Positions 1 to 64,000 of a stretch of 64,000 bases of DNA are shown here, one piece after another. Within the stretch, counting starts at the first letter, position 1; every line of letters starts with the position of its first letter. The DNA is taken from positions 134,163 to 198,162 of the forward strand of contig SYIL01000018.1 of the NCBI GenBank assembly GCA_005798825.1, read 5' to 3'. Below the pieces are notes generated by a model. That model had not been told where the DNA came from. It ran no database searches and worked only from the letters and a program-made list of their open reading frames with translations. Origin of the DNA: Bacteroidota bacterium. GTDB taxonomy: Bacteria; Bacteroidota; Bacteroidia; NS11-12g; UBA955. The translations under genes and the position numbers were made by a program.

Positions 1-579
1 GGTACAAGCCAACAGAATTGTATCAATTTGGTTATTTCGCGACAATATTCGGTCAAGATGTAGTTTGATAAAATACTCGGCACCAGCACCCTCTCTTTGA
101 TTGAGTTCTACCAAATACACCCACATGGGACAAGCCTCTTGCTCAACCAATAAAGTTGGGAAAAATCGAGCAATTTCTTTAGGGTATGTTTCAGAATTAA
201 CAGTGCCCACCGTGCCCAAAATACCCACAACTCCGGTTTTTGTATACCTTCCAATCGATTCAGTACTGGGCCGAATAACGCCCAATAGCCTTTTGTTGTC
301 ACTTCGCTTGGGCAAATCTATTTGCTGTATTTGTCGAAGTGCTTTGGCTGAAGCGGTATTACAAGCCAAAATAACCAACTCGCAACCCTGATCAAACAAC
401 CAATTGACCGATTCTAATGTGTATTGATACACTGTTTCAAAAGAACGATTCCCATAGGGGGCTCGGGCATTGTCACCCAGATATACATAGTCAAGTCCCG
501 GTAAAACATTGACAATATTCCGCATGACAGTAAGTCCACCATAACCAGAATCAAATATGCCTATTTTACCTTGCTTCAT
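1..579 (-). CDS. murI: Glutamate racemase (3' end runs off the window; absent from ORF track)
   Basis: Minus-strand ATG at 579 translates MKQGKIGIFDSGYGGLTVMRNIVNVLPGLDYVYLGDNARAPYGNRS, containing the MurI signatures FDSGxGGLTV and GDxARxPYG. Confidence 0.95.
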   Translation of the reverse strand, partial: MKQGKIGIFDSGYGGLTVMRNIVNVLPGLDYVYLGDNARAPYGNRSFETVYQYTLESVNWLFDQGCELVILACNTASAKALRQIQQIDLPKRSDNKRLLGVIRPSTESIGRYTKTGVVGILGTVGTVNSETYPKEIARFFPTLLVEQEACPMWVYLVELNQREGAGAEYFIKLHLDRILSRNNQIDTILLACT

Positions 580-585
580 AAAACA

Positions 586-612
586 AAGGACTGCTGTTAT
601 ACAGCAGTCCTT
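586..612 (-). terminator. Intrinsic terminator-like hairpin between skp and murI
   Basis: Perfect 12-bp stem aaggactgctgt/acagcagtcctt with a 3-nt loop, followed on the minus strand by tgtttt. Confidence 0.7.
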
Positions 613-634
613 CAAATATAGTTACGCCAAATGC

Positions 635-1147
635 TTATTTTTTTAACATTTGGGCAATGACTGCCCCAGTAAGATCATCTGAAATACTCGCACTCCAAAA
701 AACAGCCCCTTGAGAATTATCAATAACATGAGAGTATCCTTTGGCTTTGGCAACCTCTGCCGTTGCTTTCTTTACAGCATCCACGATAGGCTTGTACAAT
801 CTTGCTTGTTCTTGTTGCAGTTCTGACTTTGCAGTCTCTTGTGTTTCTTGGGCCTCTTGTTGAAGACGTTGGAAACTCTTTGTAATCAACTCTAACTGCG
901 CTGGAGTGGCCTTACTTGCTACTTTGGCTTGGTAGTCTTTCTCTTTATTTTGCATCTCGGCATCCAAGTCTCTTAATCGGTTAGAATATCCCTGCTCAAT
1001 CATTGCCAGTTTTGCCAGTGCAGAATCTTTTGCAGGCAAGGTATCAATTACAAGTGCAGTGTTAATGGTGCCTATTTTTTGGGCTTGGGCAAAAGAACCC
1101 AGTGTCATAAAAAAAATGGTGGCAATGATCAGGATGGTTTTTTTCAT
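635..1147 (-). CDS. skp: OmpH/Skp family periplasmic chaperone
   Basis: Signal peptide ending AQAQ, KIGTINT start, long coiled coil, AKAKGYSHVID C-terminal motif. Confidence 0.9.
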   Translation of the reverse strand: MKKTILIIATIFFMTLGSFAQAQKIGTINTALVIDTLPAKDSALAKLAMIEQGYSNRLRDLDAEMQNKEKDYQAKVASKATPAQLELITKSFQRLQQEAQETQETAKSELQQEQARLYKPIVDAVKKATAEVAKAKGYSHVIDNSQGAVFWSASISDDLTGAVIAQMLKK

Positions 1148-1174
1148 ATTTGGTTGTGGTTTTTATTTTTTTAT

Positions 1175-1801
1175 TTATTCTTCTTTCTCACTGGTCGGAG
1201 GTTGAACAACAGAAGGATTTATGATCTGTCCTCGATTTTGAGTATTTGGTCTTACAGGAGAGGATATCGCATTGGGCATATCCTCGGTAGAGATTCCCAA
1301 TGCCTCCATTACTTCCAGGGTTTTATCAAATTTTTGATCGGCATACAACATCAATGCGCCGCCAGATTTGTCAAAAATAAACGCATACCCTTCTTTCTTT
1401 GCAACCGTTTGGATTGCTTCAAATACCTTGTCTTGTAGGGGCTTTATAAGTCGAGAACGCTCAACATAAAGCGCTCCCAGAGGACCAAATTTTTCTTCTC
1501 GAAATGCCATTACCTCGGCTTCTTTTTTACCGATAATCTCCTTTTTTTTTCGAATTTGATCAAGGGTGAGCAGAATTTCTTCGGCCACAAAATCGCGTTG
1601 CATTTGTTCTAATGCAATTTGCATTTTTTGCGCTTCTGCCTGAAATTTCACACCAATGTCATCTAAGTCTTTTTGGGCTGCACGATATTCAGGCATTTTG
1701 GCTAAAATTACATCTGAATCAACAAATCCAATGATTTGTGATCGCTGGGCATAAACCAAACTCCCCGTAATGAGACAAAAAATAAATAATACCTGTTTCA
1801 T
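1175..1801 (-). CDS. skp: OmpH/Skp family chaperone, second paralogue, with ~40-aa low-complexity C-terminal tail
   Basis: MKQVLFIF signal peptide (ATG 1801 preferred to 1852), GFVDSDVILAKMPEY, AKKEGYAFIFDKS. Confidence 0.9.
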   Translation of the reverse strand: MKQVLFIFCLITGSLVYAQRSQIIGFVDSDVILAKMPEYRAAQKDLDDIGVKFQAEAQKMQIALEQMQRDFVAEEILLTLDQIRKKKEIIGKKEAEVMAFREEKFGPLGALYVERSRLIKPLQDKVFEAIQTVAKKEGYAFIFDKSGGALMLYADQKFDKTLEVMEALGISTEDMPNAISSPVRPNTQNRGQIINPSVVQPPTSEKEE

Positions 1802-1873
1802 TTCCAATGCAGAATTTGACAAACAACATGCCAAAATACCATACCAATACAAAACTATCGAATTAATTTGAAT

Positions 1874-2410
1874 TTATGGGTGTTCCAACCAAATAGACTT
1901 CGTTAAGATTACACCACTTCTTTGAAGCGCGCGGTCAATCAATTGAATGCTATACCGAACAGAATCACCACGATAGGAAAAAGGCCTGGCAGGGAGAACA
2001 ATATTAATCTCGCCCTGAATGGCTTTGTTTCTGCCCGAAGGAGTTATAACAGGGATTCGTTGGTGAAGAACCAGCGTATCGGGAGGAAGCAACAAGGGAT
2101 TCATCGGATAAGCCCATATACCCCCCTGTTTATGCTGATAATAAATCAATAAATTAAAATACGCAGGGTCATTTATCGCAAAGGGGAAAAAATTATAATT
2201 TGAGTCTAAACCAATATCCCCATTGCCATCACTGTATTTTATATCGATATGAACCGAGCTATCATACCCCAATCCACTCCCAATCTTATAAATACCTAAA
2301 AAATCAATTTTTGGCAAAAAACTGATTGTATTTTTGTCTCCTTCACAGGCAACCAAACAAAGTGTGATGCAAAAAGATCTTATTGCTATAAAAAAAAATT
2401 TATTTGCCAT
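1874..2410 (-). CDS. Hypothetical lipoprotein
   Basis: MANKFFFIAIRSFCITLCLVAC gives a lipobox-like LVAC; includes YSDGNGDIG. TAAATTTG promoter element at 2420-2427. Confidence 0.7.
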   Translation of the reverse strand: MANKFFFIAIRSFCITLCLVACEGDKNTISFLPKIDFLGIYKIGSGLGYDSSVHIDIKYSDGNGDIGLDSNYNFFPFAINDPAYFNLLIYYQHKQGGIWAYPMNPLLLPPDTLVLHQRIPVITPSGRNKAIQGEINIVLPARPFSYRGDSVRYSIQLIDRALQRSGVILTKSIWLEHP

Positions 2411-3389
2411 TCCCCATTCCAAATTTACGCAATGGGCTCGTGAAATATATCGATATCAATTAAAAAATACTGCTGTTTTTAACAATTGGACTCGACATGT
2501 CCAAGCAGTGACTCCTGATAAAGGGCAATATATTTCCGAAAATGAGACTCTTTTCAATCCCCGTGAATTTACTTTTTTACCCATAGAATTTTTTAAAACC
2601 CATTCTGTACTTAACAGTCAATGCAAGGTTTTAGAAGCAACATTTGAAAGCTCAGGAACACGCAATCACATTCGATCCAAACACATGGTTTACGACCTTT
2701 CAATTTATGAACAAAGTTTTACACAAGGTTTCGAAATGCAGTATGGAAGAATTGAACAATATTGTGTCATTGGGTTATTGCCTTCCTATATAGAGCGAGA
2801 AGGATCTTCGTTGATCTATATGGTAGATAAAATGATACAAAAGGGAAAACCTAAAAGTGGTTTTTACTTAGATCAGTATCACGACCTTGCCAAAATCATC
2901 GACTCTAATGAAAAAAATGAAATCCCTACTCTCCTTTTTGGGGTAGCTTTTTCCTTATTGTCTATGGCAGAAATAATTCAAAACCGCCTATGGACTCGAA
3001 CCATAATAATGGAAACTGGTGGAATGAAAGGTCGAGGAAATGAATTGACCAGGAACGAATTACATAGAATATTGTCTACATCATTTGGGTGCAAAAATAT
3101 CCACTCAGAATATGGAATGACAGAAATGTTAAGCCAAGCTTATGCGCCAAAAGAGGGTATATTCTTTGGCCCACCATGGATGAAAATTGTAATACAAGAC
3201 CCAGTCGATTTCAGAACATTTTTATCGCCAGGAAAAACAGGAAGAATTTGTGTTATAGATCTGGCAAATATTCATAGTTGTTCGTTTATTGCCACAGATG
3301 ATTTGGGACGAGTTTGGGAAGATGGCTCATTTGAAATGTTGGGTCGAATCGATTTTACTGATTTGAGAGGCTGCAACCAGCTAATTTAA
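2367..3389 (+). CDS. LuxE/PaaK-like acyl-protein synthetase (Bacteroidota acyl transferase family)
   Basis: FLPIEFFK, TFESSG, ETGGMKGR, SEYGMTEMLSQAY, DLANIHSCSFIATDDLG, GCNQL. Start uncertain (2334 or 2367). Confidence 0.85.
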   Translation: MQKDLIAIKKNLFAIPHSKFTQWAREIYRYQLKNTAVFNNWTRHVQAVTPDKGQYISENETLFNPREFTFLPIEFFKTHSVLNSQCKVLEATFESSGTRNHIRSKHMVYDLSIYEQSFTQGFEMQYGRIEQYCVIGLLPSYIEREGSSLIYMVDKMIQKGKPKSGFYLDQYHDLAKIIDSNEKNEIPTLLFGVAFSLLSMAEIIQNRLWTRTIIMETGGMKGRGNELTRNELHRILSTSFGCKNIHSEYGMTEMLSQAYAPKEGIFFGPPWMKIVIQDPVDFRTFLSPGKTGRICVIDLANIHSCSFIATDDLGRVWEDGSFEMLGRIDFTDLRGCNQLI

Positions 3390-3531
3390 CACTTCATGCA
3401 ACCTACATTGTTTGCAAAGCAAACCATTACGCCCAATTACATTTCAGAATTTACAATACTCGCTTGCTATGACCCAGCTTTGTTCGATATTTCATAGAGA
3501 AATGCATCGACCAGCAGAAACATTCTAAGAT

Positions 3532-5874
3532 TTAATCGGGTATTTCAAAAACTTGTTCTGAGAGTTCATCTTTAGAATTGAGATATTTCTCAAACGAAAG
3601 AATAAAGCAAGGGAGAAGCAATAAATTCGCAGTCATTCCCATGAAAAGTGTTAATCCCGTTAGATATCCCATTGCTTGTGTACCTTGAAAATCAGAAAAA
3701 ATAAAGATTAAGAATCCTGCACAAATTGCAGCCATACTATACAACATACTCAAACCCACTTCCTTAATTGTATGGTCAATGGCCTCGCGAACACTTCGAT
3801 TCATTTTGACCAATTCTCTGCGAAAACAAATAATAAAATGAATGGTCGCATCAACGGTAATACCAAAAGCAATACTAAAAATTAATATCGTAGATGGCTT
3901 CAAGGGAATATCGAAATAACCCATGGCACCTGCCGTAACTAAAAGTGGGATAACATTTGGCAAAATAGCGATGATAACCATTCGAAAAGAAGGAAATAAA
4001 AAACCCATTGTGAGGGAAATAATAATAAGAGACCAAAATGTCGCACTACGCAAACTACCCAACAAATAAGAAACACCCTTTAAAAATATCGGTGAAGTGC
4101 CAGTAATCTCTGTGCTATATTCCTGGGAAGGAAAATGGTGTTCCAGTATACCTTTAATTTGTTGGTTGATAATTTCAAATTTATCGGAACCAACATCTTT
4201 TATCTGATAACTAACTCGTAGTTTAGAATGAGAACTATCAATCAAACCATGCATAAAATTACTCGATTTTTTGAACTTTTCTTCGGGCATTCTTGCGGCA
4301 ATATCAGCCAAATTTATGCTATTGGGAAGACGATAAAAATTTGAATTATTATCATTGACCACCTGGTTGGCATAAGATAGAACCTCAATCAAAGACATGG
4401 GTTTAGAGAGTTCAGGAAAGCGTTTGAGGGCTTTTTGGAGACGATTGACTTTGTCTAAAATTACTGGATTCATAATATCGCCCTCATCGACTGCTTTTAT
4501 GACTATTTCATAGGGCAATACCCCATGAAAATTATCTTGGAAATACCCCAAATCTTTATAAATTTTTGAATTGTGGGGTATATCATCAACTACAAACGCC
4601 AAGGGGCGAAGGCGCAAAATAAATACTGCACTCAGAATGGTGATTGAAAGGAAAAAAAAATAAATTCTCCGTCTACGGTTAAATACCATAAACTTAATCC
4701 AATCTAGGAAAAAACCCACATTGCGATTATTAAGGTGATTTACTTGATTATCACTTGGGGCAGATATAAAACTGTATACAACAGGAATTCCAATGATATT
4801 GACAATGAATATGATATTAATGGTAACAAATGCAAGCAATCCAAATTGCTCAAGCGTCTGAATTTTGGTAAAATAAAAAGTTCCAAAACCCACAGCAGTC
4901 GTAAAATTAATCAGAAAATTGGCAATGCCTACATTCGATATAACACGAATTAAGGCTGTGTTTTTGTCCTTGAGTCGGCGAAATTCTTCGTGGTATTTAT
5001 TAATGAGATAAATACAATTCTGAACCCCGACAACAACCAACAAAGGGGGTAAAGTACCAGAAATTAATGTAAGCTTATACTCCAACAATGCGGCCAAACC
5101 AAACATAGTTATGACCCCAAATGCAATAAAAGTTATGGCTATAACAAGGGTTTTTAAACTTCGAAAAAATAAAAAAAGCAAGAGTGCTGTTACCAAAAAA
5201 GCAATTACTGTAAATAAAATAATTTCCTTGCGGACCGTAGTTGCAATATCTGTTTTCACATAGGGTAATCCGCTGATATGCATTTCAGCATGTATTTCTT
5301 TTTCAAACCCATCAGCCATGGTTTTAATTTCTTCCATAAGACGAATACGGGATTTAGTATCAATCGTTTTTTTATCTACAATAAGCAATACCAAAGCCGA
5401 TCCAGTTGACTCATTGTATAAAAGTCCTTGGTAAAATCGCATATTTAAAAATGCCATTTTTAAACTGTCTAGGTCTGTTTGGGTTCTTGGGAAATTGGCA
5501 ATGAAAGGTTTTAAGACGAATTTTTCACCGGTATCTAGTTTTAATGCAAGTAAGTGTGTTGGAGAAAGAACTTGTTTAACACCCTGCAATTTTGATAAGC
5601 CTTCACAAAATCTGAACAAATGTCCAAATTCCGCCAAATTAAATACTTTTAGACTGGTAAATCCCAGAACGATTTTATTATTGTCATCCCCAAACGATTT
5701 TTGAAATTGCAAATACTCTTGAAAATTTGGATCATTTTTTGGAACAATTGTTGGTGCTTGGTAGTCAATCTCTACCTTGGTAGCAAAATACCCCATTATA
5801 CCAGTAAAAACCAAAATCGCTAGTATGAAATAGGTGCGTTTCTTGATTATAAAAAAGGCGATTTTATCCCACAT
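3532..5874 (-). CDS. MMPL/RND family membrane transporter
   Basis: Two repeats of one TM, a periplasmic loop and several TMs; SGLPY, TTAVGFGT and GITVDATIHF motifs. Confidence 0.85.
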   Translation of the reverse strand: MWDKIAFFIIKKRTYFILAILVFTGIMGYFATKVEIDYQAPTIVPKNDPNFQEYLQFQKSFGDDNNKIVLGFTSLKVFNLAEFGHLFRFCEGLSKLQGVKQVLSPTHLLALKLDTGEKFVLKPFIANFPRTQTDLDSLKMAFLNMRFYQGLLYNESTGSALVLLIVDKKTIDTKSRIRLMEEIKTMADGFEKEIHAEMHISGLPYVKTDIATTVRKEIILFTVIAFLVTALLLFLFFRSLKTLVIAITFIAFGVITMFGLAALLEYKLTLISGTLPPLLVVVGVQNCIYLINKYHEEFRRLKDKNTALIRVISNVGIANFLINFTTAVGFGTFYFTKIQTLEQFGLLAFVTINIIFIVNIIGIPVVYSFISAPSDNQVNHLNNRNVGFFLDWIKFMVFNRRRRIYFFFLSITILSAVFILRLRPLAFVVDDIPHNSKIYKDLGYFQDNFHGVLPYEIVIKAVDEGDIMNPVILDKVNRLQKALKRFPELSKPMSLIEVLSYANQVVNDNNSNFYRLPNSINLADIAARMPEEKFKKSSNFMHGLIDSSHSKLRVSYQIKDVGSDKFEIINQQIKGILEHHFPSQEYSTEITGTSPIFLKGVSYLLGSLRSATFWSLIIISLTMGFLFPSFRMVIIAILPNVIPLLVTAGAMGYFDIPLKPSTILIFSIAFGITVDATIHFIICFRRELVKMNRSVREAIDHTIKEVGLSMLYSMAAICAGFLIFIFSDFQGTQAMGYLTGLTLFMGMTANLLLLPCFILSFEKYLNSKDELSEQVFEIPD

Positions 5875-5882
5875 ATTGTTTC

Positions 5883-5890
5883 CAAATATA
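5883..5890 (-). promoter_or_regulatory. Bacteroidota -7 promoter element for the MMPL gene
   Basis: TATATTTG matches TAnnTTTG, 9 nt upstream of the ATG. Confidence 0.55.
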
Positions 5891-5896
5891 CAAACT

Positions 5897-5927
5897 AAAA
5901 AACAAAGGCCGACCTGATGGCCGGCCT
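5897..5927 (-). terminator. Intrinsic terminator of the rpsF-rpsR-rplI operon
   Basis: Stem aggccgacc/ggccggcct (one mismatch) followed by ttgtttttt on the minus strand, 22 nt after the rplI stop. Confidence 0.7.
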
Positions 5928-5948
5928 AATGCATATTAAATAAAACTA

Positions 5949-6389
5949 TCAGGCTGCAACTACTTCAAGTGTAATGCTAACATTAATATCTTTGAATAAA
6001 TTGATATTTACTTCGTAAGCACCAATGGTTTTGATATCATCAAAAACAATCTTACGACGATCTACATCAAATCCTTTGTCTTTTAAAGCATTGGCTACTT
6101 GTAAACTGGTAACTGAGCCAAATATTTTGCCACTATTACCTGCTTTCGCAGTTACACTAATGGTTGAACCATTTAATTTACCCGCCAACAAATCGGCATC
6201 TTTACGCAGCTTATCTAATTTGAAGGAGCGTTGGCGAATGTCTTCTGCCAACATCTTTAATGCACCTTCTGAAGCCAATTTGGCTTTCCCTGTAGGGATT
6301 AAAAAGTTTCTCCCATACCCATCCTTTACGACAACAACATCATCTTTGAGTCCAAGGGTTTTCACATCTTGATTGAGAATTATTTTCAT
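5949..6389 (-). CDS. rplI: 50S ribosomal protein L9
   Basis: MKIILNQDVKTLG, VKDGYGRNFLIP, GKIFGSVT. Confidence 0.98.
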   Translation of the reverse strand: MKIILNQDVKTLGLKDDVVVVKDGYGRNFLIPTGKAKLASEGALKMLAEDIRQRSFKLDKLRKDADLLAGKLNGSTISVTAKAGNSGKIFGSVTSLQVANALKDKGFDVDRRKIVFDDIKTIGAYEVNINLFKDINVSITLEVVAA

Positions 6390-6405
6390 GTTATATTTCT
6401 CCTAT

Positions 6406-6669
6406 TTATTTTAGTCCATCAGCAACAAAAGGCAACAATGCAATGTGACGTGCCCTTTTAATCGCTATGGAAATTTTACGTTGATACTTCAAAGAGGTAC
6501 CGGTGATACGACGAGGTAAAATCTTACCTTGTTCATTTATGAACTTCAACAAAAATTCTCCGTCCTTGAAATCGATATATTTAATACCGTGTTTTTTGAA
6601 CCTACAATATTTCTTCTTTTGAAGTACTTGCGGTGTTTGGTTGAAAATAAAATTTGAGTCTTTGCTCAT
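6406..6669 (-). CDS. rpsR: 30S ribosomal protein S18
   Basis: [36 protein letters not shown]. Confidence 0.98.
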
Positions 6670-7070
6670 AACACTGCCTCCTCAATTATGATTTTCTTTT
6701 TTACAATGACTTTTTCACCTTGTGGTGTTACTGTACGAAGCTCCCCGTTGCGTTTGCGGTGGTTGAAATCCACACCCCAACGATCTAACTTCACAGTTAG
6801 GTAACGCAATACACGCTCGTCACGGCGGAAAGCCAGTTCGAAAGACTTGATGAATTCCGGGCTTGCCTTGAATTCGAACAAGTGATAAAATCCCGTGCCT
6901 TTTTTCTGGATAGGGTAGGCTAATTTGGTTAGTCCCCAATTTTCTTCGTGGACTAACTCCCCTCCATTGCCGGTGATCAACTCTCTGAAGCCTGCAACAG
7001 CGTCTTTCATCTGTTGCTCAGAGAGCACGGGTGTCAAAATGATCACGGTCTCGTAGTGGTTGGTATTCAT
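6666..7070 (-). CDS. rpsF: 30S ribosomal protein S6
   Basis: [30 protein letters not shown]; 4-nt ATGA overlap with rpsR. Confidence 0.98.
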
Positions 7071-7185
7071 TTGGCTATAAAATTAGGGCTGCGAAGATAG
7101 TGATTTCCCCATTCAATAGCAAGTATAATCGGATTTTATGGTTGCGACCACTTCCCTTCCCATCCGTCCAAAATCACCTTGTCGA

Positions 7186-7398
7186 TCAAGGCACCGGATC
7201 ATACCCGCTCCCACCCCAAGGATGACAACGCAAAATTCGCTTGGTCGCAAGCCAAAAACCCTTGAATGGACCGTGTTTCTGCAAGGCTTGCACACCGTAT
7301 TGGCTGCAAGAGGGCACGAACCGACAACTGTTGGGCAGCAGCGGTGATAGGACATATTGATACACACGAATGAATGCCAACAGCAAACCATTCACCAT
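7186..7398 (-). CDS. yidD: Membrane protein insertion efficiency factor
   Basis: [42 protein letters not shown]. Alternative upstream ATG at 7470 overlaps rnpA. Confidence 0.95.
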
Positions 7399-7444
7399 CC
7401 TACCCGGCAACGACCGTTTCTGAGCATCCTCCGACAATGGCGTT

Positions 7445-7867
7445 TTAGGGGTTGGACAATTCGAGCACATCGTAGATTTTTTTTAACAGCACTTGGTACG
7501 ACTTCTCCAACTGCTTCATTTCTGGAAGTTCACTGCCCGTATACATTAAGGCGATGGCCAAGGTAATGCTTTTCGATTCGATGGCTTGATACAATGGTAG
7601 TTTGTTCTGGCGATAGACTTCACGCAAACGGCGCTTTACAAAATTGCGATCCACAGCGCGCTTGAACTTTCGTTTGCTGGCCGTAAACACCACTTGCACC
7701 GGAACCCCTGGCACGGGTAATTCTGTAATCAACAAATTGGCACGCAGCGGATACTTTGAAACAAAAACGCCAGACTGAAACAATCCGGCGACAATTTTTT
7801 TACTACTGAGCTTCTCGGTTTTACCGAAAGCCTGTCCCAAACGATATGGCAACACCTTCGAAGTCAT
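7445..7867 (-). CDS. rnpA: Ribonuclease P protein component
   Basis: [22 protein letters not shown] (RNR motif); lies between rpmH and yidD. Confidence 0.93.
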
Positions 7868-7893
7868 TGCCTTGCTTGCACAGACAAAGGTGA

Positions 7894-8055
7894 TTAACCC
7901 TTGTGACTGCGTTCGTTAGATACTGTAAGACTTTCACGACCGCGTTTGCGACGAGCAGCCAAAACCCTACGACCATTGGCAGTTGCCATTCTTTCACGGA
8001 AACCGTGACGGTTCTTGCGTTTTCTGTTCGAGGGTTGGTATGTGCGTTTGGTCAT
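7894..8055 (-). CDS. rpmH: 50S ribosomal protein L34 (53 aa; missed by the ORF track)
   Basis: Hand translation: [53 protein letters not shown]. Confidence 0.98.
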
Positions 8056-8079
8056 GATTGAAAATGCTTAAAAGGGCAG

Positions 8080-8111
8080 CAAATATACAAGGATTCACAT
8101 TACTTTGCAAG
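8080..8111 (-). promoter_or_regulatory. Promoter of rpmH-rnpA-yidD
   Basis: CTTG (-33-like), 20 nt, then TATATTTG (-7). Confidence 0.6.
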
Positions 8112-8227
8112 AACACGCCCTCTTTTTTTTCATACCACTGTGCTATCTCCTTCATTGCCTTCAAATCCATACAACGAAGCACCGTTTTGTTAAAAAATAA
8201 AAATCAACAATTACATCGGCAATCACT

Positions 8228-8248
8228 TTGTTAATAAATAATTAACAA
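8228..8248. promoter_or_regulatory. Palindromic operator-like site upstream of the TonB-dependent receptor
   Basis: Perfect inverted repeat TTGTTAAT-aaata-ATTAACAA, 50 nt before the ATG. Confidence 0.45.
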
Positions 8249-8298
8249 TAATGAAACTTTCATTTTGTTACTTCGCTTACTACAAATAGCCAAAAAAA

Positions 8299-11200
8299 AT
8301 GAAAAAAAACCTTTCAATCATTATCTGCGCCATCTTCTTTACAGGAAGTGCATTGGCACAGGTAACTACCGCTTACTTGAGTGGCGTTGTTACCAATGGA
8401 AACACCGCAGTAGAAAACGCTACCATCAAAGCGGTCTTAACCACCACCACAGCAACGTACACCGCAAACACCCGTTCAGAGGGAGGGTACGACATCTCTA
8501 ACTTAAATGCCGGCGGTCCTTACACCGTGACCATTTCTGCGCCTGGCTTGAAAGACATCGTATTTACCGATGTGTTCCTGACACTGGGTGAAAACTTCAA
8601 ATTAGACGCCGATTTCACCACGGAGAAAATCGGTGGCGTAGTTGTGAGCAATTTTCGTAACGCAAGCAAAACCGGTAGCAACATGAACATCAACAGTCGC
8701 ACACTCAACACCCTGCCAACCATCTCTCGTTCAATCAGTGATTTCACCCGTTTGACTCCTCAAGCCGGAAGCGGTAGTAGTTTCAATGGTCGCGATGGTC
8801 GCTTCAATAATATCACAATTGATGGTGCCAACTTTAACAACAACTTCGGTTTGAGCGACAAAAACTTGCCCGGTGGCGATGCGCAGCCCATTTCTTTGGA
8901 TGCGATTGAAGCCGTTCAGGTGAACATCTCTCCTTTCGATGTACGTCAGTCAAACTTCACCGGTGCTGGTATCAACGCCATCACCAAAAGTGGTTCAAAT
9001 AAAACCACAGCATCCGTTTACACTTTGATGCGCAACGAAAGCTTCAACGGTACCAAAGTAGATACCTTTGACTTGGGCGAACAAAAGAAAACCTCATCCA
9101 ACATTGTGGGTTTCCGTTTGGGTGGTGCCTTGGTAAAAGACAAAATCTTCTACTTCGTGAACTACGAAAACGAGAAAACATCGTTGCCTGGTTTGCAATG
9201 GAAAGCATCTCGTCCAGGTACTGGCCAAAGCGTTTCTGATCCAAATTTGTCGCGTACGTTGGCTACGGACTTGGATTTGGTTCGCACGCACTTGAAAGAA
9301 AAATACGGTTACGAAACCGGCGATTACGAAAATCTGGGCAATTTTATCACTGCCAACCAAAAATTCTTGGCCCGTATTGATTGGAACATTTCTGCCAAGC
9401 ACAAATTCAGCTTGCGTTACACTTCCGTCAGCAATGCCAACGACCAAGTATTGAATGGTACTTCTGCACCAAACCCACGTTCATCTTCAAACCGTTGGAG
9501 TAACAATTCAATGAGCTTTGCAAATTCAAACTACTCTTTTGACAATAAAGTATGGTCATTAGCGGGTGAATTGAAGAGCAATTTAAGCAACAAAGTGAGT
9601 AACCAATTATTGCTGACCTACACCAGCATCACCGATGCCCGTGGAACCAACAGCACACCGTTCCCATTCGTAGATATTAAAAAAGGCGGTGACAACTACA
9701 TGAGCTTCGGTTATGAGTTGTTCAGCTATAACAACAAAGTAAGCAACAACACTTTGTCGTTCATTGACAACATTACCTACAACATGAAAAAGCACACCAT
9801 CACTGCGGGTGTAGCGTACGATCAGATGTATGTGGGTAACGCATTCCAACGCTATGGTAGTAGCTACTATCGTTACGATTCATTGAGTCAGTTCTTGAAC
9901 GGCAAGGCTCCTTCTGCTTATGCTTTGACTTATGGTTACGGTGGCGATGATACCCCAGTGGGTGCTGAATTGTCGTTCGGTCAGTTGGCTGGGTACGTGC
10001 AAGACGAATTCCGTGCCAGCAAGAAACTGAAAATCACCGCAGGTTTGCGTGTGGATGTACCCATTTACACTTCTGAGTCTAAAGCCAATGCTGGCTTCGC
10101 TAAATACGATACCGCGGCTTTGTTTAAAGACCCTTCAGGAACTGCCATCAAATACAACCCCAACAACTGGCCCGCAGGTTCTCCTTTGGTATCGCCCCGA
10201 GTAGGTTTCAACTACGATGTTAATGGCGACAAAGATTTAATTATCCGAGGTGGAACAGGTGTCTTCACCGGTCGTTTGCCTTTCGTTTGGTTCACCAACC
10301 AGCCTTCAAACGCCTATGGTGTGCAAGCAACTGTAGAGGTAACCAAAGCGGCTGATTTGGCCGGTTACATTTTCAATGCCGACCCAACTACTTACTTGAA
10401 CAAGTTCCCAACCACCCCTGGCACATTGCCATCGGGTGCATCATTTGCCAAGGTAGACAACAACTTCAAGTTTCCTCAGGTTTGGAGAACTAGCATCGGA
10501 ATCGACAAGAAATTGCCTTTCGATTTGGATTTCTCTGCTGATATCATCTACACCAAGGAACTGAACGGTGTTTATCAGTACAACGCCAACTATGCGAAGG
10601 CTGACACGACGTATTTCACTGGCACAGAATGGGAGCGTGCTGCTTACAAGAAAGCCGCAAGTCGCTCTTATGTTGGAACCGTGCGTGAAGCGATGGTTTT
10701 GAGCAACACCAACCTAGGCAGTGGCTTGAGTGCAGCATTCACTTTGAGCCGCAACTTCAAAAAAGGCTTGATCGGATCAATTAGTTACGCTTTCAACAAC
10801 ACCAAAGACATTACGTCTAACCCTGGTTCTCAAGCGGCATCAGCTTGGAGCAATAACCGCACCGTGGGCGGAAACAACGCACAAGAGTTGGCCATTTCTG
10901 AATACTCTACCCCCAACCGTGTGATTGCCAACATTTCGAAGAAGTTTGAATATGGCAATCGTTTCGCTACCACCGTAAGTTTGGTTTACGATGGTTACAA
11001 CCCAGGTCGCTACAGTTATGTTTACTCAACCGATATCAACAACGATGGTTTAACGGGTAACGATTTGTTGTTCGTACATGCATCTTCGGATATCAAATTC
11101 TCTGACCTAGTCGTAAGTGCTAAGACCATCACCGCTGCTGACCAAGCCAAAGCTTGGGATGCCTACGTTGCACAAGACAAATATTTGAGCGCCCACAAAG

Positions 11201-11532
11201 GCCAATTCGTTGAGCGCAACGGTGGTTTGTTACCGTGGTTGCACCGCTTCGATTTGCGTTTATTGCAGGACATTGCCCAGAACATTGGCAAGAACAAGCA
11301 CACATTGCAATTGAGTGCTGATATCTTGAACATTGGTAACATGATCAACCCTGCATGGGGTATCCGCAAGCAAATGACTGTAAGCAACGGTGGTGTATTG
11401 AGATACAACGCCACCAATGGCACTTACAACTTCAATGCTGTAAACGGTGTGTTGCCTGTTGAAAGTTTCCGTCCTATCGTAAGCACCTCAACCACTTGGG
11501 GCATGCAGTTGGGATTGCGTTATTCTTTCTAA
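8299..11532 (+). CDS. Oar-like TonB-dependent receptor with N-terminal carboxypeptidase-regulatory-like domain
   Basis: Signal peptide, GGPYTVTIS, IDGANFNNNFGL, FTGAGINAITKSGSN plug motif, SPRVGFNYD, C-terminal QLGLRYSF (terminal Phe). Confidence 0.92.
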   Translation: MKKNLSIIICAIFFTGSALAQVTTAYLSGVVTNGNTAVENATIKAVLTTTTATYTANTRSEGGYDISNLNAGGPYTVTISAPGLKDIVFTDVFLTLGENFKLDADFTTEKIGGVVVSNFRNASKTGSNMNINSRTLNTLPTISRSISDFTRLTPQAGSGSSFNGRDGRFNNITIDGANFNNNFGLSDKNLPGGDAQPISLDAIEAVQVNISPFDVRQSNFTGAGINAITKSGSNKTTASVYTLMRNESFNGTKVDTFDLGEQKKTSSNIVGFRLGGALVKDKIFYFVNYENEKTSLPGLQWKASRPGTGQSVSDPNLSRTLATDLDLVRTHLKEKYGYETGDYENLGNFITANQKFLARIDWNISAKHKFSLRYTSVSNANDQVLNGTSAPNPRSSSNRWSNNSMSFANSNYSFDNKVWSLAGELKSNLSNKVSNQLLLTYTSITDARGTNSTPFPFVDIKKGGDNYMSFGYELFSYNNKVSNNTLSFIDNITYNMKKHTITAGVAYDQMYVGNAFQRYGSSYYRYDSLSQFLNGKAPSAYALTYGYGGDDTPVGAELSFGQLAGYVQDEFRASKKLKITAGLRVDVPIYTSESKANAGFAKYDTAALFKDPSGTAIKYNPNNWPAGSPLVSPRVGFNYDVNGDKDLIIRGGTGVFTGRLPFVWFTNQPSNAYGVQATVEVTKAADLAGYIFNADPTTYLNKFPTTPGTLPSGASFAKVDNNFKFPQVWRTSIGIDKKLPFDLDFSADIIYTKELNGVYQYNANYAKADTTYFTGTEWERAAYKKAASRSYVGTVREAMVLSNTNLGSGLSAAFTLSRNFKKGLIGSISYAFNNTKDITSNPGSQAASAWSNNRTVGGNNAQELAISEYSTPNRVIANISKKFEYGNRFATTVSLVYDGYNPGRYSYVYSTDINNDGLTGNDLLFVHASSDIKFSDLVVSAKTITAADQAKAWDAYVAQDKYLSAHKGQFVERNGGLLPWLHRFDLRLLQDIAQNIGKNKHTLQLSADILNIGNMINPAWGIRKQMTVSNGGVLRYNATNGTYNFNAVNGVLPVESFRPIVSTSTTWGMQLGLRYSF

Positions 11533-11575
11533 GCCAATCCATTATTCGCCCTAGGCGATTCGTATTGATTCAATT

Positions 11576-11612
11576 AAAAGGAGGGGAGGCCGTTGGCCTC
11601 CCCCCCTTTTTT
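11576..11612 (+). terminator. Intrinsic terminator, probably bidirectional
   Basis: ggggaggcc-gtt-ggcctcccc stem with a downstream T run and an upstream A run. Confidence 0.8.
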
Positions 11613-11765
11613 ACCCAAATCGAACCCATGCGAATGACCAGAATATCAACACATTGTTAATCCTGTAATCGATTGTAGAAAAATAAGTTCACATTGTTTA
11701 CCAAAAGGTAAAAATCAATTCAAACCCCGATTACATCATGGAAATAATGTTGGAATTGAAAAACC

Positions 11766-11945
11766 ATGAAAAATCTTTTCAAAACCCCAGCAGCAACTGG
11801 CCTGATAATCCTCTTCGGCCCCTTGCTCAATTCTGCATCAGCACAATCCATGCTGATCTCATAAGTGTTTGTCAATCCATCGGGTACCGACTCATGCAAA
11901 GAATTTGTAGAGCTCGTTGCCACCAAATCCATCGATTTCAGCGCG
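11766..11945 (+). pseudogene. Truncated remnant of a secreted lamin-tail-domain-like protein, with an in-frame TAA
   Basis: One frame reads [59 protein letters not shown]: a signal peptide plus an ISEVxxNPxGxD..EFVEL motif, broken by TAA at 11862-11864 and ending where metG sequence begins on the other strand. Confidence 0.7.
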
Positions 11946-13653
11946 CCGCTGTTGCCTGCAACTTCGCAATCTGCGCCTCAATCACATCATCTTCAATTTT
12001 CTGAAACAACAAGCCCGCAGCGCCCAGTGTATGTCCTTCAGCCAACTCAAACCATTTGCCGGGCTGCGGCCCAGACAACCAGAACGGTTGTTTATCATCG
12101 GTAGATACCTCAACACCCAACTGCGACAACAAACGGCTGCTCGCATCCGGCATAAACGGTTCCATCAGTAAAGCCAAATTGTATAGCACCTGCACCGCCT
12201 CACTCAACACCATCGCCGTTGCCTCAGCATCGGTCTTCACCAACTTCCAAGGCTCGTGTTCGGCCAAATATTTGTTCCCCAATCGGGCCAATTCCATCAT
12301 TTTAAATTGCGCATCGCGGAACTGATAGTTGTTTAACAAATCAACTACCGGACGCAGATACTCGACAACCATGGGATGATCACCCGCACTACCGTGATCA
12401 AACAGTGCATAAGGCTCACGCACGGCACCCACCGCAGGCATCACCCCTTCGTAATATTTCTGCATCAACACCAACACACGGTTGGCGAAATTGCCTAAAA
12501 TCCCCACCAACTCTGAATTTACACGGGTTTGGTAATCCTTCCAGGTAAACTCACTGTCCTTGGTCTCAGGGGCGATCGAGGTCAGCACATACCGCAACTC
12601 ATCCTTTCGGTTCGGCATTTCTTCCAAATATTCATTCAACCACACCGCCCAATTTCTGCTGGTCGATATTTTCTGTCCTTCCAAATTCAAAAACTCATTC
12701 GCCGGCACCTGTTCAGGCAACACATATCCATCGCCGCGCAAATACAACATCGCCGGGAAAATGATACAATGAAATACGATGTTGTCCTTGCCAATGAAAT
12801 GCACCAAATGAGAATCACCCGTCCACCATTGCTCCCAATCATTCGGACGCAATTCTTTGGTGGCCGAAATGTATCCAATGGGCGCTTCAAACCACACATA
12901 CAACACCTTACCATCTGCGCCTTCTAAAGGCACAGGCACACCCCACTCCAAATCGCGGGTCATCGCCCTGGGCCTCAAACCCTCATTCAACCAACTCTTA
13001 CACTGTCCGAACACATTGCTCTTCCAATGCGATTTTCCACCCAACCATTCATTCAAAAAGGTCTCTTGAATTTCATCCAAAGGCAAGTACCAGTTCACCG
13101 TTTCTTTCATCACAGGAACGGTGCCACTCAACGCCGATTTGGGATTGAGCAATTCCGTTGGGCTCAACGTACTCCCACACTTTTCGCACTGATCGCCGTA
13201 AGCACCTTCATTTTTGCAGGATGGACAAGTACCAACAATATAGCGATCTGCCAAAAACTGCCCCGCCTGCTCATCGAAATACTGCTCGGAGCGAATCTCT
13301 TTGAAGGCCCCTTTCTCGTAAAGATTTTTAAAAAATACCTGCGACAATTCTTTGTGAGTGGCATTCGACGTGCGCGAATAGATATCGAACGATATGCCCA
13401 ATTCCTTGAACGAATCACCGATGATTTTATGGTAGCGATTCACCACATCTTGTGAGGTAACGCCCTCTTTCCTTGCCCTCAGCGTAATTGGCACGCCATG
13501 CTCGTCGCTACCGCAAATAAACAGCACCTCTTCACCCCGCAACCGTTGGACACGGGCGTGGATATCGGCAGGAATATAAACCCCAGCCAAATGGCCAATG
13601 TGTATGGGCCCATTGGCATAAGGAAGGGCAGCGGTAATGGTAATCTTCGACAT
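11938..13653 (-). CDS. metG: Methionine--tRNA ligase lacking the C-terminal dimerisation/tRNA-binding domain (571 aa)
   Basis: [25 protein letters not shown] zinc knuckles, KISTS; ends [20 protein letters not shown]. Confidence 0.95.
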
Positions 13654-13660
13654 GAGAGTA

Positions 13661-13668
13661 CAAAGATA
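13661..13668 (-). promoter_or_regulatory. -7 promoter element of metG
   Basis: TATCTTTG, 7 nt upstream of the ATG. Confidence 0.55.
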
Positions 13669-13671
13669 CTT

Positions 13672-16600
13672 TTACCGCGAATAAATCTGTAGGTATTTCT
13701 GCACGCTTTGTTTGTAATAGGGCTTGAATATTGGCTGAACCGATCGTAGCTGCTCCCTTTCTCTGATCTTCGTTCTCAAAACATCTGCCATTTCTTGGGG
13801 TATTTCGGGCGAATTTTCTTCGGCTCGATTGGATTCACGGCGCACTTCTTGATCTTGATTTCTATCAGCCTTTTCGTTTTCCAACAAGCGTGTCATAATT
13901 TGTTTTTGCCGTTCCATAGACTGTTGATTCAAACGCCCATTAACAATATCTTTTTCCTGTTGATTCATCAATTTTTCAATCTCCAATAGCGAATTAGACA
14001 TCCCCTGTTTACCCTCCTGTCCGAGCTGTTTTCGAAGTTGTTCCACCTGACGGCGAAGCGCCTCTTGCATTAAGGCCATTTTGGCCAAACCTTCACTTAA
14101 CTCTCGCTGGGTGGGTTCTCCAGATTCTCCCGCTTTTTCCGCTTTTCCTCCTGATTGAGATTTGCCAGATTGTGGTGGTTTGACTCGTTTCTGATTTTGT
14201 AATTTTTGTAATTTTTCACCGAGTTCTTTCTGTGCATCTGATAACTTATCACTGGGCTTGGGCTTTCCAGTTTTTCCTGATCCAGCGTTATTTGGGTTGT
14301 TACAACTTTTCTTCCCATCCTGCTTTTGTTGACTTGACATCTTTTGTTGCATATTTTGCAAACTTTCCATCAACATCTCAGCCAGATTATTGAGTCCAGT
14401 CATAACATATTGTTCATGCATGGCCGCTGAAGCAATTCCACGCACTTTCATTTCCTCTAACGCCATGGCCATTTGTGTGTTCACCCTAAGCATCTCTTTG
14501 CTTACAAAATTATTTATCATGGGCTGTCTTTTAGACAAGGCCATCAAACTATCTTCTATAAACAATAAAGACTCTTTTAGCCGCATTTGTTCTTTGTTGA
14601 GAGCAACTAATTTGGGGTTTTCAGGATTTACTTTTTGCATTTCAATAAAAATTGCTTCTTGTCTGTTCGAAGCCTCAATGAGATTTTCCAGCAAAGCCCT
14701 CAGGGTTTGGTAGTCCTCTGCTAATCTTTTGTTCTGTTCCTGCTCAAAATTTTCCTGCATCTCCTGCATTGCTTCTTTCATTTTCTGAGCAGACTTTCGC
14801 ATTTTTTCAGATGCAGCGGGTTTACGGTTATTCTGCAACTCTTGTGAGGCTTTCTGAGACTCGTTGCCAGCCTCCTTGCGCAGTTGTTCTCCCATCTTTA
14901 AATCCATCGGCTTTTCCAATTCTTGATTTTTTTTGCGTATGTCTTGAATGCCCTTTTCTATATCCAGTAAAGCCTCATTCTGCTTTTCTTGTTTCTGTAT
15001 AATGTCTTCAGATGTCTCTTTCCCCTTCTCCTTATCGGTTTGCACAGATAAATTTTCTTCCTTATCTACCCATTCCTGAATCTTTTCCAACTGATTTACC
15101 ATGGCCTCCTCTAGTTCTAATTCCTTTAGCTGCTCCATCAATTTATCCAATTCCTTTGCGGTTTCTTGACCCAACTGACTCAATTTTTGCATCTTTTCAT
15201 TTAACTGTTCTTTGTTTGCCTTTTGCTCTAATAAGGCATTGATCTCGTTTATCAATTTTTGCATTTCGGGATTAGTCAATTGCTTTATACGCTCATTTAA
15301 TGCATCTTTTTTTTTCTCAAGCTCTGCAGAAACGGGCGATAAATTCTTTTTTTGAATGCTAATTTGGGTTTGTTTTTTATCAATTTGTTTGAGGGTTTCC
15401 ACCAGTTTTTGTTGTTCATTAAGCCAGTTTTTGACCTTATTTTCTCCATCCCAATCCATGGCTTGCCTTTGCATGGTTTCCTGCAATTTCGCAGCCTCCT
15501 TTTGAAGTTCCTTCAGTGCCTTTGCAGAATTACCCATACCTTTTAATATAGTAGCCTCTTGTTTTTCTAATTCGCGCAGTACTTCTTTTTCAGAAGTTAC
15601 TTCCAAAGTGCGAATCGAAGTGCGAAACACCTTGCCTCCATGAATTGCATCATTGTCACGCAATACAAATTGGTATTCTAATTCTTCTCCACTTTGCAAA
15701 CCCATTGACAGCAAATCAATCGCGTGCATCACAGGTATATTTATTCCCAATCCATTAAACAATATTTTTTTGGACCACCCACTGTCTTTGGTGCGCAATC
15801 CAATATGTTTGATTCGAGACAAAAACAAAACTTCTTTTAATCCGTAATCATCATTTGCCAGACCCAAAAAATACCAGGTCCCCAATCTTACACTATCGGG
15901 CAAAGCATCTACCTGAATAGATGGATATTCATCGGCTTGTACAACCAAATTTGAGGTAAACGTATCAACTGAAAACCCATTAGGTCCTTTCATTGAAAAC
16001 CGTAAGCATTCGTTAGTTCGGGCGATATACTCAATTTGAGTAGTCTCGCCCTCTTTGGCAAAGAAAATTTTACCCTTATTAGAAGAATTATTTAACTGCC
16101 AAGCTTTCACATTCAAACCACGTAATTCCCAGACCAAACGAGTGCCTTCTGGAACCAATAGTGTTTCGGGATTTGTCATTTCGGCGTTCACAAAACCAGT
16201 ATATGAGGGGAAATACGCCTTCACATTTAAGGATTGCCACCGGGGTTTTTTGATTGCCGTTAAGACATATCCACCCAGTGAGAATCCCATAGATTCCAAT
16301 CTAAAGGGGGTGTTTTCATGAACAGATTCAAATACATATTGAAAATGGTCGGCATCCAATTTTCTCGCGCGAATGGATTGATTGTCCAAAACAACATCCA
16401 CAAAATCTGGGACCATAAGGCCAGAGGCCTTGATGTCTAAAACAAAACGGGAATCCTGATCTACAATTAACTTTGACTGATCGACAAAAAGCTGAAAAGG
16501 GGCTTCTTGGATATATTCTTTTTGATAATTAAAAACACGTTTAGCACCCAACAAAATTCCTGAAGATTGAGAAAGAACAAGGGCTACTAAAAACAAAAAA

Positions 16601-17079
16601 ACCACGCTCAAACGAAGTATCCATTTACGGTGTTTTTTCCAATCTAAAGCCATCAAAAAAGGAAATGCCTTGAGCGATTGTGTTTTCTGCTCAATCCCTG
16701 CCAAAAGCATATTATTGGCTTCCGAATGTTTTGCCATCTCTTCCATTTGCAATAAATTCAGTAACTTGTCTTGAACATCATTAAAATGCATACCTATAAA
16801 GTTTGCAGCCTCTTTGTGTGAAAGTACCCTCCCTACACCCCGCATTTTGAGATACGGAAAAATGACACCGTAAACCAATAAAAAAGAAAATCCAAGACAT
16901 ATAAACCAGAGTAAACAGAATCTTACTGAAACAGAAAACCAAAGATTATTCTCCAATAAAAAGATAAATGCACATAAAAACACCGAAGCTACAAGGGCAA
17001 AAAGGGAACCCCTCAACAACCTATGTCGATAGTATGTATGAATAAATTCATCCAGTTTAACCCGAATTCCCGCCTGCAT
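13672..17079 (-). CDS. DUF4175-like membrane-anchored coiled-coil protein
   Basis: N-terminal TMs, QDKLLNLLQM, DDYGL, long Q/E/K-rich coiled coil, RLLENEKA..QE near the C terminus. Confidence 0.75.
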   Translation of the reverse strand: MQAGIRVKLDEFIHTYYRHRLLRGSLFALVASVFLCAFIFLLENNLWFSVSVRFCLLWFICLGFSFLLVYGVIFPYLKMRGVGRVLSHKEAANFIGMHFNDVQDKLLNLLQMEEMAKHSEANNMLLAGIEQKTQSLKAFPFLMALDWKKHRKWILRLSVVFLFLVALVLSQSSGILLGAKRVFNYQKEYIQEAPFQLFVDQSKLIVDQDSRFVLDIKASGLMVPDFVDVVLDNQSIRARKLDADHFQYVFESVHENTPFRLESMGFSLGGYVLTAIKKPRWQSLNVKAYFPSYTGFVNAEMTNPETLLVPEGTRLVWELRGLNVKAWQLNNSSNKGKIFFAKEGETTQIEYIARTNECLRFSMKGPNGFSVDTFTSNLVVQADEYPSIQVDALPDSVRLGTWYFLGLANDDYGLKEVLFLSRIKHIGLRTKDSGWSKKILFNGLGINIPVMHAIDLLSMGLQSGEELEYQFVLRDNDAIHGGKVFRTSIRTLEVTSEKEVLRELEKQEATILKGMGNSAKALKELQKEAAKLQETMQRQAMDWDGENKVKNWLNEQQKLVETLKQIDKKQTQISIQKKNLSPVSAELEKKKDALNERIKQLTNPEMQKLINEINALLEQKANKEQLNEKMQKLSQLGQETAKELDKLMEQLKELELEEAMVNQLEKIQEWVDKEENLSVQTDKEKGKETSEDIIQKQEKQNEALLDIEKGIQDIRKKNQELEKPMDLKMGEQLRKEAGNESQKASQELQNNRKPAASEKMRKSAQKMKEAMQEMQENFEQEQNKRLAEDYQTLRALLENLIEASNRQEAIFIEMQKVNPENPKLVALNKEQMRLKESLLFIEDSLMALSKRQPMINNFVSKEMLRVNTQMAMALEEMKVRGIASAAMHEQYVMTGLNNLAEMLMESLQNMQQKMSSQQKQDGKKSCNNPNNAGSGKTGKPKPSDKLSDAQKELGEKLQKLQNQKRVKPPQSGKSQSGGKAEKAGESGEPTQRELSEGLAKMALMQEALRRQVEQLRKQLGQEGKQGMSNSLLEIEKLMNQQEKDIVNGRLNQQSMERQKQIMTRLLENEKADRNQDQEVRRESNRAEENSPEIPQEMADVLRTKIREREQLRSVQPIFKPYYKQSVQKYLQIYSR

Positions 17080-17133
17080 AATTTACAACAAATATAAACC
17101 AAGCAAAGGGGTATTTTAATTCCACTATAAACA

Positions 17134-17325
17134 ATGGCTGATTTCCCAAATTGTTTCATTGGGTATCTCTGCAGAGCGTTTTTGATTGGAATTCTATTTG
17201 GTTGTAAGCTGTCGCAAAGAATTCAGGTAAATTGGGATGACACTAAGCTGGTGGGTGCCAAGTTGTTCGGTACGGGCCATTACAGGTATTTTATAATGGA
17301 GCAAACCATTGCCCATCCAGATTGA
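17134..17325 (+). CDS. Possible small membrane protein or degraded gene
   Basis: 63-aa ORF with an A-rich start context filling an otherwise empty 340-bp gap; no recognisable family. Confidence 0.25.
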   Translation: MADFPNCFIGYLCRAFLIGILFGCKLSQRIQVNWDDTKLVGAKLFGTGHYRYFIMEQTIAHPD

Positions 17326-17418
17326 TTATGGGCGCCAAATTTTGCCTAAACAGTTACAACTCTTTAAACAAAACACAATGCAATGTATCGGCAAGGCCTA
17401 GCTTACTATGCCGCGCAA

Positions 17419-18132
17419 TTATCGCAATAAATTATCTAACAATATAGCAGAAGCCAAAGCCGCATTGAGTGATTCTGCACCCCCATTCCCTGGAATGGTA
17501 ATGCGCTTTGTTACCAGTGATTGTGCTTCTAATCGAATTCCATGAGACTCACTTCCCACTATGAGCATACTTTTTCCTGTGATTTTTTGATTGTGAATGG
17601 AACCACCATCCAAAAAAGCACCATACACGGTTCGCCCTTCAACCACTTGGTTCAATTTAGTATACACAACCGAAACCCGCAAAAATGATCCCATACTTGC
17701 ATTCAAACACTTCGGATTATACATATCTACACAATCTTCAGAGGCAATTACCTGGTGTAAACCAAACCAATCTGCCAAACGAATAATAGAACCCATATTG
17801 CCTGGATCACTGATTCCATCCAATGCCAGTATGAAGTTAACCTCATGATTCAGGGCATGGTATACTGGCATACGCACCAAAGCAAGCACACCAGGAGCCG
17901 TATCAAACGCTGTCAACTTTTTATTCTCATTTGCAGACATGATTTCCAAGGGATAGCTGGGTTCATACCGATTTACAAATTCCTTGGTGGCCCAAATACC
18001 ATCAATTTCCCAGTCACTGTGGAATACTTCCTCCACCATCTTTCGGCCCTCGATAACAAATTGGCCATATTTTTGCCTATACTTTGGCATTCGAAGAGAA
18101 GCGATATGCTTAATTTGAGGTGTAGATGACAT
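17419..18132 (-). CDS. TrmH/SpoU family RNA methyltransferase
   Basis: DGISDPGNMGSIIRLADWFG, GSESHGI, AESLNAALA. Confidence 0.92.
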   Translation of the reverse strand: MSSTPQIKHIASLRMPKYRQKYGQFVIEGRKMVEEVFHSDWEIDGIWATKEFVNRYEPSYPLEIMSANENKKLTAFDTAPGVLALVRMPVYHALNHEVNFILALDGISDPGNMGSIIRLADWFGLHQVIASEDCVDMYNPKCLNASMGSFLRVSVVYTKLNQVVEGRTVYGAFLDGGSIHNQKITGKSMLIVGSESHGIRLEAQSLVTKRITIPGNGGAESLNAALASAILLDNLLR

Positions 18133-20510
18133 ATTACAAGGGCAAATATCACTTTTTTAAGGGTAGAATTTTTACTGTGGTATTGATGCTATTTTTTTTT
18201 CAATCTTGTGGTGTTAAAAAAATTATTCCCGAGCATCAATATTTATTAAAGAAAAATAGTGTTTCTGCGGAAGGTAATAAGCCTGACCAAGGATTGTTGA
18301 ACTTACAAATATTGCATCAACCCAATAAGAGGGTATTGTTCAACAAACTGCCTGTTTATCTGTGGGCTTACGCACTGGGAACCATCAAGAATTCGAAAAA
18401 TCCACTGCAGCATGGGTATAGGTCTACACTGCCAAGCGATTCTATCGCGTGGCGAAGAAAACTGCGCAAAAAATGGGGTGAACCACCTGTTTTTGTTGAT
18501 AGCTCACTGGCAAGAATCTCTGCTGAAAATATCAATAATTACCTTTTCAATCGAGGTTATTTTGATGCCAAAACTGATTTTAGCATCCTATACAGAAATC
18601 GAAAAGCCAAGATTTTATATACAGTAAAACAGGGCATCCCTTACCGCCTTAACTCTTTTTTTCGCCAGCCAGCAGATTCTACACTCAATTCACTGATCGA
18701 TACATTGGTTGCAGAAAAAAATGCATTTCGCCTATGGTGGGAAATCGATCTTGACGAATTAAACTCTGCAAAAGAAAAACTCTCTTTGTCATTGCGTGAT
18801 CGCGGTTATTTCGATGCCAATCCCGATCTATTTCACTATGAAATTGATACACTCCATGACAAAAAAGAAGGCGCAGTTTTCTTAAAAATCGACAACCCAA
18901 TCAATCAAAAAACACTCAAAAGATACCGATACGGACCCGTTTTCTTAACCATCGAATGTTCAGAAATATACCAAACCAACGCATATCCCCAATCCGTAAC
19001 TTTGGGTGGCAATTACTTAACAATCAATCACTATCCTATCAAACCCAGCGTATTAGACAAAGTAATTTTAATCGATTCCGGAAACTGGGTAAATCAGTCT
19101 GTAACCAATCTAACTTATACCGGTCTTGTCGATATGGCATTGTTCTCCTATATCGATATGCACCAGGAAGTGGATTCTGTAAATGGGCAAATTATCACAA
19201 GAATCAAAGCGAAAGCATTGCCAAGGATTTATACCCAAATTGAACCACAAGGATTATATTCTCCCAACGGAAGTTCTGGCACGAATATGCAAACTGGAAG
19301 TCAACGAAGTTTCGGATTGGCAGGTATTGCATCTTTATCAAACAGAAATATTATGGGCAATGGAGAAAGTATTAAAATTAGTTCGATTACAAGCAATGAA
19401 GCCATTTTTAAAAGAGATAAATTGGGGAATTTTGCCTACGCCCTTCAACAGGGTTTTAATCTTACCCTATCCATGCCAAACTTTAGGTTATTGGAAAAAA
19501 TTAATGTGAAAAATCAATATCACAGACAAAATACCGTTTTTTCGTTGAGTTATCAATACGAAAAAAATCCCAATTTTATTCGTACTTCTCTTCCTGCTTC
19601 TATTTCATTTCAATTTATTCACAAAGCATTCAGTTGGTACTATACTCCCCTTGAAATTAGTTTTAATCGCAATAAAATTAGTCCGACCTTCTTGGGAAAT
19701 CTAGCCAAATTTGACCAGGATTTTGTAAAACGCGTTTTTACAGACCAAATGATTACCGCTTCAAAAATTGGCGGCATCTATACAAATAACCGAAACAATA
19801 TCGGACAAACCTATTTCTTTGGTCGAATAGGGATTGAAACATCAGGGAATTTACACCGCTTGGTTCGGTCCTTATACGAGCCCAATTTTAAGCCTGATAG
19901 CGCCTATCAATTCTTGGGCGTGAATTATTTCCAGTATACCAAAATAGAGTCTGAAATTCGAATTCGTCGATCCATTGACAATTTAAACAGCTTGGCATTT
20001 CGCGCAAATTTTGGCATGGCCATTCCCTACGGCAACAGCACAATTATTCCCTATGATAAACGCTATTTTATAGGAGGTAGTACAAGTTTAAGGGGTTGGC
20101 GCCCCCGGGGGTTGGGGCCTGGAAACACACCGGATACCGCTGCATCAATTATTGACAGATCGGGGGAATTTACCATAGAAACCAACCTGGAATACCGCTT
20201 CACTCTCATAAAAAACTTAATTGAAAGTGCCTTGTTTCTAGATGCGGGCAATATCTGGAATCTTAGCAAAGCAGGATCATCTTCTTCCGGATTTGGGGTA
20301 TTAACATCCAAAAATTTCCTCCAAGAACTGGCTTTAAACACAGGAATAGGGTTTCGATTTGACTTGAGTTTATTTATTTTTCGCGTAGATTGGGGTTTTC
20401 CCATACGAGACCCACGCAAATCCCAGTCTAAGCGTTGGGTGATGACAGGAAGTGTGAAAGATTATTTTCAAAAAACTGCAGTTGCCATCGGGATAGGCTA
20501 TCCATTCTAA
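18126..20510 (+). CDS. tamL: TamL, lipidated Omp85/BamA-TamA family translocation and assembly module protein
   Basis: Lipobox-like FQSC, GEPPV, POTRA-like region, FIGGSTSLRGWRPRGLGPG, RVDWGFP, C-terminal GIGYPF; adjacent to the TrmH-family gene. Start uncertain. Confidence 0.8.
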   Translation: MTYYKGKYHFFKGRIFTVVLMLFFFQSCGVKKIIPEHQYLLKKNSVSAEGNKPDQGLLNLQILHQPNKRVLFNKLPVYLWAYALGTIKNSKNPLQHGYRSTLPSDSIAWRRKLRKKWGEPPVFVDSSLARISAENINNYLFNRGYFDAKTDFSILYRNRKAKILYTVKQGIPYRLNSFFRQPADSTLNSLIDTLVAEKNAFRLWWEIDLDELNSAKEKLSLSLRDRGYFDANPDLFHYEIDTLHDKKEGAVFLKIDNPINQKTLKRYRYGPVFLTIECSEIYQTNAYPQSVTLGGNYLTINHYPIKPSVLDKVILIDSGNWVNQSVTNLTYTGLVDMALFSYIDMHQEVDSVNGQIITRIKAKALPRIYTQIEPQGLYSPNGSSGTNMQTGSQRSFGLAGIASLSNRNIMGNGESIKISSITSNEAIFKRDKLGNFAYALQQGFNLTLSMPNFRLLEKINVKNQYHRQNTVFSLSYQYEKNPNFIRTSLPASISFQFIHKAFSWYYTPLEISFNRNKISPTFLGNLAKFDQDFVKRVFTDQMITASKIGGIYTNNRNNIGQTYFFGRIGIETSGNLHRLVRSLYEPNFKPDSAYQFLGVNYFQYTKIESEIRIRRSIDNLNSLAFRANFGMAIPYGNSTIIPYDKRYFIGGSTSLRGWRPRGLGPGNTPDTAASIIDRSGEFTIETNLEYRFTLIKNLIESALFLDAGNIWNLSKAGSSSSGFGVLTSKNFLQELALNTGIGFRFDLSLFIFRVDWGFPIRDPRKSQSKRWVMTGSVKDYFQKTAVAIGIGYPF

Positions 20511-20591
20511 AGAACCCACGCACACGCCCTTGATTCGAAACTCCAACTGGCAATTTTTAGTGCTGCTAAATCATACCAACACAAGCAAAAC

Positions 20592-21146
20592 ATGAACTCC
20601 AAACTACTTGTTAAGAATGTCACGCTGAAATTGGGTCGTAAAAAAATGTATTCGAAATCCTTGCTCTGCATCACATATTTAATGTTTACTTTCTTCTTCG
20701 TGCCACAACTTGGAGCCCAAATAGACACATCCTTTAATCCTAAAAATACAAAAATTGATGCAATAAACACCTTGCTCACCGAGGCATTTCAACACCTTAA
20801 AACTCCTTATCGCAGTGGAGGGAAAAATCCTAAAGGATTCGATTGTAGTGGATTTGTTGCCTATTGTTACTACACAACCTTGGGAATAATAACACCCCCA
20901 AGTTCATCATTATACTATAACGTTGGAATACATATAAATAACAACCAAGCGCGGCCTGGAGATATAGTTTGTTTTACTGGCTCCAATGCCAGTAGACGCA
21001 TAATCGGTCATGTGGGTATTATAACAGAAGTCAGTCCAACAGAAATTTTTTTTATACATTCGGCATTAAAGGGAGGTATAATAATAGATCACATCAGTAG
21101 CACCTATTATCGATTGCGTTTTATGGATATACGCCGTTTGTTTTAA
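20592..21146 (+). CDS. NlpC/P60 (C40) cell-wall peptidase
   Basis: PYRSGG..GFDCSGFV (catalytic Cys), GHVGI, FIHS. Confidence 0.92.
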   Translation: MNSKLLVKNVTLKLGRKKMYSKSLLCITYLMFTFFFVPQLGAQIDTSFNPKNTKIDAINTLLTEAFQHLKTPYRSGGKNPKGFDCSGFVAYCYYTTLGIITPPSSSLYYNVGIHINNNQARPGDIVCFTGSNASRRIIGHVGIITEVSPTEIFFIHSALKGGIIIDHISSTYYRLRFMDIRRLF

Positions 21147-21215
21147 AACCTGCACTACAATCATGAATCCCTTGTATTTCTATAGCAAAAATCAAGACTA
21201 TATTTTTAAAACATA

Positions 21216-23798
21216 CTAGGGTTTCTTATCCGTGGCCTTGGCACCCTTTACTACTTTTAATGCTTTCACTTTGGGTGTCTTTAAAGCTTTAATTTGGGGA
21301 ATATTGGTCGGCGTGAAACTCAATTCTTCCGATCCCTCGACGCAATCAACCAATAATTGATTGCCCTCCTTCAGACTACCTTGTAAGACCTTCTCCGCCA
21401 AAGGTTCTTCCAGGTATTTTTGCAAGGCACGTTGCAAGGGGCGGGCGCCGAATTCAACGTCATAGCCTTTGTCTGCTAAAAAATCTTTGGCAGCATCAGT
21501 TAAAGAAATATGGTACCCAATGTCTTCAATACGCTTGAGCATTTTAACCATTCTCACATCCAATATTTTAACAATTTCTTCTTTTGACAATGAATTGAAT
21601 ACAATAACATCGTCAATCCTATTTAAGAATTCAGGTGAGAAAAATTTGCGCAATTGAGCCTCGATTACCTGTTTTGAATCGGAATCCTGGCTATCCTTTT
21701 TCGCTGAGGTCCCGAAACCGACACCAGTGCCAAACTCTTTTAATTGACGTGAACCAATGTTCGATGTCATAATAATAACAGTATTGCAAAAATCAATCGT
21801 TCTTCCCATCGAATCGGTCATTTTCCCTTCATCCAAAACTTGCAAGAGCAAATTAAAGACATCGGGATGGGCCTTTTCAACTTCATCAAACAATACAACA
21901 CTATAAGGTTTGCGACGAACTTTTTCGGTCAGTAATCCCCCTTCCTCATAGCCAACATAACCTGGAGGTGCACCCACCAATCGACTGATAGAGAATTTTT
22001 CCATAAACTCACTCATGTCTATCCGGATCATGGCATCATCTGAATCGAACAAGAACTGGCTCAATGCTTTGGCCAATTCTGTTTTCCCGACACCAGTAGG
22101 ACCTAAAAAAATAAATGAGCCAATCGGTCTATTGGGTTCTTTGAAACCTGCACGGGCTCTCTGAATGGTTTTGGTTAATTTTTCAACAGATTTATCTTGA
22201 CCAATCACACGACTCCTGAGGGTTTCAGACATTTTTAACAAGCGGCTACTTTCTCCTTCTGCCATTCGCTTTACTGGAATCCCTGTTATCATACTAATAA
22301 CTTCTGCGATGTCGTCCTCGGTAACCGGAAACTTTTCCAACTCACTTTGATTTTCCCATACTGCCTTTGCAGTTTCTAAATCTTCGATGAGACGCTTTTC
22401 TGTGTCGCGCAATTTGGCAGCTTCCTCAAAATTCTGACTTTTAACAACGCGATTTTTCTCAAGTTTTATTGCCTCTATTTGATTCTCTAATTCTAAAATA
22501 TCAGGGGGTACATTAATGTTGTTTATATGCACTCGGGCACCCGCTTCATCTAAAATATCGATGGCTTTGTCAGGTAAGTGTCTAGAGCTCATATAACGAA
22601 CACTCAAATTAACACAAGCATGAAGAGCCTCCGAAGAATATTTGACCCCATGGTGCTCCTCGTATTTGTCACATATATTGTGTAAAATCTCGATGGTTTC
22701 TTCGGGGGATGCAGGCTCAATAAGTACCATTTGAAAACGCCGTTCCAAGGCACCATCTTTTTCAATATGTTGTCTGTATTCATCCAATGTGGTGGCACCA
22801 ATACATTGAATCTCACCACGCGCCAATGCGGGTTTAAACATATTGCTTGCATCCAAAGAGCCACTGGCTCCTCCAGCGCCTACTATTGTATGAATTTCAT
22901 CAATAAAAAGAATTACGTCATCAGCTTTTTCCAATTCCATCATCAAAGCCTTCATGCGTTCTTCGAATTGACCTCTGTATTTGGTTCCTGCCACCATGCT
23001 CGCAATATCAAGATTTACAACCCTTTTATTAAACAACACTCGGCTCACCTTGCGTTGCATAATTCGCAGAGCAAGACCTTCTGCAATGGCAGTTTTTCCA
23101 ACCCCAGGCTCACCAATTAAAACAGGGTTATTTTTTTTGCGCCGACTCAGAACCTGACTTACCCGTTCTATCTCTTTCTCTCTGCCAACAATTGGATCGA
23201 GCTTTCCCTCTTCTGCAGCTTTGGTTAGATCACGTCCAAAATTATCCAAGACAGGAGTTTTGGTTTTGCTTTTGCTTTTCTTTGCATCAGCAGATTTCTG
23301 CTCTTCCCTGTAAAAATCTTCTGGTGTTTCATTTTCTTCATTCGGAAATTCAACCCTTGTATTGTCAACCCCGTCTTCTAGGGTAGACTTAAAAATATCG
23401 TAGTTTACACCAAATTGAGATAGAATTCTAGACGCAACATTGTCTTCATCACGCAAAATCGAGAGCAACAAATGTTCAGTTCCAATTAAGTCGGTTTTGA
23501 AAATCTTGGCTTCGAGATAGGTGATTTTTAGCGCTTTTTCGGCTTGTTTTGTGAGGGGTATATTGCCCAGATTAACCGATTTGCTGGCTGTAGTACGAAT
23601 GGCATCTTCGATGCTTTTCTTTAGGCGAAGCGAATCAATATCCAACATCTTGATGGTCTGAATGGCTTTGCCTTGACCTTCACGAATGATTCCCAACAAC
23701 AAATGTTCACAACCAATATAGTCATGTCCCAAGCGGATTGCCTCTTCCCTACTAAATTGAATAACCTCTTTTACCCTCTGAGAAAACTTTGCTTCCAT
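21216..23798 (-). CDS. clpC: ATP-dependent Clp protease ATP-binding subunit
   Basis: Clp N repeats, GEPGVGKT and GPTGVGKT Walker A motifs, UVR-like coiled coil, FGARPL. ATG 23798 (MEAKFSQRV) preferred. Confidence 0.95.
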
Positions 23799-24061
23799 TG
23801 TGCCTCTTATTGAATACAAATATAATCCCCGTTTAACTTATTTCGGATATCAAAAACAAACAAGTGAATAAACTGTATGTTTTCGCAGAAAACTTTAACG
23901 AAACCCTTTGCTATTTTCCCGCGTAGACCAGCACAAAATCTGCCAATATTCACTTTACGATCGCACACATACTGTAGAATTATTGTTGGCGTAAAAATGT
24001 TCAAAAGTTTTGTTTTAGGTTGCTGCAATTGGAAATCATTTCGATTTACTTTGTAGGTCTA

Positions 24062-25639
24062 ATGGACGATAAAACGAACTACACCGGAGGTAAAAGGAAA
24101 GTTAATATTTCGCAAATTATCGGCCCTGACCCCAGTGGCAGAATGCCACCAAATACGCGAGAATTAGAAGAAGCTGTTTTGGGTGCAATGATGCTGGAGC
24201 GAGATAAAATACACTCCGTTATAGACATATTAACTGAAAAACATTTTTACGCACCTGAAAATAGTATCGTATTCAAAGCCATTAAAAAACTGTATACTGA
24301 TGCTGGCGCCATCGATTTACTCACTGTAGCCAATGAACTTCGCAACAGTGCCGAATTGGATATAATCGGTGGCCCTTATTATTTAGCACAACTGACAAAC
24401 CGTGTTTCTTCTGCAGCCAATCTCGACTTCCATTCCCGAATCCTAACCCAAAAATTTGTTCAACGTGAGTTAATTCGTGTTTCAGGTGAAATATCCGTTG
24501 AAGCTTACGATGATTCGGTCGATTCATTTGAAATGCTCGATGGCTGTGAGCGGAAATTATACGAAATTAAAAATGTTGGTCTTAAGCAAACATTTCGAGG
24601 AATTAGCGATTTGATTACCCAAGCCATGAAAGACCTCGAAGCACGGCAAAATACCGATACCGATGGAATTACGGGTGTGGCTTCAGGTTTTTCAGATCTA
24701 GACCGCATAACCAGTGGTTGGCAACCCAGTGATTTGATTATCATTGCCGCAAGACCTGGAATGGGTAAAACTGCGTTTGCATCCTCTGTGATGAGAAATG
24801 CCGCAGTAGATTTTGGTAAAAAAGTCATGATATTTTCGTTGGAGATGGCCGATGTTCAGTTGGTGAATCGGCTCATCAGCGGTGAAAGTGAAATAGAAAG
24901 TGAAAAAATCAAAAAAAGCAATTTAACAGAGCAAGAATGGGCCAGATTACATGAAAAAACTGTTCGCTTGAGCGCAGCTAATATATTTATAGACGATACT
25001 CCCCAGCTGAGCATATTTGACTTAAATGCAAAATGTCGGCGCATACATTCACAAACTGGCTTGGATTTGGTGGTGGTCGATTACCTCCAACTCTTGCGCC
25101 ATGAAACGAAAGGCCAAACAAACCGTGAACAAGAAATTGCATTTATTTCACGGGCATTGAAAGGCTTGGCAAAAGAGCTACGGATTCCAATAATTGCCCT
25201 TGCTCAATTGAGCAGAGAGGTTGAAAAACGGGGGAACAAACGTCCACAACTTTCCGATTTGCGCGAATCAGGGTCTATAGAACAAGATGCAGACATGGTT
25301 TTATTCTTATACCGTGAAGATTATTACCTAAAAATGGGGATGCAAGACCAAGGTCAGCAGTCAACTGATGATGCCAACGACAATAATATTGTGGGGCTGA
25401 CAGAAATAATCATCGGTAAAAACCGGCATGGTGAACAAGGATCTGCTTTTGTAAAGTTTGAAGGCCAATTTACAAAATTTGTTGATCTTGAACCCCAAGA
25501 TAGGGTTCAACTGAGCATGAAAAATAACAGCGATTACAATAGATCAAGACAACAAAGTGTAACCGTCCAGAGCAAAATGAACAACAACAATTTGGATGAC
25601 AATTCAGGAATGACACCCAATATTTTAGAAGATTTCTAG
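24062..25639 (+). CDS. dnaB: Replicative DNA helicase (no intein)
   Basis: LEEAVLGAMML, AARPGMGKT, DYLQL, LAQLSR, DLRESGSIEQDAD, KNRHG. Confidence 0.97.
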   Translation: MDDKTNYTGGKRKVNISQIIGPDPSGRMPPNTRELEEAVLGAMMLERDKIHSVIDILTEKHFYAPENSIVFKAIKKLYTDAGAIDLLTVANELRNSAELDIIGGPYYLAQLTNRVSSAANLDFHSRILTQKFVQRELIRVSGEISVEAYDDSVDSFEMLDGCERKLYEIKNVGLKQTFRGISDLITQAMKDLEARQNTDTDGITGVASGFSDLDRITSGWQPSDLIIIAARPGMGKTAFASSVMRNAAVDFGKKVMIFSLEMADVQLVNRLISGESEIESEKIKKSNLTEQEWARLHEKTVRLSAANIFIDDTPQLSIFDLNAKCRRIHSQTGLDLVVVDYLQLLRHETKGQTNREQEIAFISRALKGLAKELRIPIIALAQLSREVEKRGNKRPQLSDLRESGSIEQDADMVLFLYREDYYLKMGMQDQGQQSTDDANDNNIVGLTEIIIGKNRHGEQGSAFVKFEGQFTKFVDLEPQDRVQLSMKNNSDYNRSRQQSVTVQSKMNNNNLDDNSGMTPNILEDF

Positions 25640-27150
25640 TTTTGGCTCTTTGGGGGCAGCTTCAAAGCAAATACTTGGTTTACCCCACTGGCGGTAAAAC
25701 CTTCTATGGAAATAGTACCTGTTGTTGATTTTAAATACGTTACCACATCCTTAGCCGAATACACAGGCTCGTTATTGATAAATACAATAACAAATCCACT
25801 GCTTATACCAACATCTTTAAAAATGCCTTTGCCTATATCTTTTACTTTTACTCCATATTTTATGCCCAAAGCCATTTTCTCTTCACGCGAAGCATTTACC
25901 AAATTCATCCCCAAATATGCTTCGGTTTCATCTGCGCTTGCCATGTCTACTTTGGCTTTTCCATCGGTATTCAATAAAATTGTTTCAATATCAAGAAGCG
26001 TTTTTTTGCGGCGAATCGTAATTATTACTTTGTCTCCTGGGCGGTATTTCCCTACTTCTTCTTGGAGGCGACTAGACGTGTTCACTTCTGTTCCTGCTAC
26101 CTTAAGAATTACATCACCTTGTTTAATACCAGATTTTTCTGCTGCACCCCCTTGTATTAGATCGGCAACAAAAACCCCTTTCAAATCTGACAATCCATAC
26201 TCCAATGCAAGCTCCTGTGAAATTTCACGAATTGAAACCCCCAATAAAGCTCTTTGTACCTTGCCAAAATTCATGATGTCATTTACAACTTTCTTCAGCA
26301 GATTTACTGGAATAGCAAAGCCATAGCCAGCATAAGAACCTGTTTCTGAAGCGATGGCCGTATTGATCCCAATCAGTTCACCCGCAACGTTTACTAGTGC
26401 ACCACCACTATTTCCAGGATTTATAGCAGCATCTGTTTGAATAAAATTCTCGATAGCATAGTTATTGCCTTTCGATCGAATGAGGTCTATATTTCGACCC
26501 ATTGCACTTACAATTCCTAAGGTAACGGTACTATTGAGATTTAATGGGTTGCCCACGGCAATGACCCATTGACCTACTTTAACTGCATCTGAATTTCCCA
26601 ATTTCAAAAACGGTAAGGATTTTTCAGGAATGCGCAACAGGGCAATATCGGTATTGGGGTCGGTACCCACCAATTCTGCTTCATAAGATCGTTTATCATT
26701 TAATACAATAACTATCTTAGAAGCACCTTCTATAACATGATTGTTTGTAACTATAAATCCATCCTCGCTGAGGATCACACCAGATCCACTGGCTTCTCGT
26801 GGACTAGGCCTTTGTTGTTCGAATCCTGGACCATAAAAGAATTCGAAAGGATCCATAGGCATCTGTTGATTGCGACCATTATTTCCCATTGCACTTCCGG
26901 AATTTTTTATGGTGGATATTATATGAACAACTGCTGGATTGGCAATTTCACAAACCCCCGTAAAATCAAAAGCGGGTGTGGAACTTAAACTGGCATACCT
27001 TGCCTGTTGCCCAACTGCATTCTGTTTCTCTTCAATTGACACGACTTGCTTGGGAACAAGGGAAAAATATGCCCACAAACTGGCTACGCCACCCAAAAGT
27101 CCTGCTAAAAATAATGGCAATAATTTCTTGTTTTCTACAAATAACTTCAT
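25636..27150 (-). CDS. htrA: DegP/HtrA (Do family) serine protease with two PDZ domains
   Basis: Catalytic triad TNNHV, TDIALL, GNSGG; QTDAAINPG; two PDZ-like regions. Confidence 0.93.
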   Translation of the reverse strand: MKLFVENKKLLPLFLAGLLGGVASLWAYFSLVPKQVVSIEEKQNAVGQQARYASLSSTPAFDFTGVCEIANPAVVHIISTIKNSGSAMGNNGRNQQMPMDPFEFFYGPGFEQQRPSPREASGSGVILSEDGFIVTNNHVIEGASKIVIVLNDKRSYEAELVGTDPNTDIALLRIPEKSLPFLKLGNSDAVKVGQWVIAVGNPLNLNSTVTLGIVSAMGRNIDLIRSKGNNYAIENFIQTDAAINPGNSGGALVNVAGELIGINTAIASETGSYAGYGFAIPVNLLKKVVNDIMNFGKVQRALLGVSIREISQELALEYGLSDLKGVFVADLIQGGAAEKSGIKQGDVILKVAGTEVNTSSRLQEEVGKYRPGDKVIITIRRKKTLLDIETILLNTDGKAKVDMASADETEAYLGMNLVNASREEKMALGIKYGVKVKDIGKGIFKDVGISSGFVIVFINNEPVYSAKDVVTYLKSTTGTISIEGFTASGVNQVFALKLPPKSQN

Positions 27151-27264
27151 GCACTAATATACATCAAATTTTATACCGAATTTTACGCATAAAAGATTCA
27201 TCTTCGTTTACTTTGTATTCGAAAAAAATCATTTTTATCTACAAAGGTATTTTTTACTGTATTA

Positions 27265-28671
27265 ATGGCAGCCACAACCGTATCCTATTCCAACGTTCTT
27301 AAACGCATTAAAGAAGCAGACCGGGAGGTACTCGTCGAATTATACCTCAAAAACGAAGTTTCTATTTCAAATTTTATACGCAAACAAGGTGGAACCAAAA
27401 ATCATGCAAAAGAAATACTGCAACAAACCTTAGTGCTTTTATGGCAAAATTCGCGCAGAACGCCATTTGAATTACCTGCAAAATTAGATCGATATTTACT
27501 GTCCCTTTGCAAAGAAATCTGGTCAAAAAGCCTGGCGAATCCTGTCACTATTCCAGTTGAGGAAATATCCTTTGGAGAGAACACAATTGCTTTTGATCCC
27601 AACAAAACGATTCCCCTAGGGCAAAAATCAGTAGATGAGTTTCCATCGTATTCGACGCAAGAGAAAAAAGATTTTACTGTCTTTGAACGTGCATTTGATT
27701 TGATGGAAGATCAATCTAGAAATATTTTGATTATGTATTATTTTGATAGGTTTGACTTAGACACAATTGCCAAGGCAAACGGACTCAAGAATGCACCTGA
27801 AGCCTCAGCGAAAAAAAAAGAGTGCTTGGAACAACTTCAAGCCCTCACAGTTGAAAACCACACCCCTACTGATGGCGATAGAATATGGCTAAACGATGAG
27901 CGCATTGGACAATATATAGATGGTGAGATGTCCCAAGAGCAAGTCCATGATTTCTTGATGGAGATTCGTGAACATTCTGGTGTATTGCAGCATATACAAA
28001 TTCAACAATTTATTATCGAAGGAATCCAATATGATGGTGCAAAAGAATTGACCGATTTTATAGCGAACCGCGTATTAGAAGATAAGGAAAATAGACTTGG
28101 GAAACGCAATATTTGGAACTCAATCCTAGGCATTTCAATTCTTTTGCTAATTGGTTTCTTTCTGTCAACCTTTTACAATAAAAAATCCTTATCAGATCGA
28201 TCTCTCGAAGCCAACAACCAAAACAGTCAAGAAAAAATAATTGAAACCCAACAGCGTAAAAAAAGTTCCACACCATTTTTAGAAAAAGCACCGTTTGGAT
28301 TGGATTCACTAAAAACCCAAAAAATGGATATTATTACCATACAAATTGGGAGTGATTCTTTGCCCGAAGTACATTCTGACTCATTTGCCTTTTCCAAACC
28401 GGTCGTTCCATTTATTCGCAATTTTTCTGTTCGTTTAACCGAATCTAAAGGTCCTTCTAATCCCACAATTTATACTGATTCACTCTATGAAAATTCGATT
28501 GCTCTTACCCTTCTTAATATAGGTTCCGACAATATTTTAATTTTTTTTATGAAAGATAAATATTATATTCAATTGGGTCAAGATTTCTACGAATTATCAA
28601 CGTTGGCTAATACCATATCACCCTTGACCCCTATTTCAAACCAAACCCTGTTAAAACAGCTAAAACAATGA
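27265..28671 (+). CDS. ECF sigma-70 factor fused to an anti-sigma-like membrane module
   Basis: aa ~11-90 resemble sigma region 2; aa ~140-194 resemble region 4 (RNILIMYYF..TIAKANGLKNAPEASAKKKECLEQL); aa ~213-265 IGQYIDGEMS resemble an anti-sigma N terminus; TM at aa ~284-304; then an extracytoplasmic tail. Confidence 0.7.
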   Translation: MAATTVSYSNVLKRIKEADREVLVELYLKNEVSISNFIRKQGGTKNHAKEILQQTLVLLWQNSRRTPFELPAKLDRYLLSLCKEIWSKSLANPVTIPVEEISFGENTIAFDPNKTIPLGQKSVDEFPSYSTQEKKDFTVFERAFDLMEDQSRNILIMYYFDRFDLDTIAKANGLKNAPEASAKKKECLEQLQALTVENHTPTDGDRIWLNDERIGQYIDGEMSQEQVHDFLMEIREHSGVLQHIQIQQFIIEGIQYDGAKELTDFIANRVLEDKENRLGKRNIWNSILGISILLLIGFFLSTFYNKKSLSDRSLEANNQNSQEKIIETQQRKKSSTPFLEKAPFGLDSLKTQKMDIITIQIGSDSLPEVHSDSFAFSKPVVPFIRNFSVRLTESKGPSNPTIYTDSLYENSIALTLLNIGSDNILIFFMKDKYYIQLGQDFYELSTLANTISPLTPISNQTLLKQLKQ

Positions 28672-29564
28672 ATTTACCTTTCGTAAAATACCATGGGACG
28701 GGCAACGATTTCGTTTTAATAGACAATCGATCTGGAATCTGGGAATATTTCATCGAGAATGCACCTGAACCGTCCGGAAAGAATTCTTGTCAAAAACTGG
28801 TTTCTCATATATGTAACCGAAACATTGGTATTGGTGCTGATGGATTGATATTGTTGCAAAACAAGGTTGGCTATGATTTTGAAATGATTTATTTCAATAG
28901 CGATGGAAAGACCAGTTCTATGTGTGGAAATGGAGGTCGATGCATTGCCCATTGGTCTTTTTCTTTGGGGCTAGGCGATGGAAAATTACTCAACTTTTGG
29001 GCTGTTGATGGTGAGCATCAAGCATCTAAAAAAGATTCTGTCTGGGCTAAAAACACATTTTCCATTCCCGACAACCAAACAGAAATCATTCAACTTACAA
29101 TGAACGAGGTTAACGATTACAAATTGATTGATACAGATTGTTTTGAAATACATACGGGTTCACCGCATTATGTCCAATTCTCAAAAAAAGACATACATAC
29201 CATCGATTTAATCTCTTGGGCAAAATCTATTTGCAACAAGGAAGTATACAAAGACAAAGGAATCAATGTGAATATGGTTAATATACTTGGAAACCAAAGT
29301 ATACAGATGCGCACCTATGAGCGGGGTGTTGAAAATGAAACCCTGAGCTGTGGAACAGGTGCAGTAGCAGCGGCTTTATCTTTTTCCATTTTGACTCATT
29401 TACAAAACGGTGAAATTGATGTAATCACACGAGGAGGAAAGCTTCGCGTTCATTTTTTTGGGAAGAAAAACACCCAGCCAGAATCGAATACAGCGACTGG
29501 ATTTCACCAAATTTTTTTAGAAGGTCCAGCCCAAAAAGTATTTGAAGGAAGTATTTCCTACTAG
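28668..29564 (+). CDS. dapF: Diaminopimelate epimerase
   Basis: KYHGTGNDF, GIGADG, SMCGNGGRC, TGSPHYV, TYERGVENETLSCGTG. Confidence 0.97.
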   Translation: MNLPFVKYHGTGNDFVLIDNRSGIWEYFIENAPEPSGKNSCQKLVSHICNRNIGIGADGLILLQNKVGYDFEMIYFNSDGKTSSMCGNGGRCIAHWSFSLGLGDGKLLNFWAVDGEHQASKKDSVWAKNTFSIPDNQTEIIQLTMNEVNDYKLIDTDCFEIHTGSPHYVQFSKKDIHTIDLISWAKSICNKEVYKDKGINVNMVNILGNQSIQMRTYERGVENETLSCGTGAVAAALSFSILTHLQNGEIDVITRGGKLRVHFFGKKNTQPESNTATGFHQIFLEGPAQKVFEGSISY

Positions 29565-29610
29565 TTCCTTACAAATAATTTCCCAAATATGCAGTAGGTT
29601 TATGGATGCT

Positions 29611-29642
29611 AAAAAAAGGCCGTTCTATGAACGGCTCTTTTT
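29611..29642. terminator. Bidirectional intrinsic terminator
   Basis: A7 run, gccgttc-tat-gaacggc stem, then a T run, between the convergent dapF and T9SS-cargo genes. Confidence 0.75.
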
Positions 29643-29698
29643 GGACACAATTTTGTTGGGAAAGATTGGTTGAATTACAAATCCGATAAATTATCTGG

Positions 29699-32317
29699 CT
29701 AGTGAATACATACTTTTACTGTTCCTTGAACGGCGCTGCCTGTTAACCTTGCATAATAATAGCCCTTTGGAAAGGCACCTAAATTTAACTCAAATTCATT
29801 GTCTCCATTTGTAACGGAAACTGTCTTCTGCAGTACAACCTTACCTTGAACATTCAGTAGGGTAAGAATCGCATTTTGAGAAACTTTTGATTGAAACGAC
29901 AGTGTCAGAAAATCTTTTGTAGGGTTGGGGTACGCATTTAGTTTCAAACTAAGATTGTCTTTGGCATTGAAGGTAGAAGTTAACAATGAACGGCTACGAA
30001 AGTATCCCCGACCATGGGTACCAATATACATTGTCATACCTTCCCAGGGCCGCCATTCGTAACCACGAATTTCATAAACAGGGGTTCGGCACATGCCATC
30101 ATTCGCCTCCTCCCAATTTACACCGCCGTCTTCTGTGGTAAATATACCCAACTCCGTAGCCAAAATGATGCGCTTATTATTGTCTACGTCAATGACAGCA
30201 TCATATACTGGAATCAAAGGCAGGGTACCGGTGATATTTTTCCATACTGGCGCTGATGACAACGCATTGTATGTTTCATAGACATAGGACGTATTTCCAT
30301 ATCCACCCAAAGTTGCAACTACATGGTTTGCATTCATTTGATCTACATTAACCGACGAAATTGAACGGCCACTTGCTCCAGAAGGGGTTATGTTTGATAG
30401 TTTAATGGGCTTGGGAACAACCAATACAATCGGATTTGCAGCCAAAGTAAACGTGGCAGCATTAATGCTGTCCAAACGGAAAATTCTTCCACTCTTGCAA
30501 ACAAAGAGATTATTGCCATCCGCAGAGTAGTCCATTTCTTTAATGTCATCATCGCCAAGTCCACTGGCAAGCATATACCAACTTACAGGCTCAGAAAAAT
30601 CAGTAGGGTTATTAGCCATCCAAATTTCGGAATTCTTGGCTAGAAATAAACGGGAAATTTTGGCAGAAGACTCCCACAATGTATAGGTTGTATTAAAATC
30701 TGTTTTTGTTGTACCGGGCTGCCGATCATCCCAAAAAGTAGAAGTAGATTGCCCATTATTTCCACTTCTGGCGACCACTCCGTAATATGTTGAAACAAAT
30801 ACTGTTTTGGGACTAAACCGGGAAAACTCTACATCAAAACCATCGCCCCCATATATTTCTATAGCATTCTTAGATGGCTTTCCCCAAAAAGAATTGCCAC
30901 TGTAGTTAATGAGTTGCGTGCCATTATCTTGTGAACCACCAACAATATGGCCTAGTTCATTGGCTGCAACATTGTATAATTGCAGGGTAACAAGTCCCCG
31001 ATTGATAGGTGTCCACTCAGTTCCACCATCTTTGCTTCTAAATAATCCACCATCAGAGCCAACAATAATTGTTGGTGGAGTTGTGCGGGTATCCCATTCA
31101 ATCACATGTTTATCGGCATGAATATAAGTGGTATTTGATGGGGCATCGTAGGTACTGGCTTTACCGAGAAATCCGTTCACATTATCCCATGTGGCCAGTG
31201 TGACCCCACCCATTATTACACTTTCTTTGTTGGAAGGATTTACACTAATAACATTGTCATAATACCCCTGACGATTACCCCCAAAAATATCGTTAAAGGA
31301 AGTTTTAACAGCCAATGTATTCCATGTAGTACCCCCATCAGTGGTTCTATACAATCCTCCGAAACTTCCATTACCACTAGATCCCAACAAATAAACATAA
31401 TTGGGGTCTGAAGGTGAAATGCCAATTGAGGTTACACCACCTGATACGGGTGCCCCAGTGGGCTTCATTGCACCCGTAATCATTTTTAAGACCGTACCAT
31501 TGTTTGAGCTCGCCCATAAAACACCATTGACATCAATTCGCAAATGTTTGATAGAACCAGTGTACAATTTCTTCTGCACTGTTCCGTTGGCGGTGAATTC
31601 ATAAATACCGTCGGCGGTAGCTGTGTATATTTTATCTTCGGTTGGATGAGCGACCATGCTATTACATACCGTAAAACTCGCAGATTTTGTATTCGTCATT
31701 TGAGAAAATGATACCCCTCTACTATCAGAACTTTTAAAAAGTCCAGAACCCAGAAAGGCAGGACTGCCGCTGCGGGTTCCGGTCAAATTTACGAATCCAC
31801 CCTCTCCCGTACCATAATAAATAATACCTGTAATCGATTGCGCTATACAGGTAACATTGAGATTTTCTTGCTTATCGTTGATAGGGTACCAACTCTGTCC
31901 TTGGGTAGATGATCTGAATAATCCTCCAGCAACACCACCTGCAAACCACAGGTTAATTGAATCGCGGTGCATCAAAAAAGCGCGAACTCGTCCCCCAACA
32001 TTGTCTGGCCCCATGCCTTCCCATTTAACGGGCTTCTGGGCGCGACGTTTTAATTTTAAAGCATCTGCTTGGGCAATAGCGGCATTTACCCATTCAGGTT
32101 CAACCGTTCCAGTAATTTCATTTAAACGCATACTGTAAAAAGAACGAATCGCCCCCTCTATCGATTTATTTTCATCATTATGATCTGTGCGATTGAATTT
32201 ATTGGGCGATATGCTTGGCATTTCCGAAACCCAAAAAAACATCCCGAAAGACAAAATACAAGAAATAAATAGCAGGCGGAGTAATGTTATTTTCATAGTG
32301 GTTTTAGTGAGTTTCAA
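29699..32317 (-). CDS. T9SS-secreted BNR/Sortilin(VPS10)-like beta-propeller protein
   Basis: GPDNVGGRVRA, repeated SxDGGxxW Asp-boxes, HADKH, GTHGRG; type A CTD (AYPNPT..NVQGKVV..GYYYARL). Alternative start 32296. Confidence 0.85.
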   Translation of the reverse strand: MKLTKTTMKITLLRLLFISCILSFGMFFWVSEMPSISPNKFNRTDHNDENKSIEGAIRSFYSMRLNEITGTVEPEWVNAAIAQADALKLKRRAQKPVKWEGMGPDNVGGRVRAFLMHRDSINLWFAGGVAGGLFRSSTQGQSWYPINDKQENLNVTCIAQSITGIIYYGTGEGGFVNLTGTRSGSPAFLGSGLFKSSDSRGVSFSQMTNTKSASFTVCNSMVAHPTEDKIYTATADGIYEFTANGTVQKKLYTGSIKHLRIDVNGVLWASSNNGTVLKMITGAMKPTGAPVSGGVTSIGISPSDPNYVYLLGSSGNGSFGGLYRTTDGGTTWNTLAVKTSFNDIFGGNRQGYYDNVISVNPSNKESVIMGGVTLATWDNVNGFLGKASTYDAPSNTTYIHADKHVIEWDTRTTPPTIIVGSDGGLFRSKDGGTEWTPINRGLVTLQLYNVAANELGHIVGGSQDNGTQLINYSGNSFWGKPSKNAIEIYGGDGFDVEFSRFSPKTVFVSTYYGVVARSGNNGQSTSTFWDDRQPGTTKTDFNTTYTLWESSAKISRLFLAKNSEIWMANNPTDFSEPVSWYMLASGLGDDDIKEMDYSADGNNLFVCKSGRIFRLDSINAATFTLAANPIVLVVPKPIKLSNITPSGASGRSISSVNVDQMNANHVVATLGGYGNTSYVYETYNALSSAPVWKNITGTLPLIPVYDAVIDVDNNKRIILATELGIFTTEDGGVNWEEANDGMCRTPVYEIRGYEWRPWEGMTMYIGTHGRGYFRSRSLLTSTFNAKDNLSLKLNAYPNPTKDFLTLSFQSKVSQNAILTLLNVQGKVVLQKTVSVTNGDNEFELNLGAFPKGYYYARLTGSAVQGTVKVCIH

Positions 32318-32459
32318 TTATGAAACAAATATAAACCCACATGGGCAACTTTTCCAACGAATTACAACAAATTCAACAAAAAAACTACTGATTTTTACAC
32401 TCCAATTACAATGAAAATGGCCTTGAACTATGAATCAACCATGGAGGTTTTGGGGGGAT

Positions 32460-33332
32460 TTAAAGAATATGCTTTTCGGCGTGATAAGAACTGCGGACCA
32501 TTGGGCCACTTTCCACAAAACGAAAACCCATTTTTAAACCCATTTCTTCCCAATGTGTAAATTTGTCTGGGTGGACAAACTCATGAACGGATAGATGCAT
32601 TTTGGTGGGTTGTAGGTATTGGCCCAGTGTAAGGACATCGCAGCCGTTGTCTCTTAAATCATGCAGCATTTTTTTTACCTCATCATCGGTTTCTCCCAAT
32701 CCCAACATGGCTCCAGACTTGGTTCTGCAAGAATATTCATGCGTTCGTTTTATTTGATCTAAGCTGCGTGCATATTTTGCTTGTGGACGAACAATTCGAT
32801 ACAGGCGCTCAACCGTTTCCATATTGTGACTGATAACTTCTGCCCCCGCGTCCAACACCTTGTATAATAAATCCCAATGGGCCTTAAAATCGGGAATTAA
32901 TGCTTCAATTGTGGTTTCAGGATTCAATCGCTTAACCGCCCTTATGGTATCAGCCCAAACAGTAGAGCCCTTGTCTTGTAATTCATCCCGGTTGACTGAA
33001 GTTATCACACAATGCTTTATGCCCATAAGTTTAACCGCTTCAGCTACACGATTGGGCTCATCGATATCATAGTGGCTTGGTCTTCCAGTGGCTACAGCAC
33101 AAAATGAACAACTTCGGGTGCAAATATTGCCAAGAATCATAAAGGTTGCCGTACCTGAGCCCCAACACTCCCCCATATTTGGACACCGACCATCCTCGCA
33201 AATGGTATGCAGAGAATGTTCCCTGACAATTCTTTTAACCCGTGTATAATTTTCACCCGTCGGGAGTTCAATCTTGAGCCAAGAGGGTTTTGGGTTCCTT
33301 TTTTCTTTAAAAACAATTGGCAATTCAATCAC
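32460..33332 (-). CDS. lipA: Lipoyl synthase
   Basis: [12 protein letters not shown] and CTRSCSFC cluster motifs, HNMETV, VRSSYHA. Confidence 0.98.
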
Positions 33333-33350
33333 AGTAATTTTTCTTTAGGA

Positions 33351-34097
33351 TTAGGGCTTCAAACTCGACTCGAATCCCATTACAAAGTTAACGAAAACTG
33401 CTGGGAAGAAATTCCGATTCATTTCGTTTCTATACCAAATCGGCAATTTTTTTGCGAATTGATCACAAGAAATACCCACTGAGAGTGTATTGGTAATATT
33501 CTTATAATTACCCCATTCTGCCTGTAGGCTTAAGGTAAAACCCAGTCCAGGAAAAAAATTTCCTTTTCCAATATTTTTGGTAAATGGCGCATTACCACCT
33601 ATTAAGTTTACATCGTGAACCGCTGGATTGTATGCAACAGCGGCATATCTATCGCCAAATGCAGCTGGTTGGTAGAGCCAAACAGCCATCGGCCAAGAGT
33701 AGGCCATGGGAATTTGCAAGGACGTATTTAGCTGTAAAGCAATTTCAGACTGACTTTTACGATCGCCAATGGGAATAATTCTACCAAACTGTAGCCTACT
33801 GCACAATGTATGTGAAACTTTTTCAATGACAAATAAACGGCTTGCAGGTAAACGTTCATTCAAAACCCTCACTTCGCGTGGATCTTTCATCAAGCCAAAC
33901 CACAATGCCGTCCATTTATAGGGCATAATAAATCTGGTGGTTTGGAAATTTTTCTGGTTGACAATTCCAATGTCATACCCAAAATGTCTAATCTGCAATC
34001 CAAAGCCTGTTTTCGACTTGGATTGCGACCATCCAATCGAAGTGGATAAGCCTATCAAAAAACAGACAACCCAAGGAATGAAATGGATTTTTTTCAC
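33351..34097 (-). CDS. Hypothetical exported, probably outer-membrane, protein
   Basis: Signal peptide and amphipathic beta-strand pattern; TATCTTTG promoter element at 34102-34109. Confidence 0.6.
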   Translation of the reverse strand: MKKIHFIPWVVCFLIGLSTSIGWSQSKSKTGFGLQIRHFGYDIGIVNQKNFQTTRFIMPYKWTALWFGLMKDPREVRVLNERLPASRLFVIEKVSHTLCSRLQFGRIIPIGDRKSQSEIALQLNTSLQIPMAYSWPMAVWLYQPAAFGDRYAAVAYNPAVHDVNLIGGNAPFTKNIGKGNFFPGLGFTLSLQAEWGNYKNITNTLSVGISCDQFAKKLPIWYRNEMNRNFFPAVFVNFVMGFESSLKP

Positions 34098-34183
34098 GAA
34101 TCAAAGATAAGGAATCTCATTAATCACAAAAATTGGTTCGCATCTATAATTTTTCTTCCACTTTCTCCCACTACTTAAATAAC

Positions 34184-34214
34184 CTTGATTATTAAAGAAT
34201 CACTATTATATTTG
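34184..34214 (+). promoter_or_regulatory. dcw operon promoter
   Basis: CTTG (34184), 19 nt, then TATATTTG (34207-34214). Confidence 0.6.
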
Positions 34215-34266
34215 AAGCAAAATAAGTGTGCGAATTGCCGTATTAAGGCCCTCAAATCAAAGTAAT

Positions 34267-34327
34267 TGGGAAATTGTGGACAAGTAGTGATTAAAAAGGG
34301 GAAATTGTGGGAAATTATGGGAAATTG
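34267..34327 (+). repeat. MraZ-type direct-repeat operator (10-bp period)
   Basis: TGGG/TGGA at 34267 and 34277; GGGG/TGGG/TGGG at 34298, 34308, 34318 with GAAATT spacers, just upstream of mraZ. Confidence 0.8.
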
Positions 34328-34362
34328 AGCATTTATTTAGCAGACAGAAAAACCAAGACCGA

Positions 34363-34824
34363 ATGACCGCATTCATTGGAGAGTATAATTGCAAACTAGA
34401 TGAGAAAGGACGACTGTCCATTCCTTCAAAGCTTCGGGGCCAATTCCCAGAAGCTGCCTGCAATATCCTCATCGTGAATCGGGGATTCGAAAAGTGTCTG
34501 GTGCTCTACACCAAGGAAGATTGGCTTGAAGAAACTGCCAAACTGAATGCCGTTGACGATTTTATGAGCCCCGATATTCGTCGGTTCAAACGAATTTTCA
34601 CCAATGGAGCAAGCTTGGTTCAGATTGACAATGTGCAACGTATTTTGATTCCCAAAAAACTACTCGAATACGCCGGGCTGAAAAGCGAGGTTGTTTTGGT
34701 GGCCAATGGAAATAAAATCGAAATATGGGACGAAGACATGTACACTTCTGAACTCAATGTTGATTCCACTGAACTATCTCAGTTGGCCCAGTTGTTTCAC
34801 AAAGAACGCAACCAAGGTAAGTAG
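34363..34824 (+). CDS. mraZ: Transcriptional regulator MraZ
   Basis: FIGEYNCKLDEKGRLSIP, RGFEKCL, IDNVQRILIP, IEIWD. Confidence 0.96.
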   Translation: MTAFIGEYNCKLDEKGRLSIPSKLRGQFPEAACNILIVNRGFEKCLVLYTKEDWLEETAKLNAVDDFMSPDIRRFKRIFTNGASLVQIDNVQRILIPKKLLEYAGLKSEVVLVANGNKIEIWDEDMYTSELNVDSTELSQLAQLFHKERNQGK

Positions 34825-34854
34825 TGCGCTGGGCCTTTGGCCATCTGTTTGCGT

Positions 34855-35778
34855 ATGTACGACTACCACGACCCCGTTTTACTCCAACCCAGTGTAGAAG
34901 CATTGGTTACAGATCCTTCAGGAACTTATCTAGACCTGACTTTTGGCGGGGGTGGGCACAGCCAAGCCATATTGAATAAATTGTCTGCGAAAGGATTGCT
35001 TATTGCCTTTGACCAAGATGAAGATACACTCTCAAGGATACCTGACGATGCACGCTTTACGTTGGTAAACCACAATTTTCAATTCACCAAACAATACCTT
35101 CAATACCTTAACATACCAGCTGTTGATGGTATACTGGCAGATCTCGGTATTTCTTCACACCAGATTGACGTAAAAGAACGAGGATTTGCCCACAGGCTCA
35201 ACGGGCCGCTTGATATGCGCATGTCGTCTAGCAACCCAACCAGTGCCGCTGATATTTTACAACAATCTTCTGTACAAGACCTAACGAGTATTTTCAAAAA
35301 CTACGGGGAAATAAGCAATGCCAAGCAACTGGCTGAAATTGTTGTTCAACACCGCAATCAGAAAAATTTCGGGAATATTCCAGAATTTAAACTGGCCATC
35401 GCCACTTGTATTCCTGGCAAAACTCCTGCAAAATACTTAAGCCAAGTTTTTCAAGCATTGCGGATTGCAGTTAACAAAGAAATGGTGGTGTTAGAAACCC
35501 TGTTAAAAGATGCAGAAGAAATTATAAAACCCGGAGGTAAGCTGGTTGTGATTTCATATCACTCTTTAGAAGACCGTATGGTAAAACACCTTTTTCAAAC
35601 TGGAAATTTGGAGGGTACGAAACATACCGACTTGTATGGACGAATTGAAAAACCCTTTGATGCAACTCCCAATTCGGCCATTATACCCCAAGCAGAAGAA
35701 ATCGAAAGAAATAAAAGAGCCCGCAGTGCAAAAATGCGAATAGGTCACAGAAACACATGGAAGAGAACCCATTTTTAG
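34855..35778 (+). CDS. rsmH: 16S rRNA m4C1402 methyltransferase
   Basis: HDPVLL, DLTFGGGGHS, DLGISSHQID, PLDMRM, FQALRIAVN, SYHSLEDR. Confidence 0.97.
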   Translation: MYDYHDPVLLQPSVEALVTDPSGTYLDLTFGGGGHSQAILNKLSAKGLLIAFDQDEDTLSRIPDDARFTLVNHNFQFTKQYLQYLNIPAVDGILADLGISSHQIDVKERGFAHRLNGPLDMRMSSSNPTSAADILQQSSVQDLTSIFKNYGEISNAKQLAEIVVQHRNQKNFGNIPEFKLAIATCIPGKTPAKYLSQVFQALRIAVNKEMVVLETLLKDAEEIIKPGGKLVVISYHSLEDRMVKHLFQTGNLEGTKHTDLYGRIEKPFDATPNSAIIPQAEEIERNKRARSAKMRIGHRNTWKRTHF

Positions 35779-36119
35779 ATCCTGATTTCGATCCACAAAC
35801 AGGGGTTGACAATAAAGGTACACAACCTGAAAATGTCTACGCGCCTATTCCAATTTGGGAATGGATAAAGCTCGCCATCGTTGGATTTCTTCTCATGATT
35901 TTTTATATATACAATTCCCACCATGCAACCAAATCCCTTCGAAACAAAGAAAACTGCATCAAGGAATTGAAAAATCTTCACAGCAAAAGAATAAGTCTGG
36001 AAAGCGAAACATCGAATTCATTGAAGCAATCTGAATTAAGCAAACGCTTCGAAGTCATTGGACTGAAAGCGTTAACCACACCGCCAATAAAAATCGTGAA
36101 ACCCCGTGAACAAGACTAA
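35757..36119 (+). CDS. ftsL: FtsL-like cell division protein
   Basis: Single TM plus coiled coil, between rsmH and ftsI. Confidence 0.8.
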   Translation: MEENPFLDPDFDPQTGVDNKGTQPENVYAPIPIWEWIKLAIVGFLLMIFYIYNSHHATKSLRNKENCIKELKNLHSKRISLESETSNSLKQSELSKRFEVIGLKALTTPPIKIVKPREQD

Positions 36120-38241
36120 TTACAATTCCCGAAAAATAATTTTGATGCGGGCCTATGTGGTATTTGCGCTAATGGGTGTTTTTGCCGGTACCATTTTCTA
36201 CAACGCCATCAAACTCAATTTTGGGAAGGGCAAAGAATTGAGCACTCAATTAAGTGCTAAAAATACGCGCATGATAAACATTGATGCGTTGCGTGGAAAT
36301 ATATATGCAGGAGATGGTAACCTACTTGCAACGTCGGTTCCAAAATACACTATGGTTATGGACATTCTGGCAGACGGGCTAACTCCACAACTATTTAAGG
36401 AGAAAATTGACAGTTTCAGCTTGGTGGTTTCACGCATGTTCCCTGAGAAAACAGCAATCGAATGGAAAAATCATTTTATCAAAAATCGTGCACTCAAAAA
36501 TCGCTATTTAATTATCGCTAAAGATCTAAACTATGGTCAAGTAGAAGAAATGAAAAAATGGCCACTTGTTCGGCTTAAAAAATACGGTGGGGGGGTCTGG
36601 TTTGAAGAAGAATACAAACGCATATATTTTATGAGCGACTTGGCAAAACGAAGTATTGGCTACGTGAAAGACAAAACAAGCGTTGGGCTTGAAGGCGCTT
36701 TCGATTCCTTACTCCGCGGTAAAAATGGAACACAACTGCAACAACAAATGACTGGAAGAGGATGGCGATCGATTAAACTCAATACCAATCTAACAGCCAT
36801 AAATGGAAAAGATATTGTAACCACCTTGGACATCGATATACAAGATATTGCCCAATACAGTTTACAGAAGGGTTTAGAAGCAGAAAAAGCCGACCATGGC
36901 TGCGTCATCGTTATGGAAACAGCTACTGGTGCCATCAAGGCAATTGCAAATCTAAAACGGGGGAGCGACAGCAATTATTATGAAACAGAAAACTATGCAG
37001 TAAACGAATTTACCACCCCGGGATCCACCTTCAAATTGTTTTCTGCGATGGCATTATTAGAAGATGGATTTATAAATAATTTGGACAGTATCGACAACAG
37101 CTGGGGATCTTGGAATTGGAATAATACACTGCCCCTCAAGGATAGCCGAAAACCCGACAAACGATTTTATACCTTGGGCGAATGTCTGCAATATTCATCC
37201 AATGTTGGAATCAGCAAATTTGTAATGAAATACTACAGAAAGCAGCCCGACAATTTTGTCAACCATGCGATTCGCCTGGGTCTTCACGTTAAACCCCAGT
37301 TCGATATTGCTTATGGCAACAAGCCAAATATTCCTACACCTTCAGATACCATTTGGTCACCGACTTCATTGCCTTCAATGAGTTATGGGTATTCATTGCT
37401 AGTATCCCCACTTCAAATACTTATGCTGTACAATACAGTTGCCAACAAAGGTGTGATGATGCAGCCATATATGGTTCAAGAAATTCGCCAAGAAGGGCAA
37501 ATGGTTTCCAAAATTGAACCCAAAGTAATGAATAAGAAAGCCATTAAACCGAAAACAACACAATTGCTCACCCAAATGTTAGTCCAAGTTGTAGAGAGAG
37601 GAACGGCGAAAACTATTAAGACAGAAGCTTATAGAATTGCCGGGAAAACAGGCACTGCTTGGATATACAACAACAAACTGGGATATAACGATACGAAACG
37701 ATTTCAGGCCTCATTTGCGGGTTTCTTCCCTGCCGATAATCCGCAATATACCATCATTGTTGTGGTAAGCAATCCCAGAAGAAATGAACATACAGGTGGA
37801 ACAATTGCAGCGCCCATATTCAAAAATATCAGTGACAGAATTTACAGTTCTCACATCCAAAATCAAGCTGTCTCCCAAACCCATAATACACCCCAAATAC
37901 CCGGCATATTGCCCGGTCAATATGAGAAAACAAAATCGGTTCTCCAAACACTGGGCATCGCCTCGAGCCTTGATCTAAGTCAAGAAAAGTTTTCACCCGG
38001 AAAAAAATATGTAGAATCCAAAAAGGACAGTTTATCCATCATACTTCGTCCCGTAACAATCACCAAAAATGGTATTCCTGATTTGCGTGGAATGGGATTG
38101 AGGGATGCCATTGCTATCCTAAGTAACATGGGTATCCGGGCTGAATATACAGGATACGGGCGCGTAATTAAACAATCTCCAGAGGCAAAAACACCCTTGG
38201 GCTTATACAAAGAAGTCTTTCTCTCACTCAGCCCATTTTAA
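36106..38241 (+). CDS. ftsI: Division transpeptidase (PBP3) with PASTA domain
   Basis: RGNIY, TPGSTFK (SxxK), SSN, KTG triad, C-terminal PDLRGMGLRDA. Confidence 0.93.
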   Translation: MNKTNYNSRKIILMRAYVVFALMGVFAGTIFYNAIKLNFGKGKELSTQLSAKNTRMINIDALRGNIYAGDGNLLATSVPKYTMVMDILADGLTPQLFKEKIDSFSLVVSRMFPEKTAIEWKNHFIKNRALKNRYLIIAKDLNYGQVEEMKKWPLVRLKKYGGGVWFEEEYKRIYFMSDLAKRSIGYVKDKTSVGLEGAFDSLLRGKNGTQLQQQMTGRGWRSIKLNTNLTAINGKDIVTTLDIDIQDIAQYSLQKGLEAEKADHGCVIVMETATGAIKAIANLKRGSDSNYYETENYAVNEFTTPGSTFKLFSAMALLEDGFINNLDSIDNSWGSWNWNNTLPLKDSRKPDKRFYTLGECLQYSSNVGISKFVMKYYRKQPDNFVNHAIRLGLHVKPQFDIAYGNKPNIPTPSDTIWSPTSLPSMSYGYSLLVSPLQILMLYNTVANKGVMMQPYMVQEIRQEGQMVSKIEPKVMNKKAIKPKTTQLLTQMLVQVVERGTAKTIKTEAYRIAGKTGTAWIYNNKLGYNDTKRFQASFAGFFPADNPQYTIIVVVSNPRRNEHTGGTIAAPIFKNISDRIYSSHIQNQAVSQTHNTPQIPGILPGQYEKTKSVLQTLGIASSLDLSQEKFSPGKKYVESKKDSLSIILRPVTITKNGIPDLRGMGLRDAIAILSNMGIRAEYTGYGRVIKQSPEAKTPLGLYKEVFLSLSPF

Positions 38242-38244
38242 ACC

Positions 38245-39705
38245 ATGAGACTACTTTCTAAACTCAGTGCAAGCATCCCCATTATCGGCCGATATGGCAA
38301 GGGTGATACCGGCATTGGTGGTGTTCAGATTGACAGCAGGGAAGTACAAAAAGACAATCTGTATGCGGCAATGATTGGGGGCACAGTCGATGGACACGAA
38401 TTTATCGAACAATGCATTGAAAAAGGCGCCACTGCAATTCTATGCAGTAAACTTCCCAAAACAATCAACCCATCTGTTTGCTATGTTTTGGTCGAAAACG
38501 TGGCCGAGGCCTTGGGAGAGATTTGCCTTAATTTCCACGATCGTAAAATAGAAAACCTGAGCATCATTGGTGTTGGCGGAACGAATGGAAAAACCTCGGT
38601 ATGTACCCTTCTTTTCGATTTGTTTAGCCTTCGAAAACATACTTGTGGATTAATTTCTACAGTTGAAAATCGCATCGGGAAAAAAATACTATCCGCCACC
38701 CATACCACTCCCAATATTATCGCATTGCACTCCCTTCTCGCCGATATGGTCGATGCAGGATGCAACTACTGTTTTATGGAAGTTAGTTCTCATGCAATTG
38801 AACAGAACCGGATTGCGGGATTGCCATTTTTGGGGGGTGTGTTTACCAATATTACCCATGACCATCTCGATTACCACAAAACGTTTGAAAATTATATTAA
38901 GGCGAAAAAACAATTTTTCGATAGGCTGCCCTCCACGGCATTTGCCATCACCAATAAGGATGATAAAAATGGAATGATCATGCTACAGAATACCAAAGCA
39001 ATGCGGTATACCTATGCGATGAAACAAAGTGCCGATTTTACCGTCCGTATCCGCGAAAATGACTTTTCTGGAATGCAATTGCAATTAAACCAGCAAGAAT
39101 TCTGGACTTCGCTTATCGGTGAATTTAATGCCTATAATATCTGCGCCGTTTATGCAACTGCATTTTTATTGAGCAATGGCGACGATTCCTTGGCTATTCA
39201 AATCAGCGCCCTAGGCAAAGTGAATGGCAGATTTGAGGTAATACAAGGACCCCGTAACATAACAGCCATTGTAGATTATGCCCACACCCCTGACGCATTA
39301 AAAAATGTAATTCAAACCATCAATACGATTCGAAAAAATAGTGTGCATTTAATCACTGTTTTTGGATGTGGTGGCAACAGAGATCAGGCAAAACGACCTG
39401 AAATGGCCCGGATTGCCTCTGAACTTAGCAATACAGTAATACTGACAAGCGACAACCCAAGACTTGAAGAACCCAGTGCAATTATAGAACAAATGGGACT
39501 CGGCGTGGCTGGACAAAATTTTAAACGCATATTAAAGATTGTTGACCGCAGAGAGGCTATCAAAACAGCTTGCATGTTGGCAAATCCCGGTGACATTGTG
39601 TTGGTAGCCGGTAAAGGACATGAAACATACCAAGATATCAACGGAACAAAATACCCCTTTGACGATAAAATTATACTAAAAGAATCTTTCGAACTACTCG
39701 GCTAA
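38245..39705 (+). CDS. murE: UDP-MurNAc-dipeptide--meso-DAP ligase
   Basis: GTNGKT, MEVSSHA, DYAHTPDAL, DNPR (DAP-specific motif), AGKGHE. Confidence 0.97.
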   Translation: MRLLSKLSASIPIIGRYGKGDTGIGGVQIDSREVQKDNLYAAMIGGTVDGHEFIEQCIEKGATAILCSKLPKTINPSVCYVLVENVAEALGEICLNFHDRKIENLSIIGVGGTNGKTSVCTLLFDLFSLRKHTCGLISTVENRIGKKILSATHTTPNIIALHSLLADMVDAGCNYCFMEVSSHAIEQNRIAGLPFLGGVFTNITHDHLDYHKTFENYIKAKKQFFDRLPSTAFAITNKDDKNGMIMLQNTKAMRYTYAMKQSADFTVRIRENDFSGMQLQLNQQEFWTSLIGEFNAYNICAVYATAFLLSNGDDSLAIQISALGKVNGRFEVIQGPRNITAIVDYAHTPDALKNVIQTINTIRKNSVHLITVFGCGGNRDQAKRPEMARIASELSNTVILTSDNPRLEEPSAIIEQMGLGVAGQNFKRILKIVDRREAIKTACMLANPGDIVLVAGKGHETYQDINGTKYPFDDKIILKESFELLG

Positions 39706-39709
39706 AACT

Positions 39710-40843
39710 ATGTTATACTTCTTGTTTGAATACCTCGATAAATATGGCTTGATTGGAGCAGGCGTGTTTAAATATATCTCCTTCAGGGCATCACTTGCTG
39801 GAATTCTAAGTTTGCTTATATCCTTAATTGCCGGAAAGAAAATAATCAATTTTTTGCAAAAAAAACAAATTGGAGAAAGCATCCGCGACCTGGGATTAGA
39901 GGGTCAAATAGAGAAAAAAGGAACCCCAACAATGGGAGGTATTATTATCCTCATTGCCATCATAATTCCAACATTATTACTAGCAAAACTCAATAATGTT
40001 TATGTGATTTTAATGATTGTGAGTACGATTTGGATGGGCATGATTGGCATTGTAGATGATTATATAAAAATATTCAAAAAAGACAAAAAGGGAATGAAGG
40101 CCAGCACCAAACTGGTTGGACAGTTGGTATTGGGAGCCATTATCGCAATAACCATAGATTATACCCATACATTATCCCATATAGATCTTTCTACCAATCT
40201 TCCCATAACGAAGAATATTCTAAACTACTCAGATCTAATTCCAGGGGCTCACAATGCCTGGATCATATTTATTCCCATGATCGTAATTGTGAGCATGGCT
40301 GTGACAAATTCTGTGAATTTAACAGATGGAATTGATGGTTTGGCCGCAGGTACGAGTGCTATTGTTGGTGTTGGATTGGTGGTATTGGCATATGCCGCAG
40401 GAAATTTTAAAATGGCACAATATCTCAATATTATATTCGTGCCCAACAGCGGAGAAGTTGTCATTTTCTTGGCAGCAATGATTGGGGCCTGCTTGGGCTT
40501 TCTGTGGTACAATGGATATCCTGCGCAAGTTTTTATGGGTGATACTGGATCTATGGCCCTGGGTGGTGCGATTGCTGCCGTCGCCATTATCATCAAAATG
40601 GAGCTTATGCTACCCATTTTATGTGGTATTTTCTTCACCGAAAGCGCATCGGTAATTATTCAAGTAGGGTATTTCAAATACACAAAATTTCGATTCGGAG
40701 AGGGGCGCCGTGTGTTTTTAATGTCGCCTATCCACCACCACTTTCAAAAGAAAAATATTCCCGAAAGCAAAATCACAATTCGATTTTGGCTGATTACCAT
40801 CATACTTGTTTTAGCAACCCTGGCATTGATAAAATTGCGTTGA
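39710..40843 (+). CDS. mraY: Phospho-MurNAc-pentapeptide transferase
   Basis: KKGTPTMGG, NLTDGIDGL, VFMGDTGS, PIHHHFQ. Confidence 0.97.
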   Translation: MLYFLFEYLDKYGLIGAGVFKYISFRASLAGILSLLISLIAGKKIINFLQKKQIGESIRDLGLEGQIEKKGTPTMGGIIILIAIIIPTLLLAKLNNVYVILMIVSTIWMGMIGIVDDYIKIFKKDKKGMKASTKLVGQLVLGAIIAITIDYTHTLSHIDLSTNLPITKNILNYSDLIPGAHNAWIIFIPMIVIVSMAVTNSVNLTDGIDGLAAGTSAIVGVGLVVLAYAAGNFKMAQYLNIIFVPNSGEVVIFLAAMIGACLGFLWYNGYPAQVFMGDTGSMALGGAIAAVAIIIKMELMLPILCGIFFTESASVIIQVGYFKYTKFRFGEGRRVFLMSPIHHHFQKKNIPESKITIRFWLITIILVLATLALIKLR

Positions 40844-42174
40844 GAAAAAGACTCGTCATATTGGGTGGAGCAGAAAGCGGAACAGGTGCTGCTGTATTGG
40901 GCGATGCCCAACACTGGGATGTATTTGTTTCGGACATTGGTCGCATTCAACCAAAATACCAAGATGAACTTAATCTTCACAGTATTGCATGGGAACAAGG
41001 GCAACACAGCGAAACCAAAATACTCAATGCGAATCTTATAGTCAAAAGTCCAGGTATACCAAAAACAGCAGCCATCGTTCAAAAAGCCATTGAAAAAGGG
41101 ATTCAAATCATCGATGAATTGGAATTTGCTTTTTGGTATTCAAGTGCCACATTCATTGGAATTACGGGGACTAATGGCAAAACAACCACCACATTGCTGA
41201 CCTATCACATTTTAAAACAAGCTGGTTTCAACGTAGGACTGGCTGGAAATATAGGTCGGTCTTTGGCGAGACAAGTAGCAGAAAACGACTATTCAGTCTA
41301 TGTAGTTGAAATGAGTAGTTTTCAATTGGATGGCATCGATACTTATAAAAGCCACATAGCCATTCTTTGCAATATAAGCCCAGACCACTTGGATCGTTAC
41401 GAGGGTCAATTTTCGCAATACATAGACAGCAAAATGCGAATAACCCGCAACCAATCAAAAGACGACTATTTTATATACTGTGCCGACGATAAAAACACGG
41501 CCGAGGGCATCAAACGAAACCCTCCCCTTTCTCAGCAATTGCCATTCAGTCTTCATAAAATTCAAACCCAAGGGGCATGGGCAATAGCCAATATCCTTCA
41601 CATAAACATAAATAAACAATATACACTCAATATGCAAGATTCAACCCTTAAAGGGCAACACAATGCCTACAACAGCATGGCAGCCGCCATGGCTAGTCGT
41701 CTAATGGATGTCCGTAAAGAAAGCATCCGCGAGAGTTTCACCAACTTCCAAAATGCAGAGCACCGCTTGGAGTTTGTTCAAAAAGTGCAGGGTGTCGAAT
41801 ACATCAACGACAGCAAGGCCACGAATGTGAATTCGGCGTGGTTTGCACTGGAAAGTATGAACCGTCCAGTGATATGGATTGCGGGGGGGGTCGACAAAGG
41901 CAATAACTATGACGATTTAAAACAACTCGTAAAGAGCAAAGTCAAAATGATTATATGTCTGGGTTTGGACAATATCAAGATTCACCAAGCATTCCAAAAT
42001 GATGTGGATTTGATAATCAATACCACCAGTGCCAAAGAGGCGGTTCATGTTGCCTCCAGAATGGCTAAAATGGGCGATGTTGCCTTGCTTTCTCCCGCTT
42101 GTGCAAGCTTCGACTTGTTTGATAGCTACGAGGATAGAGGTCGGCAATTTAAAGAGGCAGTCCATAACCTTTAA
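40840..42174 (+). CDS. murD: UDP-MurNAc-L-Ala--D-Glu ligase (TTG start)
   Basis: MRKRLVILGGAESG from TTG 40840, overlapping the mraY stop; GTNGKTTT, EMSSFQL, NDSKATN, SPACASFD. Confidence 0.96.
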   Translation: MRKRLVILGGAESGTGAAVLGDAQHWDVFVSDIGRIQPKYQDELNLHSIAWEQGQHSETKILNANLIVKSPGIPKTAAIVQKAIEKGIQIIDELEFAFWYSSATFIGITGTNGKTTTTLLTYHILKQAGFNVGLAGNIGRSLARQVAENDYSVYVVEMSSFQLDGIDTYKSHIAILCNISPDHLDRYEGQFSQYIDSKMRITRNQSKDDYFIYCADDKNTAEGIKRNPPLSQQLPFSLHKIQTQGAWAIANILHININKQYTLNMQDSTLKGQHNAYNSMAAAMASRLMDVRKESIRESFTNFQNAEHRLEFVQKVQGVEYINDSKATNVNSAWFALESMNRPVIWIAGGVDKGNNYDDLKQLVKSKVKMIICLGLDNIKIHQAFQNDVDLIINTTSAKEAVHVASRMAKMGDVALLSPACASFDLFDSYEDRGRQFKEAVHNL

Positions 42175-42177
42175 TCC

Positions 42178-43347
42178 ATGAATAACCGGTTCACATCCCA
42201 ATTTAAAGGCGATAAATGGATATGGAGCATTGTCGTCATTTTGTCGCTGATTGGAATCCTTGCTGTATACAGCTCAACGGGGGCATTGGCATATTCAGAA
42301 CAAAAAGGAGATACAGAATGGTATTTTCTCCGCCATACAAGATTTTTGCTCATTGGACTCGTTCTGTTGTATATAACCCACCATATCCCCTTTCAATACT
42401 ATGCCCGTATTTCACAGATTTTTCTTCTCGTTTCAATAGGCCTATTGTTTGCTACATTGTTTATTGGATCAGAGCTTAACAATGCAACGAGAGTCCTTCC
42501 GATTCCCCTATTGGGCATTACATTCCAACCCTCTGATATGGCAAAACTTTTTTTGGTCATGTATATTGCAAGATACCTCAGCAAAAACCAATCTGAAATT
42601 GATAGCCCACGTGTTTTTTGGACTACTCTTGTCTATATTCTGGTTGTTGTACTGCTGATTGCCCCCGAAAATTTGAGCACAGCACTGGTCGTTTTTGTGA
42701 CCTGTTCATTACTGATGTTTATTGGACGGGTTAATGTTAAATACCTGCTATTTTTATTGTTTTCCGGATGCGGATTACTCTCAATTTTTGTGGTGGTTTT
42801 ATTAAATCTAAATACGGCAAATATGGAAAATACCCGTATTCCTACATGGAAACAACGCATCGAAACGTTTATGGGCCGTGACGAAGGAGAAGGGAATTAC
42901 CAACAATTACAATCGAAGATTGCGGTGTCATCGGGAGGAATATTGGGCAAGGGACCCGGAAACTCAACCCAACGCAATTACCTCCCCCATTCTTATTCTG
43001 ACTTTATATACGCAATCATTATAGAAGAATATGGATTGTTGGGCGGATTGCTTGTAATGGGATGTTTTTTGGTATTGATCTTTCGCTGTTCAAAAATTGT
43101 AGGCGAAAGTCCGCGCGCCTTCGGCGCGCTGGTGGCCATAGGCCTTGGCCTCAGCATTAGTCTGCAAGCTTTCGTCAACATGGGTGTAGCAGTAGGCTTA
43201 TTACCTGTTACGGGTCTGACCATACCCATGGTAAGTATGGGAGGCACCAGTATTTTTATGAATAGCATCGCGTTTGGAATTATTCTCGGCATCAGCAAAC
43301 ATGCACAAGAAGAAAAAGAAAAAGAAGGTCTTTTAGCAGGAATATGA
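42178..43347 (+). CDS. ftsW: Cell division SEDS protein
   Basis: Multi-TM, FQPSDMAK, YQQLQS, PHSYSDFI, GLLPVTG, SMGGTS. Confidence 0.95.
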   Translation: MNNRFTSQFKGDKWIWSIVVILSLIGILAVYSSTGALAYSEQKGDTEWYFLRHTRFLLIGLVLLYITHHIPFQYYARISQIFLLVSIGLLFATLFIGSELNNATRVLPIPLLGITFQPSDMAKLFLVMYIARYLSKNQSEIDSPRVFWTTLVYILVVVLLIAPENLSTALVVFVTCSLLMFIGRVNVKYLLFLLFSGCGLLSIFVVVLLNLNTANMENTRIPTWKQRIETFMGRDEGEGNYQQLQSKIAVSSGGILGKGPGNSTQRNYLPHSYSDFIYAIIIEEYGLLGGLLVMGCFLVLIFRCSKIVGESPRAFGALVAIGLGLSISLQAFVNMGVAVGLLPVTGLTIPMVSMGGTSIFMNSIAFGIILGISKHAQEEKEKEGLLAGI

Positions 43348-44669
43348 TTGTACCCATTAACCATGGCCGAAAATACAAATTTATCCTCAGTGGTGGGGGT
43401 ACAGGCGGACACATATTTCCGGCTATCGCCATTGCGAACGCCCTAAAAAATCGTTTCCCGGATGCCGAGTTTTTATTTGTTGGAGCACTGGGCAAGATGG
43501 AAATGGAAAAGGTACCGAAAGAAGGCTATGAAATTCTTGGACTGCCAATAGAAGGTCTCAAACGTTCGGCCTCTCCCCGCAACTTGCTCGTATTGATCAA
43601 AACCCTATACAGTTTTTTGCTCGCACGGAAAATCTTGAAAAAATTCAAACCCAGTGCTGTCGTAGGAACAGGTGGTTATGCAAGTTTGCCCATTTGTTTT
43701 ATGGCAACAATGGCCAAAATCCCCACCATTTTACAAGAACAGAATGGGTATGCAGGACTCAGCAACCGAATACTTGCAAACAAAGCATCTATGATTTGTA
43801 CGGGTTTCCCTGAAATGCAAACTTTTTTTACCAAAGGGAATTGGGTGTTTACAGGCAATCCAGTCCGAGAGAATATTCGAGCCATCGGACTGATTACAAA
43901 TCCGTTTTTAGAAACTGGGAAAAAAACAGACACAGCCATGGGGTCTTCAACCATTGACTCGGGCAAACAAAATGAAGTCACTGAAATAGTGAATGATGCC
44001 CAAAAAGCCCTCATGCAAGAAGAAAAGGGGTCTGCCACGAAGAAAAAAGCCATTGCAGTAGCAGCAGCAAAAACAAAATTTGGACTCGACCCGAATCTAC
44101 CTGTTCTTTTTGTGACTGGAGGAAGCTTGGGTGCCCTGAGCATCAATGAAGCCCTGTTTTCAAACATTGTATTGTTGGCGAAATCCGGAATCCAACTCAT
44201 TTGGCAAATGGGCTTAGCTTATGCAAAGTCTCATACCCAAGCCATTGCTGATATCATAGAAAATGAAGCTGAATTTTTTATAACCGAAACCTCATCTCAT
44301 ATATTTTATGCCCCCTTCATTGTTGAAATGGATCAAGCCTATCTCGCAGCTGACATTGTTATTTCACGAGCCGGTGCCCTGAGTATTGCCGAAATTGCCG
44401 TGGTAGGTGCACCTGCAATCTTTGTTCCATCGCCCAACGTCACCGATGACCACCAAACCAAAAATGCCATGGAATTGGTAAACCGCCATGCCGCATTATG
44501 CATTGCAGATAATGCTGCAGCCAAACAACTTATTGCTACCGCGATTTCATTATTAAAAGACTCCGAAAAACAGGCGTCCATAAAACAGGCCCTACTCAGT
44601 ATTGCCAAACCATTGGCTACCCAAACCATTGCAACGATTATTGAAGAATGTATCAAGAAAAAAGCTTAG
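43344..44669 (+). CDS. murG: Lipid II GlcNAc transferase with a large internal insertion
   Basis: GGGTGGHIFPA, GTGGYAS, TGNPVR, GGSLGA, SRAGA, DHQTKNA; 441 aa. Confidence 0.96.
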   Translation: MIVPINHGRKYKFILSGGGTGGHIFPAIAIANALKNRFPDAEFLFVGALGKMEMEKVPKEGYEILGLPIEGLKRSASPRNLLVLIKTLYSFLLARKILKKFKPSAVVGTGGYASLPICFMATMAKIPTILQEQNGYAGLSNRILANKASMICTGFPEMQTFFTKGNWVFTGNPVRENIRAIGLITNPFLETGKKTDTAMGSSTIDSGKQNEVTEIVNDAQKALMQEEKGSATKKKAIAVAAAKTKFGLDPNLPVLFVTGGSLGALSINEALFSNIVLLAKSGIQLIWQMGLAYAKSHTQAIADIIENEAEFFITETSSHIFYAPFIVEMDQAYLAADIVISRAGALSIAEIAVVGAPAIFVPSPNVTDDHQTKNAMELVNRHAALCIADNAAAKQLIATAISLLKDSEKQASIKQALLSIAKPLATQTIATIIEECIKKKA

Positions 44670-46285
44670 CGCAATACCAACAATCCTATTTTTTGGGTAT
44701 CGGTGGAATCGGTATGAGTGCGATTGCCCGCTATTTTCTTTCCCTTCAACTACCCGTATATGGATATGATAAAACTCCAAGCGTACTGACCGAAAATTTG
44801 GTAAGCGAAGGGGCTTCTATTTCCTTTTCCGATGCAGTGATTGACTTGCCGGAAGCCGTAATCAAGGGCATACACAATACCCTGTTTATTCTTACGCCCG
44901 CAATACCAAAAGATCACCCACAATGGATTTGGTTACTAGAACACGGTGCCATTATCCAAAAAAGAGCTGAGGTTTTAGGATTTATTGCCAAAAAAAGTTT
45001 TTGCATCGCTGTTGCAGGAACCCACGGAAAAACAACCACTTCAACCTTAATTGCCCACCTTCTCCATGGCTGCAATATCAATTTCACTGCTTTTTTGGGT
45101 GGGATTTCTTCGAATTTTAACAGCAACTATATTCGGCATATTAACGGCATTGATTTATTCCAAGGAAAGGCAAATAAAGAAATTATTGTATTAGAAGCAG
45201 ATGAATTCGACCGCAGTTTTCATCGACTACGTCCAGACTTGGCCATCATAACTGCCATTGATCCTGATCACCTGGATATCTATGAAAATGCGGAAGCGTT
45301 TACAGAAGCCTTTGTCCATTTTGCAAGCCTAATAAGCCCTTCTGATGAAATAACCCCAGGCGATTTCTCTGGTAAAAATGCCAGCAAGAAATTTGCCAGT
45401 GCAGAAAACGAAGATCAAACAACACAAGATTTGTCCTTCGGGGAAGAAAATGAAACCATCGAATCAAATACCTATGGCAATAAGCAAACAAAAAAGCCAA
45501 GGGTTGGAAAACCAGCATTGAATCTGCCCGTAAACAAGCCACATGGGGCAGGATTGGTTATACAAGAATCCATCCATATAACTACCCATAAATCTATCGA
45601 AAAATGCACCTATGGATTGGGTGTGAATGCACTGTTTCGTGCAGATAAGGTTCTAGTAGAACAAGGATATTATTGCTTTGATTTTATATATGGTGGCCAC
45701 TTCCTTGGTCGCTTCCGTTGTGGATTAGCAGGCCATCATAATGTACAGAATACCCTGGCTGCATTGGGAATTTGCCATGGATTTTTAGGTCTTCCGATTA
45801 CAGAATTACAAGAAGGAATTGCATCATTTAAGGGTGCCAAACGACGTTTCGAAACCATTGTAAGCACAGACAAGTATGTCGTTATCGATGATTACGCTCA
45901 CCATCCTGAGGAGATAAAAGCCATTGTTCATTCGGTACGTACGCTATACCCCAACAAACACATTACAGGATTATTTCAGCCGCATTTGTTTAGCAGAACA
46001 AAAGATTTCGCACAAGAATTTGCCGAGAGTTTATCTGCGCTCGATACGGTGTGGTTAATGGATATTTATCCAGCACGCGAGAATCCCATACCCGGAATAA
46101 CAAGTACCTGGCTATTAGAAATGATTTTAAATCCCCGAAAATATCTCCTTACAGCGAATCAGATTCATACAGAAATACACAATTCTCCTCCAGAACTGCT
46201 TCTTATTTTAGGTGCAGGCGATATAGACAGACTCATAGAACCCATCCGCAAACAATATGAAGAAATTTCAACTGGCCATCAGTAA
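44648..46285 (+). CDS. murC: UDP-MurNAc--L-Ala ligase with a large internal insertion
   Basis: GIGGIGMS, AGTHGKTTTS, EADEFDRSF, DDYAHHP, FQPHLFSRT; 545 aa. Confidence 0.96.
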   Translation: MYQEKSLAQYQQSYFLGIGGIGMSAIARYFLSLQLPVYGYDKTPSVLTENLVSEGASISFSDAVIDLPEAVIKGIHNTLFILTPAIPKDHPQWIWLLEHGAIIQKRAEVLGFIAKKSFCIAVAGTHGKTTTSTLIAHLLHGCNINFTAFLGGISSNFNSNYIRHINGIDLFQGKANKEIIVLEADEFDRSFHRLRPDLAIITAIDPDHLDIYENAEAFTEAFVHFASLISPSDEITPGDFSGKNASKKFASAENEDQTTQDLSFGEENETIESNTYGNKQTKKPRVGKPALNLPVNKPHGAGLVIQESIHITTHKSIEKCTYGLGVNALFRADKVLVEQGYYCFDFIYGGHFLGRFRCGLAGHHNVQNTLAALGICHGFLGLPITELQEGIASFKGAKRRFETIVSTDKYVVIDDYAHHPEEIKAIVHSVRTLYPNKHITGLFQPHLFSRTKDFAQEFAESLSALDTVWLMDIYPARENPIPGITSTWLLEMILNPRKYLLTANQIHTEIHNSPPELLLILGAGDIDRLIEPIRKQYEEISTGHQ

Positions 46286-47090
46286 ACAGCAATGGATGAT
46301 TGGCATCTTGGTATCACTGATTGTGATCGTGGCCATTCTGTGGGTATCCTTCTCAGGAAAATCAGCAAACAGGGTAATACAAGGCGTTGAAATTTCACTT
46401 GTACCCGACAAAAATCCACTTTTAATCACAAAAAAAATTATTTACGATTCAATTGTTTCGGTTGTTGGAAATCCAACTGGTATCAATGCAAGTGCCCTCA
46501 ATATTTCATTGCTCGAATCGAAACTCAAACAAATTCCGACTCTCCGAAAAGCCGAAGTGTATTTGAGACTCGATGGAATTCTCAAAATACAAGCAGTGGA
46601 AAGAAGTCCTATAGCCCTGATCAAAAATCTACAGGGAGAGGAATTTTATATCGATACGCAAGGTGTTATGGTTCCAAACAAAAATTTTCGATTTTGCGAT
46701 GTTTTGATTGTGAATGGAAATATTTCCAATAAAATGAATGGAGGCAGAATTATGGGAGGGGAAATGGCAAAAAACATTCTCGCATTGGCCAAAATCGTAG
46801 CTTCCGACTCACTGTGGAACGCACAATTTCAACAATGCTATGTCGATAATTATAATGCTATGATTTTGATTCCCCGCATTGGAAAACATAGCATTGTTGT
46901 AGGCAACGGCTCAGAACTGGGTAAAAAGTTTGAAAACCTACGTCTTTTCTACTCACAAGGCTTAAAAGGCATGGGTTGGAATCGATATAAAACGATAGAC
47001 ATTTCAAACATTACACAAGTGCTAGGAATACGCTTTGGCCAACAAAGTATACACATAATAGAAAAAAAGTCTAAAAAATCAAACACTTGA
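46257..47090 (+). CDS. ftsQ: FtsQ/DivIB-like division protein
   Basis: N-terminal TM, POTRA-like region, YIDTQG; lies between murC and ftsA. Confidence 0.85.
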   Translation: MKKFQLAISKQQWMIGILVSLIVIVAILWVSFSGKSANRVIQGVEISLVPDKNPLLITKKIIYDSIVSVVGNPTGINASALNISLLESKLKQIPTLRKAEVYLRLDGILKIQAVERSPIALIKNLQGEEFYIDTQGVMVPNKNFRFCDVLIVNGNISNKMNGGRIMGGEMAKNILALAKIVASDSLWNAQFQQCYVDNYNAMILIPRIGKHSIVVGNGSELGKKFENLRLFYSQGLKGMGWNRYKTIDISNITQVLGIRFGQQSIHIIEKKSKKSNT

Positions 47091-47100
47091 AATATACAAT

Positions 47101-48480
47101 ATGAATACAAATAATAGAATAATCGTAGGACTCGATATCGGAACAACAAAAGTTTGTGCCATTGTGGGTCAGCTTTCCGAAAACGGTAAAATCAATGTCC
47201 TTGGAATTGGAAAATCACCCAGCCAAGGGGGTGTATCACGTGGGATGGTGGCCAATGTTGCCAAAGCCGTGACGGCCATCCAATCAGCAATCGAAGAAGC
47301 CATAAAACAAAGTGAGGTTGATATAAAAACAGTATTTGTGGGTATCGCCGGCCACCACATTAAAAGTTTACAACACCGCGGTACTTTGAGTCGCAAGCAA
47401 TGGGATATAGAAATTACCGAAGAAGAATTAAACAAGCTCGAAGAAGAAATGGAAAACCTCGCACTTTCGCCGGGCCTTGAAATTTTACATGTTCTTCCAC
47501 AAGAATATCGTATCGACGGAGAAGACGGAATTAAAGACCCGATTGGCCGGGTTGGGGTTCGGGTAGAATGCAATTACCATATTATTACAGGCGAGACGTC
47601 TGCAGCGAAAACAATTTTGATGGCGGTCCGCCGGGCAGGACTTGAAGTTGCAGATCTCATTGTTGAACCTGTTGCCTCTGCTGCTGCTGTATTGTCTGAA
47701 CCAGAAATGGAAGCGGGTGTTGCCCTGGTTGATATTGGGGGTGGTACAACGGATATTTGTATTTTTGACGATGGCTCTATTCGCCATACCGCAATTATAC
47801 CAATCGGTGGCGATCGAATCACCAAAGACTTACAAGAAGCCTTCGGAATTTTGAAAGACCAAGCCGAATATGTCAAAACACATTATGGAAGCTGTTACCC
47901 GACAGAAACTATGAAAAATGAAGTAGTGGTGGTGCCAGGCTTGCCTGGACGAAATGCAAAAGAAATTTCCCGATTTGCGATTTCGCAGGTGATTCAGGCC
48001 CGAATGGAAGATATCATACAAAAAGTCGATTTCGAAATTGTCGTTTCCGGTATACGCAATAAATTGTCTGGCGGATTGGTGCTGACAGGTGGAGGTTCAA
48101 GTATGAAAGACATTACACAATTGTTTAATTATTTTATTGGATTAGAAATACACATTGGAAGTCCTGGGCAACGATTGGGAAAAGGATTCATTGATGAGGT
48201 TAGAAATCCCATGTATGCAACCAGTATCGGATTGGTTATTAAAGGATTTGAATTGTCGCAGAAAAACGATGCATTGGTGGGAAATAACCAACAAATGTCA
48301 AAACAAGACACAATCGCTACTGGAGAATTTTTTGAAGAAACAGAAATGGAAACAATCCCAGAGCCGATACTTATACCCGAAGATAAAAAATCCAAGCCAA
48401 GAATCTTTGAAGGCGGCTGGAGTTTATTTAAAGAATGGATGGCAAATGGGGAAGATTTTAAAGATGATAAGAACTCTTAA
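47101..48480 (+). CDS. ftsA: Cell division protein FtsA
   Basis: VGLDIGTTKV, LVDIGGGTTD, LTGGGS, PMYATSIGL. Confidence 0.97.
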   Translation: MNTNNRIIVGLDIGTTKVCAIVGQLSENGKINVLGIGKSPSQGGVSRGMVANVAKAVTAIQSAIEEAIKQSEVDIKTVFVGIAGHHIKSLQHRGTLSRKQWDIEITEEELNKLEEEMENLALSPGLEILHVLPQEYRIDGEDGIKDPIGRVGVRVECNYHIITGETSAAKTILMAVRRAGLEVADLIVEPVASAAAVLSEPEMEAGVALVDIGGGTTDICIFDDGSIRHTAIIPIGGDRITKDLQEAFGILKDQAEYVKTHYGSCYPTETMKNEVVVVPGLPGRNAKEISRFAISQVIQARMEDIIQKVDFEIVVSGIRNKLSGGLVLTGGGSSMKDITQLFNYFIGLEIHIGSPGQRLGKGFIDEVRNPMYATSIGLVIKGFELSQKNDALVGNNQQMSKQDTIATGEFFEETEMETIPEPILIPEDKKSKPRIFEGGWSLFKEWMANGEDFKDDKNS

Positions 48481-48491
48481 TACCCAAGCGA

Positions 48492-50060
48492 ATGACTGGA
48501 TTTGAACCCGATGTTAGAATTATGAGAGGCAATCTAATCAAGGTGATTGGTGTAGGGGGTGGTGGAAGCAATGCCGTGAATCATATGTTTAGGCATGGAA
48601 TTGAAGGCGTAGATTTTTACATCTGCAATACCGATTTACAGGCCCTTTATAGCAGTCCAATTGGAAACAAAGTTCAATTGGGGGCACAACTTACAGATGG
48701 ACTGGGTGCAGGTTCAATGCCAAACATGGGAGAAAAAGCCGCCATGGAAAATTTGATACAGATTCGCGAAATAATGGAAGACAGTACAAAAATGGTCTTT
48801 ATTACAGCTGGAATGGGTGGCGGAACTGGAACAGGTGCTGCACCTGTGATAGCAAAAATTGCCAAAGAGTTAAATATATTGACAGTCGGAATTGTGACAC
48901 TCCCTTTCGAAGATGAAGGACCCCAAAGAATTTCACAAGCCAAAGAAGGATTAGAGAAACTCAGGCCTCATGTAGATGCCCTGCTAACCATAAACAATGA
49001 CCGAATTGTCGAAATGTACGGCGACCTTACCATTACAGAAGCCTTTTCAAAAGCCGACGACATACTCTCAACTGCCGCAAGGGGAATTGCGGAAATCATT
49101 ACCAAACCTGGGCAGATGAATGTCGATTTTATGGATGTTCAAACCGCAATGAAAGACAGCGGAAGGGCTATCATGGGAACAGGCATAGCCACTGGAGAAT
49201 CAAGGGCGGAAATTGCAGTTCGTATGGCATTAGACAGTCCCTTGCTCGACAATACACGCATCGCAGGAGCAAGGCATTTATTGGTAAATTTTGCCTTCGG
49301 AAGTAAAGAGCCCGTTATGAGTGAAATTTCCAAGGTAAAGAAATATTTGCAAGAAGAGGCTGGCCACACCGCACACCTAAAGATGGGCATTACAAGAGAT
49401 GATGGTTTGGGAGAAGATATTGCCATAACTGTAATTGCCACTGGATTTGAAATACAGGCTGAAACTATAATTCCCAAACCCATTTCGGGAGAAAATCCCT
49501 ATGGCTTTAACCCTCCTCCAACCACATTTATTCATCCTAATATACATGCCAACAACCAAATCATTCAACCATCATTTCAAATAAATCAACCGGGATTACT
49601 GCCTACGAATCCAAGAAATCCCAATGGATTTGGCAGTGTTCAATCATCCCTATTCCCCGCACCATCAGAAAAACCTACTGTCATAAATCGGGTACCCAGT
49701 TCGTTTGGGGAAGAAGAGGATGCCGACGAAACTGTTGAATCCAATAACCAGCCATCAGAAAATGTAGACTCTAGTAACCAGCCATCAGAAACTATAGACT
49801 CTGGCATTACACAAATAGACGATTCATCAACGCAATTTTTTGGTGATAGTCGAATGGAAAATGGACGAAGGGACCGAGAAAACATACTGGATAATGATGT
49901 AGACTTACCAGCCTACCTCCGCAGGGGTATTCAACTTGAGTCAGCGCCGGCAAGTGATTCACAATTGATATCACGAATTACCATCGGCGATGAAGATCCT
50001 TCAAAAGCAAGAGAGTTAATGATACAGCCCAATCGTCATTTGCACGATAATGTGGATTAA
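48492..50060 (+). CDS. ftsZ: Cell division protein FtsZ with long disordered linker
   Basis: IKVIGVGGGGSNA, GMGGGTGTG, NVDFMDV, C-terminal PAYLRRG..LHDNVD. Confidence 0.98.
   Translation: MTGFEPDVRIMRGNLIKVIGVGGGGSNAVNHMFRHGIEGVDFYICNTDLQALYSSPIGNKVQLGAQLTDGLGAGSMPNMGEKAAMENLIQIREIMEDSTKMVFITAGMGGGTGTGAAPVIAKIAKELNILTVGIVTLPFEDEGPQRISQAKEGLEKLRPHVDALLTINNDRIVEMYGDLTITEAFSKADDILSTAARGIAEIITKPGQMNVDFMDVQTAMKDSGRAIMGTGIATGESRAEIAVRMALDSPLLDNTRIAGARHLLVNFAFGSKEPVMSEISKVKKYLQEEAGHTAHLKMGITRDDGLGEDIAITVIATGFEIQAETIIPKPISGENPYGFNPPPTTFIHPNIHANNQIIQPSFQINQPGLLPTNPRNPNGFGSVQSSLFPAPSEKPTVINRVPSSFGEEEDADETVESNNQPSENVDSSNQPSETIDSGITQIDDSSTQFFGDSRMENGRRDRENILDNDVDLPAYLRRGIQLESAPASDSQLISRITIGDEDPSKARELMIQPNRHLHDNVD
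49741..49802 (+). repeat. Two imperfect 30-bp tandem units within ftsZ
   Basis: ccaataaccagccatcagaaaatgtagact / ctagtaaccagccatcagaaactatagact, encoding SNNQPSENVD SSNQPSETID. Confidence 0.85.
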
Positions 50061-50126
50061 CGATTGGCCATTCCCATCCATAAAACGATACTTTTTCTGC
50101 TCAAAACCAAAGAGCTGTGTTGGTAG

Positions 50127-51629
50127 TTAGAATTGCTGTGTATAAATCTGAAGATAGCGAGAGGCAACCCGAGAGGCAGCATAACTCTCCAAAGCAAATG
50201 CACGGGCTGCCTCCCGCATTGTATTCTTTTCAGATTGAGAATAGTTGAGGTATTTCCCCACCTGCAATACCAAGGAATTTACATCCCCCGAATCGGCCAG
50301 AAAGCCCGTTTTAGCATCCACCATCTCAGGAATTCCCCCAACGTTAAAACCTGCAACTGGCAATCCACAGGCCAAACTTTCCATAATTGTAGTAGGCAAA
50401 TTTTCTTCTTTCGAGGTAATAACAAACACGTCACTGTGCCAATAAACTTCACGCATATGATTAGAATTTGCAATAAATCCAAGGGCTATGTGATGGCATG
50501 GCAAATTTAAATCGCCAATCCGATTCTCCCCCACTACCAAAGCTTGGAAATCGATATGCCCGGCAGAATGCAACCCCACACACAATTGCCGAAATGCGGA
50601 AAATCCTTTGGCTTCATTGCCCAAATTTCCCGCAACAAATAACAGCGTCGCACAATTAGACTTAAGAAAGCTTAATGGCTGAAAAATTCCTGTTCCTGAT
50701 TCACTTAAGGGGCTAGCTTCCGCCGACAAGAGATGTTTCGATTCAAGCGATTGTTTGACTGCTGAATTCTCTGGATGTGATGAATTGCCTGCGTGTGATA
50801 AATTGCTTGCCCATATTTTGGGCGCAAGTGAAGGGTAAAAATAGTTTGTGTCAATGGGGTTTGGAATGATGCTTATGGGAATTGTGAGATTCCTTTTTGG
50901 AACCCCAGTTTCAACAATCCCATCAAGGTCTGATTGCAAACCCAGGGGATTAGTACCCCAAATGCCACTTGATTTTGCTTGATCACCCAACCAACGACTT
51001 GGTGCGACAAAATGGAGACAAGAAACCCATGAGCGATCGGCTGAGTCTTTGGATTTATCGGTTAAGGATCTTTGAACTGCGATTTGATACAACGCTTGTT
51101 TGCGTTTAAACACCCGGGCCGACAAATCTCCCAGTGAAGGATTTCGCAAGTAGTGACAGTTTCCACACGCAAGCTGAAAATGGTCGCATCCCCGCGGGTG
51201 ATAACACCCTCCGGTAAATGGCCACAAATCATGGCAGGTCCAGACTATTTTTTTTTGAGAATTAAGCAGCCGCTCAATCCCATCCAAAGAAATAAATCCC
51301 TTATTAATCCAATGTAAATGAATCACATCTGCCCAATTAAAGAGTTTTACAGTTTCAAGCGACAAGCCGATATTCCCATGACTGAAAGCAAAACGAATCG
51401 TTTTATCTTTCTCAAAACGCAAGAAATCTAATTTCTCTATGGCATGCATCCCGAAAGCCAATGCCTGCTTGAACCAAGAATCAGCCCACAGTGAAAAATC
51501 TCCCCCACTGCCTTCAAAAACCAAATGCCTACTATCGACACCTTCCATATGATTCAGGGCTTCACTCAAGCGTTGTGCGGCAACAAATGCCCCGCCAGAT
51601 GAAGATGCATTCAGATGCAAAATACGCAT
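50127..51629 (-). CDS. GT4 family glycosyltransferase (WcaC-like) with several insertions
   Basis: MRILHLN..GGA, DVIHLHW, WTCHDLWPFTGGCY, ENLPTTIMESLACGLPV, GGIPEMV. Alternative start 51668. Confidence 0.88.
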   Translation of the reverse strand: MRILHLNASSSGGAFVAAQRLSEALNHMEGVDSRHLVFEGSGGDFSLWADSWFKQALAFGMHAIEKLDFLRFEKDKTIRFAFSHGNIGLSLETVKLFNWADVIHLHWINKGFISLDGIERLLNSQKKIVWTCHDLWPFTGGCYHPRGCDHFQLACGNCHYLRNPSLGDLSARVFKRKQALYQIAVQRSLTDKSKDSADRSWVSCLHFVAPSRWLGDQAKSSGIWGTNPLGLQSDLDGIVETGVPKRNLTIPISIIPNPIDTNYFYPSLAPKIWASNLSHAGNSSHPENSAVKQSLESKHLLSAEASPLSESGTGIFQPLSFLKSNCATLLFVAGNLGNEAKGFSAFRQLCVGLHSAGHIDFQALVVGENRIGDLNLPCHHIALGFIANSNHMREVYWHSDVFVITSKEENLPTTIMESLACGLPVAGFNVGGIPEMVDAKTGFLADSGDVNSLVLQVGKYLNYSQSEKNTMREAARAFALESYAASRVASRYLQIYTQQF

Positions 51630-51807
51630 CGGAATTTTAGATTCGGGAGATACAAGATGAGGTTCCATGGCTATAGGTATGGGGTTGGTGAATCAAATCG
51701 AAAAGGAACAAACTGTATCTTATTCTCGGTATTTTCCATCATCTAATTGCAAGGTACAATTTATATTCTTTGACAAAAACAGGGGAACAAATTATATCAA
51801 TCTAAAC

Positions 51808-53070
51808 TTAATCAACGGATGTATACTTCGCTTTTAACGGGTTCTGGATTTCTTCTTTACTGCGCAGGGTTTTCGATAACATTAGTGTTAAACACAATGC
51901 TATACACATGAACGCACTTCCAAAAAAATAGGGGAGACCCTGAAACATGTGGTATAATACCATCGCCAAAAATGGGCCCGCGGCGCGAGCCAGGGAACCA
52001 ATGCCTTGCAATAGCCCCAGAATCTGCCCCTGAGAGGCGGCTGGAGTGTTGCTGCTGACCATAGAATTGATAGACGGCATCATTAATCCGTTTCCGAAAG
52101 AGAGCAAGACAATTGAAAACGCTTGGACAACATAAAATGTGGTTTTATCGGTTGCCAAAGGGAGTGGAATGATCAGCAACCCCAAAGCAATCAATGGGCA
52201 ACCCCAAATGAGCATGTTTCGAATGCCAATTTTTTTTTCAAAGAATCCAATCAATCCTCCCTGGACAATGGCACCACAGATTCCAATAAAGCCAAAAATA
52301 TTTCCAATCCCAGCAGGACTTAGGTCATATTTTTCTTTCCACAAGACAGACGAACTTCCATACATCATACTAAAAGCGGTGATATAGATAAAGTTAATTA
52401 GAAATAACTCTCCAATAATATCAATACGCCAAACTTTAAACATCCCCTTGAATGTATCCAACACTTTGCGGCGATTGACGTTATTTACTTTTAAACTCTC
52501 AGGAAGCAGAAACCAAGCCAATACAAAATTAATTGTACACAAAGCAGCCGTAAAATAGCCAACCCATTTGATACCATCATGTTCTCCTCCCCCATTGTAT
52601 AACCAACCCCCAATAGGCGGTCCAAATACAAATCCAAGACCAAATGCGGCCCCAATCATACCCATTCTTTTGGCACGGTCTATCGGGGGTGTTATGTCAA
52701 CGATATACGCTTGGGCAGCAGCAATATTTGCACTGCCAAATCCAGAAACCAATCGGGCAGAAAGAAGGGCGACAAAACTCCCACTTATTCCAAACAAAAA
52801 ATACCCAATCACATTGAAAATAATACTTACCAGAATAATCGGTCGACGACCGATTCTATCTGAAAGAGAACCAAAAATGGGGGCGACCAAAAATTGCATT
52901 AGCGAAAAAGAACCAACCACAACACCCACAGCAATATCTGAATTAAAGGGCATACTCGATTGACCCGCAAGCATTTTGGCCAAATTGGGCAAGATCGGAA
53001 TGACCACGCCAAATCCAAGAAGATCGATAAATATAGTAAGAAATAAAATTACTAAGCGACGATCATTCAT
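51808..53070 (-). CDS. MFS transporter, TetA-like/DHA1 family
   Basis: FIDLLGFGVVIPILP, motif A GSLSDRIGRRP, GFVFGPPIGG, about 12 TMs. Confidence 0.9.
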   Translation of the reverse strand: MNDRRLVILFLTIFIDLLGFGVVIPILPNLAKMLAGQSSMPFNSDIAVGVVVGSFSLMQFLVAPIFGSLSDRIGRRPIILVSIIFNVIGYFLFGISGSFVALLSARLVSGFGSANIAAAQAYIVDITPPIDRAKRMGMIGAAFGLGFVFGPPIGGWLYNGGGEHDGIKWVGYFTAALCTINFVLAWFLLPESLKVNNVNRRKVLDTFKGMFKVWRIDIIGELFLINFIYITAFSMMYGSSSVLWKEKYDLSPAGIGNIFGFIGICGAIVQGGLIGFFEKKIGIRNMLIWGCPLIALGLLIIPLPLATDKTTFYVVQAFSIVLLSFGNGLMMPSINSMVSSNTPAASQGQILGLLQGIGSLARAAGPFLAMVLYHMFQGLPYFFGSAFMCIALCLTLMLSKTLRSKEEIQNPLKAKYTSVD

Positions 53071-53549
53071 AGAAGTAATTTTTTCCCAAGCCAATTGTGC
53101 GAAAATTCATGTAATAAATTTATCCTGGCTTCGCCAAGATTTAAAATAGTTGTATTAATTACCAAGTTTTCAGGTAAAAGTTTTTTGTTCTGATAGTGTT
53201 CGGTGGCTTGATTTTCTGTGAACACCTGAACCAAATTGTCCTTGCATACCCAAACCAGTTTTCGTTGTAAGAAGTCTACCCCAAAGCGTTCATTTTGCAT
53301 GCGCAAGACATTAAATATTTTGTCTATACTACAACCCGAAGGTGCCTCCTGTTTTTCATCAACTGCGAGCAATAGCATGCATCCATACAGCAATTCGAAA
53401 CCAGCCGTCAGATGATTGCCATGTGCCTGCCATCCACCAACAAATTCTTCCATCTGATGGCGCAGCGTCAATTGCTCTGCTATGGTCAGTATTCGTTGAG
53501 AGCCAAAAAGCCATATCCGTGAATATGCAGGAAATTCAGGTAAGATCAT
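53067..53549 (-). CDS. Conserved hypothetical protein (Bacteroidota)
   Basis: SRIWLF, WQAHG, PSGCSID motifs; coupled to both neighbours by 4-nt overlaps. Confidence 0.7.
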   Translation of the reverse strand: MILPEFPAYSRIWLFGSQRILTIAEQLTLRHQMEEFVGGWQAHGNHLTAGFELLYGCMLLLAVDEKQEAPSGCSIDKIFNVLRMQNERFGVDFLQRKLVWVCKDNLVQVFTENQATEHYQNKKLLPENLVINTTILNLGEARINLLHEFSHNWLGKKLLL

Positions 53550-54322
53550 GAAATTATAGCATTGTGCACAATTTCTGCAAGGTCTAGAACCTGAACCTGC
53601 GCATCTTTCTCAAAGTGCTTTGTACCATCTCGCATCATGGTATTGCAAAACGGACAGTTAACAGCAACAATTTCTGCCCCGGTTTGTAAGGCTTCTTCGA
53701 TGCGCTCGATGTTTACTTCCTTATTGCCTTTTTCTGCCTCTTTGAACATTTGAGCACCACCAGCACCACAACAAAGTCCATTGGAACGACACCGCTTCAT
53801 TTCTAATAAGTCGGCATCCAATCGTTCGATAATCATACGGGGCGCTTCATATACACCGTTGGCTCTCCCCAAGTAACAACTATCATGATAGGTTATTTTT
53901 TTTCCTTTGTATGCGCCACCATCAATTGCCAATCTGCCCGACTCAAGCAGTTCATTGATAAATGTCGTATGGTGCACCACATCATAATTTCCTCCCAAAC
54001 TAGGGTATTCATTTTTAAGGGTATTAAAACAATGTGGACAGGCACTCACTATGCGCTTAATGCCATACCCATTTAATACTTCTATATTTTGCAATGCCTG
54101 CATTTGAAATAAAAATTCATTGCCTGCACGTTTGGCAGGATCGCCAGAACATCCTTCTTCCACTCCCAGAATGGCAAACTTTACACCAGCCTTGTCTAGG
54201 ATGTCTGCAAAAGCCTTACTCACCCGCTGTGCTCGCTCATCAAAACTTCCCGCACAACCTACCCAAAATAAAATTTCAGGTGTTTCACCTTTCCCAATAA
54301 AATCTTTTATGGTCTTTACCAT
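53546..54322 (-). CDS. CCG-domain (Fe-S)-binding protein (GlpC/HdrB-like)
   Basis: FWVGCAGS, CSGDPAKRAG, ACPHC, YHDSCYLGR, CCGAGG, NCPFC. Confidence 0.9.
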   Translation of the reverse strand: MVKTIKDFIGKGETPEILFWVGCAGSFDERAQRVSKAFADILDKAGVKFAILGVEEGCSGDPAKRAGNEFLFQMQALQNIEVLNGYGIKRIVSACPHCFNTLKNEYPSLGGNYDVVHHTTFINELLESGRLAIDGGAYKGKKITYHDSCYLGRANGVYEAPRMIIERLDADLLEMKRCRSNGLCCGAGGAQMFKEAEKGNKEVNIERIEEALQTGAEIVAVNCPFCNTMMRDGTKHFEKDAQVQVLDLAEIVHNAIIS

Positions 54323-54412
54323 TTTTGTGCATTATTTGATTGCAATTTCGCACAATCATTCTATGCTTGAAGAATAAGTATTCCACAAGCCCAGACATTA
54401 AAACAGTTACAC

Positions 54413-55207
54413 TCAATATCCACCCCCACTTAGGCCAACTACTTCCCGCACCGAACAAGAAAACAACGGAATTGGAAGCTGATTGCAAAGATGCTGGAAA
54501 GGACTGGTTTTCATAAATCGTGTGCCATCGGTTTGGTTCATACTACAAACCCAACAACTGCTGAGTTTGCTTGAAGCCGCAATAACGGTTTCTACAAAGT
54601 CAACTCCCGGTTGCGTTTTCAATTCATCTACCATAACCCCATGCCTTTTCATATAATCAAATCCCTGGTCTGAATATACAATTAAGTATCTTTCTGTTTC
54701 TTTATCAGATTTGTCTGACAAAGCCAAGACATGCACCTTCGAACGAAACATATTGGCTATATGAGAAACTCGAAAAAACTGTTGGCGGGAAAAGGAATTG
54801 GTATCCAATAACATCAATATGTTGTTTGGCTCAATCCACTTGGCATTCGGATTTAAATATAAAACAGGTGCATTAAATTTATGAACACACGATGTCATCC
54901 CACCACCAATCATACTTCCCATTTTTGATTTTGCAAATATCACTGCCATTCCAAATCCCAAGGTATTCGAACATTTCGATGCTGTAGACCAAAATTCTCC
55001 AGATTTTACCGTCACCGTTAGATTTCGGTTCGCACGCTTCTTGAGATCATCCACAAGGGCCTGCGTAATTGATGCATTAGCAGGAAGCTGAAGCCAATGA
55101 ATATGACCTTCAAATTTCCGTGCAATCGAAACCATTGCATCGCTAATTGTTTTTTGATTTTGTGAACTGTCTGATGTAAATAAAATTTGTGTAGTGGTTT
55201 CTTCCAT
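54413..55207 (-). CDS. Universal stress protein-like (tandem UspA domains)
   Basis: ~265 aa two-domain layout; GG..SCVHKFNAPVL; NILMLLD....RQQ pattern. Alternative start 55243. Confidence 0.6.
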   Translation of the reverse strand: MEETTTQILFTSDSSQNQKTISDAMVSIARKFEGHIHWLQLPANASITQALVDDLKKRANRNLTVTVKSGEFWSTASKCSNTLGFGMAVIFAKSKMGSMIGGGMTSCVHKFNAPVLYLNPNAKWIEPNNILMLLDTNSFSRQQFFRVSHIANMFRSKVHVLALSDKSDKETERYLIVYSDQGFDYMKRHGVMVDELKTQPGVDFVETVIAASSKLSSCWVCSMNQTDGTRFMKTSPFQHLCNQLPIPLFSCSVREVVGLSGGGY

Positions 55208-55310
55208 AGGCTTTGTATAATTTATATCGAATATCTGTAACAATTATTAGAAAATCAAGTGGTTAGAAATACTTGTGTATTAATTTGTTGCATTAATTTG
55301 TAATGAAACT

Positions 55311-56759
55311 ATGAAATTAACTTGGTTTTGGATACTTATTGGTTTTGGAAAGACTGTTGAATCACTTTCAGCGCACCAAGAAATTTTATTCAATAAGACA
55401 TTTGTGGTGTGTGTGCCATTTCTAAAAACCCAAAAAAACTCCTCGCGTTCAAGTCCTTTTGAAAAATTTAGGTACATGAGGGCCAATCATAATTCCATCC
55501 GCCTCCAGGGATTCGAGGAACTTTATCAGATTCGCATTCCTAGTGTCCAAAATACAGCCATCAAAAATCCATCTTCACACTATAGAGGATTGGCGATTGT
55601 TTCAGATTCTGTTGTTTGGATAGCAGGAAATAGAGGCCAAGTAATTCGTACAACCAACGGAGGGATCAGCTGGGATACATTGTATCCGCAAATTGAAAAT
55701 ACTGGGATTTTGGAATTAAAGAAAGATTTTCGCGACATTTTTGCCAAAAATAAAGATGAAGCCATAATTATGAGTGCCGGAGACAGTGCTGTTATTTTCC
55801 GGACAACAAATGGAGGAAAAAATTGGAAACTGGTATATTCAAACAACCAAAAAGGGATATTTCTCGACGCGCTAGAAATCGACGCTCACACAGGAATAGG
55901 CATGGTATTAGGAGATCCTTTATCCATGCAAAAACCAATTCCCGGAAACTATTTTGTTGGTCTGTATACAATAGATTACGGAAATTCTTGGAGAGAACTA
56001 CCCAATGGCGATTGGAATAAGCCCCAAGATAGCCTAGAATCTTTTTTTGCCGCCAGTGGTACTTCCTTGGTAATTTTAAAAGCAAAAATTGACCCAAATT
56101 CTCCGGCAGGATTTAAACAACTTACCGTTGGGTTTGCGGGTGGTGGTTTGCATCCAAGATTTTCATTGGTAAATTTCAAATCAAATGCCCACCTGGACCA
56201 AAACCACACAGACAGCAGAAATAAACTTGTAAATAAACTTGTAAGACCCCCCACCATTCAAGGGGATAAAATAAAAAATACAGGAATAATTTCCAGCATA
56301 ATTTCTTCCAATCTGCCATTTAAAGGCGGAATTGGATGGGGTTGTTATGGTTTGGCAATGGGAGGCGAAGGACGTATCTTGGCCGTTGGCGGAAATTACC
56401 TTTTTCCAAACCTGGGCGATTCATCATTGGGTATCGCAAACCAAAATGAGGATACTATTCGTTGGCAAACCGCCCAACTTTACCCCAATGGTTACAGAAG
56501 TGGTATTTGTCTTTTGCACAAAATACCCTCAAAAACACTTCGATTTGCAAAACCCTCTTTCCATAGAAAAAGACACTCCATTCGATTGGCAATTTGTACA
56601 GGGACAAACGGTACAGACATTTCATTTGATGGAGGAAGGACCTGGAAATTCTTTTCAGAAAAAGGGTATAATGCTTGTGGATTTAGTAAAAATTTGCTTT
56701 GGATGGTTGGAAACAATGGTTCCTGGGTGAAAATACCTGTACAAAATCTAATACAGTAA
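55311..56759 (+). CDS. BNR/WD40/YVTN-like (Ycf48-like) beta-propeller protein
   Basis: TTNGGISW, TTNGGKNW, TIDYGNSW, SFDGGRTW Asp-boxes; FAASGT; GYRSG. Start uncertain. Confidence 0.8.
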   Translation: MKLTWFWILIGFGKTVESLSAHQEILFNKTFVVCVPFLKTQKNSSRSSPFEKFRYMRANHNSIRLQGFEELYQIRIPSVQNTAIKNPSSHYRGLAIVSDSVVWIAGNRGQVIRTTNGGISWDTLYPQIENTGILELKKDFRDIFAKNKDEAIIMSAGDSAVIFRTTNGGKNWKLVYSNNQKGIFLDALEIDAHTGIGMVLGDPLSMQKPIPGNYFVGLYTIDYGNSWRELPNGDWNKPQDSLESFFAASGTSLVILKAKIDPNSPAGFKQLTVGFAGGGLHPRFSLVNFKSNAHLDQNHTDSRNKLVNKLVRPPTIQGDKIKNTGIISSIISSNLPFKGGIGWGCYGLAMGGEGRILAVGGNYLFPNLGDSSLGIANQNEDTIRWQTAQLYPNGYRSGICLLHKIPSKTLRFAKPSFHRKRHSIRLAICTGTNGTDISFDGGRTWKFFSEKGYNACGFSKNLLWMVGNNGSWVKIPVQNLIQ

Positions 56760-56790
56760 ATGGAACCAAACAACCCAAAATCGAAAGCAC

Positions 56791-58350
56791 TTACAAAATC
56801 TGATACACCACAAATTCCTTGTTTTTAAACACTACTGCAAGAGATTTATTACTGTCTAGCTCATTTTTTTTACCAGACAAAATCCAATAATCAATTTTGT
56901 TATTTTTGAGGTTGCTCAAAGCCAATTGGGTATTTTGTTGGGTAATTGAATCCGTATTAATCCGAAAAACGCTTGCATCGGTTGTCCAATGCAACAATCT
57001 CGGCTTGTGAAAAGATATTCTTTTATTTGCAGGAATATGGCTATAGACAAATCTGTATAATTCTGTCGCAGAGCTTGAAAAAGCCTCATTGGTATCTCGC
57101 TTAAAATAAAAAAAAGATGTAGCAATTCCCTGGATGAGAATTAATACCGGAATAATCCCAATCGCAATCTGTCGAATTTGGTGGATTCGTGGTATCAAAC
57201 GCCACCTTTTTCCATCCTTTTTAAACCTTGAAAACCAAAACCAAAAACCCTGCATTCCAAAAACAAAAGAGACACATATCACCGGCAGAATGGGAAACAA
57301 CAAACGCATTCCTTGGATATTAGGCCAACAGACTACTAACACAAGATTTAGTAGAACAAAAACAAAATACGGAAACAGAATTCGAAAATTTTTATACGCT
57401 CCCCATACTACCACAAACCAAAATACCGCGGCCAGAAAATATACAAATACGCCCAAATGCAAATACGTTTCTATAAAATTTACCCCATGCCAAATTGGGT
57501 ATTTTCCAATCATGGCAAAATAGGTGATGCAATTATCCCATACCCCATCTATACCGATACCCCGCAATAGGTCTATGTAAATTTTTCCATGTCCAAGGTC
57601 CATTAACAAGGCAGTGCCTCCCGCAAAAATCCCCAAAACCCAAGCCAGTAAATATGAGAAGGATGTAGGTTTTCTTATCTTGTCCAACGACACATATATC
57701 AGGTTAGAAAATAATTTACCCAAAATATAAGGGTGACGTTGCCATTCAAACAATACCCATACTGGAAGCAAAAAAATGCCATTGGTTCGGGTAGCTGTTG
57801 CCATAAATAAGATCAACCCCAAGCTCAAAGAACGAATAAAAACATTCTTCCACTTTTCGTTCAGCAAATAGAAAAAGAACCAGATTAATCCCGAAAACCA
57901 TAAATCTGAATTTAGCCGATCTGCGGCTTCCCAGAATTTTGGATGCCATACTATCATTGTAAATGCAATACCAGCCAAGTCCAATCTCCCACAAAAAATA
58001 TTTTTCATCCAACGCCACCCGGCAATAGCACAGAGCATAAAAATACCAAAATTCACAATTTTAAGACCCAAAAATCCCCAAATAGAAAATCCCCTCATGG
58101 GCAAACTCATCAACAGTGGAAAACCTTGTGGGTATAAATCCGGACCCATCACCCCTTGGGATTCCTTCATGCATTGTGCGTTGGAAATTGCGAGTGCATC
58201 CATACCTCCATCAATCCAACACTGTGATTGGTGCAAATAAAGAACGAAATCATCTCCCCATTCGTGGCCAATATCCATGCAAAAGAATCCACCCAAGGCA
58301 GTGATAGCCAGTATCAAAATAAGGATTTGGTTTTCTTTACGCAGCGACAT
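56791..58350 (-). CDS. GT-C fold (ArnT/GT39-like) membrane glycosyltransferase
   Basis: Multi-TM, WGDDFVLY acidic loop after TM1, YPQGFPLL, RTNGIFLL, RLLFPILP; downstream of a GT2. Confidence 0.7.
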   Translation of the reverse strand: MSLRKENQILILILAITALGGFFCMDIGHEWGDDFVLYLHQSQCWIDGGMDALAISNAQCMKESQGVMGPDLYPQGFPLLMSLPMRGFSIWGFLGLKIVNFGIFMLCAIAGWRWMKNIFCGRLDLAGIAFTMIVWHPKFWEAADRLNSDLWFSGLIWFFFYLLNEKWKNVFIRSLSLGLILFMATATRTNGIFLLPVWVLFEWQRHPYILGKLFSNLIYVSLDKIRKPTSFSYLLAWVLGIFAGGTALLMDLGHGKIYIDLLRGIGIDGVWDNCITYFAMIGKYPIWHGVNFIETYLHLGVFVYFLAAVFWFVVVWGAYKNFRILFPYFVFVLLNLVLVVCWPNIQGMRLLFPILPVICVSFVFGMQGFWFWFSRFKKDGKRWRLIPRIHQIRQIAIGIIPVLILIQGIATSFFYFKRDTNEAFSSSATELYRFVYSHIPANKRISFHKPRLLHWTTDASVFRINTDSITQQNTQLALSNLKNNKIDYWILSGKKNELDSNKSLAVVFKNKEFVVYQIL

Positions 58351-58399
58351 AACAGTGAGTATTACGAGATAAACAATATCTGCTTATCGTTTATCATGT

Positions 58400-59125
58400 T
58401 TATTTCTTTTGATAGACCGCGATTACACTCAATCCCATAGAATTAAACACCACTTTATCGACCAATTTGAAGAGAGGCGTTAATACATTGTATACTCTCA
58501 TATTCGATTCTGGAATAACTTTTTTTCGTAAAAGAGTACCTACCAGAAACCATCCGAAAATACCGGCAAAATTAAAATACCATGCTTTTACCAATTGGAC
58601 ATTGGCGGGGAAGATGGTCAGTAGTGTTGATTTTGTATACCTTCTGAAATGCTCGAGTGCACGGTCAAAACCATTGTAAAGATGTTGATAGGCTGGAACC
58701 AGAATAACAATATTGCCACCAGGTTTCAAGAGTTTAACCATATTCAACAAAGCCATCTGGTCGTCTTTGATGTGTTCAACAACGTTCAATGCGAAGATAG
58801 CGTCATAGGTCCCAAATTTTTTTGCGTGAATCGTATTAAAGTTTTCACCAACAATATCGATATCAAAGCACTGTTGCGAAAAAAATCTTTTGGATAAATA
58901 GGATCGGTATTGGTCTCTGATATCACTAAGATCAATGTCATGCTTGTTATCAACAAAAAAACAAGAGATATTTCCGATACCACTTCCAATTTCTAAAATT
59001 TTTCCTTTGCAATGGGGCTGAATCTGAGAATACATCCAATGATTAAATTTATCAGCTGCTGCAATAGACCTGAGATTTTCTTCTCCTTCAAAATCAAATT
59101 CCTTAAATTCCCCAATATCCCTCAT
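58400..59125 (-). CDS. Class I SAM-dependent methyltransferase
   Basis: LEIGSGIGN, NVVEHIKDD, LLKPGG, HFRRY. Confidence 0.9.
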   Translation of the reverse strand: MRDIGEFKEFDFEGEENLRSIAAADKFNHWMYSQIQPHCKGKILEIGSGIGNISCFFVDNKHDIDLSDIRDQYRSYLSKRFFSQQCFDIDIVGENFNTIHAKKFGTYDAIFALNVVEHIKDDQMALLNMVKLLKPGGNIVILVPAYQHLYNGFDRALEHFRRYTKSTLLTIFPANVQLVKAWYFNFAGIFGWFLVGTLLRKKVIPESNMRVYNVLTPLFKLVDKVVFNSMGLSVIAVYQKK

Positions 59126-59127
59126 CC

Positions 59128-59844
59128 CTAAAAAAAACGATATTTAACGATACAATAAATAGCCCGAAATCCATCTTTCCAACCAATTTTTTTGCCTTCA
59201 TCAAAGGTTCTGCCGTAATAACTAATTCCAACCTCATATATACGAATGCCTTTAATTTTGGCAATTTTAGCAGTCACTTCGGGCTCAAAACCAAACCGCT
59301 TTTCTTGTAAAGTAAGCGACTTAATCAAAGGTGTACGAAACATCTTGTAACAAGTCTCCATGTCGGACAAATTAAGATTTGTCATCGCATTGCTAAGAAA
59401 TGTGAGCATTTTATTTCCCAAACTATGCCAAAAAAACAATATGCGGTGGGGTTTACCACCGATGAATCGACTCCCAAAAACGACATCTGCATACCCTTCA
59501 ATAATGGGCTTTAATAAAATATTATATTCATTGGGATCATATTCTAAATCGGCATCTTGAATAATCAACACCTCGCCCATGGCTTTATCAATCCCGGTAT
59601 GCAAGGCGGCCCCTTTCCCTTTATTTACCTCGTGGGAAAACCATTGCATGGGGAAATTTGGATTTTCTAGAGCATACTCACGCAGCACAATTGCCGTATC
59701 ATCGGTACTGCAGTCATTCACCACAATCACTTCTTTCTCAAAACCACCGATTAATTCAACTGCGGCAACTTTGTCGAGAATTTTATGAATGGTACGCGCT
59801 TCGTTGAAAGCGGGAATAACAATGGAAAGTATTTTGACATGCAT
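59128..59844 (-). CDS. GT2 glycosyltransferase (DPM1/GtrB-like polyprenol-phosphate glycosyltransferase)
   Basis: IVIPAFNE, VNDCSTD, NKGKGAAL, QDADLEYDP, FGFEPEVT; TAAATTTG promoter element at 59855-59862. Confidence 0.9.
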   Translation of the reverse strand: MHVKILSIVIPAFNEARTIHKILDKVAAVELIGGFEKEVIVVNDCSTDDTAIVLREYALENPNFPMQWFSHEVNKGKGAALHTGIDKAMGEVLIIQDADLEYDPNEYNILLKPIIEGYADVVFGSRFIGGKPHRILFFWHSLGNKMLTFLSNAMTNLNLSDMETCYKMFRTPLIKSLTLQEKRFGFEPEVTAKIAKIKGIRIYEVGISYYGRTFDEGKKIGWKDGFRAIYCIVKYRFF

Positions 59845-60213
59845 GATAATCAGACAAATTTACCACATGCCGATTGAAAATGTTTCTGTATATAAAATTT
59901 TTGCATAAGCCATGATAAATTTTTACAATTCATACCTATAAAATATAGTGTCTAAAACGCACGTTTTCAGCGTCAAATCCATCGGCTTATTCAGGATTTG
60001 AAACGCGAGAATGTAATCGATCCGATCGCCCCTTTAAGATCTTTGGAACCTCGATCTTGTCCCATCGATACATTTGGAAACAACCTATGAATAACCGTGG
60101 GTAGTTCTGTGGATCCATTGTTAATTATACCCTAACTCAATATCATTGATACATTGTAAACAAATCACGAAAACACAAACAGGAAGTATTGCGGTAAGAT
60201 CAAATTCCAAAAG

Positions 60214-60285
60214 TGGTCCCGCCGCGAATCGAACGCGGATCTAAAGTTCCGGAGACTTTCGTAGTATCCATTCTACTACGGGACC
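60214..60285 (-). tRNA. tRNA-Arg(CCG); CCA not encoded
   Basis: GGTCCCG/CGGGACC acceptor stem, GTAG/CTAC D-stem, AAAGT-CT CCG GA-ACTTT anticodon arm, GTTCGATTC T-loop; TATATTTG at 60369-60376 upstream. Confidence 0.96.
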
Positions 60286-60521
60286 AAAAACAGTGAAATT
60301 ATTACCGTTAGATTAAAACCATTATCACCTTGCAATAAATGACAGCGTCCTTCATCATATTACGCTTACAAATATACAAAATTGATCAGAGCATTAATTG
60401 TTCCTAAACTCCGGTAGCTTGACATTCGGCGACTATATTTCTAAAATGAAACATGGTTACTGCCTTTTACAATTTTTCAAAAATACGCGACATACTTCCC
60501 CTAAACCCACTTAGCAACCCA

Positions 60522-63035
60522 TCAATTTTGTAGAAGTGCCCTGCCAGAAGCATCTATCCAAAGCGTCTGTTCACCATTGAGTGCATACCAGTATCCTGGA
60601 AATTCAGTGTCGGTAATTGCGTCGTATTGCAGGGGAACAATAATATCTCCAAAGTTGTTTACAACCCCCCATTTGTCGTTCTTTTTAACCATATATAAGG
60701 ATGGGTATTGAGCCAAAATAATTTCTTGATATAAGGGTTTTAAACTCCATTGCATCGAAGGCAAACATAGCAATCCTATACCATTCGATTTGCTTGCCAG
60801 CCACTCGTTATCGTTTAATCGACTCAAGCCTGTAAGGGTGTCGGACAAAAGCACTTTACTATTGGCGTGGGTAATAAACCAACTGCTGCCAATGGCCTCC
60901 AGTAGGAGCGTATCGGTGAGTTGTTTCAATTCTAAAGATTTAACCCTGCGTACAGTCTTTGTAAATGCATGATATAAAATCCACGTTTTCTTCTGTCGTG
61001 CGAATACCATACCGTCGCCTTGTATTCTGAATTCATCAATAATACCTTTGATGGGCAAATTGAATTCTCCCCTAGAATAATAATAATTCCATTTTTTATT
61101 TTTAAGTAACGCAACGGTGCTCCCGACCAACAGCGCTTTTTCATAAATAGGAGGCACCAAAATTTTGCCCAATGTATCGATGATGCCCCATCCTTTTTGC
61201 TGAACCAAGGTATAGGGTTTGCCAAAATCGACGGTTTCAGAATATTCCGCGCTGCATCGAATAGTATCTCTCCACAAGCAATACCCATTGTTGATTTTTC
61301 CCATGAATCGTCCATACGGGAGGGAGGTCATACTTTCGTATGCAAAGGGAGTTAGGGCATTTCCCAATGTATCGATAAGCGCCCAACTGCCATTCATTTG
61401 AACTGCACATCGGTTGCGAATCCATAATCTTGAAGGAGATTCCGTGGGTTCATTTTCCCAAGTTTCAAAACCGATGGCATCATATTTAGGGAGGGTAGTG
61501 AGCTTGCCAAATTGATTGAATAAGGCCCATTTATTTCCTGTTTTAAGGGCGCCTATATGTTGTGAAACGTCGTAACGGAGATTCTCGAATTTACACGGCA
61601 ATAACTCTTTGCCATTGCTTTTTAGAATACCCCAGCGACCACCCCTTTGTACAAAAGCCATCGATGAGGAAAATTGGTAAATCGTTTCGTAGCTGTTTTT
61701 TGTAAATGGCTTTCCATCCTTTGTGATATAACCAAATTCAATCAATCCAAAGGTATCCACACGCATTACCAGTGCGCAACCGGGTATAAGGGTTGACCCG
61801 TTTTCTACAAAAATACTTTTATCGTTGTGCAAAGCAAATGGATACGCTATTTGAAAATGCTGATCGAGCCAAGGCTCAAGACACACTGAATCTGCATAAA
61901 AAAAATGTGCATTTGCTTTGCGAATAGGAATAGGATTTACAGTAAGCGAGTGTAAAAGAAATTTGGCACGAAAGGTAAGATCAGGTCTTCCCAATGGTGG
62001 GGGCAACTGACTATCAAGAAATTTTTCATAGGCTTCAACCGTGTTTGCCTGCTGCGCTCGCTCAAATGCGATTGCCTCAATTTTTTGGAGAATTGCGTTT
62101 TTTTGCGGTGCTTTGGGATAGGACATAAGAAACCGACGGTAAGAGGCCTCATTGTCTTCAGAAAGTGCTTCCTCAAACTCCCATTGTAACAATGTGTCAG
62201 AGGCGCTTTGAATCATTCTTTTTATTTGCTCATTGGGTTTCTTTGTAATCAACAATTGTTTGTGTCGACTCTGTAATGCACCAATATTCCGAGAGTGCAA
62301 TAGGGAATCGAATTCAAGTCTTTCAATATATTCTTTTTGAAATTCGATGAGTTTAAAATGCGCTCGAAGTGACAGTGATTGAAAAATTTCTGGAGTTTTT
62401 TCTGGATTTGACTTTCTGAGAAGATTGATTCTGATACTTTCGTTTATGGTGTTAATACCTGTTTCATATGCAGCAAGTTGGAGTTGATTCTTTTCAATTT
62501 TGGCCAACAAGATTTTTGCCTTTTCTAGATTAAAATTGGGCTGGGCAGTCCACCATTTCTGGGTAAAATTATACAGCAACGTGTCTGATTTGTTGAAATT
62601 GAGTGCGTATTTTCTTTGAAATTCAATCCATTCCTTTTCGTTGCTGAGAGACCAATATTTCATTGCAAGAAAAGCATTTTCATATTCGGCGTCTGGAGCA
62701 GTATATAACATCCAAATTAAGGCGTTTTTTGCTGCTTGTTCGGGTTTGATGGGTTTTGTTGGGAGCGAAATGGGTGCCATTGGCAAAGCCTCTGTTTTTT
62801 TGAAAACCTCAGACAATTGCGCAGCGCAGTGATATAATACGGGATTGCAACTATCTTTTCCAAATTGAAGTGGAAACAGTATTCCCGCGGCGGAAATCTC
62901 TTGTTTTTTAGCAATCAGCTTGATGACTTTTGTTATTCCATCTGCGTATAGGACTTGCGTATTGAGTAGCCCCGAAAAGAGACAAGATAAGATTATACCC
63001 AATTTCGCAGATTTCATTGCTAAAATCAAGGGCAA
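60522..63035 (-). CDS. WG-repeat (KWG) exported protein
   Basis: Signal peptide and repeats such as GRWGILKSNGKELLPCKFE, GWGIIDTLGKILVPPIYE, DKWGVVNNFGDIIVPLQYD. Alternative start 63020. Confidence 0.85.
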   Translation of the reverse strand: MPLILAMKSAKLGIILSCLFSGLLNTQVLYADGITKVIKLIAKKQEISAAGILFPLQFGKDSCNPVLYHCAAQLSEVFKKTEALPMAPISLPTKPIKPEQAAKNALIWMLYTAPDAEYENAFLAMKYWSLSNEKEWIEFQRKYALNFNKSDTLLYNFTQKWWTAQPNFNLEKAKILLAKIEKNQLQLAAYETGINTINESIRINLLRKSNPEKTPEIFQSLSLRAHFKLIEFQKEYIERLEFDSLLHSRNIGALQSRHKQLLITKKPNEQIKRMIQSASDTLLQWEFEEALSEDNEASYRRFLMSYPKAPQKNAILQKIEAIAFERAQQANTVEAYEKFLDSQLPPPLGRPDLTFRAKFLLHSLTVNPIPIRKANAHFFYADSVCLEPWLDQHFQIAYPFALHNDKSIFVENGSTLIPGCALVMRVDTFGLIEFGYITKDGKPFTKNSYETIYQFSSSMAFVQRGGRWGILKSNGKELLPCKFENLRYDVSQHIGALKTGNKWALFNQFGKLTTLPKYDAIGFETWENEPTESPSRLWIRNRCAVQMNGSWALIDTLGNALTPFAYESMTSLPYGRFMGKINNGYCLWRDTIRCSAEYSETVDFGKPYTLVQQKGWGIIDTLGKILVPPIYEKALLVGSTVALLKNKKWNYYYSRGEFNLPIKGIIDEFRIQGDGMVFARQKKTWILYHAFTKTVRRVKSLELKQLTDTLLLEAIGSSWFITHANSKVLLSDTLTGLSRLNDNEWLASKSNGIGLLCLPSMQWSLKPLYQEIILAQYPSLYMVKKNDKWGVVNNFGDIIVPLQYDAITDTEFPGYWYALNGEQTLWIDASGRALLQN

Positions 63036-63214
63036 ACCCTATGCCATAAAATGACAGTCACTATGTTTTCGACCACACGTAAATGGGAAAGTTTGTCGGG
63101 TTCATGGTTAATGCAACGACCCAACAAAGAATACGCAACCATTAACAGTCCAAATTGAAAGAATGCATGCAAACTTTTTGCGTGCTTGGAGGGGGAACTA
63201 CGCAATGGTTTTTA

Positions 63215-63682
63215 TTAATCAATATCGACCCCTATTGCACGGAAATGCAATTCAATTTTAGGTTCTTTTATTGCATTAATTTCTTCCGCACTTTTGCCAT
63301 CGTCTTTGGCATACTCCTGAAGCATTTCAAGTGAAACGGTATCCTGGTAAAAGTGTCCGTGGGCAAAAAGGGTTTTGTCCTTGCAATCTTTTGCTATCGT
63401 GAAACCGTGGTCAAAATCAACAAATAATTGTTCGGGCTCAGTGTTGTATTTAAACCAACATCCCTCCATTTGACAAACGGCTGCACACGTTCCTGTGAGG
63501 GTAATCTCACCTTTATTTTCATAGCTTTTCCAAGATGCAAGCGCATTTGATACATGAATTGCATTTGATTTGTCGAATGATTTTCCGAAGACCGTGCTGT
63601 CAGAATTTAAATTTTTAGTATTCTGCGAACAGGATGACACCAAAATTAGCAGCACAAATGTCGCTGAGTAAAAGCTTTTCAT
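63215..63682 (-). CDS. DUF4920 family lipoprotein
   Basis: Lipobox VSSC, VCQMEGCW, EMLQEYAKDDGKSAEEI. Confidence 0.8.
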   Translation of the reverse strand: MKSFYSATFVLLILVSSCSQNTKNLNSDSTVFGKSFDKSNAIHVSNALASWKSYENKGEITLTGTCAAVCQMEGCWFKYNTEPEQLFVDFDHGFTIAKDCKDKTLFAHGHFYQDTVSLEMLQEYAKDDGKSAEEINAIKEPKIELHFRAIGVDID

Positions 63683-63723
63683 AGATCAAAATTACTAAAA
63701 AGTGACGCACATTGGAAAAGGAT

Positions 63724-64000
63724 TTAAAACGAAGTTGTTTGCTTTTCGGTATTAAAGATTGCCGCAAGAGCAGTATATCGATAATCAAAAATTTCTTGCA
63801 ACTTTTTTTTGATAAAAAGGGCGTTGGCGATTTTTCCCAAAAAACCGAGTGGAATTTTATAATGCACAATATCCATCATTTCGACACCCGAATCAACCAC
63901 TCTCAAAAAATGTTTGTGGTGCCAGAATGTATAGGGACCAAATCGTTGCTCGTCCACAAAATATTGCTTTTCAGAAACATGGGTAATTTCTGTAACCCAA
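63724..64000 (-). CDS. SRPBCC family protein (5' end outside the window)
   Basis: WVTEITHV..YFVDEQRFGPYTFWHHKHF..MMDIVHYKIPLG..IFDYR. Confidence 0.88.
   Translation of the reverse strand, partial: WVTEITHVSEKQYFVDEQRFGPYTFWHHKHFLRVVDSGVEMMDIVHYKIPLGFLGKIANALFIKKKLQEIFDYRYTALAAIFNTEKQTTSF

Follow-up and report, generated by a model that had tools for sequence, protein, structure and literature searches.

Probable homologous replacement of yidD, rnpA, rpmH, metG and a receptor gene by DNA of a GC-richer congener in a freshwater Flavobacteriales genome

A stretch of approximately 6.5 kb carrying yidD, rnpA, rpmH, metG and a receptor gene has in all probability (roughly 85%) been exchanged for its homologous counterpart from a distantly related, GC-richer congener in a freshwater (lake) Flavobacteriales genome, here G000 (1.93 Mb, GC 0.400); the translation genes among them are essential. 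The block lies in a 64,000-nt piece of DNA that was analysed as a whole (the window; GCA_005798825.1 SYIL01000018.1:134163-198162). An earlier note, made from the sequence alone, had proposed a homologous replacement from a GC-richer relative, and this reading is backed by phylogenies, sequence identities, codon usage and the retained gene order. Relatives were compared as MAGs, one per species: clade A consists of G000 and its sister species G012, clade B of G013, G008, G017 and relatives, and G024 represents a low-GC sister genus. The features, in window coordinates, are as follows.

3532..5874, minus strand: HAE3/MMPL-type RND transporter, native left flank (NCBIfam TIGR00921, Pfam MMPL; GC3 0.306)
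5949..6389, minus strand: rplI (L9), native (TIGR00158; GC3 0.293 vs 0.497 in G013)
6406..6669, minus strand: rpsR (S18), native composition (TIGR00165; GC3 0.352 vs 0.54 in clade B)
6666..7070, minus strand: rpsF (S6), likely crossover anchor (TIGR00166; GC3 0.533)
6714..7101: left crossover interval from a site-pattern change-point, best estimate 7,056-7,100
7186..7470, minus strand: yidD, probably imported in an older event common to G012 (Pfam YidD, TIGR00278; GC3 0.547)
7445..7867, minus strand: rnpA (RNase P protein), probably imported in the same older event common to G012 (GC3 0.546)
7894..8055, minus strand: rpmH (L34), within the probably imported segment (TIGR01030; GC3 0.407)
8299..11532, plus strand: Oar-like outer-membrane receptor (CarboxypepD_reg + OMP_b-brl_4, Pfam), slot cargo (GC3 0.527)
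11766..11945, plus strand: remnant of a gene for a 1,363-aa secreted protein, first ~61 codons with one in-frame stop
11940..11948: deletion junction, ~9.5 kb missing relative to G013
11938..13653, minus strand: metG (MetRS), probably imported in a younger event in the G000 line (NF001100, 663 bits; GC3 0.573)
13417..13730: right crossover interval from a site-pattern change-point, best estimate 13,489-13,594
13672..17079, minus strand: DUF4175-like large protein, native right flank (weak Pfam DUF4175 match; GC3 0.386)

Composition of the block

GC content in 500-nt windows is 0.33-0.37 across 4,500-6,750, climbs to 0.47-0.49 at 6,751-8,000, stays at 0.43-0.51 up to ~13,750 and is 0.37-0.40 beyond 14,250; AT-rich dips within the block are the intergenic regions 8,056-8,298 and 11,533-11,937. 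The GC step claimed previously is real, also in GC3, by these windows, by the per-gene values listed above and by the genome baseline: mean GC3 is 0.373 (SD 0.043, n = 1,472 ORFs), and block genes are 3.6-4.6 SD higher. Taken as a 7-kb window, the block has a GC content of 0.462 vs a genome-wide 7-kb mean of 0.400 (SD 0.014), and is the second-highest such stretch of the genome, the highest being a SusC/SusD locus on contig C37. Codon usage is donor-like, as the log-likelihood of a G013 model relative to a G000 model is +0.074 to +0.100 for block genes and -0.053 (SD 0.031) for the genome mean, and the proposed switch of codon choice within rpsF is visible codon by codon. Over 320 orthologues in 453 kb, GC3 is 0.375 in G000 and 0.519 in G013, a mean difference of -0.143 (SD 0.06), which is close to zero in metG, rpsF and rnpA. 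In GC3 the block matches the congeners, and its outlier status is limited to clade A.

Conserved gene order and native flanks

The order DUF4175-metG-[slot]-rpmH-rnpA-yidD-rpsF-rpsR-rplI-HAE3 is kept across the genus and in genus G024, which argues for replacement and not insertion. The hallmarks of an integrase-mediated island, ICE or prophage (integrase or transposase, att site, flanking direct repeats) were not found at the block, nor were a tRNA gene or a PHROG family match, and flanking repeats are short chance repeats without meaning. All ORFs are housekeeping genes, the receptor or the remnant, in agreement with the earlier statement that integrase and IS are absent. Gene names proposed before were confirmed by NCBIfam and Pfam except in two cases: the "TBDR" has an Oar-like CarboxypepD_reg + OMP_b-brl_4 barrel, and the gene to the left of rplI encodes a transporter of the HAE3/MMPL RND type.

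Both flanks are native. The transporter product in G000 is 96% identical to that of G012 and 61-62% to those of all 17 other congeners, and in the HAE3 tree (17 congeners) G000 and G012 stand outside all others (99/98). Clade A shares ~61% aa identity with these 17 congeners in flank genes. For rplI, identity between clade A and clades B and C amounts to 83-87%, and that between B and C to 91-94%; in rpsR, which overlaps the rpsF stop (ATGA), species-tree-type sites predominate. On the right, a tree of the 3' 1.4 kb of DUF4175 places G000 and G012 outside all congeners on a branch of length 0.45, and an AU test rejects the grouping of clade A with G013 and G008 (p = 3e-5). The block topology, when imposed on the flanks, is rejected by AU tests (p = 6e-6 and 3e-5).

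The left crossover and rpsF

The breakpoint had been placed inside rpsF at ~6,720-6,740. A composition step does occur there, but the first ~110 codons of rpsF are nearly invariant in nucleotide sequence and GC-rich in every relative, including the low-GC genus G024 (GC3 0.484 vs 0.35-0.38 in its neighbours), while the Lys-rich tail is AT-rich in all of them, so that the gene itself accounts for part of the step at ~6,725-6,740. Clades A, B and C differ at just 3-5 sites over 7,070-6,850, and K4 in rpsF is 0.08-0.34 for all pairs vs 1.6-1.8 in HAE3. Because the body is so nearly invariant and GC-rich in all relatives, the crossover is bounded by site patterns only to 6,714-7,101, an interval in the near-invariant part of rpsF, and rpsF itself, formerly counted among the imported genes, is not assignable to either origin. 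The donor-type share of sites rises from 0.29-0.33 left of the change-point to 0.74-0.80 right of it, with a lnL gain of ~52. Contigs of five other MAGs terminate at ~7,047-7,081.

At least two probable imports with different histories

The yidD product shares 77% aa identity with G013, 57-65% with G017 and G001 and 47-62% with clade C, and donor-type outnumber species-tree-type sites by 34:10 and 38:11. The product of rnpA, a gene called with NCBIfam RNase P models at scores below their curated cut-offs, is 91% identical to G013 and 88% to G017, as compared with 86% between G013 and G017 and 72-74% for clade C, and its tree places clade A as sister to G013 (91/92). Ranked by identity to G013 among the 320 orthologues, metG is 3rd, rpsF 4th and rnpA 11th. 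For rpmH, K4 is 0.20 to G017 and 0.12 to G012. Over the segment 7,080-8,055, a split of clades A and B from clade C receives 100/100, and an unrooted AU test rejects clade B monophyly without clade A (p = 7e-4); with the distant outgroup G024, the flank topology is not rejected (p = 0.17). These patterns suggest that yidD-rnpA-rpmH entered before the G000/G012 split.

The history of metG is different. Its product is 96% identical to that of G013 but only 90% to that of sister G012, and the nucleotide tree joins G000 to G013 (99/98), nested within clade B and closer to each other than G013 is to G008. AU tests on metG reject both the flank topology (p = 7e-5) and the monophyly of G000 and G012 (p = 8e-5), and K4 between these two sister species is 0.74 in metG vs 0.11 in the HAE3 flank. 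Single-gene trees of rnpA and metG are incongruent with the flanks in the manner that the earlier note had anticipated, with clade A beside G013 in rnpA and G000 beside G013 in metG. Nucleotide identity of metG to G013 is ~90% (K4 0.53) and at ~13,700 drops to 59-69%, while identity to G012 rises to ~92%; donor-type sites make up 0.81-0.84 to the left of the right crossover vs 0.37 to its right. Since the metG genes of G000 and G012 are not sisters, at least two imports are required. Acquisition in a single event, as first envisaged, is contradicted by the probably greater age of yidD-rnpA-rpmH, by the different origins of metG in the two sister species and by the absence of the receptor from G012.

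Genome-wide, G000 and G013 share a median aa identity of 66.9% (320 orthologues), and K4 between them in HAE3 is 1.63 (saturated). No near-identical donor was present among the sampled genomes; the closest, G013, is ~90% identical in nucleotides over metG and ~83% over rpsF-rpmH, and donor identity and dates are accordingly loose. By sequence affinity the donor can be assigned to clade level, as a probable member of clade B.

The variable slot between rpmH and metG

Relatives differ in what they carry here, at an equivalent position flanked by the same core genes. The rpmH-metG slot contains the receptor and no other gene in G000 and G018. In G012 it is geneless, with ~0.4 kb of non-coding DNA, and it measures ~0.7 kb in G015 (unannotated), ~6 kb in clade C (ppx, ppk1, a phosphoesterase and a GT) and ~30 kb in G013. 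The receptor is 91-95% identical in aa to copies in 10 congeners and is absent from G012 and 8 other congeners; its nucleotide identity is 85-94% among all clades, and its star-like tree is in conflict with the flank tree. The receptor, which the earlier note had seen as swapped along with core genes, is cargo of this slot, and its arrival is best placed in the G000 line.

Downstream of the receptor, 11,404-11,944 aligns to G013 C189:1978-2521 and includes the remnant (tblastn, 80% aa over 61 residues), whose full gene follows the receptor in G013. At 11,944 homology to the receptor 3' flank stops and homology to metG codon ~570 begins. The G013 interval missing here contains the 1,363-aa gene, ppx, ppk1, a metallophosphoesterase, a glycosyltransferase and the MetRS C-terminal domain, and no homologue of these contents was found anywhere in G000. 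A 9.5-kb deletion in G000 has removed the rest of the cargo together with the MetRS C-terminal domain, so that metG encodes 571 aa vs 706-717 aa in relatives and lacks the C-terminal tRNA-binding domain.

Proposed course of events

Clade B DNA would have replaced the resident homologous stretch by a RecA-type double crossover. One crossover may have occurred in or just upstream of rpsF, the 5' two-thirds of which are near-identical genus-wide and therefore offer long exact matches; the other may have fallen at the metG 5' end or the metG/DUF4175 boundary. In relatives the rpmH-metG slot can hold the Oar-like receptor, the gene for the large secreted protein, ppx and ppk1, plus as much as ~30 kb of further DNA. 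That the tract adjoins this slot provides a reason for the swap of bordering core genes: yidD, rnpA and rpmH, as well as metG, were most likely carried along during exchange of slot contents, to judge from the anatomy of the locus. The older import, prior to the G000/G012 split, would have brought yidD-rnpA-rpmH; the receptor and metG would have reached the G000 line afterwards, from a donor resembling G013. The 9.5-kb deletion would have followed, in the donor or afterwards.

Alternative explanations

The block is real DNA and not an assembly error. Both junctions are unbroken in contigs of three separately assembled runs (X1-X3): Logan contigs of X2 and X3 (80,303 nt each) cover 4,000-16,000 with 9-11 differences, and in X1 two contigs join at 12,524-12,553, outside both junctions. 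In the different species G012, DUF4175-metG-rpmH through HAE3 lie on a single 129,766-nt contig that has the same GC3 step and native flanks. The run assemblies and G012 contradict the chimeric assembly that the earlier note had offered as its alternative. A chimera of assembly or binning, in which an assembler switched between co-occurring congeners at conserved rpsF and metG sequence, is now very unlikely. It had some appeal, as contigs of five relatives' MAGs stop at the rpsF 5' end, several further high-GC3 genes of G000 are located at contig ends, and run X4 contigs fragment exactly in rpsF and metG, where a G013-like population co-occurs: extra contigs in X4 (depth 28-35, Logan contig depth being a whole-contig mean) have G013 alleles at 7/7 variant sites in rpsF and in metG. 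The block is, however, only ~83-90% identical to G013, hence not a co-occurring G013-like genome spliced in, and wherever the X4 relative differs from it, its alleles are private. Co-occurrence of a G013-like population does provide an opportunity for exchange.

A real block might have arisen without transfer, if it retained a higher ancestral GC while the clade A genome otherwise drifted to AT; local GC-biased gene conversion or selection would be the route and similarity to congeners a by-product. The equality of block GC3 with that of the congeners would fit, and rpsF demonstrates that a gene of this locus can keep its GC3 high, and its synonymous sites almost unchanged, in every lineage. 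Such retention is unlikely, as it predicts the species topology with shorter branches, which AU tests reject, and instead clade A is nested in clade B; rnpA is closer between G000 and G013 (91%) than between G013 and G017 (86%), metG follows suit relative to G013-G008, and metG K4 between the sisters far exceeds that in the flank. Expression-linked codon bias, by which highly expressed block genes would prefer C-ending codons, is highly improbable as well, even though rpsF and rpmH encode ribosomal proteins, outer-membrane receptors are often abundant, and AAC, CAC, TAC, ATC and TTC, the codons named in the earlier note, are of the type favoured by translational selection. It is excluded by the low GC3 of native L13 (0.385), S9 (0.299), S2 (0.348) and GAPDH (0.378); rplI and rpsR of the same operon reach only 0.29-0.35, weakly expressed yidD and rnpA have 0.55, and tree discordance is left unexplained. 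For yidD, rnpA and metG codon bias is refuted; a contribution is possible for rpsF only. Discordance by itself is directionless, but transfer from clade A into clade B is extremely unlikely, as composition and codon usage of the block are those of clade B, it is an outlier in clade A alone, and in the trees its clade A sequences branch within clade B, between several of its lineages.

Relation to known systems

Replacement of core genes by a congener is a known kind of event, of which this is a clear example, unusual in donor-recipient distance and translation-gene content. Inter-species introgression of core genes has been surveyed (PMC9650840; PMC12615716), the classic case being Campylobacter coli/jejuni (PMC3749442). 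There, as here, a homologue of another congener species replaces a resident core segment with synteny kept and without mobile-element genes, and is detected by discordant trees and donor-like sequence. Introgression was highest between species >90% identical, and translation and ribosomal genes were significantly under-represented among introgressed genes (P < 1e-5; PMC12615716), whereas here the clades share ~67% median aa identity with saturated synonymous sites and translation genes make up most of the tract.

Replacement flexible genomic islands are exchanged through bordering core genes, in which excess synonymous differences were attributed to island-swapping recombination (Lopez-Perez et al., 2014; PMC4033161). 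The present locus likewise has a fixed slot between the same core genes with contents varying by genome, and excess synonymous change in bordering metG. The island concept applies within one species, to islands of similar function, mostly surface glycosylation (PMC4033161). Here, in contrast, exchange is between species and deep clades of the genus, what distinguishes the contents is chiefly whether unrelated functions (receptor, ppx, ppk1, others) are present, and the slot of streamlined clade A is nearly emptied.

Hitch-hiking of gnd beside the O-antigen (rfb) cluster in E. coli and Salmonella was reportedly described by Nelson and Selander in 1994, and pbp genes hitch-hike beside the pneumococcal capsule locus. 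In these cases too, when a variable locus for surface or uptake functions is exchanged, the adjoining housekeeping genes are replaced along with it; the cases concern exchange within or between very close species with documented selection on the variable locus, whereas selection on the receptor or slot would here be inferred. Horizontal transfer of aminoacyl-tRNA synthetases, said to have been treated by Woese, Olsen, Ibba and Soll in 2000, is similar in that the history of metG differs from that of its host genome; classic synthetase transfers are distant, often cross-phylum xenologous displacements, as opposed to in-place replacement from a congener.

A possible recombination hotspot

A more tentative proposal, for which the odds are below even, is that the rpmH-metG slot is a genus-wide recombination hotspot at which co-living, deeply diverged freshwater Flavobacteriales species (~67% aa) repeatedly swap cargo via their most conserved neighbours. 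If so, the essential translation genes rnpA, rpmH, yidD, metG and perhaps rpsF would, as a by-effect, be kept far more alike than the remainder of the genomes. Hints in this direction are that metG joins clade D to clade C while HAE3 and DUF4175 join D to B, that the receptor tree is star-like across clades, that MAG contigs break at rpsF and within the receptor in many species, and that the MetRS C-terminal domain has been lost at four different linker positions.

Composition and continuity of the block

The source genome G000, a freshwater metagenome-assembled genome (MAG) of 1.93 Mb in 45 contigs with a GC content of 0.400, carries a GC-rich block of core genes flanked on both sides by AT-richer sequence; the window corresponds to C10:134,163-198,162. 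In 500-nt windows, GC content is 0.33-0.37 up to 6,750, 0.47-0.49 at 6,751-8,000 and 0.43-0.51 on to ~13,750, and it is back at 0.37-0.40 beyond 14,250. Together with the GC3 of individual genes (genome mean 0.373, SD 0.043, n=1,472 simply called ORFs), these values bear out the compositional step described in the earlier note. At 0.462, the GC content of the block ranks second among the 7-kb stretches of G000. The gene names proposed earlier were confirmed by NCBIfam and Pfam, except that the presumed TBDR is an Oar-like protein with CarboxypepD_reg and an OMP_b-brl_4 barrel. Owing to the GC difference between donor and recipient, composition by itself reveals the tract and allows its ends to be mapped.

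GC3 of block and flank genes in G000, and in the sister species G012 where listed
HAE3/MMPL transporter gene (left flank): 0.31; G012, 0.324
rplI (left flank): 0.29; G012, 0.317
rpsR (left flank): 0.35
rpsF (block): 0.53
yidD (block): 0.55; G012, 0.521
rnpA (block): 0.55; G012, 0.514
rpmH (block): 0.41
receptor gene (block): 0.53
metG (block): 0.57; G012, 0.574
DUF4175-like gene (right flank): 0.39

A chimeric assembly, raised earlier as the alternative, would place breaks at the junctions, and none were found in the Logan contigs of three runs, each assembled on its own and all belonging to a single study. In runs X2 and X3, a single 80,303-nt contig each spans 4,000-16,000 with 9-11 differences and both junctions unbroken; in X1, two contigs abut at 12,524-12,553, and both block junctions are covered without a break. 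Furthermore, G012, the nearest relative (92% nucleotide identity across rplI-rpmH), has the identical arrangement and the same GC3 step on a single 129,766-nt contig. At the level of assembled contigs, the block is not an assembly artefact. It is also a replacement rather than an insertion: the gene order DUF4175-metG-[slot]-rpmH-rnpA-yidD-rpsF-rpsR-rplI-HAE3, in which the slot is a variable cargo interval, is conserved across the genus and in the neighboring low-GC genus (G024). As first noticed from the sequence, the locus contains no integrase, and no tRNA gene, meaningful repeat or phage-family protein was found there, which rules out an integrase-type island.

High GC3 could alternatively reflect codon bias linked to expression. 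A genome-wide yardstick was provided by 453 kb of the congener G013 (GC 0.461), about a quarter of that genome, from which 320 putative orthologues with a median amino acid identity of 66.9% were compared. Mean GC3 of these orthologues was 0.375 in G000 and 0.519 in G013, a difference of -0.143 (SD 0.06). By identity, metG ranked 3rd, rpsF 4th and rnpA 11th among the 320, and few genes share their near-zero GC3 difference. Expression bias is excluded because native genes conserved to the same degree remain low in GC3 (L13, 0.385; S9, 0.299; S2, 0.348; GAPDH, 0.378). The codon-usage likelihood ratio (G013 versus G000 model) ran from +0.074 to +0.100 in the block, with a mean across the genome of -0.053 (SD 0.031), and 63 of the 1,472 G000 ORFs (~4%) were better fitted by the G013 codon model than by that of G000.

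Relationships of flank and block genes

Congeners were sampled throughout as one MAG per species, with best tblastn hits taken as orthologues. Flank genes sort the genomes into four groups: clade A (G000, G012), clade B (G013, G008, G017, G009, G001, G007, G018), clade C (G003, G014 and others) and clade D (G004, G010). The HAE3 of clade A shares 61-62% identity with that of each of the 17 other congeners, hardly more than with G024 (60%), while clades B and C match each other at 74-77%. Clade A falls outside all others in the HAE3 tree (99/98*), and rplI and the 3' 1.4 kb of DUF4175 agree in placing it outermost. Grouping of clade A with G013 was rejected for HAE3+rplI (AU, p 6e-6), as was clade A with G013 and G008 for DUF4175 (p 3e-5).

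The rnpA and metG trees, for which the earlier note had predicted discordance, do conflict with those of HAE3, rplI and DUF4175. For rnpA, identity between G000 and G013 (91%) exceeds that between G013 and G017 (86%), and clade A is the sister of G013. Across 7,080-8,055, the split (A+B | C) received 100/100, and monophyly of clade B without A was rejected in an unrooted test (p-AU 7e-4), which was used in place of a nonsignificant AU test with the very long G024 outgroup (p 0.17). MetRS of G000 is 96% identical to that of G013 and 95% to that of G008, but just 90% to that of its sister G012. In the metG nucleotide tree, G000 and G013 group together (99/98*) within clade B, and the flank topology was rejected (AU, p 7e-5). 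Among the matches listed in a MetRS search of genome contigs, the one named congener was a Rimov-reservoir 'Bacteroidetes bacterium' MAG (88%).

Identity between G000 and G012 is 95-99% at the nucleotide level in the transporter gene but merely 81-90% in rplI-rpsR (5,900-6,750), and clade A rpsR is nearer to clade C (95% amino acid identity) than to clade B (90%). Together these values hint that the S6 operon holds further small patches of recombination.

Breakpoints and the role of rpsF

At the right end, identity to G013 falls from ~90% to 59-69% at ~13,700, while identity to G012 climbs to ~92%; the change-point of site patterns lies at 13,489-13,594 (support interval 13,417-13,730). At the left end, donor-type sites predominate from 7,077 onward only, and the best change-point is 7,056-7,100. 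The support interval is wide here (6,714-7,101) because rpsF differs at just 3-5 sites among clades from 7,070 to 6,850. Synonymous divergence (K4) of rpsF is 0.08-0.34 in every pair, against 1.6-1.8 for HAE3. Since the high GC3 of rpsF recurs even in low-GC G024 and every genome has AT-rich sequence in the Lys-rich tail of the gene, the step at ~6,725-6,740, although present, is partly a property of rpsF itself and not wholly due to import. The gene rpsF, which is not demonstrably imported, likely served as the crossover anchor.

The 5' two-thirds of rpsF (6,850-7,070) has synonymous sites that are nearly frozen genus-wide, with ~89% identity even to another genus. An Rfam scan of 5,000-15,000 returned nothing credible, so no known RNA accounts for this conservation; RNA-level constraint, e.g., S6:S18 autoregulation, or recent exchange across the genus are possible explanations. 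The contigs of G003, G004, G006, G008 and G018 stop at the 5' end of rpsF (~7,047-7,081), and those of seven MAGs break within the receptor gene, consistent with near-identical sequence common to co-occurring species.

Number of imports and their source

The block had been proposed to be a single acquired segment, which does not hold. For yidD-rnpA-rpmH, K4 between G000 and G012 (0.12-0.22) is similar to that of the flank (HAE3, 0.11) and K4 to clade B is larger (0.6-0.9, except for rpmH, which is nearer to G017 at 0.20), which points to a single import preceding the G000-G012 split. A single import of the whole block is ruled out by metG, for which G000+G012 monophyly was rejected (p 8e-5). 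Based on this rejection, the metG K4 of 0.74 between G000 and G012 and the lack of the receptor in G012, the right part (receptor, metG) was overwritten in the G000 line by another import, whose source was a G013-like lineage. Between G000 and G013, metG shows a K4 of 0.53 and 90% nucleotide identity, and the receptor gene 85-90% identity.

The donor of the tract is absent from the sampled genomes. In run X4, extra contigs at a depth of 28-35, compared with ~9 for the G000 population, cover parts of rpsF and metG and carry G013 alleles at 7/7 variant sites in each gene. Judged by these variant contigs, a clade B population shares the habitat.

The cargo slot and truncation of MetRS

The slot of clade C contains ppx, ppk1, a metallophosphoesterase gene and a glycosyltransferase gene. 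That of G013 holds ~20 kb (SusD-like, DUF5690, oxidoreductase and other genes), the receptor, a gene for a 1,363-aa secreted protein and then the same ppx-to-glycosyltransferase set, of which no homologue was found anywhere in the 91%-complete G000 genome. At 11,944 in G000, homology to the receptor 3' flank (G013 C189:1978-2521) stops and homology to metG at codon ~570 starts, a junction that marks a 9.5-kb deletion.

Features at the deletion junction in G000
11,766-11,945, remnant of the 1,363-aa secreted-protein gene (first 61 codons, one in-frame stop); the full gene follows the receptor in G013
11,938-13,653, metG; MetRS of 571 aa, C-terminal tRNA-binding domain missing after deletion

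The MetRS tRNA-binding domain has been lost in G000, G012, G018 and G015 at four distinct cut points in an Ala-rich linker (relatives' loci compared: L031, L032, L041), and these are the same four sampled genomes in which the metG-adjacent genes (ppx, ppk1, phosphoesterase, glycosyltransferase) are gone from the slot. The losses are recurrent, independent deletions. The locus seems to have been exchanged in further lineages as well, because the receptor tree, with 85-94% nucleotide identity among all clades, conflicts with the flanks, and because clade D groups with clade C in the metG tree but with clade B in the HAE3 and DUF4175 trees. We infer both the order of deletion and import and the hitch-hiking of core genes with the slot cargo.

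Relation to known introgression

The block is an introgression by homologous recombination, comparable to reported cases (PMC9650840; PMC12615716) and not a new kind of event, and its anatomy resembles that of a flexible island swapped via bordering core genes (PMC4033161). High introgression has been found between species >90% identical, with translation genes under-represented among introgressed genes (PMC12615716). In contrast, the G000 tract is unusual in both donor-recipient distance and translation-gene content. It offers a natural, cleanly resolved example of informational genes swapped in place over a large evolutionary distance: RNase P protein, L34, YidD and MetRS belong to the gene class reported as least introgression-prone, and these markers should not be assumed to be vertical in phylogenomics of this genus. 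In streamlined lake bacteria, conserved ribosomal-protein genes are probably able to anchor recombination that swaps adjacent nutrient-uptake cargo.

Other compositional outliers

Three further G000 regions, C14:474-1,874 (RlmD), C28:1,441-2,178 (KdsB) and C11:45,361-45,714, have clade-B-like GC3 (0.54-0.64) and 91-97% amino acid identity to G013, and each lies within ~1.5 kb of a contig end. They are probably additional introgressed tracts, with contig ends that point to assembly forks at sequence common to congeners. Cross-binning of identical sequence was ruled out, as RlmD is 90% identical to G013 at the nucleotide level, not ~100%; this identity extends along 1.6 kb and then drops to 69%. 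The remaining GC3-rich regions, C37:570-8,497, C44:15,601-19,887 and C29:32,658-40,045, have donor-like codon usage and resemble polysaccharide-use loci (a SusC-like 950-aa barrel, SusD-like and glycoside hydrolase-like proteins and a 1,429-aa secreted glycanase-like protein), as named by reading the sequences rather than by family search. The reverse case is found in G013, where one gene (L153) with a GC3 of 0.27 (G013 mean 0.52) is 84% identical in amino acid sequence to G000 C40:2,561-4,853 (GC3 0.33) and may have entered clade B as a low-GC import.

Follow-up and report, generated by a model that had tools for sequence, protein, structure and literature searches.

Within a 64,000-nucleotide stretch of DNA from a Bacteroidota bacterium (the whole stretch analysed, hereafter the window), one reading frame appears to join an ECF sigma factor to a membrane protein that might restrain it. 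Is this a true gene fusion, and what would such a fusion mean for the sigma factor? The preliminary description had read the gene as a single uninterrupted frame of 468 amino acids, and this was confirmed: the frame starts with ATG and runs without a break. In the protein, an ECF-type sigma half occupies aa 1-196 and is joined by a short, variable linker to a cytoplasmic helical block of about 75 aa; one transmembrane (TM) segment and a 164-aa outer tail, which ends in a small beta domain, complete it. The segment boundaries proposed earlier (sigma region 2, region 4, linker, helices, and TM) were upheld by an AlphaFold2 model computed from an alignment of 33 sequences (3 fused, 21 partner, and 9 sigma rows). 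With a three-sequence alignment, the model had a pLDDT of only 35. When more than nine sigma-only rows were included, MAFFT placed the N-termini of the partner proteins on the sigma N-terminus, and neither extra anchors nor window fragments remedied this. The features of the gene are listed below; "split" refers to related loci in which the two halves are separate genes.

27265..28671, forward strand: the whole fused ORF, 468 aa plus stop.
27286..27537, forward strand: sigma region 2 (aa 8-91); AlphaFold2 helices with pLDDT 78-91, aligned to split orthologues that pass Sigma70_r2.
27538..27675, forward strand: sigma2-sigma4 linker (aa 92-137); disordered (pLDDT 21-33) and 17 aa longer than in the split orthologues.
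27676..27849, forward strand: sigma region 4 (aa 138-195), helix-turn-helix; AlphaFold2 pLDDT 87-92 and alignment.
27850..27888, forward strand: fusion junction (aa 196-208), in place of the stop, spacer, and start codon of the two-gene form.
27889..28104, forward strand: cytoplasmic helical block (aa 209-280), a putative non-zinc anti-sigma domain; AlphaFold2 pLDDT about 80-87 and alignment.
28111..28179, forward strand: single transmembrane helix (aa 283-305); a hydrophobic stretch of 21-23 residues, helical in the AlphaFold2 model.
28180..28416, forward strand: extracytoplasmic low-complexity linker (aa 306-384); pLDDT 29-38 and gaps in the alignment.
28417..28668, forward strand: C-terminal beta-rich domain and terminal helix (aa 385-468); seven strands and one helix, pLDDT 66-86.

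Subsequently, the gene was compared with its relatives. It had been proposed that an ECF sigma factor is fused here with a normally separate downstream gene, whose product starts with an I-x-x-Y-L-x-G-E-M/L motif and has one TM. The two-gene form was indeed present at the orthologous position in 16 of 16 related loci from a scan of GTDB genomes and in one distant locus (L019). The split loci encode an ECF sigma factor of about 190 aa (187-194 aa), followed after 3-15 nt by a single-pass membrane protein of 326-370 aa, and both halves of the window protein align end to end with these two proteins. The gene order is also shared: ClpB, DnaB, and HtrA, then, divergent from HtrA, the sigma factor, the partner, DapF, a T9SS protein, LipA, and MraZ. 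When a profile search was carried out against 1.84 billion proteins, 1095 matches were obtained. Among the best 150 of these, the fused cluster aside, every match covered one half only, either aa ~4-203 (proteins of ~190 aa) or aa ~209-468 (proteins of ~300-400 aa), and never both.

The path from two genes to one can be read at the junction. In eight split loci, the sigma and partner genes lie in the same frame, separated by a stop codon and 3 nt before the ATG (...NKP TAA NNN ATG GAA ATC AAC GAC); hence, one stop-to-sense change would be enough for fusion. At this place the fused loci read ATA/ATC TGG CTx rAC GAT, and no stop is left. In the window, the place of the free-standing partner's ATG is taken in the alignment by codon 207 (ATA, 27883-27885), and the linker around it (aa 196-208, ...ENHTPTDGDRIW) was modelled with low confidence. 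The sister lineage carries 13 extra residues here, in frame.

The source is a metagenome assembly, and a single ORF in such material might reflect an error of assembly or sequencing, or a two-gene operon that has recently become a pseudogene. However, about 28 contigs from independent NCBI, ENA, and Logan assemblies carry the fused form, in 16 distinct sequences that are all full length with the frame intact, which rules out an assembly artefact. These sequences form two 90%-identity clusters, seven of 468 aa and nine of 481 aa, and the fusion is common to both lineages even though they are only 74% identical and differ in the 13-residue insertion. The replaced ATG and the lost stop likewise speak against a damaged operon. 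We therefore rejected the artefact or pseudogene reading on the recurrence of the frame and regard it as highly improbable. The fused form was confined to the lineage of the window and its sister lineage (the window, L001, and L002 among the loci compared), and a word-indexed homologue search, with either the single protein or a 14-sequence partner alignment, recovered only these two clusters. Taken together, the sequence comparisons strongly support a true, inherited fusion of two genes at 27265-28671, in a single lineage of freshwater Flavobacteriales.

How far the first half is still a sigma factor was a separate matter. Its two helical domains (aa 8-91 and 138-195) and the disordered linker between them give the layout of an ECF sigma factor with sigma2 and sigma4 only, without region 1.1 or region 3. 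A Foldseek search with the AlphaFold2 model returned ECF sigma factors as the top matches, with a probability of 0.99-1.0. The HMM scan that had been suggested as a check gave a divided answer. Pfam showed no sigma match in the window protein, and the NCBIfam model TIGR02937 (sigma70-ECF) reached 27.4 bits (E 2e-6) against a cut-off of 42.9, whereas the split orthologues passed both Sigma70_r2 (53.9 bits vs 24) and TIGR02937 (64.8 vs 42.9). The closest NCBIfam subfamilies (Sig70_bacteroi1, SigY, and the PG0214 family) all stayed far under their cut-offs. The sigma similarity of the window protein is real but weak.

The region-2 motif had been described as diverged, and the comparison bears this out: the window has HAKEILQQ where all relatives have DAxD(L/I)LQ(D/E). 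In the same way, CKEIW and LANPVT stand in place of AKNLW and LDKRKR. In the closest split orthologues DAxDLLQD, AKNLW, and LDKRKR are invariant, and they are mostly kept across the wider family sampled, L019 included. The changes comprise D to H and D/E to Q in region 2.1-2.2, Asn to Glu in AKN, replacement of the basic patch KRKR by ANPVT, and K to S and Q to E in the recognition helix of region 4. Judged from its residues, the window sigma appears to lack the conserved core-binding and -10 recognition positions of regions 2.1-2.4. The derived residues HAKEILQQ, KEIW, SRNIL, and KKKEC are identical in both fused lineages.

We then considered the downstream half. The helical block (aa 209-280) contains no cysteine, and its alignment with 21 free-standing partner proteins begins at their residue 3. 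In the AlphaFold2 model, helices span aa 203/212 to 280 and continue into the TM segment; those at 212-218 and 224-234 are followed by a long one that begins at 238. A class I anti-sigma domain (ASDI) has four helices ahead of the TM, three in a bundle plus a fourth, and the invariant Gly253 and Gly258 may be where helix 3 gives way to helix 4. The modelled helix layout is thus compatible with, but not diagnostic of, a class I anti-sigma domain. The TM segment (IWNSILGISILLLIGFFLSTFYN) keeps its position in all partners. The extracytoplasmic linker is far shorter in the window than in the split partners and is disordered in the model at aa 311-382, and the C-terminal beta-rich domain, kept in all partners, is presumed to be a sensor domain.

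Database searches placed neither part in a family. For the C-terminal domain, Pfam and a PDB profile search gave no family, with antibody chains at E>0.1. For the helical block, the PDB profile search returned no anti-sigma factor, the best match being a Nif11-domain protein (E 1e-4). When Pfam was run on the window protein and 14 partners, no anti-sigma match was obtained in the window or in 13 of the 14 partners; the remaining partner gave zf-HC2 at E 0.055. NCBIfam also showed no anti-sigma match in the partner half. In the Foldseek comparison, the model had an rmsd of 12-15 Å to anti-sigma-bound forms (AlgU/MucA, sigmaE/RseA, SigW/RsiW, and BldN/RsbN) and of 23-25 Å to RNAP-bound forms; its TM-scores to complexes were only 0.42-0.48. 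About 75 helical residues in the cytoplasm, a single TM, and an outer domain give the partner the layout expected of a membrane anti-sigma factor (PMC7406223). From its context and architecture, we infer that the downstream half is a putative anti-sigma factor.

The context in turn suggests what such a pair may control. The neighbouring features are as follows.

25636..27150, reverse strand: htrA/degP-family serine protease gene, 504 aa; Pfam Trypsin_2 6e-37 and PDZ_2 4e-16.
27163..27217, no strand assigned: conserved non-coding blocks, a putative ECF-type promoter, from the alignment of 17 intergenic regions.
28668..29564, forward strand: dapF (diaminopimelate epimerase); Pfam DAP_epimerase 7e-33.
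29618..29636, no strand assigned: bidirectional terminator-like hairpin that closes the operon and a convergent T9SS-substrate gene.

In all loci long enough to include it, the distant L019 among them, htrA lies beside the sigma gene in divergent orientation. In the 114-bp region between them, alignment of the 17 regions revealed invariant blocks flanking a variable spacer: a -35 element TTTT(A)ACG, 17-18 non-conserved nt, and a -10 element TTCGTTTA. The conserved motif, AAC-N17-CGT, is quasi-palindromic (AACG-N15-CGTT) and is consequently readable towards both htrA and the sigma gene. CGT -10 boxes have been taken as ECF promoters in Flavobacterium (PMC9723704). The spacer is longer by 1 nt in the three fused loci, and the copy in the window (27184-27210) has lost one A of AAC from its -35 element. 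The motif occurs once per locus and, apart from one extra match in L011, was not found elsewhere in the window or the ~10-kb flanks; accordingly, no further regulon members were identified. A scan with the sigma-70 consensus, which does not cover Bacteroidota promoters, gave matches no commoner than in shuffled sequence.

On the other side, the start of dapF overlaps the stop of the fused gene (ATGA), indicating that both genes belong to one operon. The same 4-nt overlap between the partner gene and dapF was seen in most split loci that reach dapF (the naive ORF call of L015 begins further upstream), and the two genes abut in L019. No terminator was found before 29618, and no receptor gene was found adjoining the locus. 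Divergent htrA on one side, translationally coupled dapF on the other, and a conserved ECF-type promoter in front make an autoregulated circuit for cell-envelope stress the most likely role of the module. Canonical circuits use HtrA-family proteases, DegS as the site-1 protease and DegP as a regulon member; the HtrA-family protease encoded here is a candidate for either role.

The fusion has been accompanied by a shift in evolutionary rate. The dN/dS of the sigma half is 0.3-0.6 in the fused form and 0.03-0.10 in the split orthologues. Between the window and L001, it was 0.53-0.60 for sigma2 and 0.31 for sigma4, compared with 0.02-0.17 and 0.01-0.12 in the split lineages; the helical block and the C-terminal domain gave 0.20-0.25 and 0.19-0.20, respectively. 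In neutrality tests on the same pair, sigma2 was indistinguishable from neutral (P 0.13), whereas P was 0.026 for sigma4 and <0.001 for both the helical block and the C-terminal domain; the substitution counts behind these rate tests are small, about 25 per domain. Furthermore, at equal genome divergence, sigma identity was 77% in the fused pair and 90% in a split pair. Within-cluster amino-acid polymorphism was too sparse for comparing constraint between the halves. The earlier suspicion that the sigma part has diverged and is perhaps no normal sigma factor fits both the lost invariant residues and these rates.

These observations are, in our judgement, reasonably well explained by the fusion of a sigma and putative anti-sigma operon into a membrane-tethered, proteolysis-activated envelope-stress sigma factor, probably weakened or re-specified. 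In the ancestral operon, an ECF sigma gene would have been followed by the gene for a single-pass membrane protein, the putative anti-sigma factor. The stop codon of the sigma gene would then have been lost and the ATG of the partner changed to ATA or ATC. The product would comprise sigma2, sigma4, a flexible linker of 12-25 aa, the helical domain in the cytoplasm, the TM helix, and a sensor domain in the periplasm, so that sigma would be held at the inner membrane beside its presumed inhibitor in cis. By analogy with IutY and ECF48/52/53, it would reach RNA polymerase only once regulated proteolysis had stripped off the periplasmic and TM parts. Since family-invariant residues have changed and constraint has been much weaker since the fusion, the output of the fused sigma is probably weakened or re-specified.

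The same rates could also be read in another way, which we consider possible although doubtful: the sigma half may be a decaying relic, with selection acting mainly on the helical domain, the TM, and the C-terminal domain. It would then be kept in frame only as a supplier of promoter and start codon and would deliver no active sigma, and the protein may act in trans on another sigma factor or in a sigma-independent role. The near-neutral sigma2 beside a constrained helical block and C-terminal domain, the low sigma identity of the fused pair, the loss of family-invariant DNA- and core-contact residues, and the damaged -35 element of the window are all in line with this, and an intact frame in the 5' half of a fused gene gives no information on the function of that half. 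However, constraint on sigma4 is still detectable, and the derived sigma residues are the same in two lineages that differ at 26% of positions. Both sigma domains were folded confidently by AlphaFold2, a constrained anti-sigma-like domain is hard to account for with a dead sigma, and the small number of substitutions also tells against a firm reading of decay.

A further reading, which seems improbable, takes the downstream half not as an inhibitor but, for example, as a membrane sensor on which sigma activity or stability depends, the fusion then being a one-component membrane-bound activator. Pro-sigma activity has been described for some FecR-type proteins. No homology of this half to any anti-sigma family was detected, the fusion has been tolerated and inherited, and C-terminal extensions that activate rather than inhibit are found in the literature (PMC8999054). 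Nevertheless, this half comes directly after an ECF sigma gene and has a cytoplasmic helical domain of typical size, just one TM, and an N-terminal xxYLxGE(L/M)S start, which together form the usual signature of a membrane anti-sigma factor (PMC7406223, PMC7826278). A sigma factor anchored to the membrane would also have difficulty in associating with RNA polymerase at most promoters.

To our knowledge, most described fused groups are old and have no split orthologues at the same locus. Here, the states before and after fusion are found at one chromosomal position in close relatives, the mutational path is directly readable, and the consequence is measurable: the sigma half evolves several-fold faster and the sensor half is still constrained. 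The locus is thus a convenient natural test case for the tethering of an ECF sigma factor, and fused sigma/anti-sigma proteins are thought to arise repeatedly through gene fusion (PMC7671368). From the two-gene form there also emerges a partner family that is uncharacterised, is covered by neither Pfam nor NCBIfam, and is associated with HtrA and DapF in freshwater Bacteroidota. More speculatively, the htrA, sigma-partner, and dapF arrangement might be an undescribed, widely conserved envelope-stress circuit of Flavobacteriales-like Bacteroidota with a new anti-sigma family and a new periplasmic sensor domain, the window being caught just after a fusion by stop-codon loss that freed its sigma from constraint. 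If so, the window would offer a natural snapshot of an ECF sigma factor turning either into a one-component membrane regulator of new specificity or into a pseudo-sigma that does no more than scaffold the sensor. The case is of modest practical weight and establishes no new principle.

The preliminary description had put this gene forward as an undescribed system, which does not hold: single-chain, membrane-anchored sigma/anti-sigma proteins are already known in IutY and in ECF48, ECF52, and ECF53, so the window is an independent new instance of a described architecture. Like those hybrids, it carries a sigma domain, a TM, and an extracytoplasmic domain on one chain and has split relatives. 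Neither the ZAS motif Hx3Cx2C nor a FecR-type domain with a TonB-dependent receptor partner is present: aa 209-280 are free of cysteine, Pfam gave no FecR or zf-HC2 match in the window protein, and the locus has no adjoining receptor gene.

The split orthologues resemble the canonical pairs sigmaE-RseA, SigW-RsiW, and AlgU-MucA in layout, with sigma followed by a partner that crosses the membrane once and starts with a helical domain, as well as in the conserved AAC-N17-CGT promoter and in the adjoining HtrA-family protease gene. The sigma part of the window model also appears closer to anti-sigma-bound than to RNAP-bound structures. In contrast, the partner has no sequence similarity to RseA, RsiW, MucA, or the Pfam anti-sigma families, and both proteins form one covalent chain in the window.

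IutY of Pseudomonas putida (ECF243, an iron cell-surface-signalling sigma/anti-sigma hybrid) is likewise a single chain in which an ECF sigma domain at the cytosolic N-terminus is followed by one TM and a periplasmic domain of the anti-sigma type, and its relatives, like those of the window, are ordinary two-gene sigma/anti-sigma pairs. Sequential proteolysis by Prc and then RseP has been shown experimentally to free a sigma fragment of ~23 kDa (PMC5411451). IutY is, however, of the FecI/FecR type, coupled to a TonB-dependent receptor, and proteobacterial, whereas the sigma family of the window protein is an unrelated one from Bacteroidota, and its gene stands in an htrA/dapF context with no receptor gene nearby. 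It also has a full cytoplasmic helical domain of ~75 aa between sigma and TM, and its periplasmic domain is without FecR similarity.

ECF48, ECF52, and ECF53 (e.g. SCO4117 of Streptomyces coelicolor) share the order of sigma, anti-sigma-like cytoplasmic domain, TM(s), and extracytoplasmic extension, and are predicted to be self-inhibited and proteolytically activated (PMC8999054, PMC5826349). They differ in having a zinc finger (ZAS, Hx3Cx2C) and proline-rich and carbohydrate-binding regions and in being restricted to Actinobacteria; the window protein has a cysteine-free helical domain and a small unclassified beta outer domain. The fusion in the window is independent of ECF48/52/53 and recent, and by analogy, without homology, its product would be expected to work like IutY and the ECF48/52/53 hybrids.

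The gene under study has the following form.

27265..28671, + strand: fused ORF of 468 aa, ATG start, no interruption

Its stop overlaps the dapF start (ATGA at 28668-28671), and after it no terminator-like hairpin was found upstream of 29618-29636. In an AlphaFold2 model of the window protein (33-row alignment; mean pLDDT 68, pTM 0.50), aa 8-91 and 138-195 formed two confident helical domains joined by a disordered linker, the junction (aa 196-208) was of low confidence, helices from ~aa 212 to 280 ran on into a hydrophobic segment (283-305), aa 311-382 were disordered, and aa 386-467 formed a seven-strand domain with a terminal helix. The best Foldseek matches in the PDB were ECF sigmas: SigH, SigL, RpoE-NepR, AlgU-MucA, sigmaE-RseA, SigW-RsiW, and BldN-RsbN. 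Therefore, the anatomy given in the preliminary description, a single ORF with sigma-like segments, linker, helical block, transmembrane segment (TM), and tail, was accurate. For the window protein, Pfam detected no sigma domain, and the NCBIfam models TIGR02937 sigma70-ECF (27.4 bits over aa 24-192, cut-off 42.9) and Sig70_bacteroi1 (28.9 bits, cut-off 126) stayed below their cut-offs; the split sigma orthologues passed both Pfam Sigma70_r2 and the NCBIfam ECF superfamily model. Since these orthologues pass, the N-terminal half is an ECF sigma by descent.

A word-indexed homologue search returned one 99%-identical protein and one 72-74%-identical protein of 481 aa, and nothing else. The latter, annotated in a Flavobacteriaceae MAG as a sigma-70 family sigma factor, shared the layout of the window protein and had, exactly at the junction, 13 additional residues. 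When 1.84 billion representatives were searched exhaustively with a profile, 1095 matches were obtained; among the best 150 of these, each match outside the fused cluster covered one half only. In these 150, the sigma half was matched by ~190-aa proteins over aa ~4-203 (best P0003, E 9e-41), and the partner half by ~300-400-aa proteins over aa ~209-330 and the C-terminal ~90 residues (P0004, E 6e-36, and ~20 others). The free-standing partners start M-x-(I/L)-N-D-P-R-I-E-x-Y-L-N-G-E-(M/L)-S and align from residue 2 or 3 onward to window aa 207-209.

Scanning one genome per GTDB species gave 17 loci, all from freshwater Bacteroidota/Flavobacteriales MAGs. Sixteen were split, with 3, 5, or 14 nt between the sigma gene and the partner gene behind it, and one carried the fused 481-aa gene (L002, Lake Baikal), as did L001. 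All loci shared the neighbourhood ClpB(-), DnaB, HtrA(-) <> sigma, partner, DapF, T9SS-sorted protein(-), LipA(-), 248-aa ORF(-), MraZ, and the locus of the P0029 partner (~24% identical, 1.47-Mb contig) had the same htrA <> sigma - partner - dapF - T9SS protein - lipA order; therefore, the split pairs are positional orthologues of the window gene. The proposed fusion of an ECF sigma with a separate downstream gene is supported, each half having its own split orthologue in 16 two-gene loci. In eight split loci both genes lie in one frame (...N-K-P TAA NNN ATG GAA ATC AAC GAC...), where a stop-to-sense change would fuse them. In the fused genes the codon at the position of the partner's ATG is ATA (window 27883-27885) or ATC, and L001 and L002 carry a sigma-tail remnant (PFSLNHFP versus DFYLNKP). 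Independent assemblies contained the fused protein on ~28 contigs, as 16 different sequences that were all full length, which makes an artefact of assembly or a newly formed pseudogene very unlikely. The fusion is apparently recent.

Other features were noted around the module.

635-1852, - strand: two tandem OmpH/Skp-like chaperone genes at the window end
1874-2422 (-) and 2334-3389 (+): mutually overlapping ORFs, no Pfam match at E 1e-5
13672-17079, - strand: 1135-aa ORF, no Pfam match at E 1e-5
18126-20510: Omp85/BamA-like gene
27163-27217: near-invariant non-coding block, also upstream of sigma in L001-L016 and L018
28668-29564 (L001 9443-10492): dapF, in most loci with a 4-nt overlap with the stop of the gene before it (fused or partner)
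29699-32317, - strand: 872-aa protein with T9SS C-terminal sorting domain and weak Sortilin/BNR-like repeats, adjoining the module in all loci reaching that far, distant L019 included
33351-34097, - strand: 248-aa ORF between lipA and mraZ, no Pfam match, syntenic wherever loci reach that far

The length of the DapF ORF differs (window 298 aa, sister lineage 349 aa, the remaining relatives 255-305 aa), and with it the C-terminus or the position of the stop. Envelope-biogenesis genes (Skp, BamA, NlpC/P60, HtrA, DapF, and the dcw cluster from 34363) are abundant in the window. G+C was 40.3-40.5% in the fused lineage and 44.5-48.6% in split relatives L004-L016, and the periplasmic linker of the partner half is much shorter in the fused lineage; both would be consistent with genome streamlining.

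The htrA <> sigma intergenic DNA (114-116 bp) is strikingly conserved, with encoded proteins only ~40% identical. It reads ATCAAAtTTTrTACCGAATtTTAACGCA, then 15-16 non-conserved nt, then TTCGTTTAmTTTGTA, with one copy of the promoter-like motif per locus. Its shape, AAC-N17-CGT, is that of a classical ECF promoter. In Flavobacterium psychrophilum, too, CGT -10 boxes were interpreted as ECF promoters (PMC9723704). The element is also quasi-palindromic (AACG-N15-CGTT): CGTT being the reverse complement of AACG, it reads alike towards htrA. It could serve either as an ECF promoter in both directions or as the site of a dimeric regulator. From this conserved element and the translational coupling to dapF, we infer that htrA, sigma, partner, and dapF would form an autoregulated module for envelope stress. 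The HtrA protease would be among its outputs, as would DapF, whose product is a peptidoglycan precursor. DegS is the site-1 protease for RseA, and by analogy HtrA could also serve as a site-1 protease. In the window alone, the -35 (27184-27187) is TTTT-ACG, one A of the putative AAC being missing; TTTTAACG stands at this place in all 16 other loci of the comparison. The spacer of all three fused loci exceeds that of the split loci by 1 nt.

The sigma half of the fused lineage was compared with split relatives, including the distant L019 pair; at the positions listed, the fused lineage has exchanged residues that the examined split relatives conserve.

Residues in the sigma half (split, then fused)
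Region 2.1-2.2: DAxDLLQ(D/E), HAKEILQQ
Region 2: TY, RY
Region 2.3-2.4: AKN(L/T)WLK, CKEIWSK
Basic patch past region 2.4: LDKRKR, LANPVT
Region 4: C(R/K)xxL, SRNIL
Region 4 recognition helix: VAKAKK(H/Y)QC, ASAKKKEC

dN/dS by the Nei-Gojobori method (fused pair, window versus L001; then split lineages)
sigma2: 0.53; 0.02-0.17
sigma4: 0.31; 0.01-0.12
Helical block: 0.25; 0.04-0.26
C-terminal domain: 0.20; 0.11-0.23, one distant pair 0.52
HtrA: 0.09 (fused pair)
DnaB: 0.08 (fused pair)
DapF: 0.20 (fused pair)

The divergence of region 2 noticed earlier (HAKEILQQ) was confirmed, and the sigma2-sigma4 linker is 17 aa longer in the fused lineage. The change from DAxDLLQD to HAKEILQQ at aa 47-54 (27403-27426) coincides with K to T at aa 260-266 (28042-28062), where ELKDFIANR has become ELTDFIANR in what is putatively helix 4 of the helical block. 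When a class I anti-sigma is bound to its sigma, helix 4 contacts exactly sigma region 2.1-2.2; the acid loss and the K to T change, a single event carrying no statistics, may compensate each other.

An intact frame is not evidence of a working sigma, because the 3' half needs the 5' half in frame to be made. The sigma and its promoter may be undergoing re-specification together, or the sigma may be in decay, with a function retained by the membrane part. In the fused pair, sigma2 was not distinguishable from neutral evolution (Nd 16.5, Sd 8.5, P 0.13), and the helical block and C-domain were distinct from it (P<0.001). Between genomes that are equally diverged (DnaB 93-94%, T9SS protein 92%), sigma identity was 77% in the fused pair and 90% in a split pair; C-domain identity was 83% and 52%, respectively. 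Against decay, however, the two fused lineages have the same derived sigma residues, and sigma4 remains constrained (P 0.026). On these two grounds we favour, without much conviction, a sigma that would be still functional but altered.

The partner matched nothing in Pfam, NCBIfam, or PDB sequence families, and is labelled 'hypothetical protein' in the sources. It is a putative anti-sigma on three grounds: its gene directly follows, and nearly touches, an ECF sigma gene; it has ~75 helical residues in the cytoplasm, followed by a single TM and an outer domain; and its N-terminus starts xxYLxGE(L/M)S. Putative membrane anti-sigma factors are usually recognised by such features (PMC7826278). Position, layout, and start also agree with a class I anti-sigma domain of four helices (PMC7406223), but the helical block here has neither zinc motif nor cysteine. 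The sigma part of the model superposed on anti-sigma-bound sigmas with rmsd 12-15 A (TM-score 0.42-0.48) and on RNAP-bound ones with rmsd 23-25 A; the better fit to the former is a weak hint towards the anti-sigma reading. A profile from the partner alignment A5 weakly matched, over the first ~75 aa, the 77-aa Nif11-domain structure 9zn4 (E 1e-4, 25 bits), and one partner gave a Pfam Nif11 match (E 0.11); the match of the helical block is probably compositional. Anti-sigma function and proteolytic release of the window protein are plausible.

The locus had been put forward as the best candidate for an undescribed system; this claim is not supported, as single-chain sigma/anti-sigma proteins have already been described. 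IutY of Pseudomonas putida is one, from which Prc and RseP release a ~23-kDa sigma fragment (PMC5411451), and the actinobacterial groups ECF48, ECF52, and ECF53 combine a ZAS domain with TM helices and long extensions on the outside, with predicted proteolytic activation (PMC8999054). C-terminal extensions of sigmas are thought to come from repeated gene fusion (PMC7671368). The window protein resembles IutY and ECF48/52/53 in architecture without being their homologue: a FecR-type domain, a receptor partner, and a ZAS motif are all absent, and its sigma family and phylum differ from theirs. The fusion is independent of the known hybrids and lies within an otherwise two-gene family that is itself previously uncharacterised. 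The value of the locus is that the states before and after fusion can be compared at one position, together with a measurable relaxation of the sigma half.
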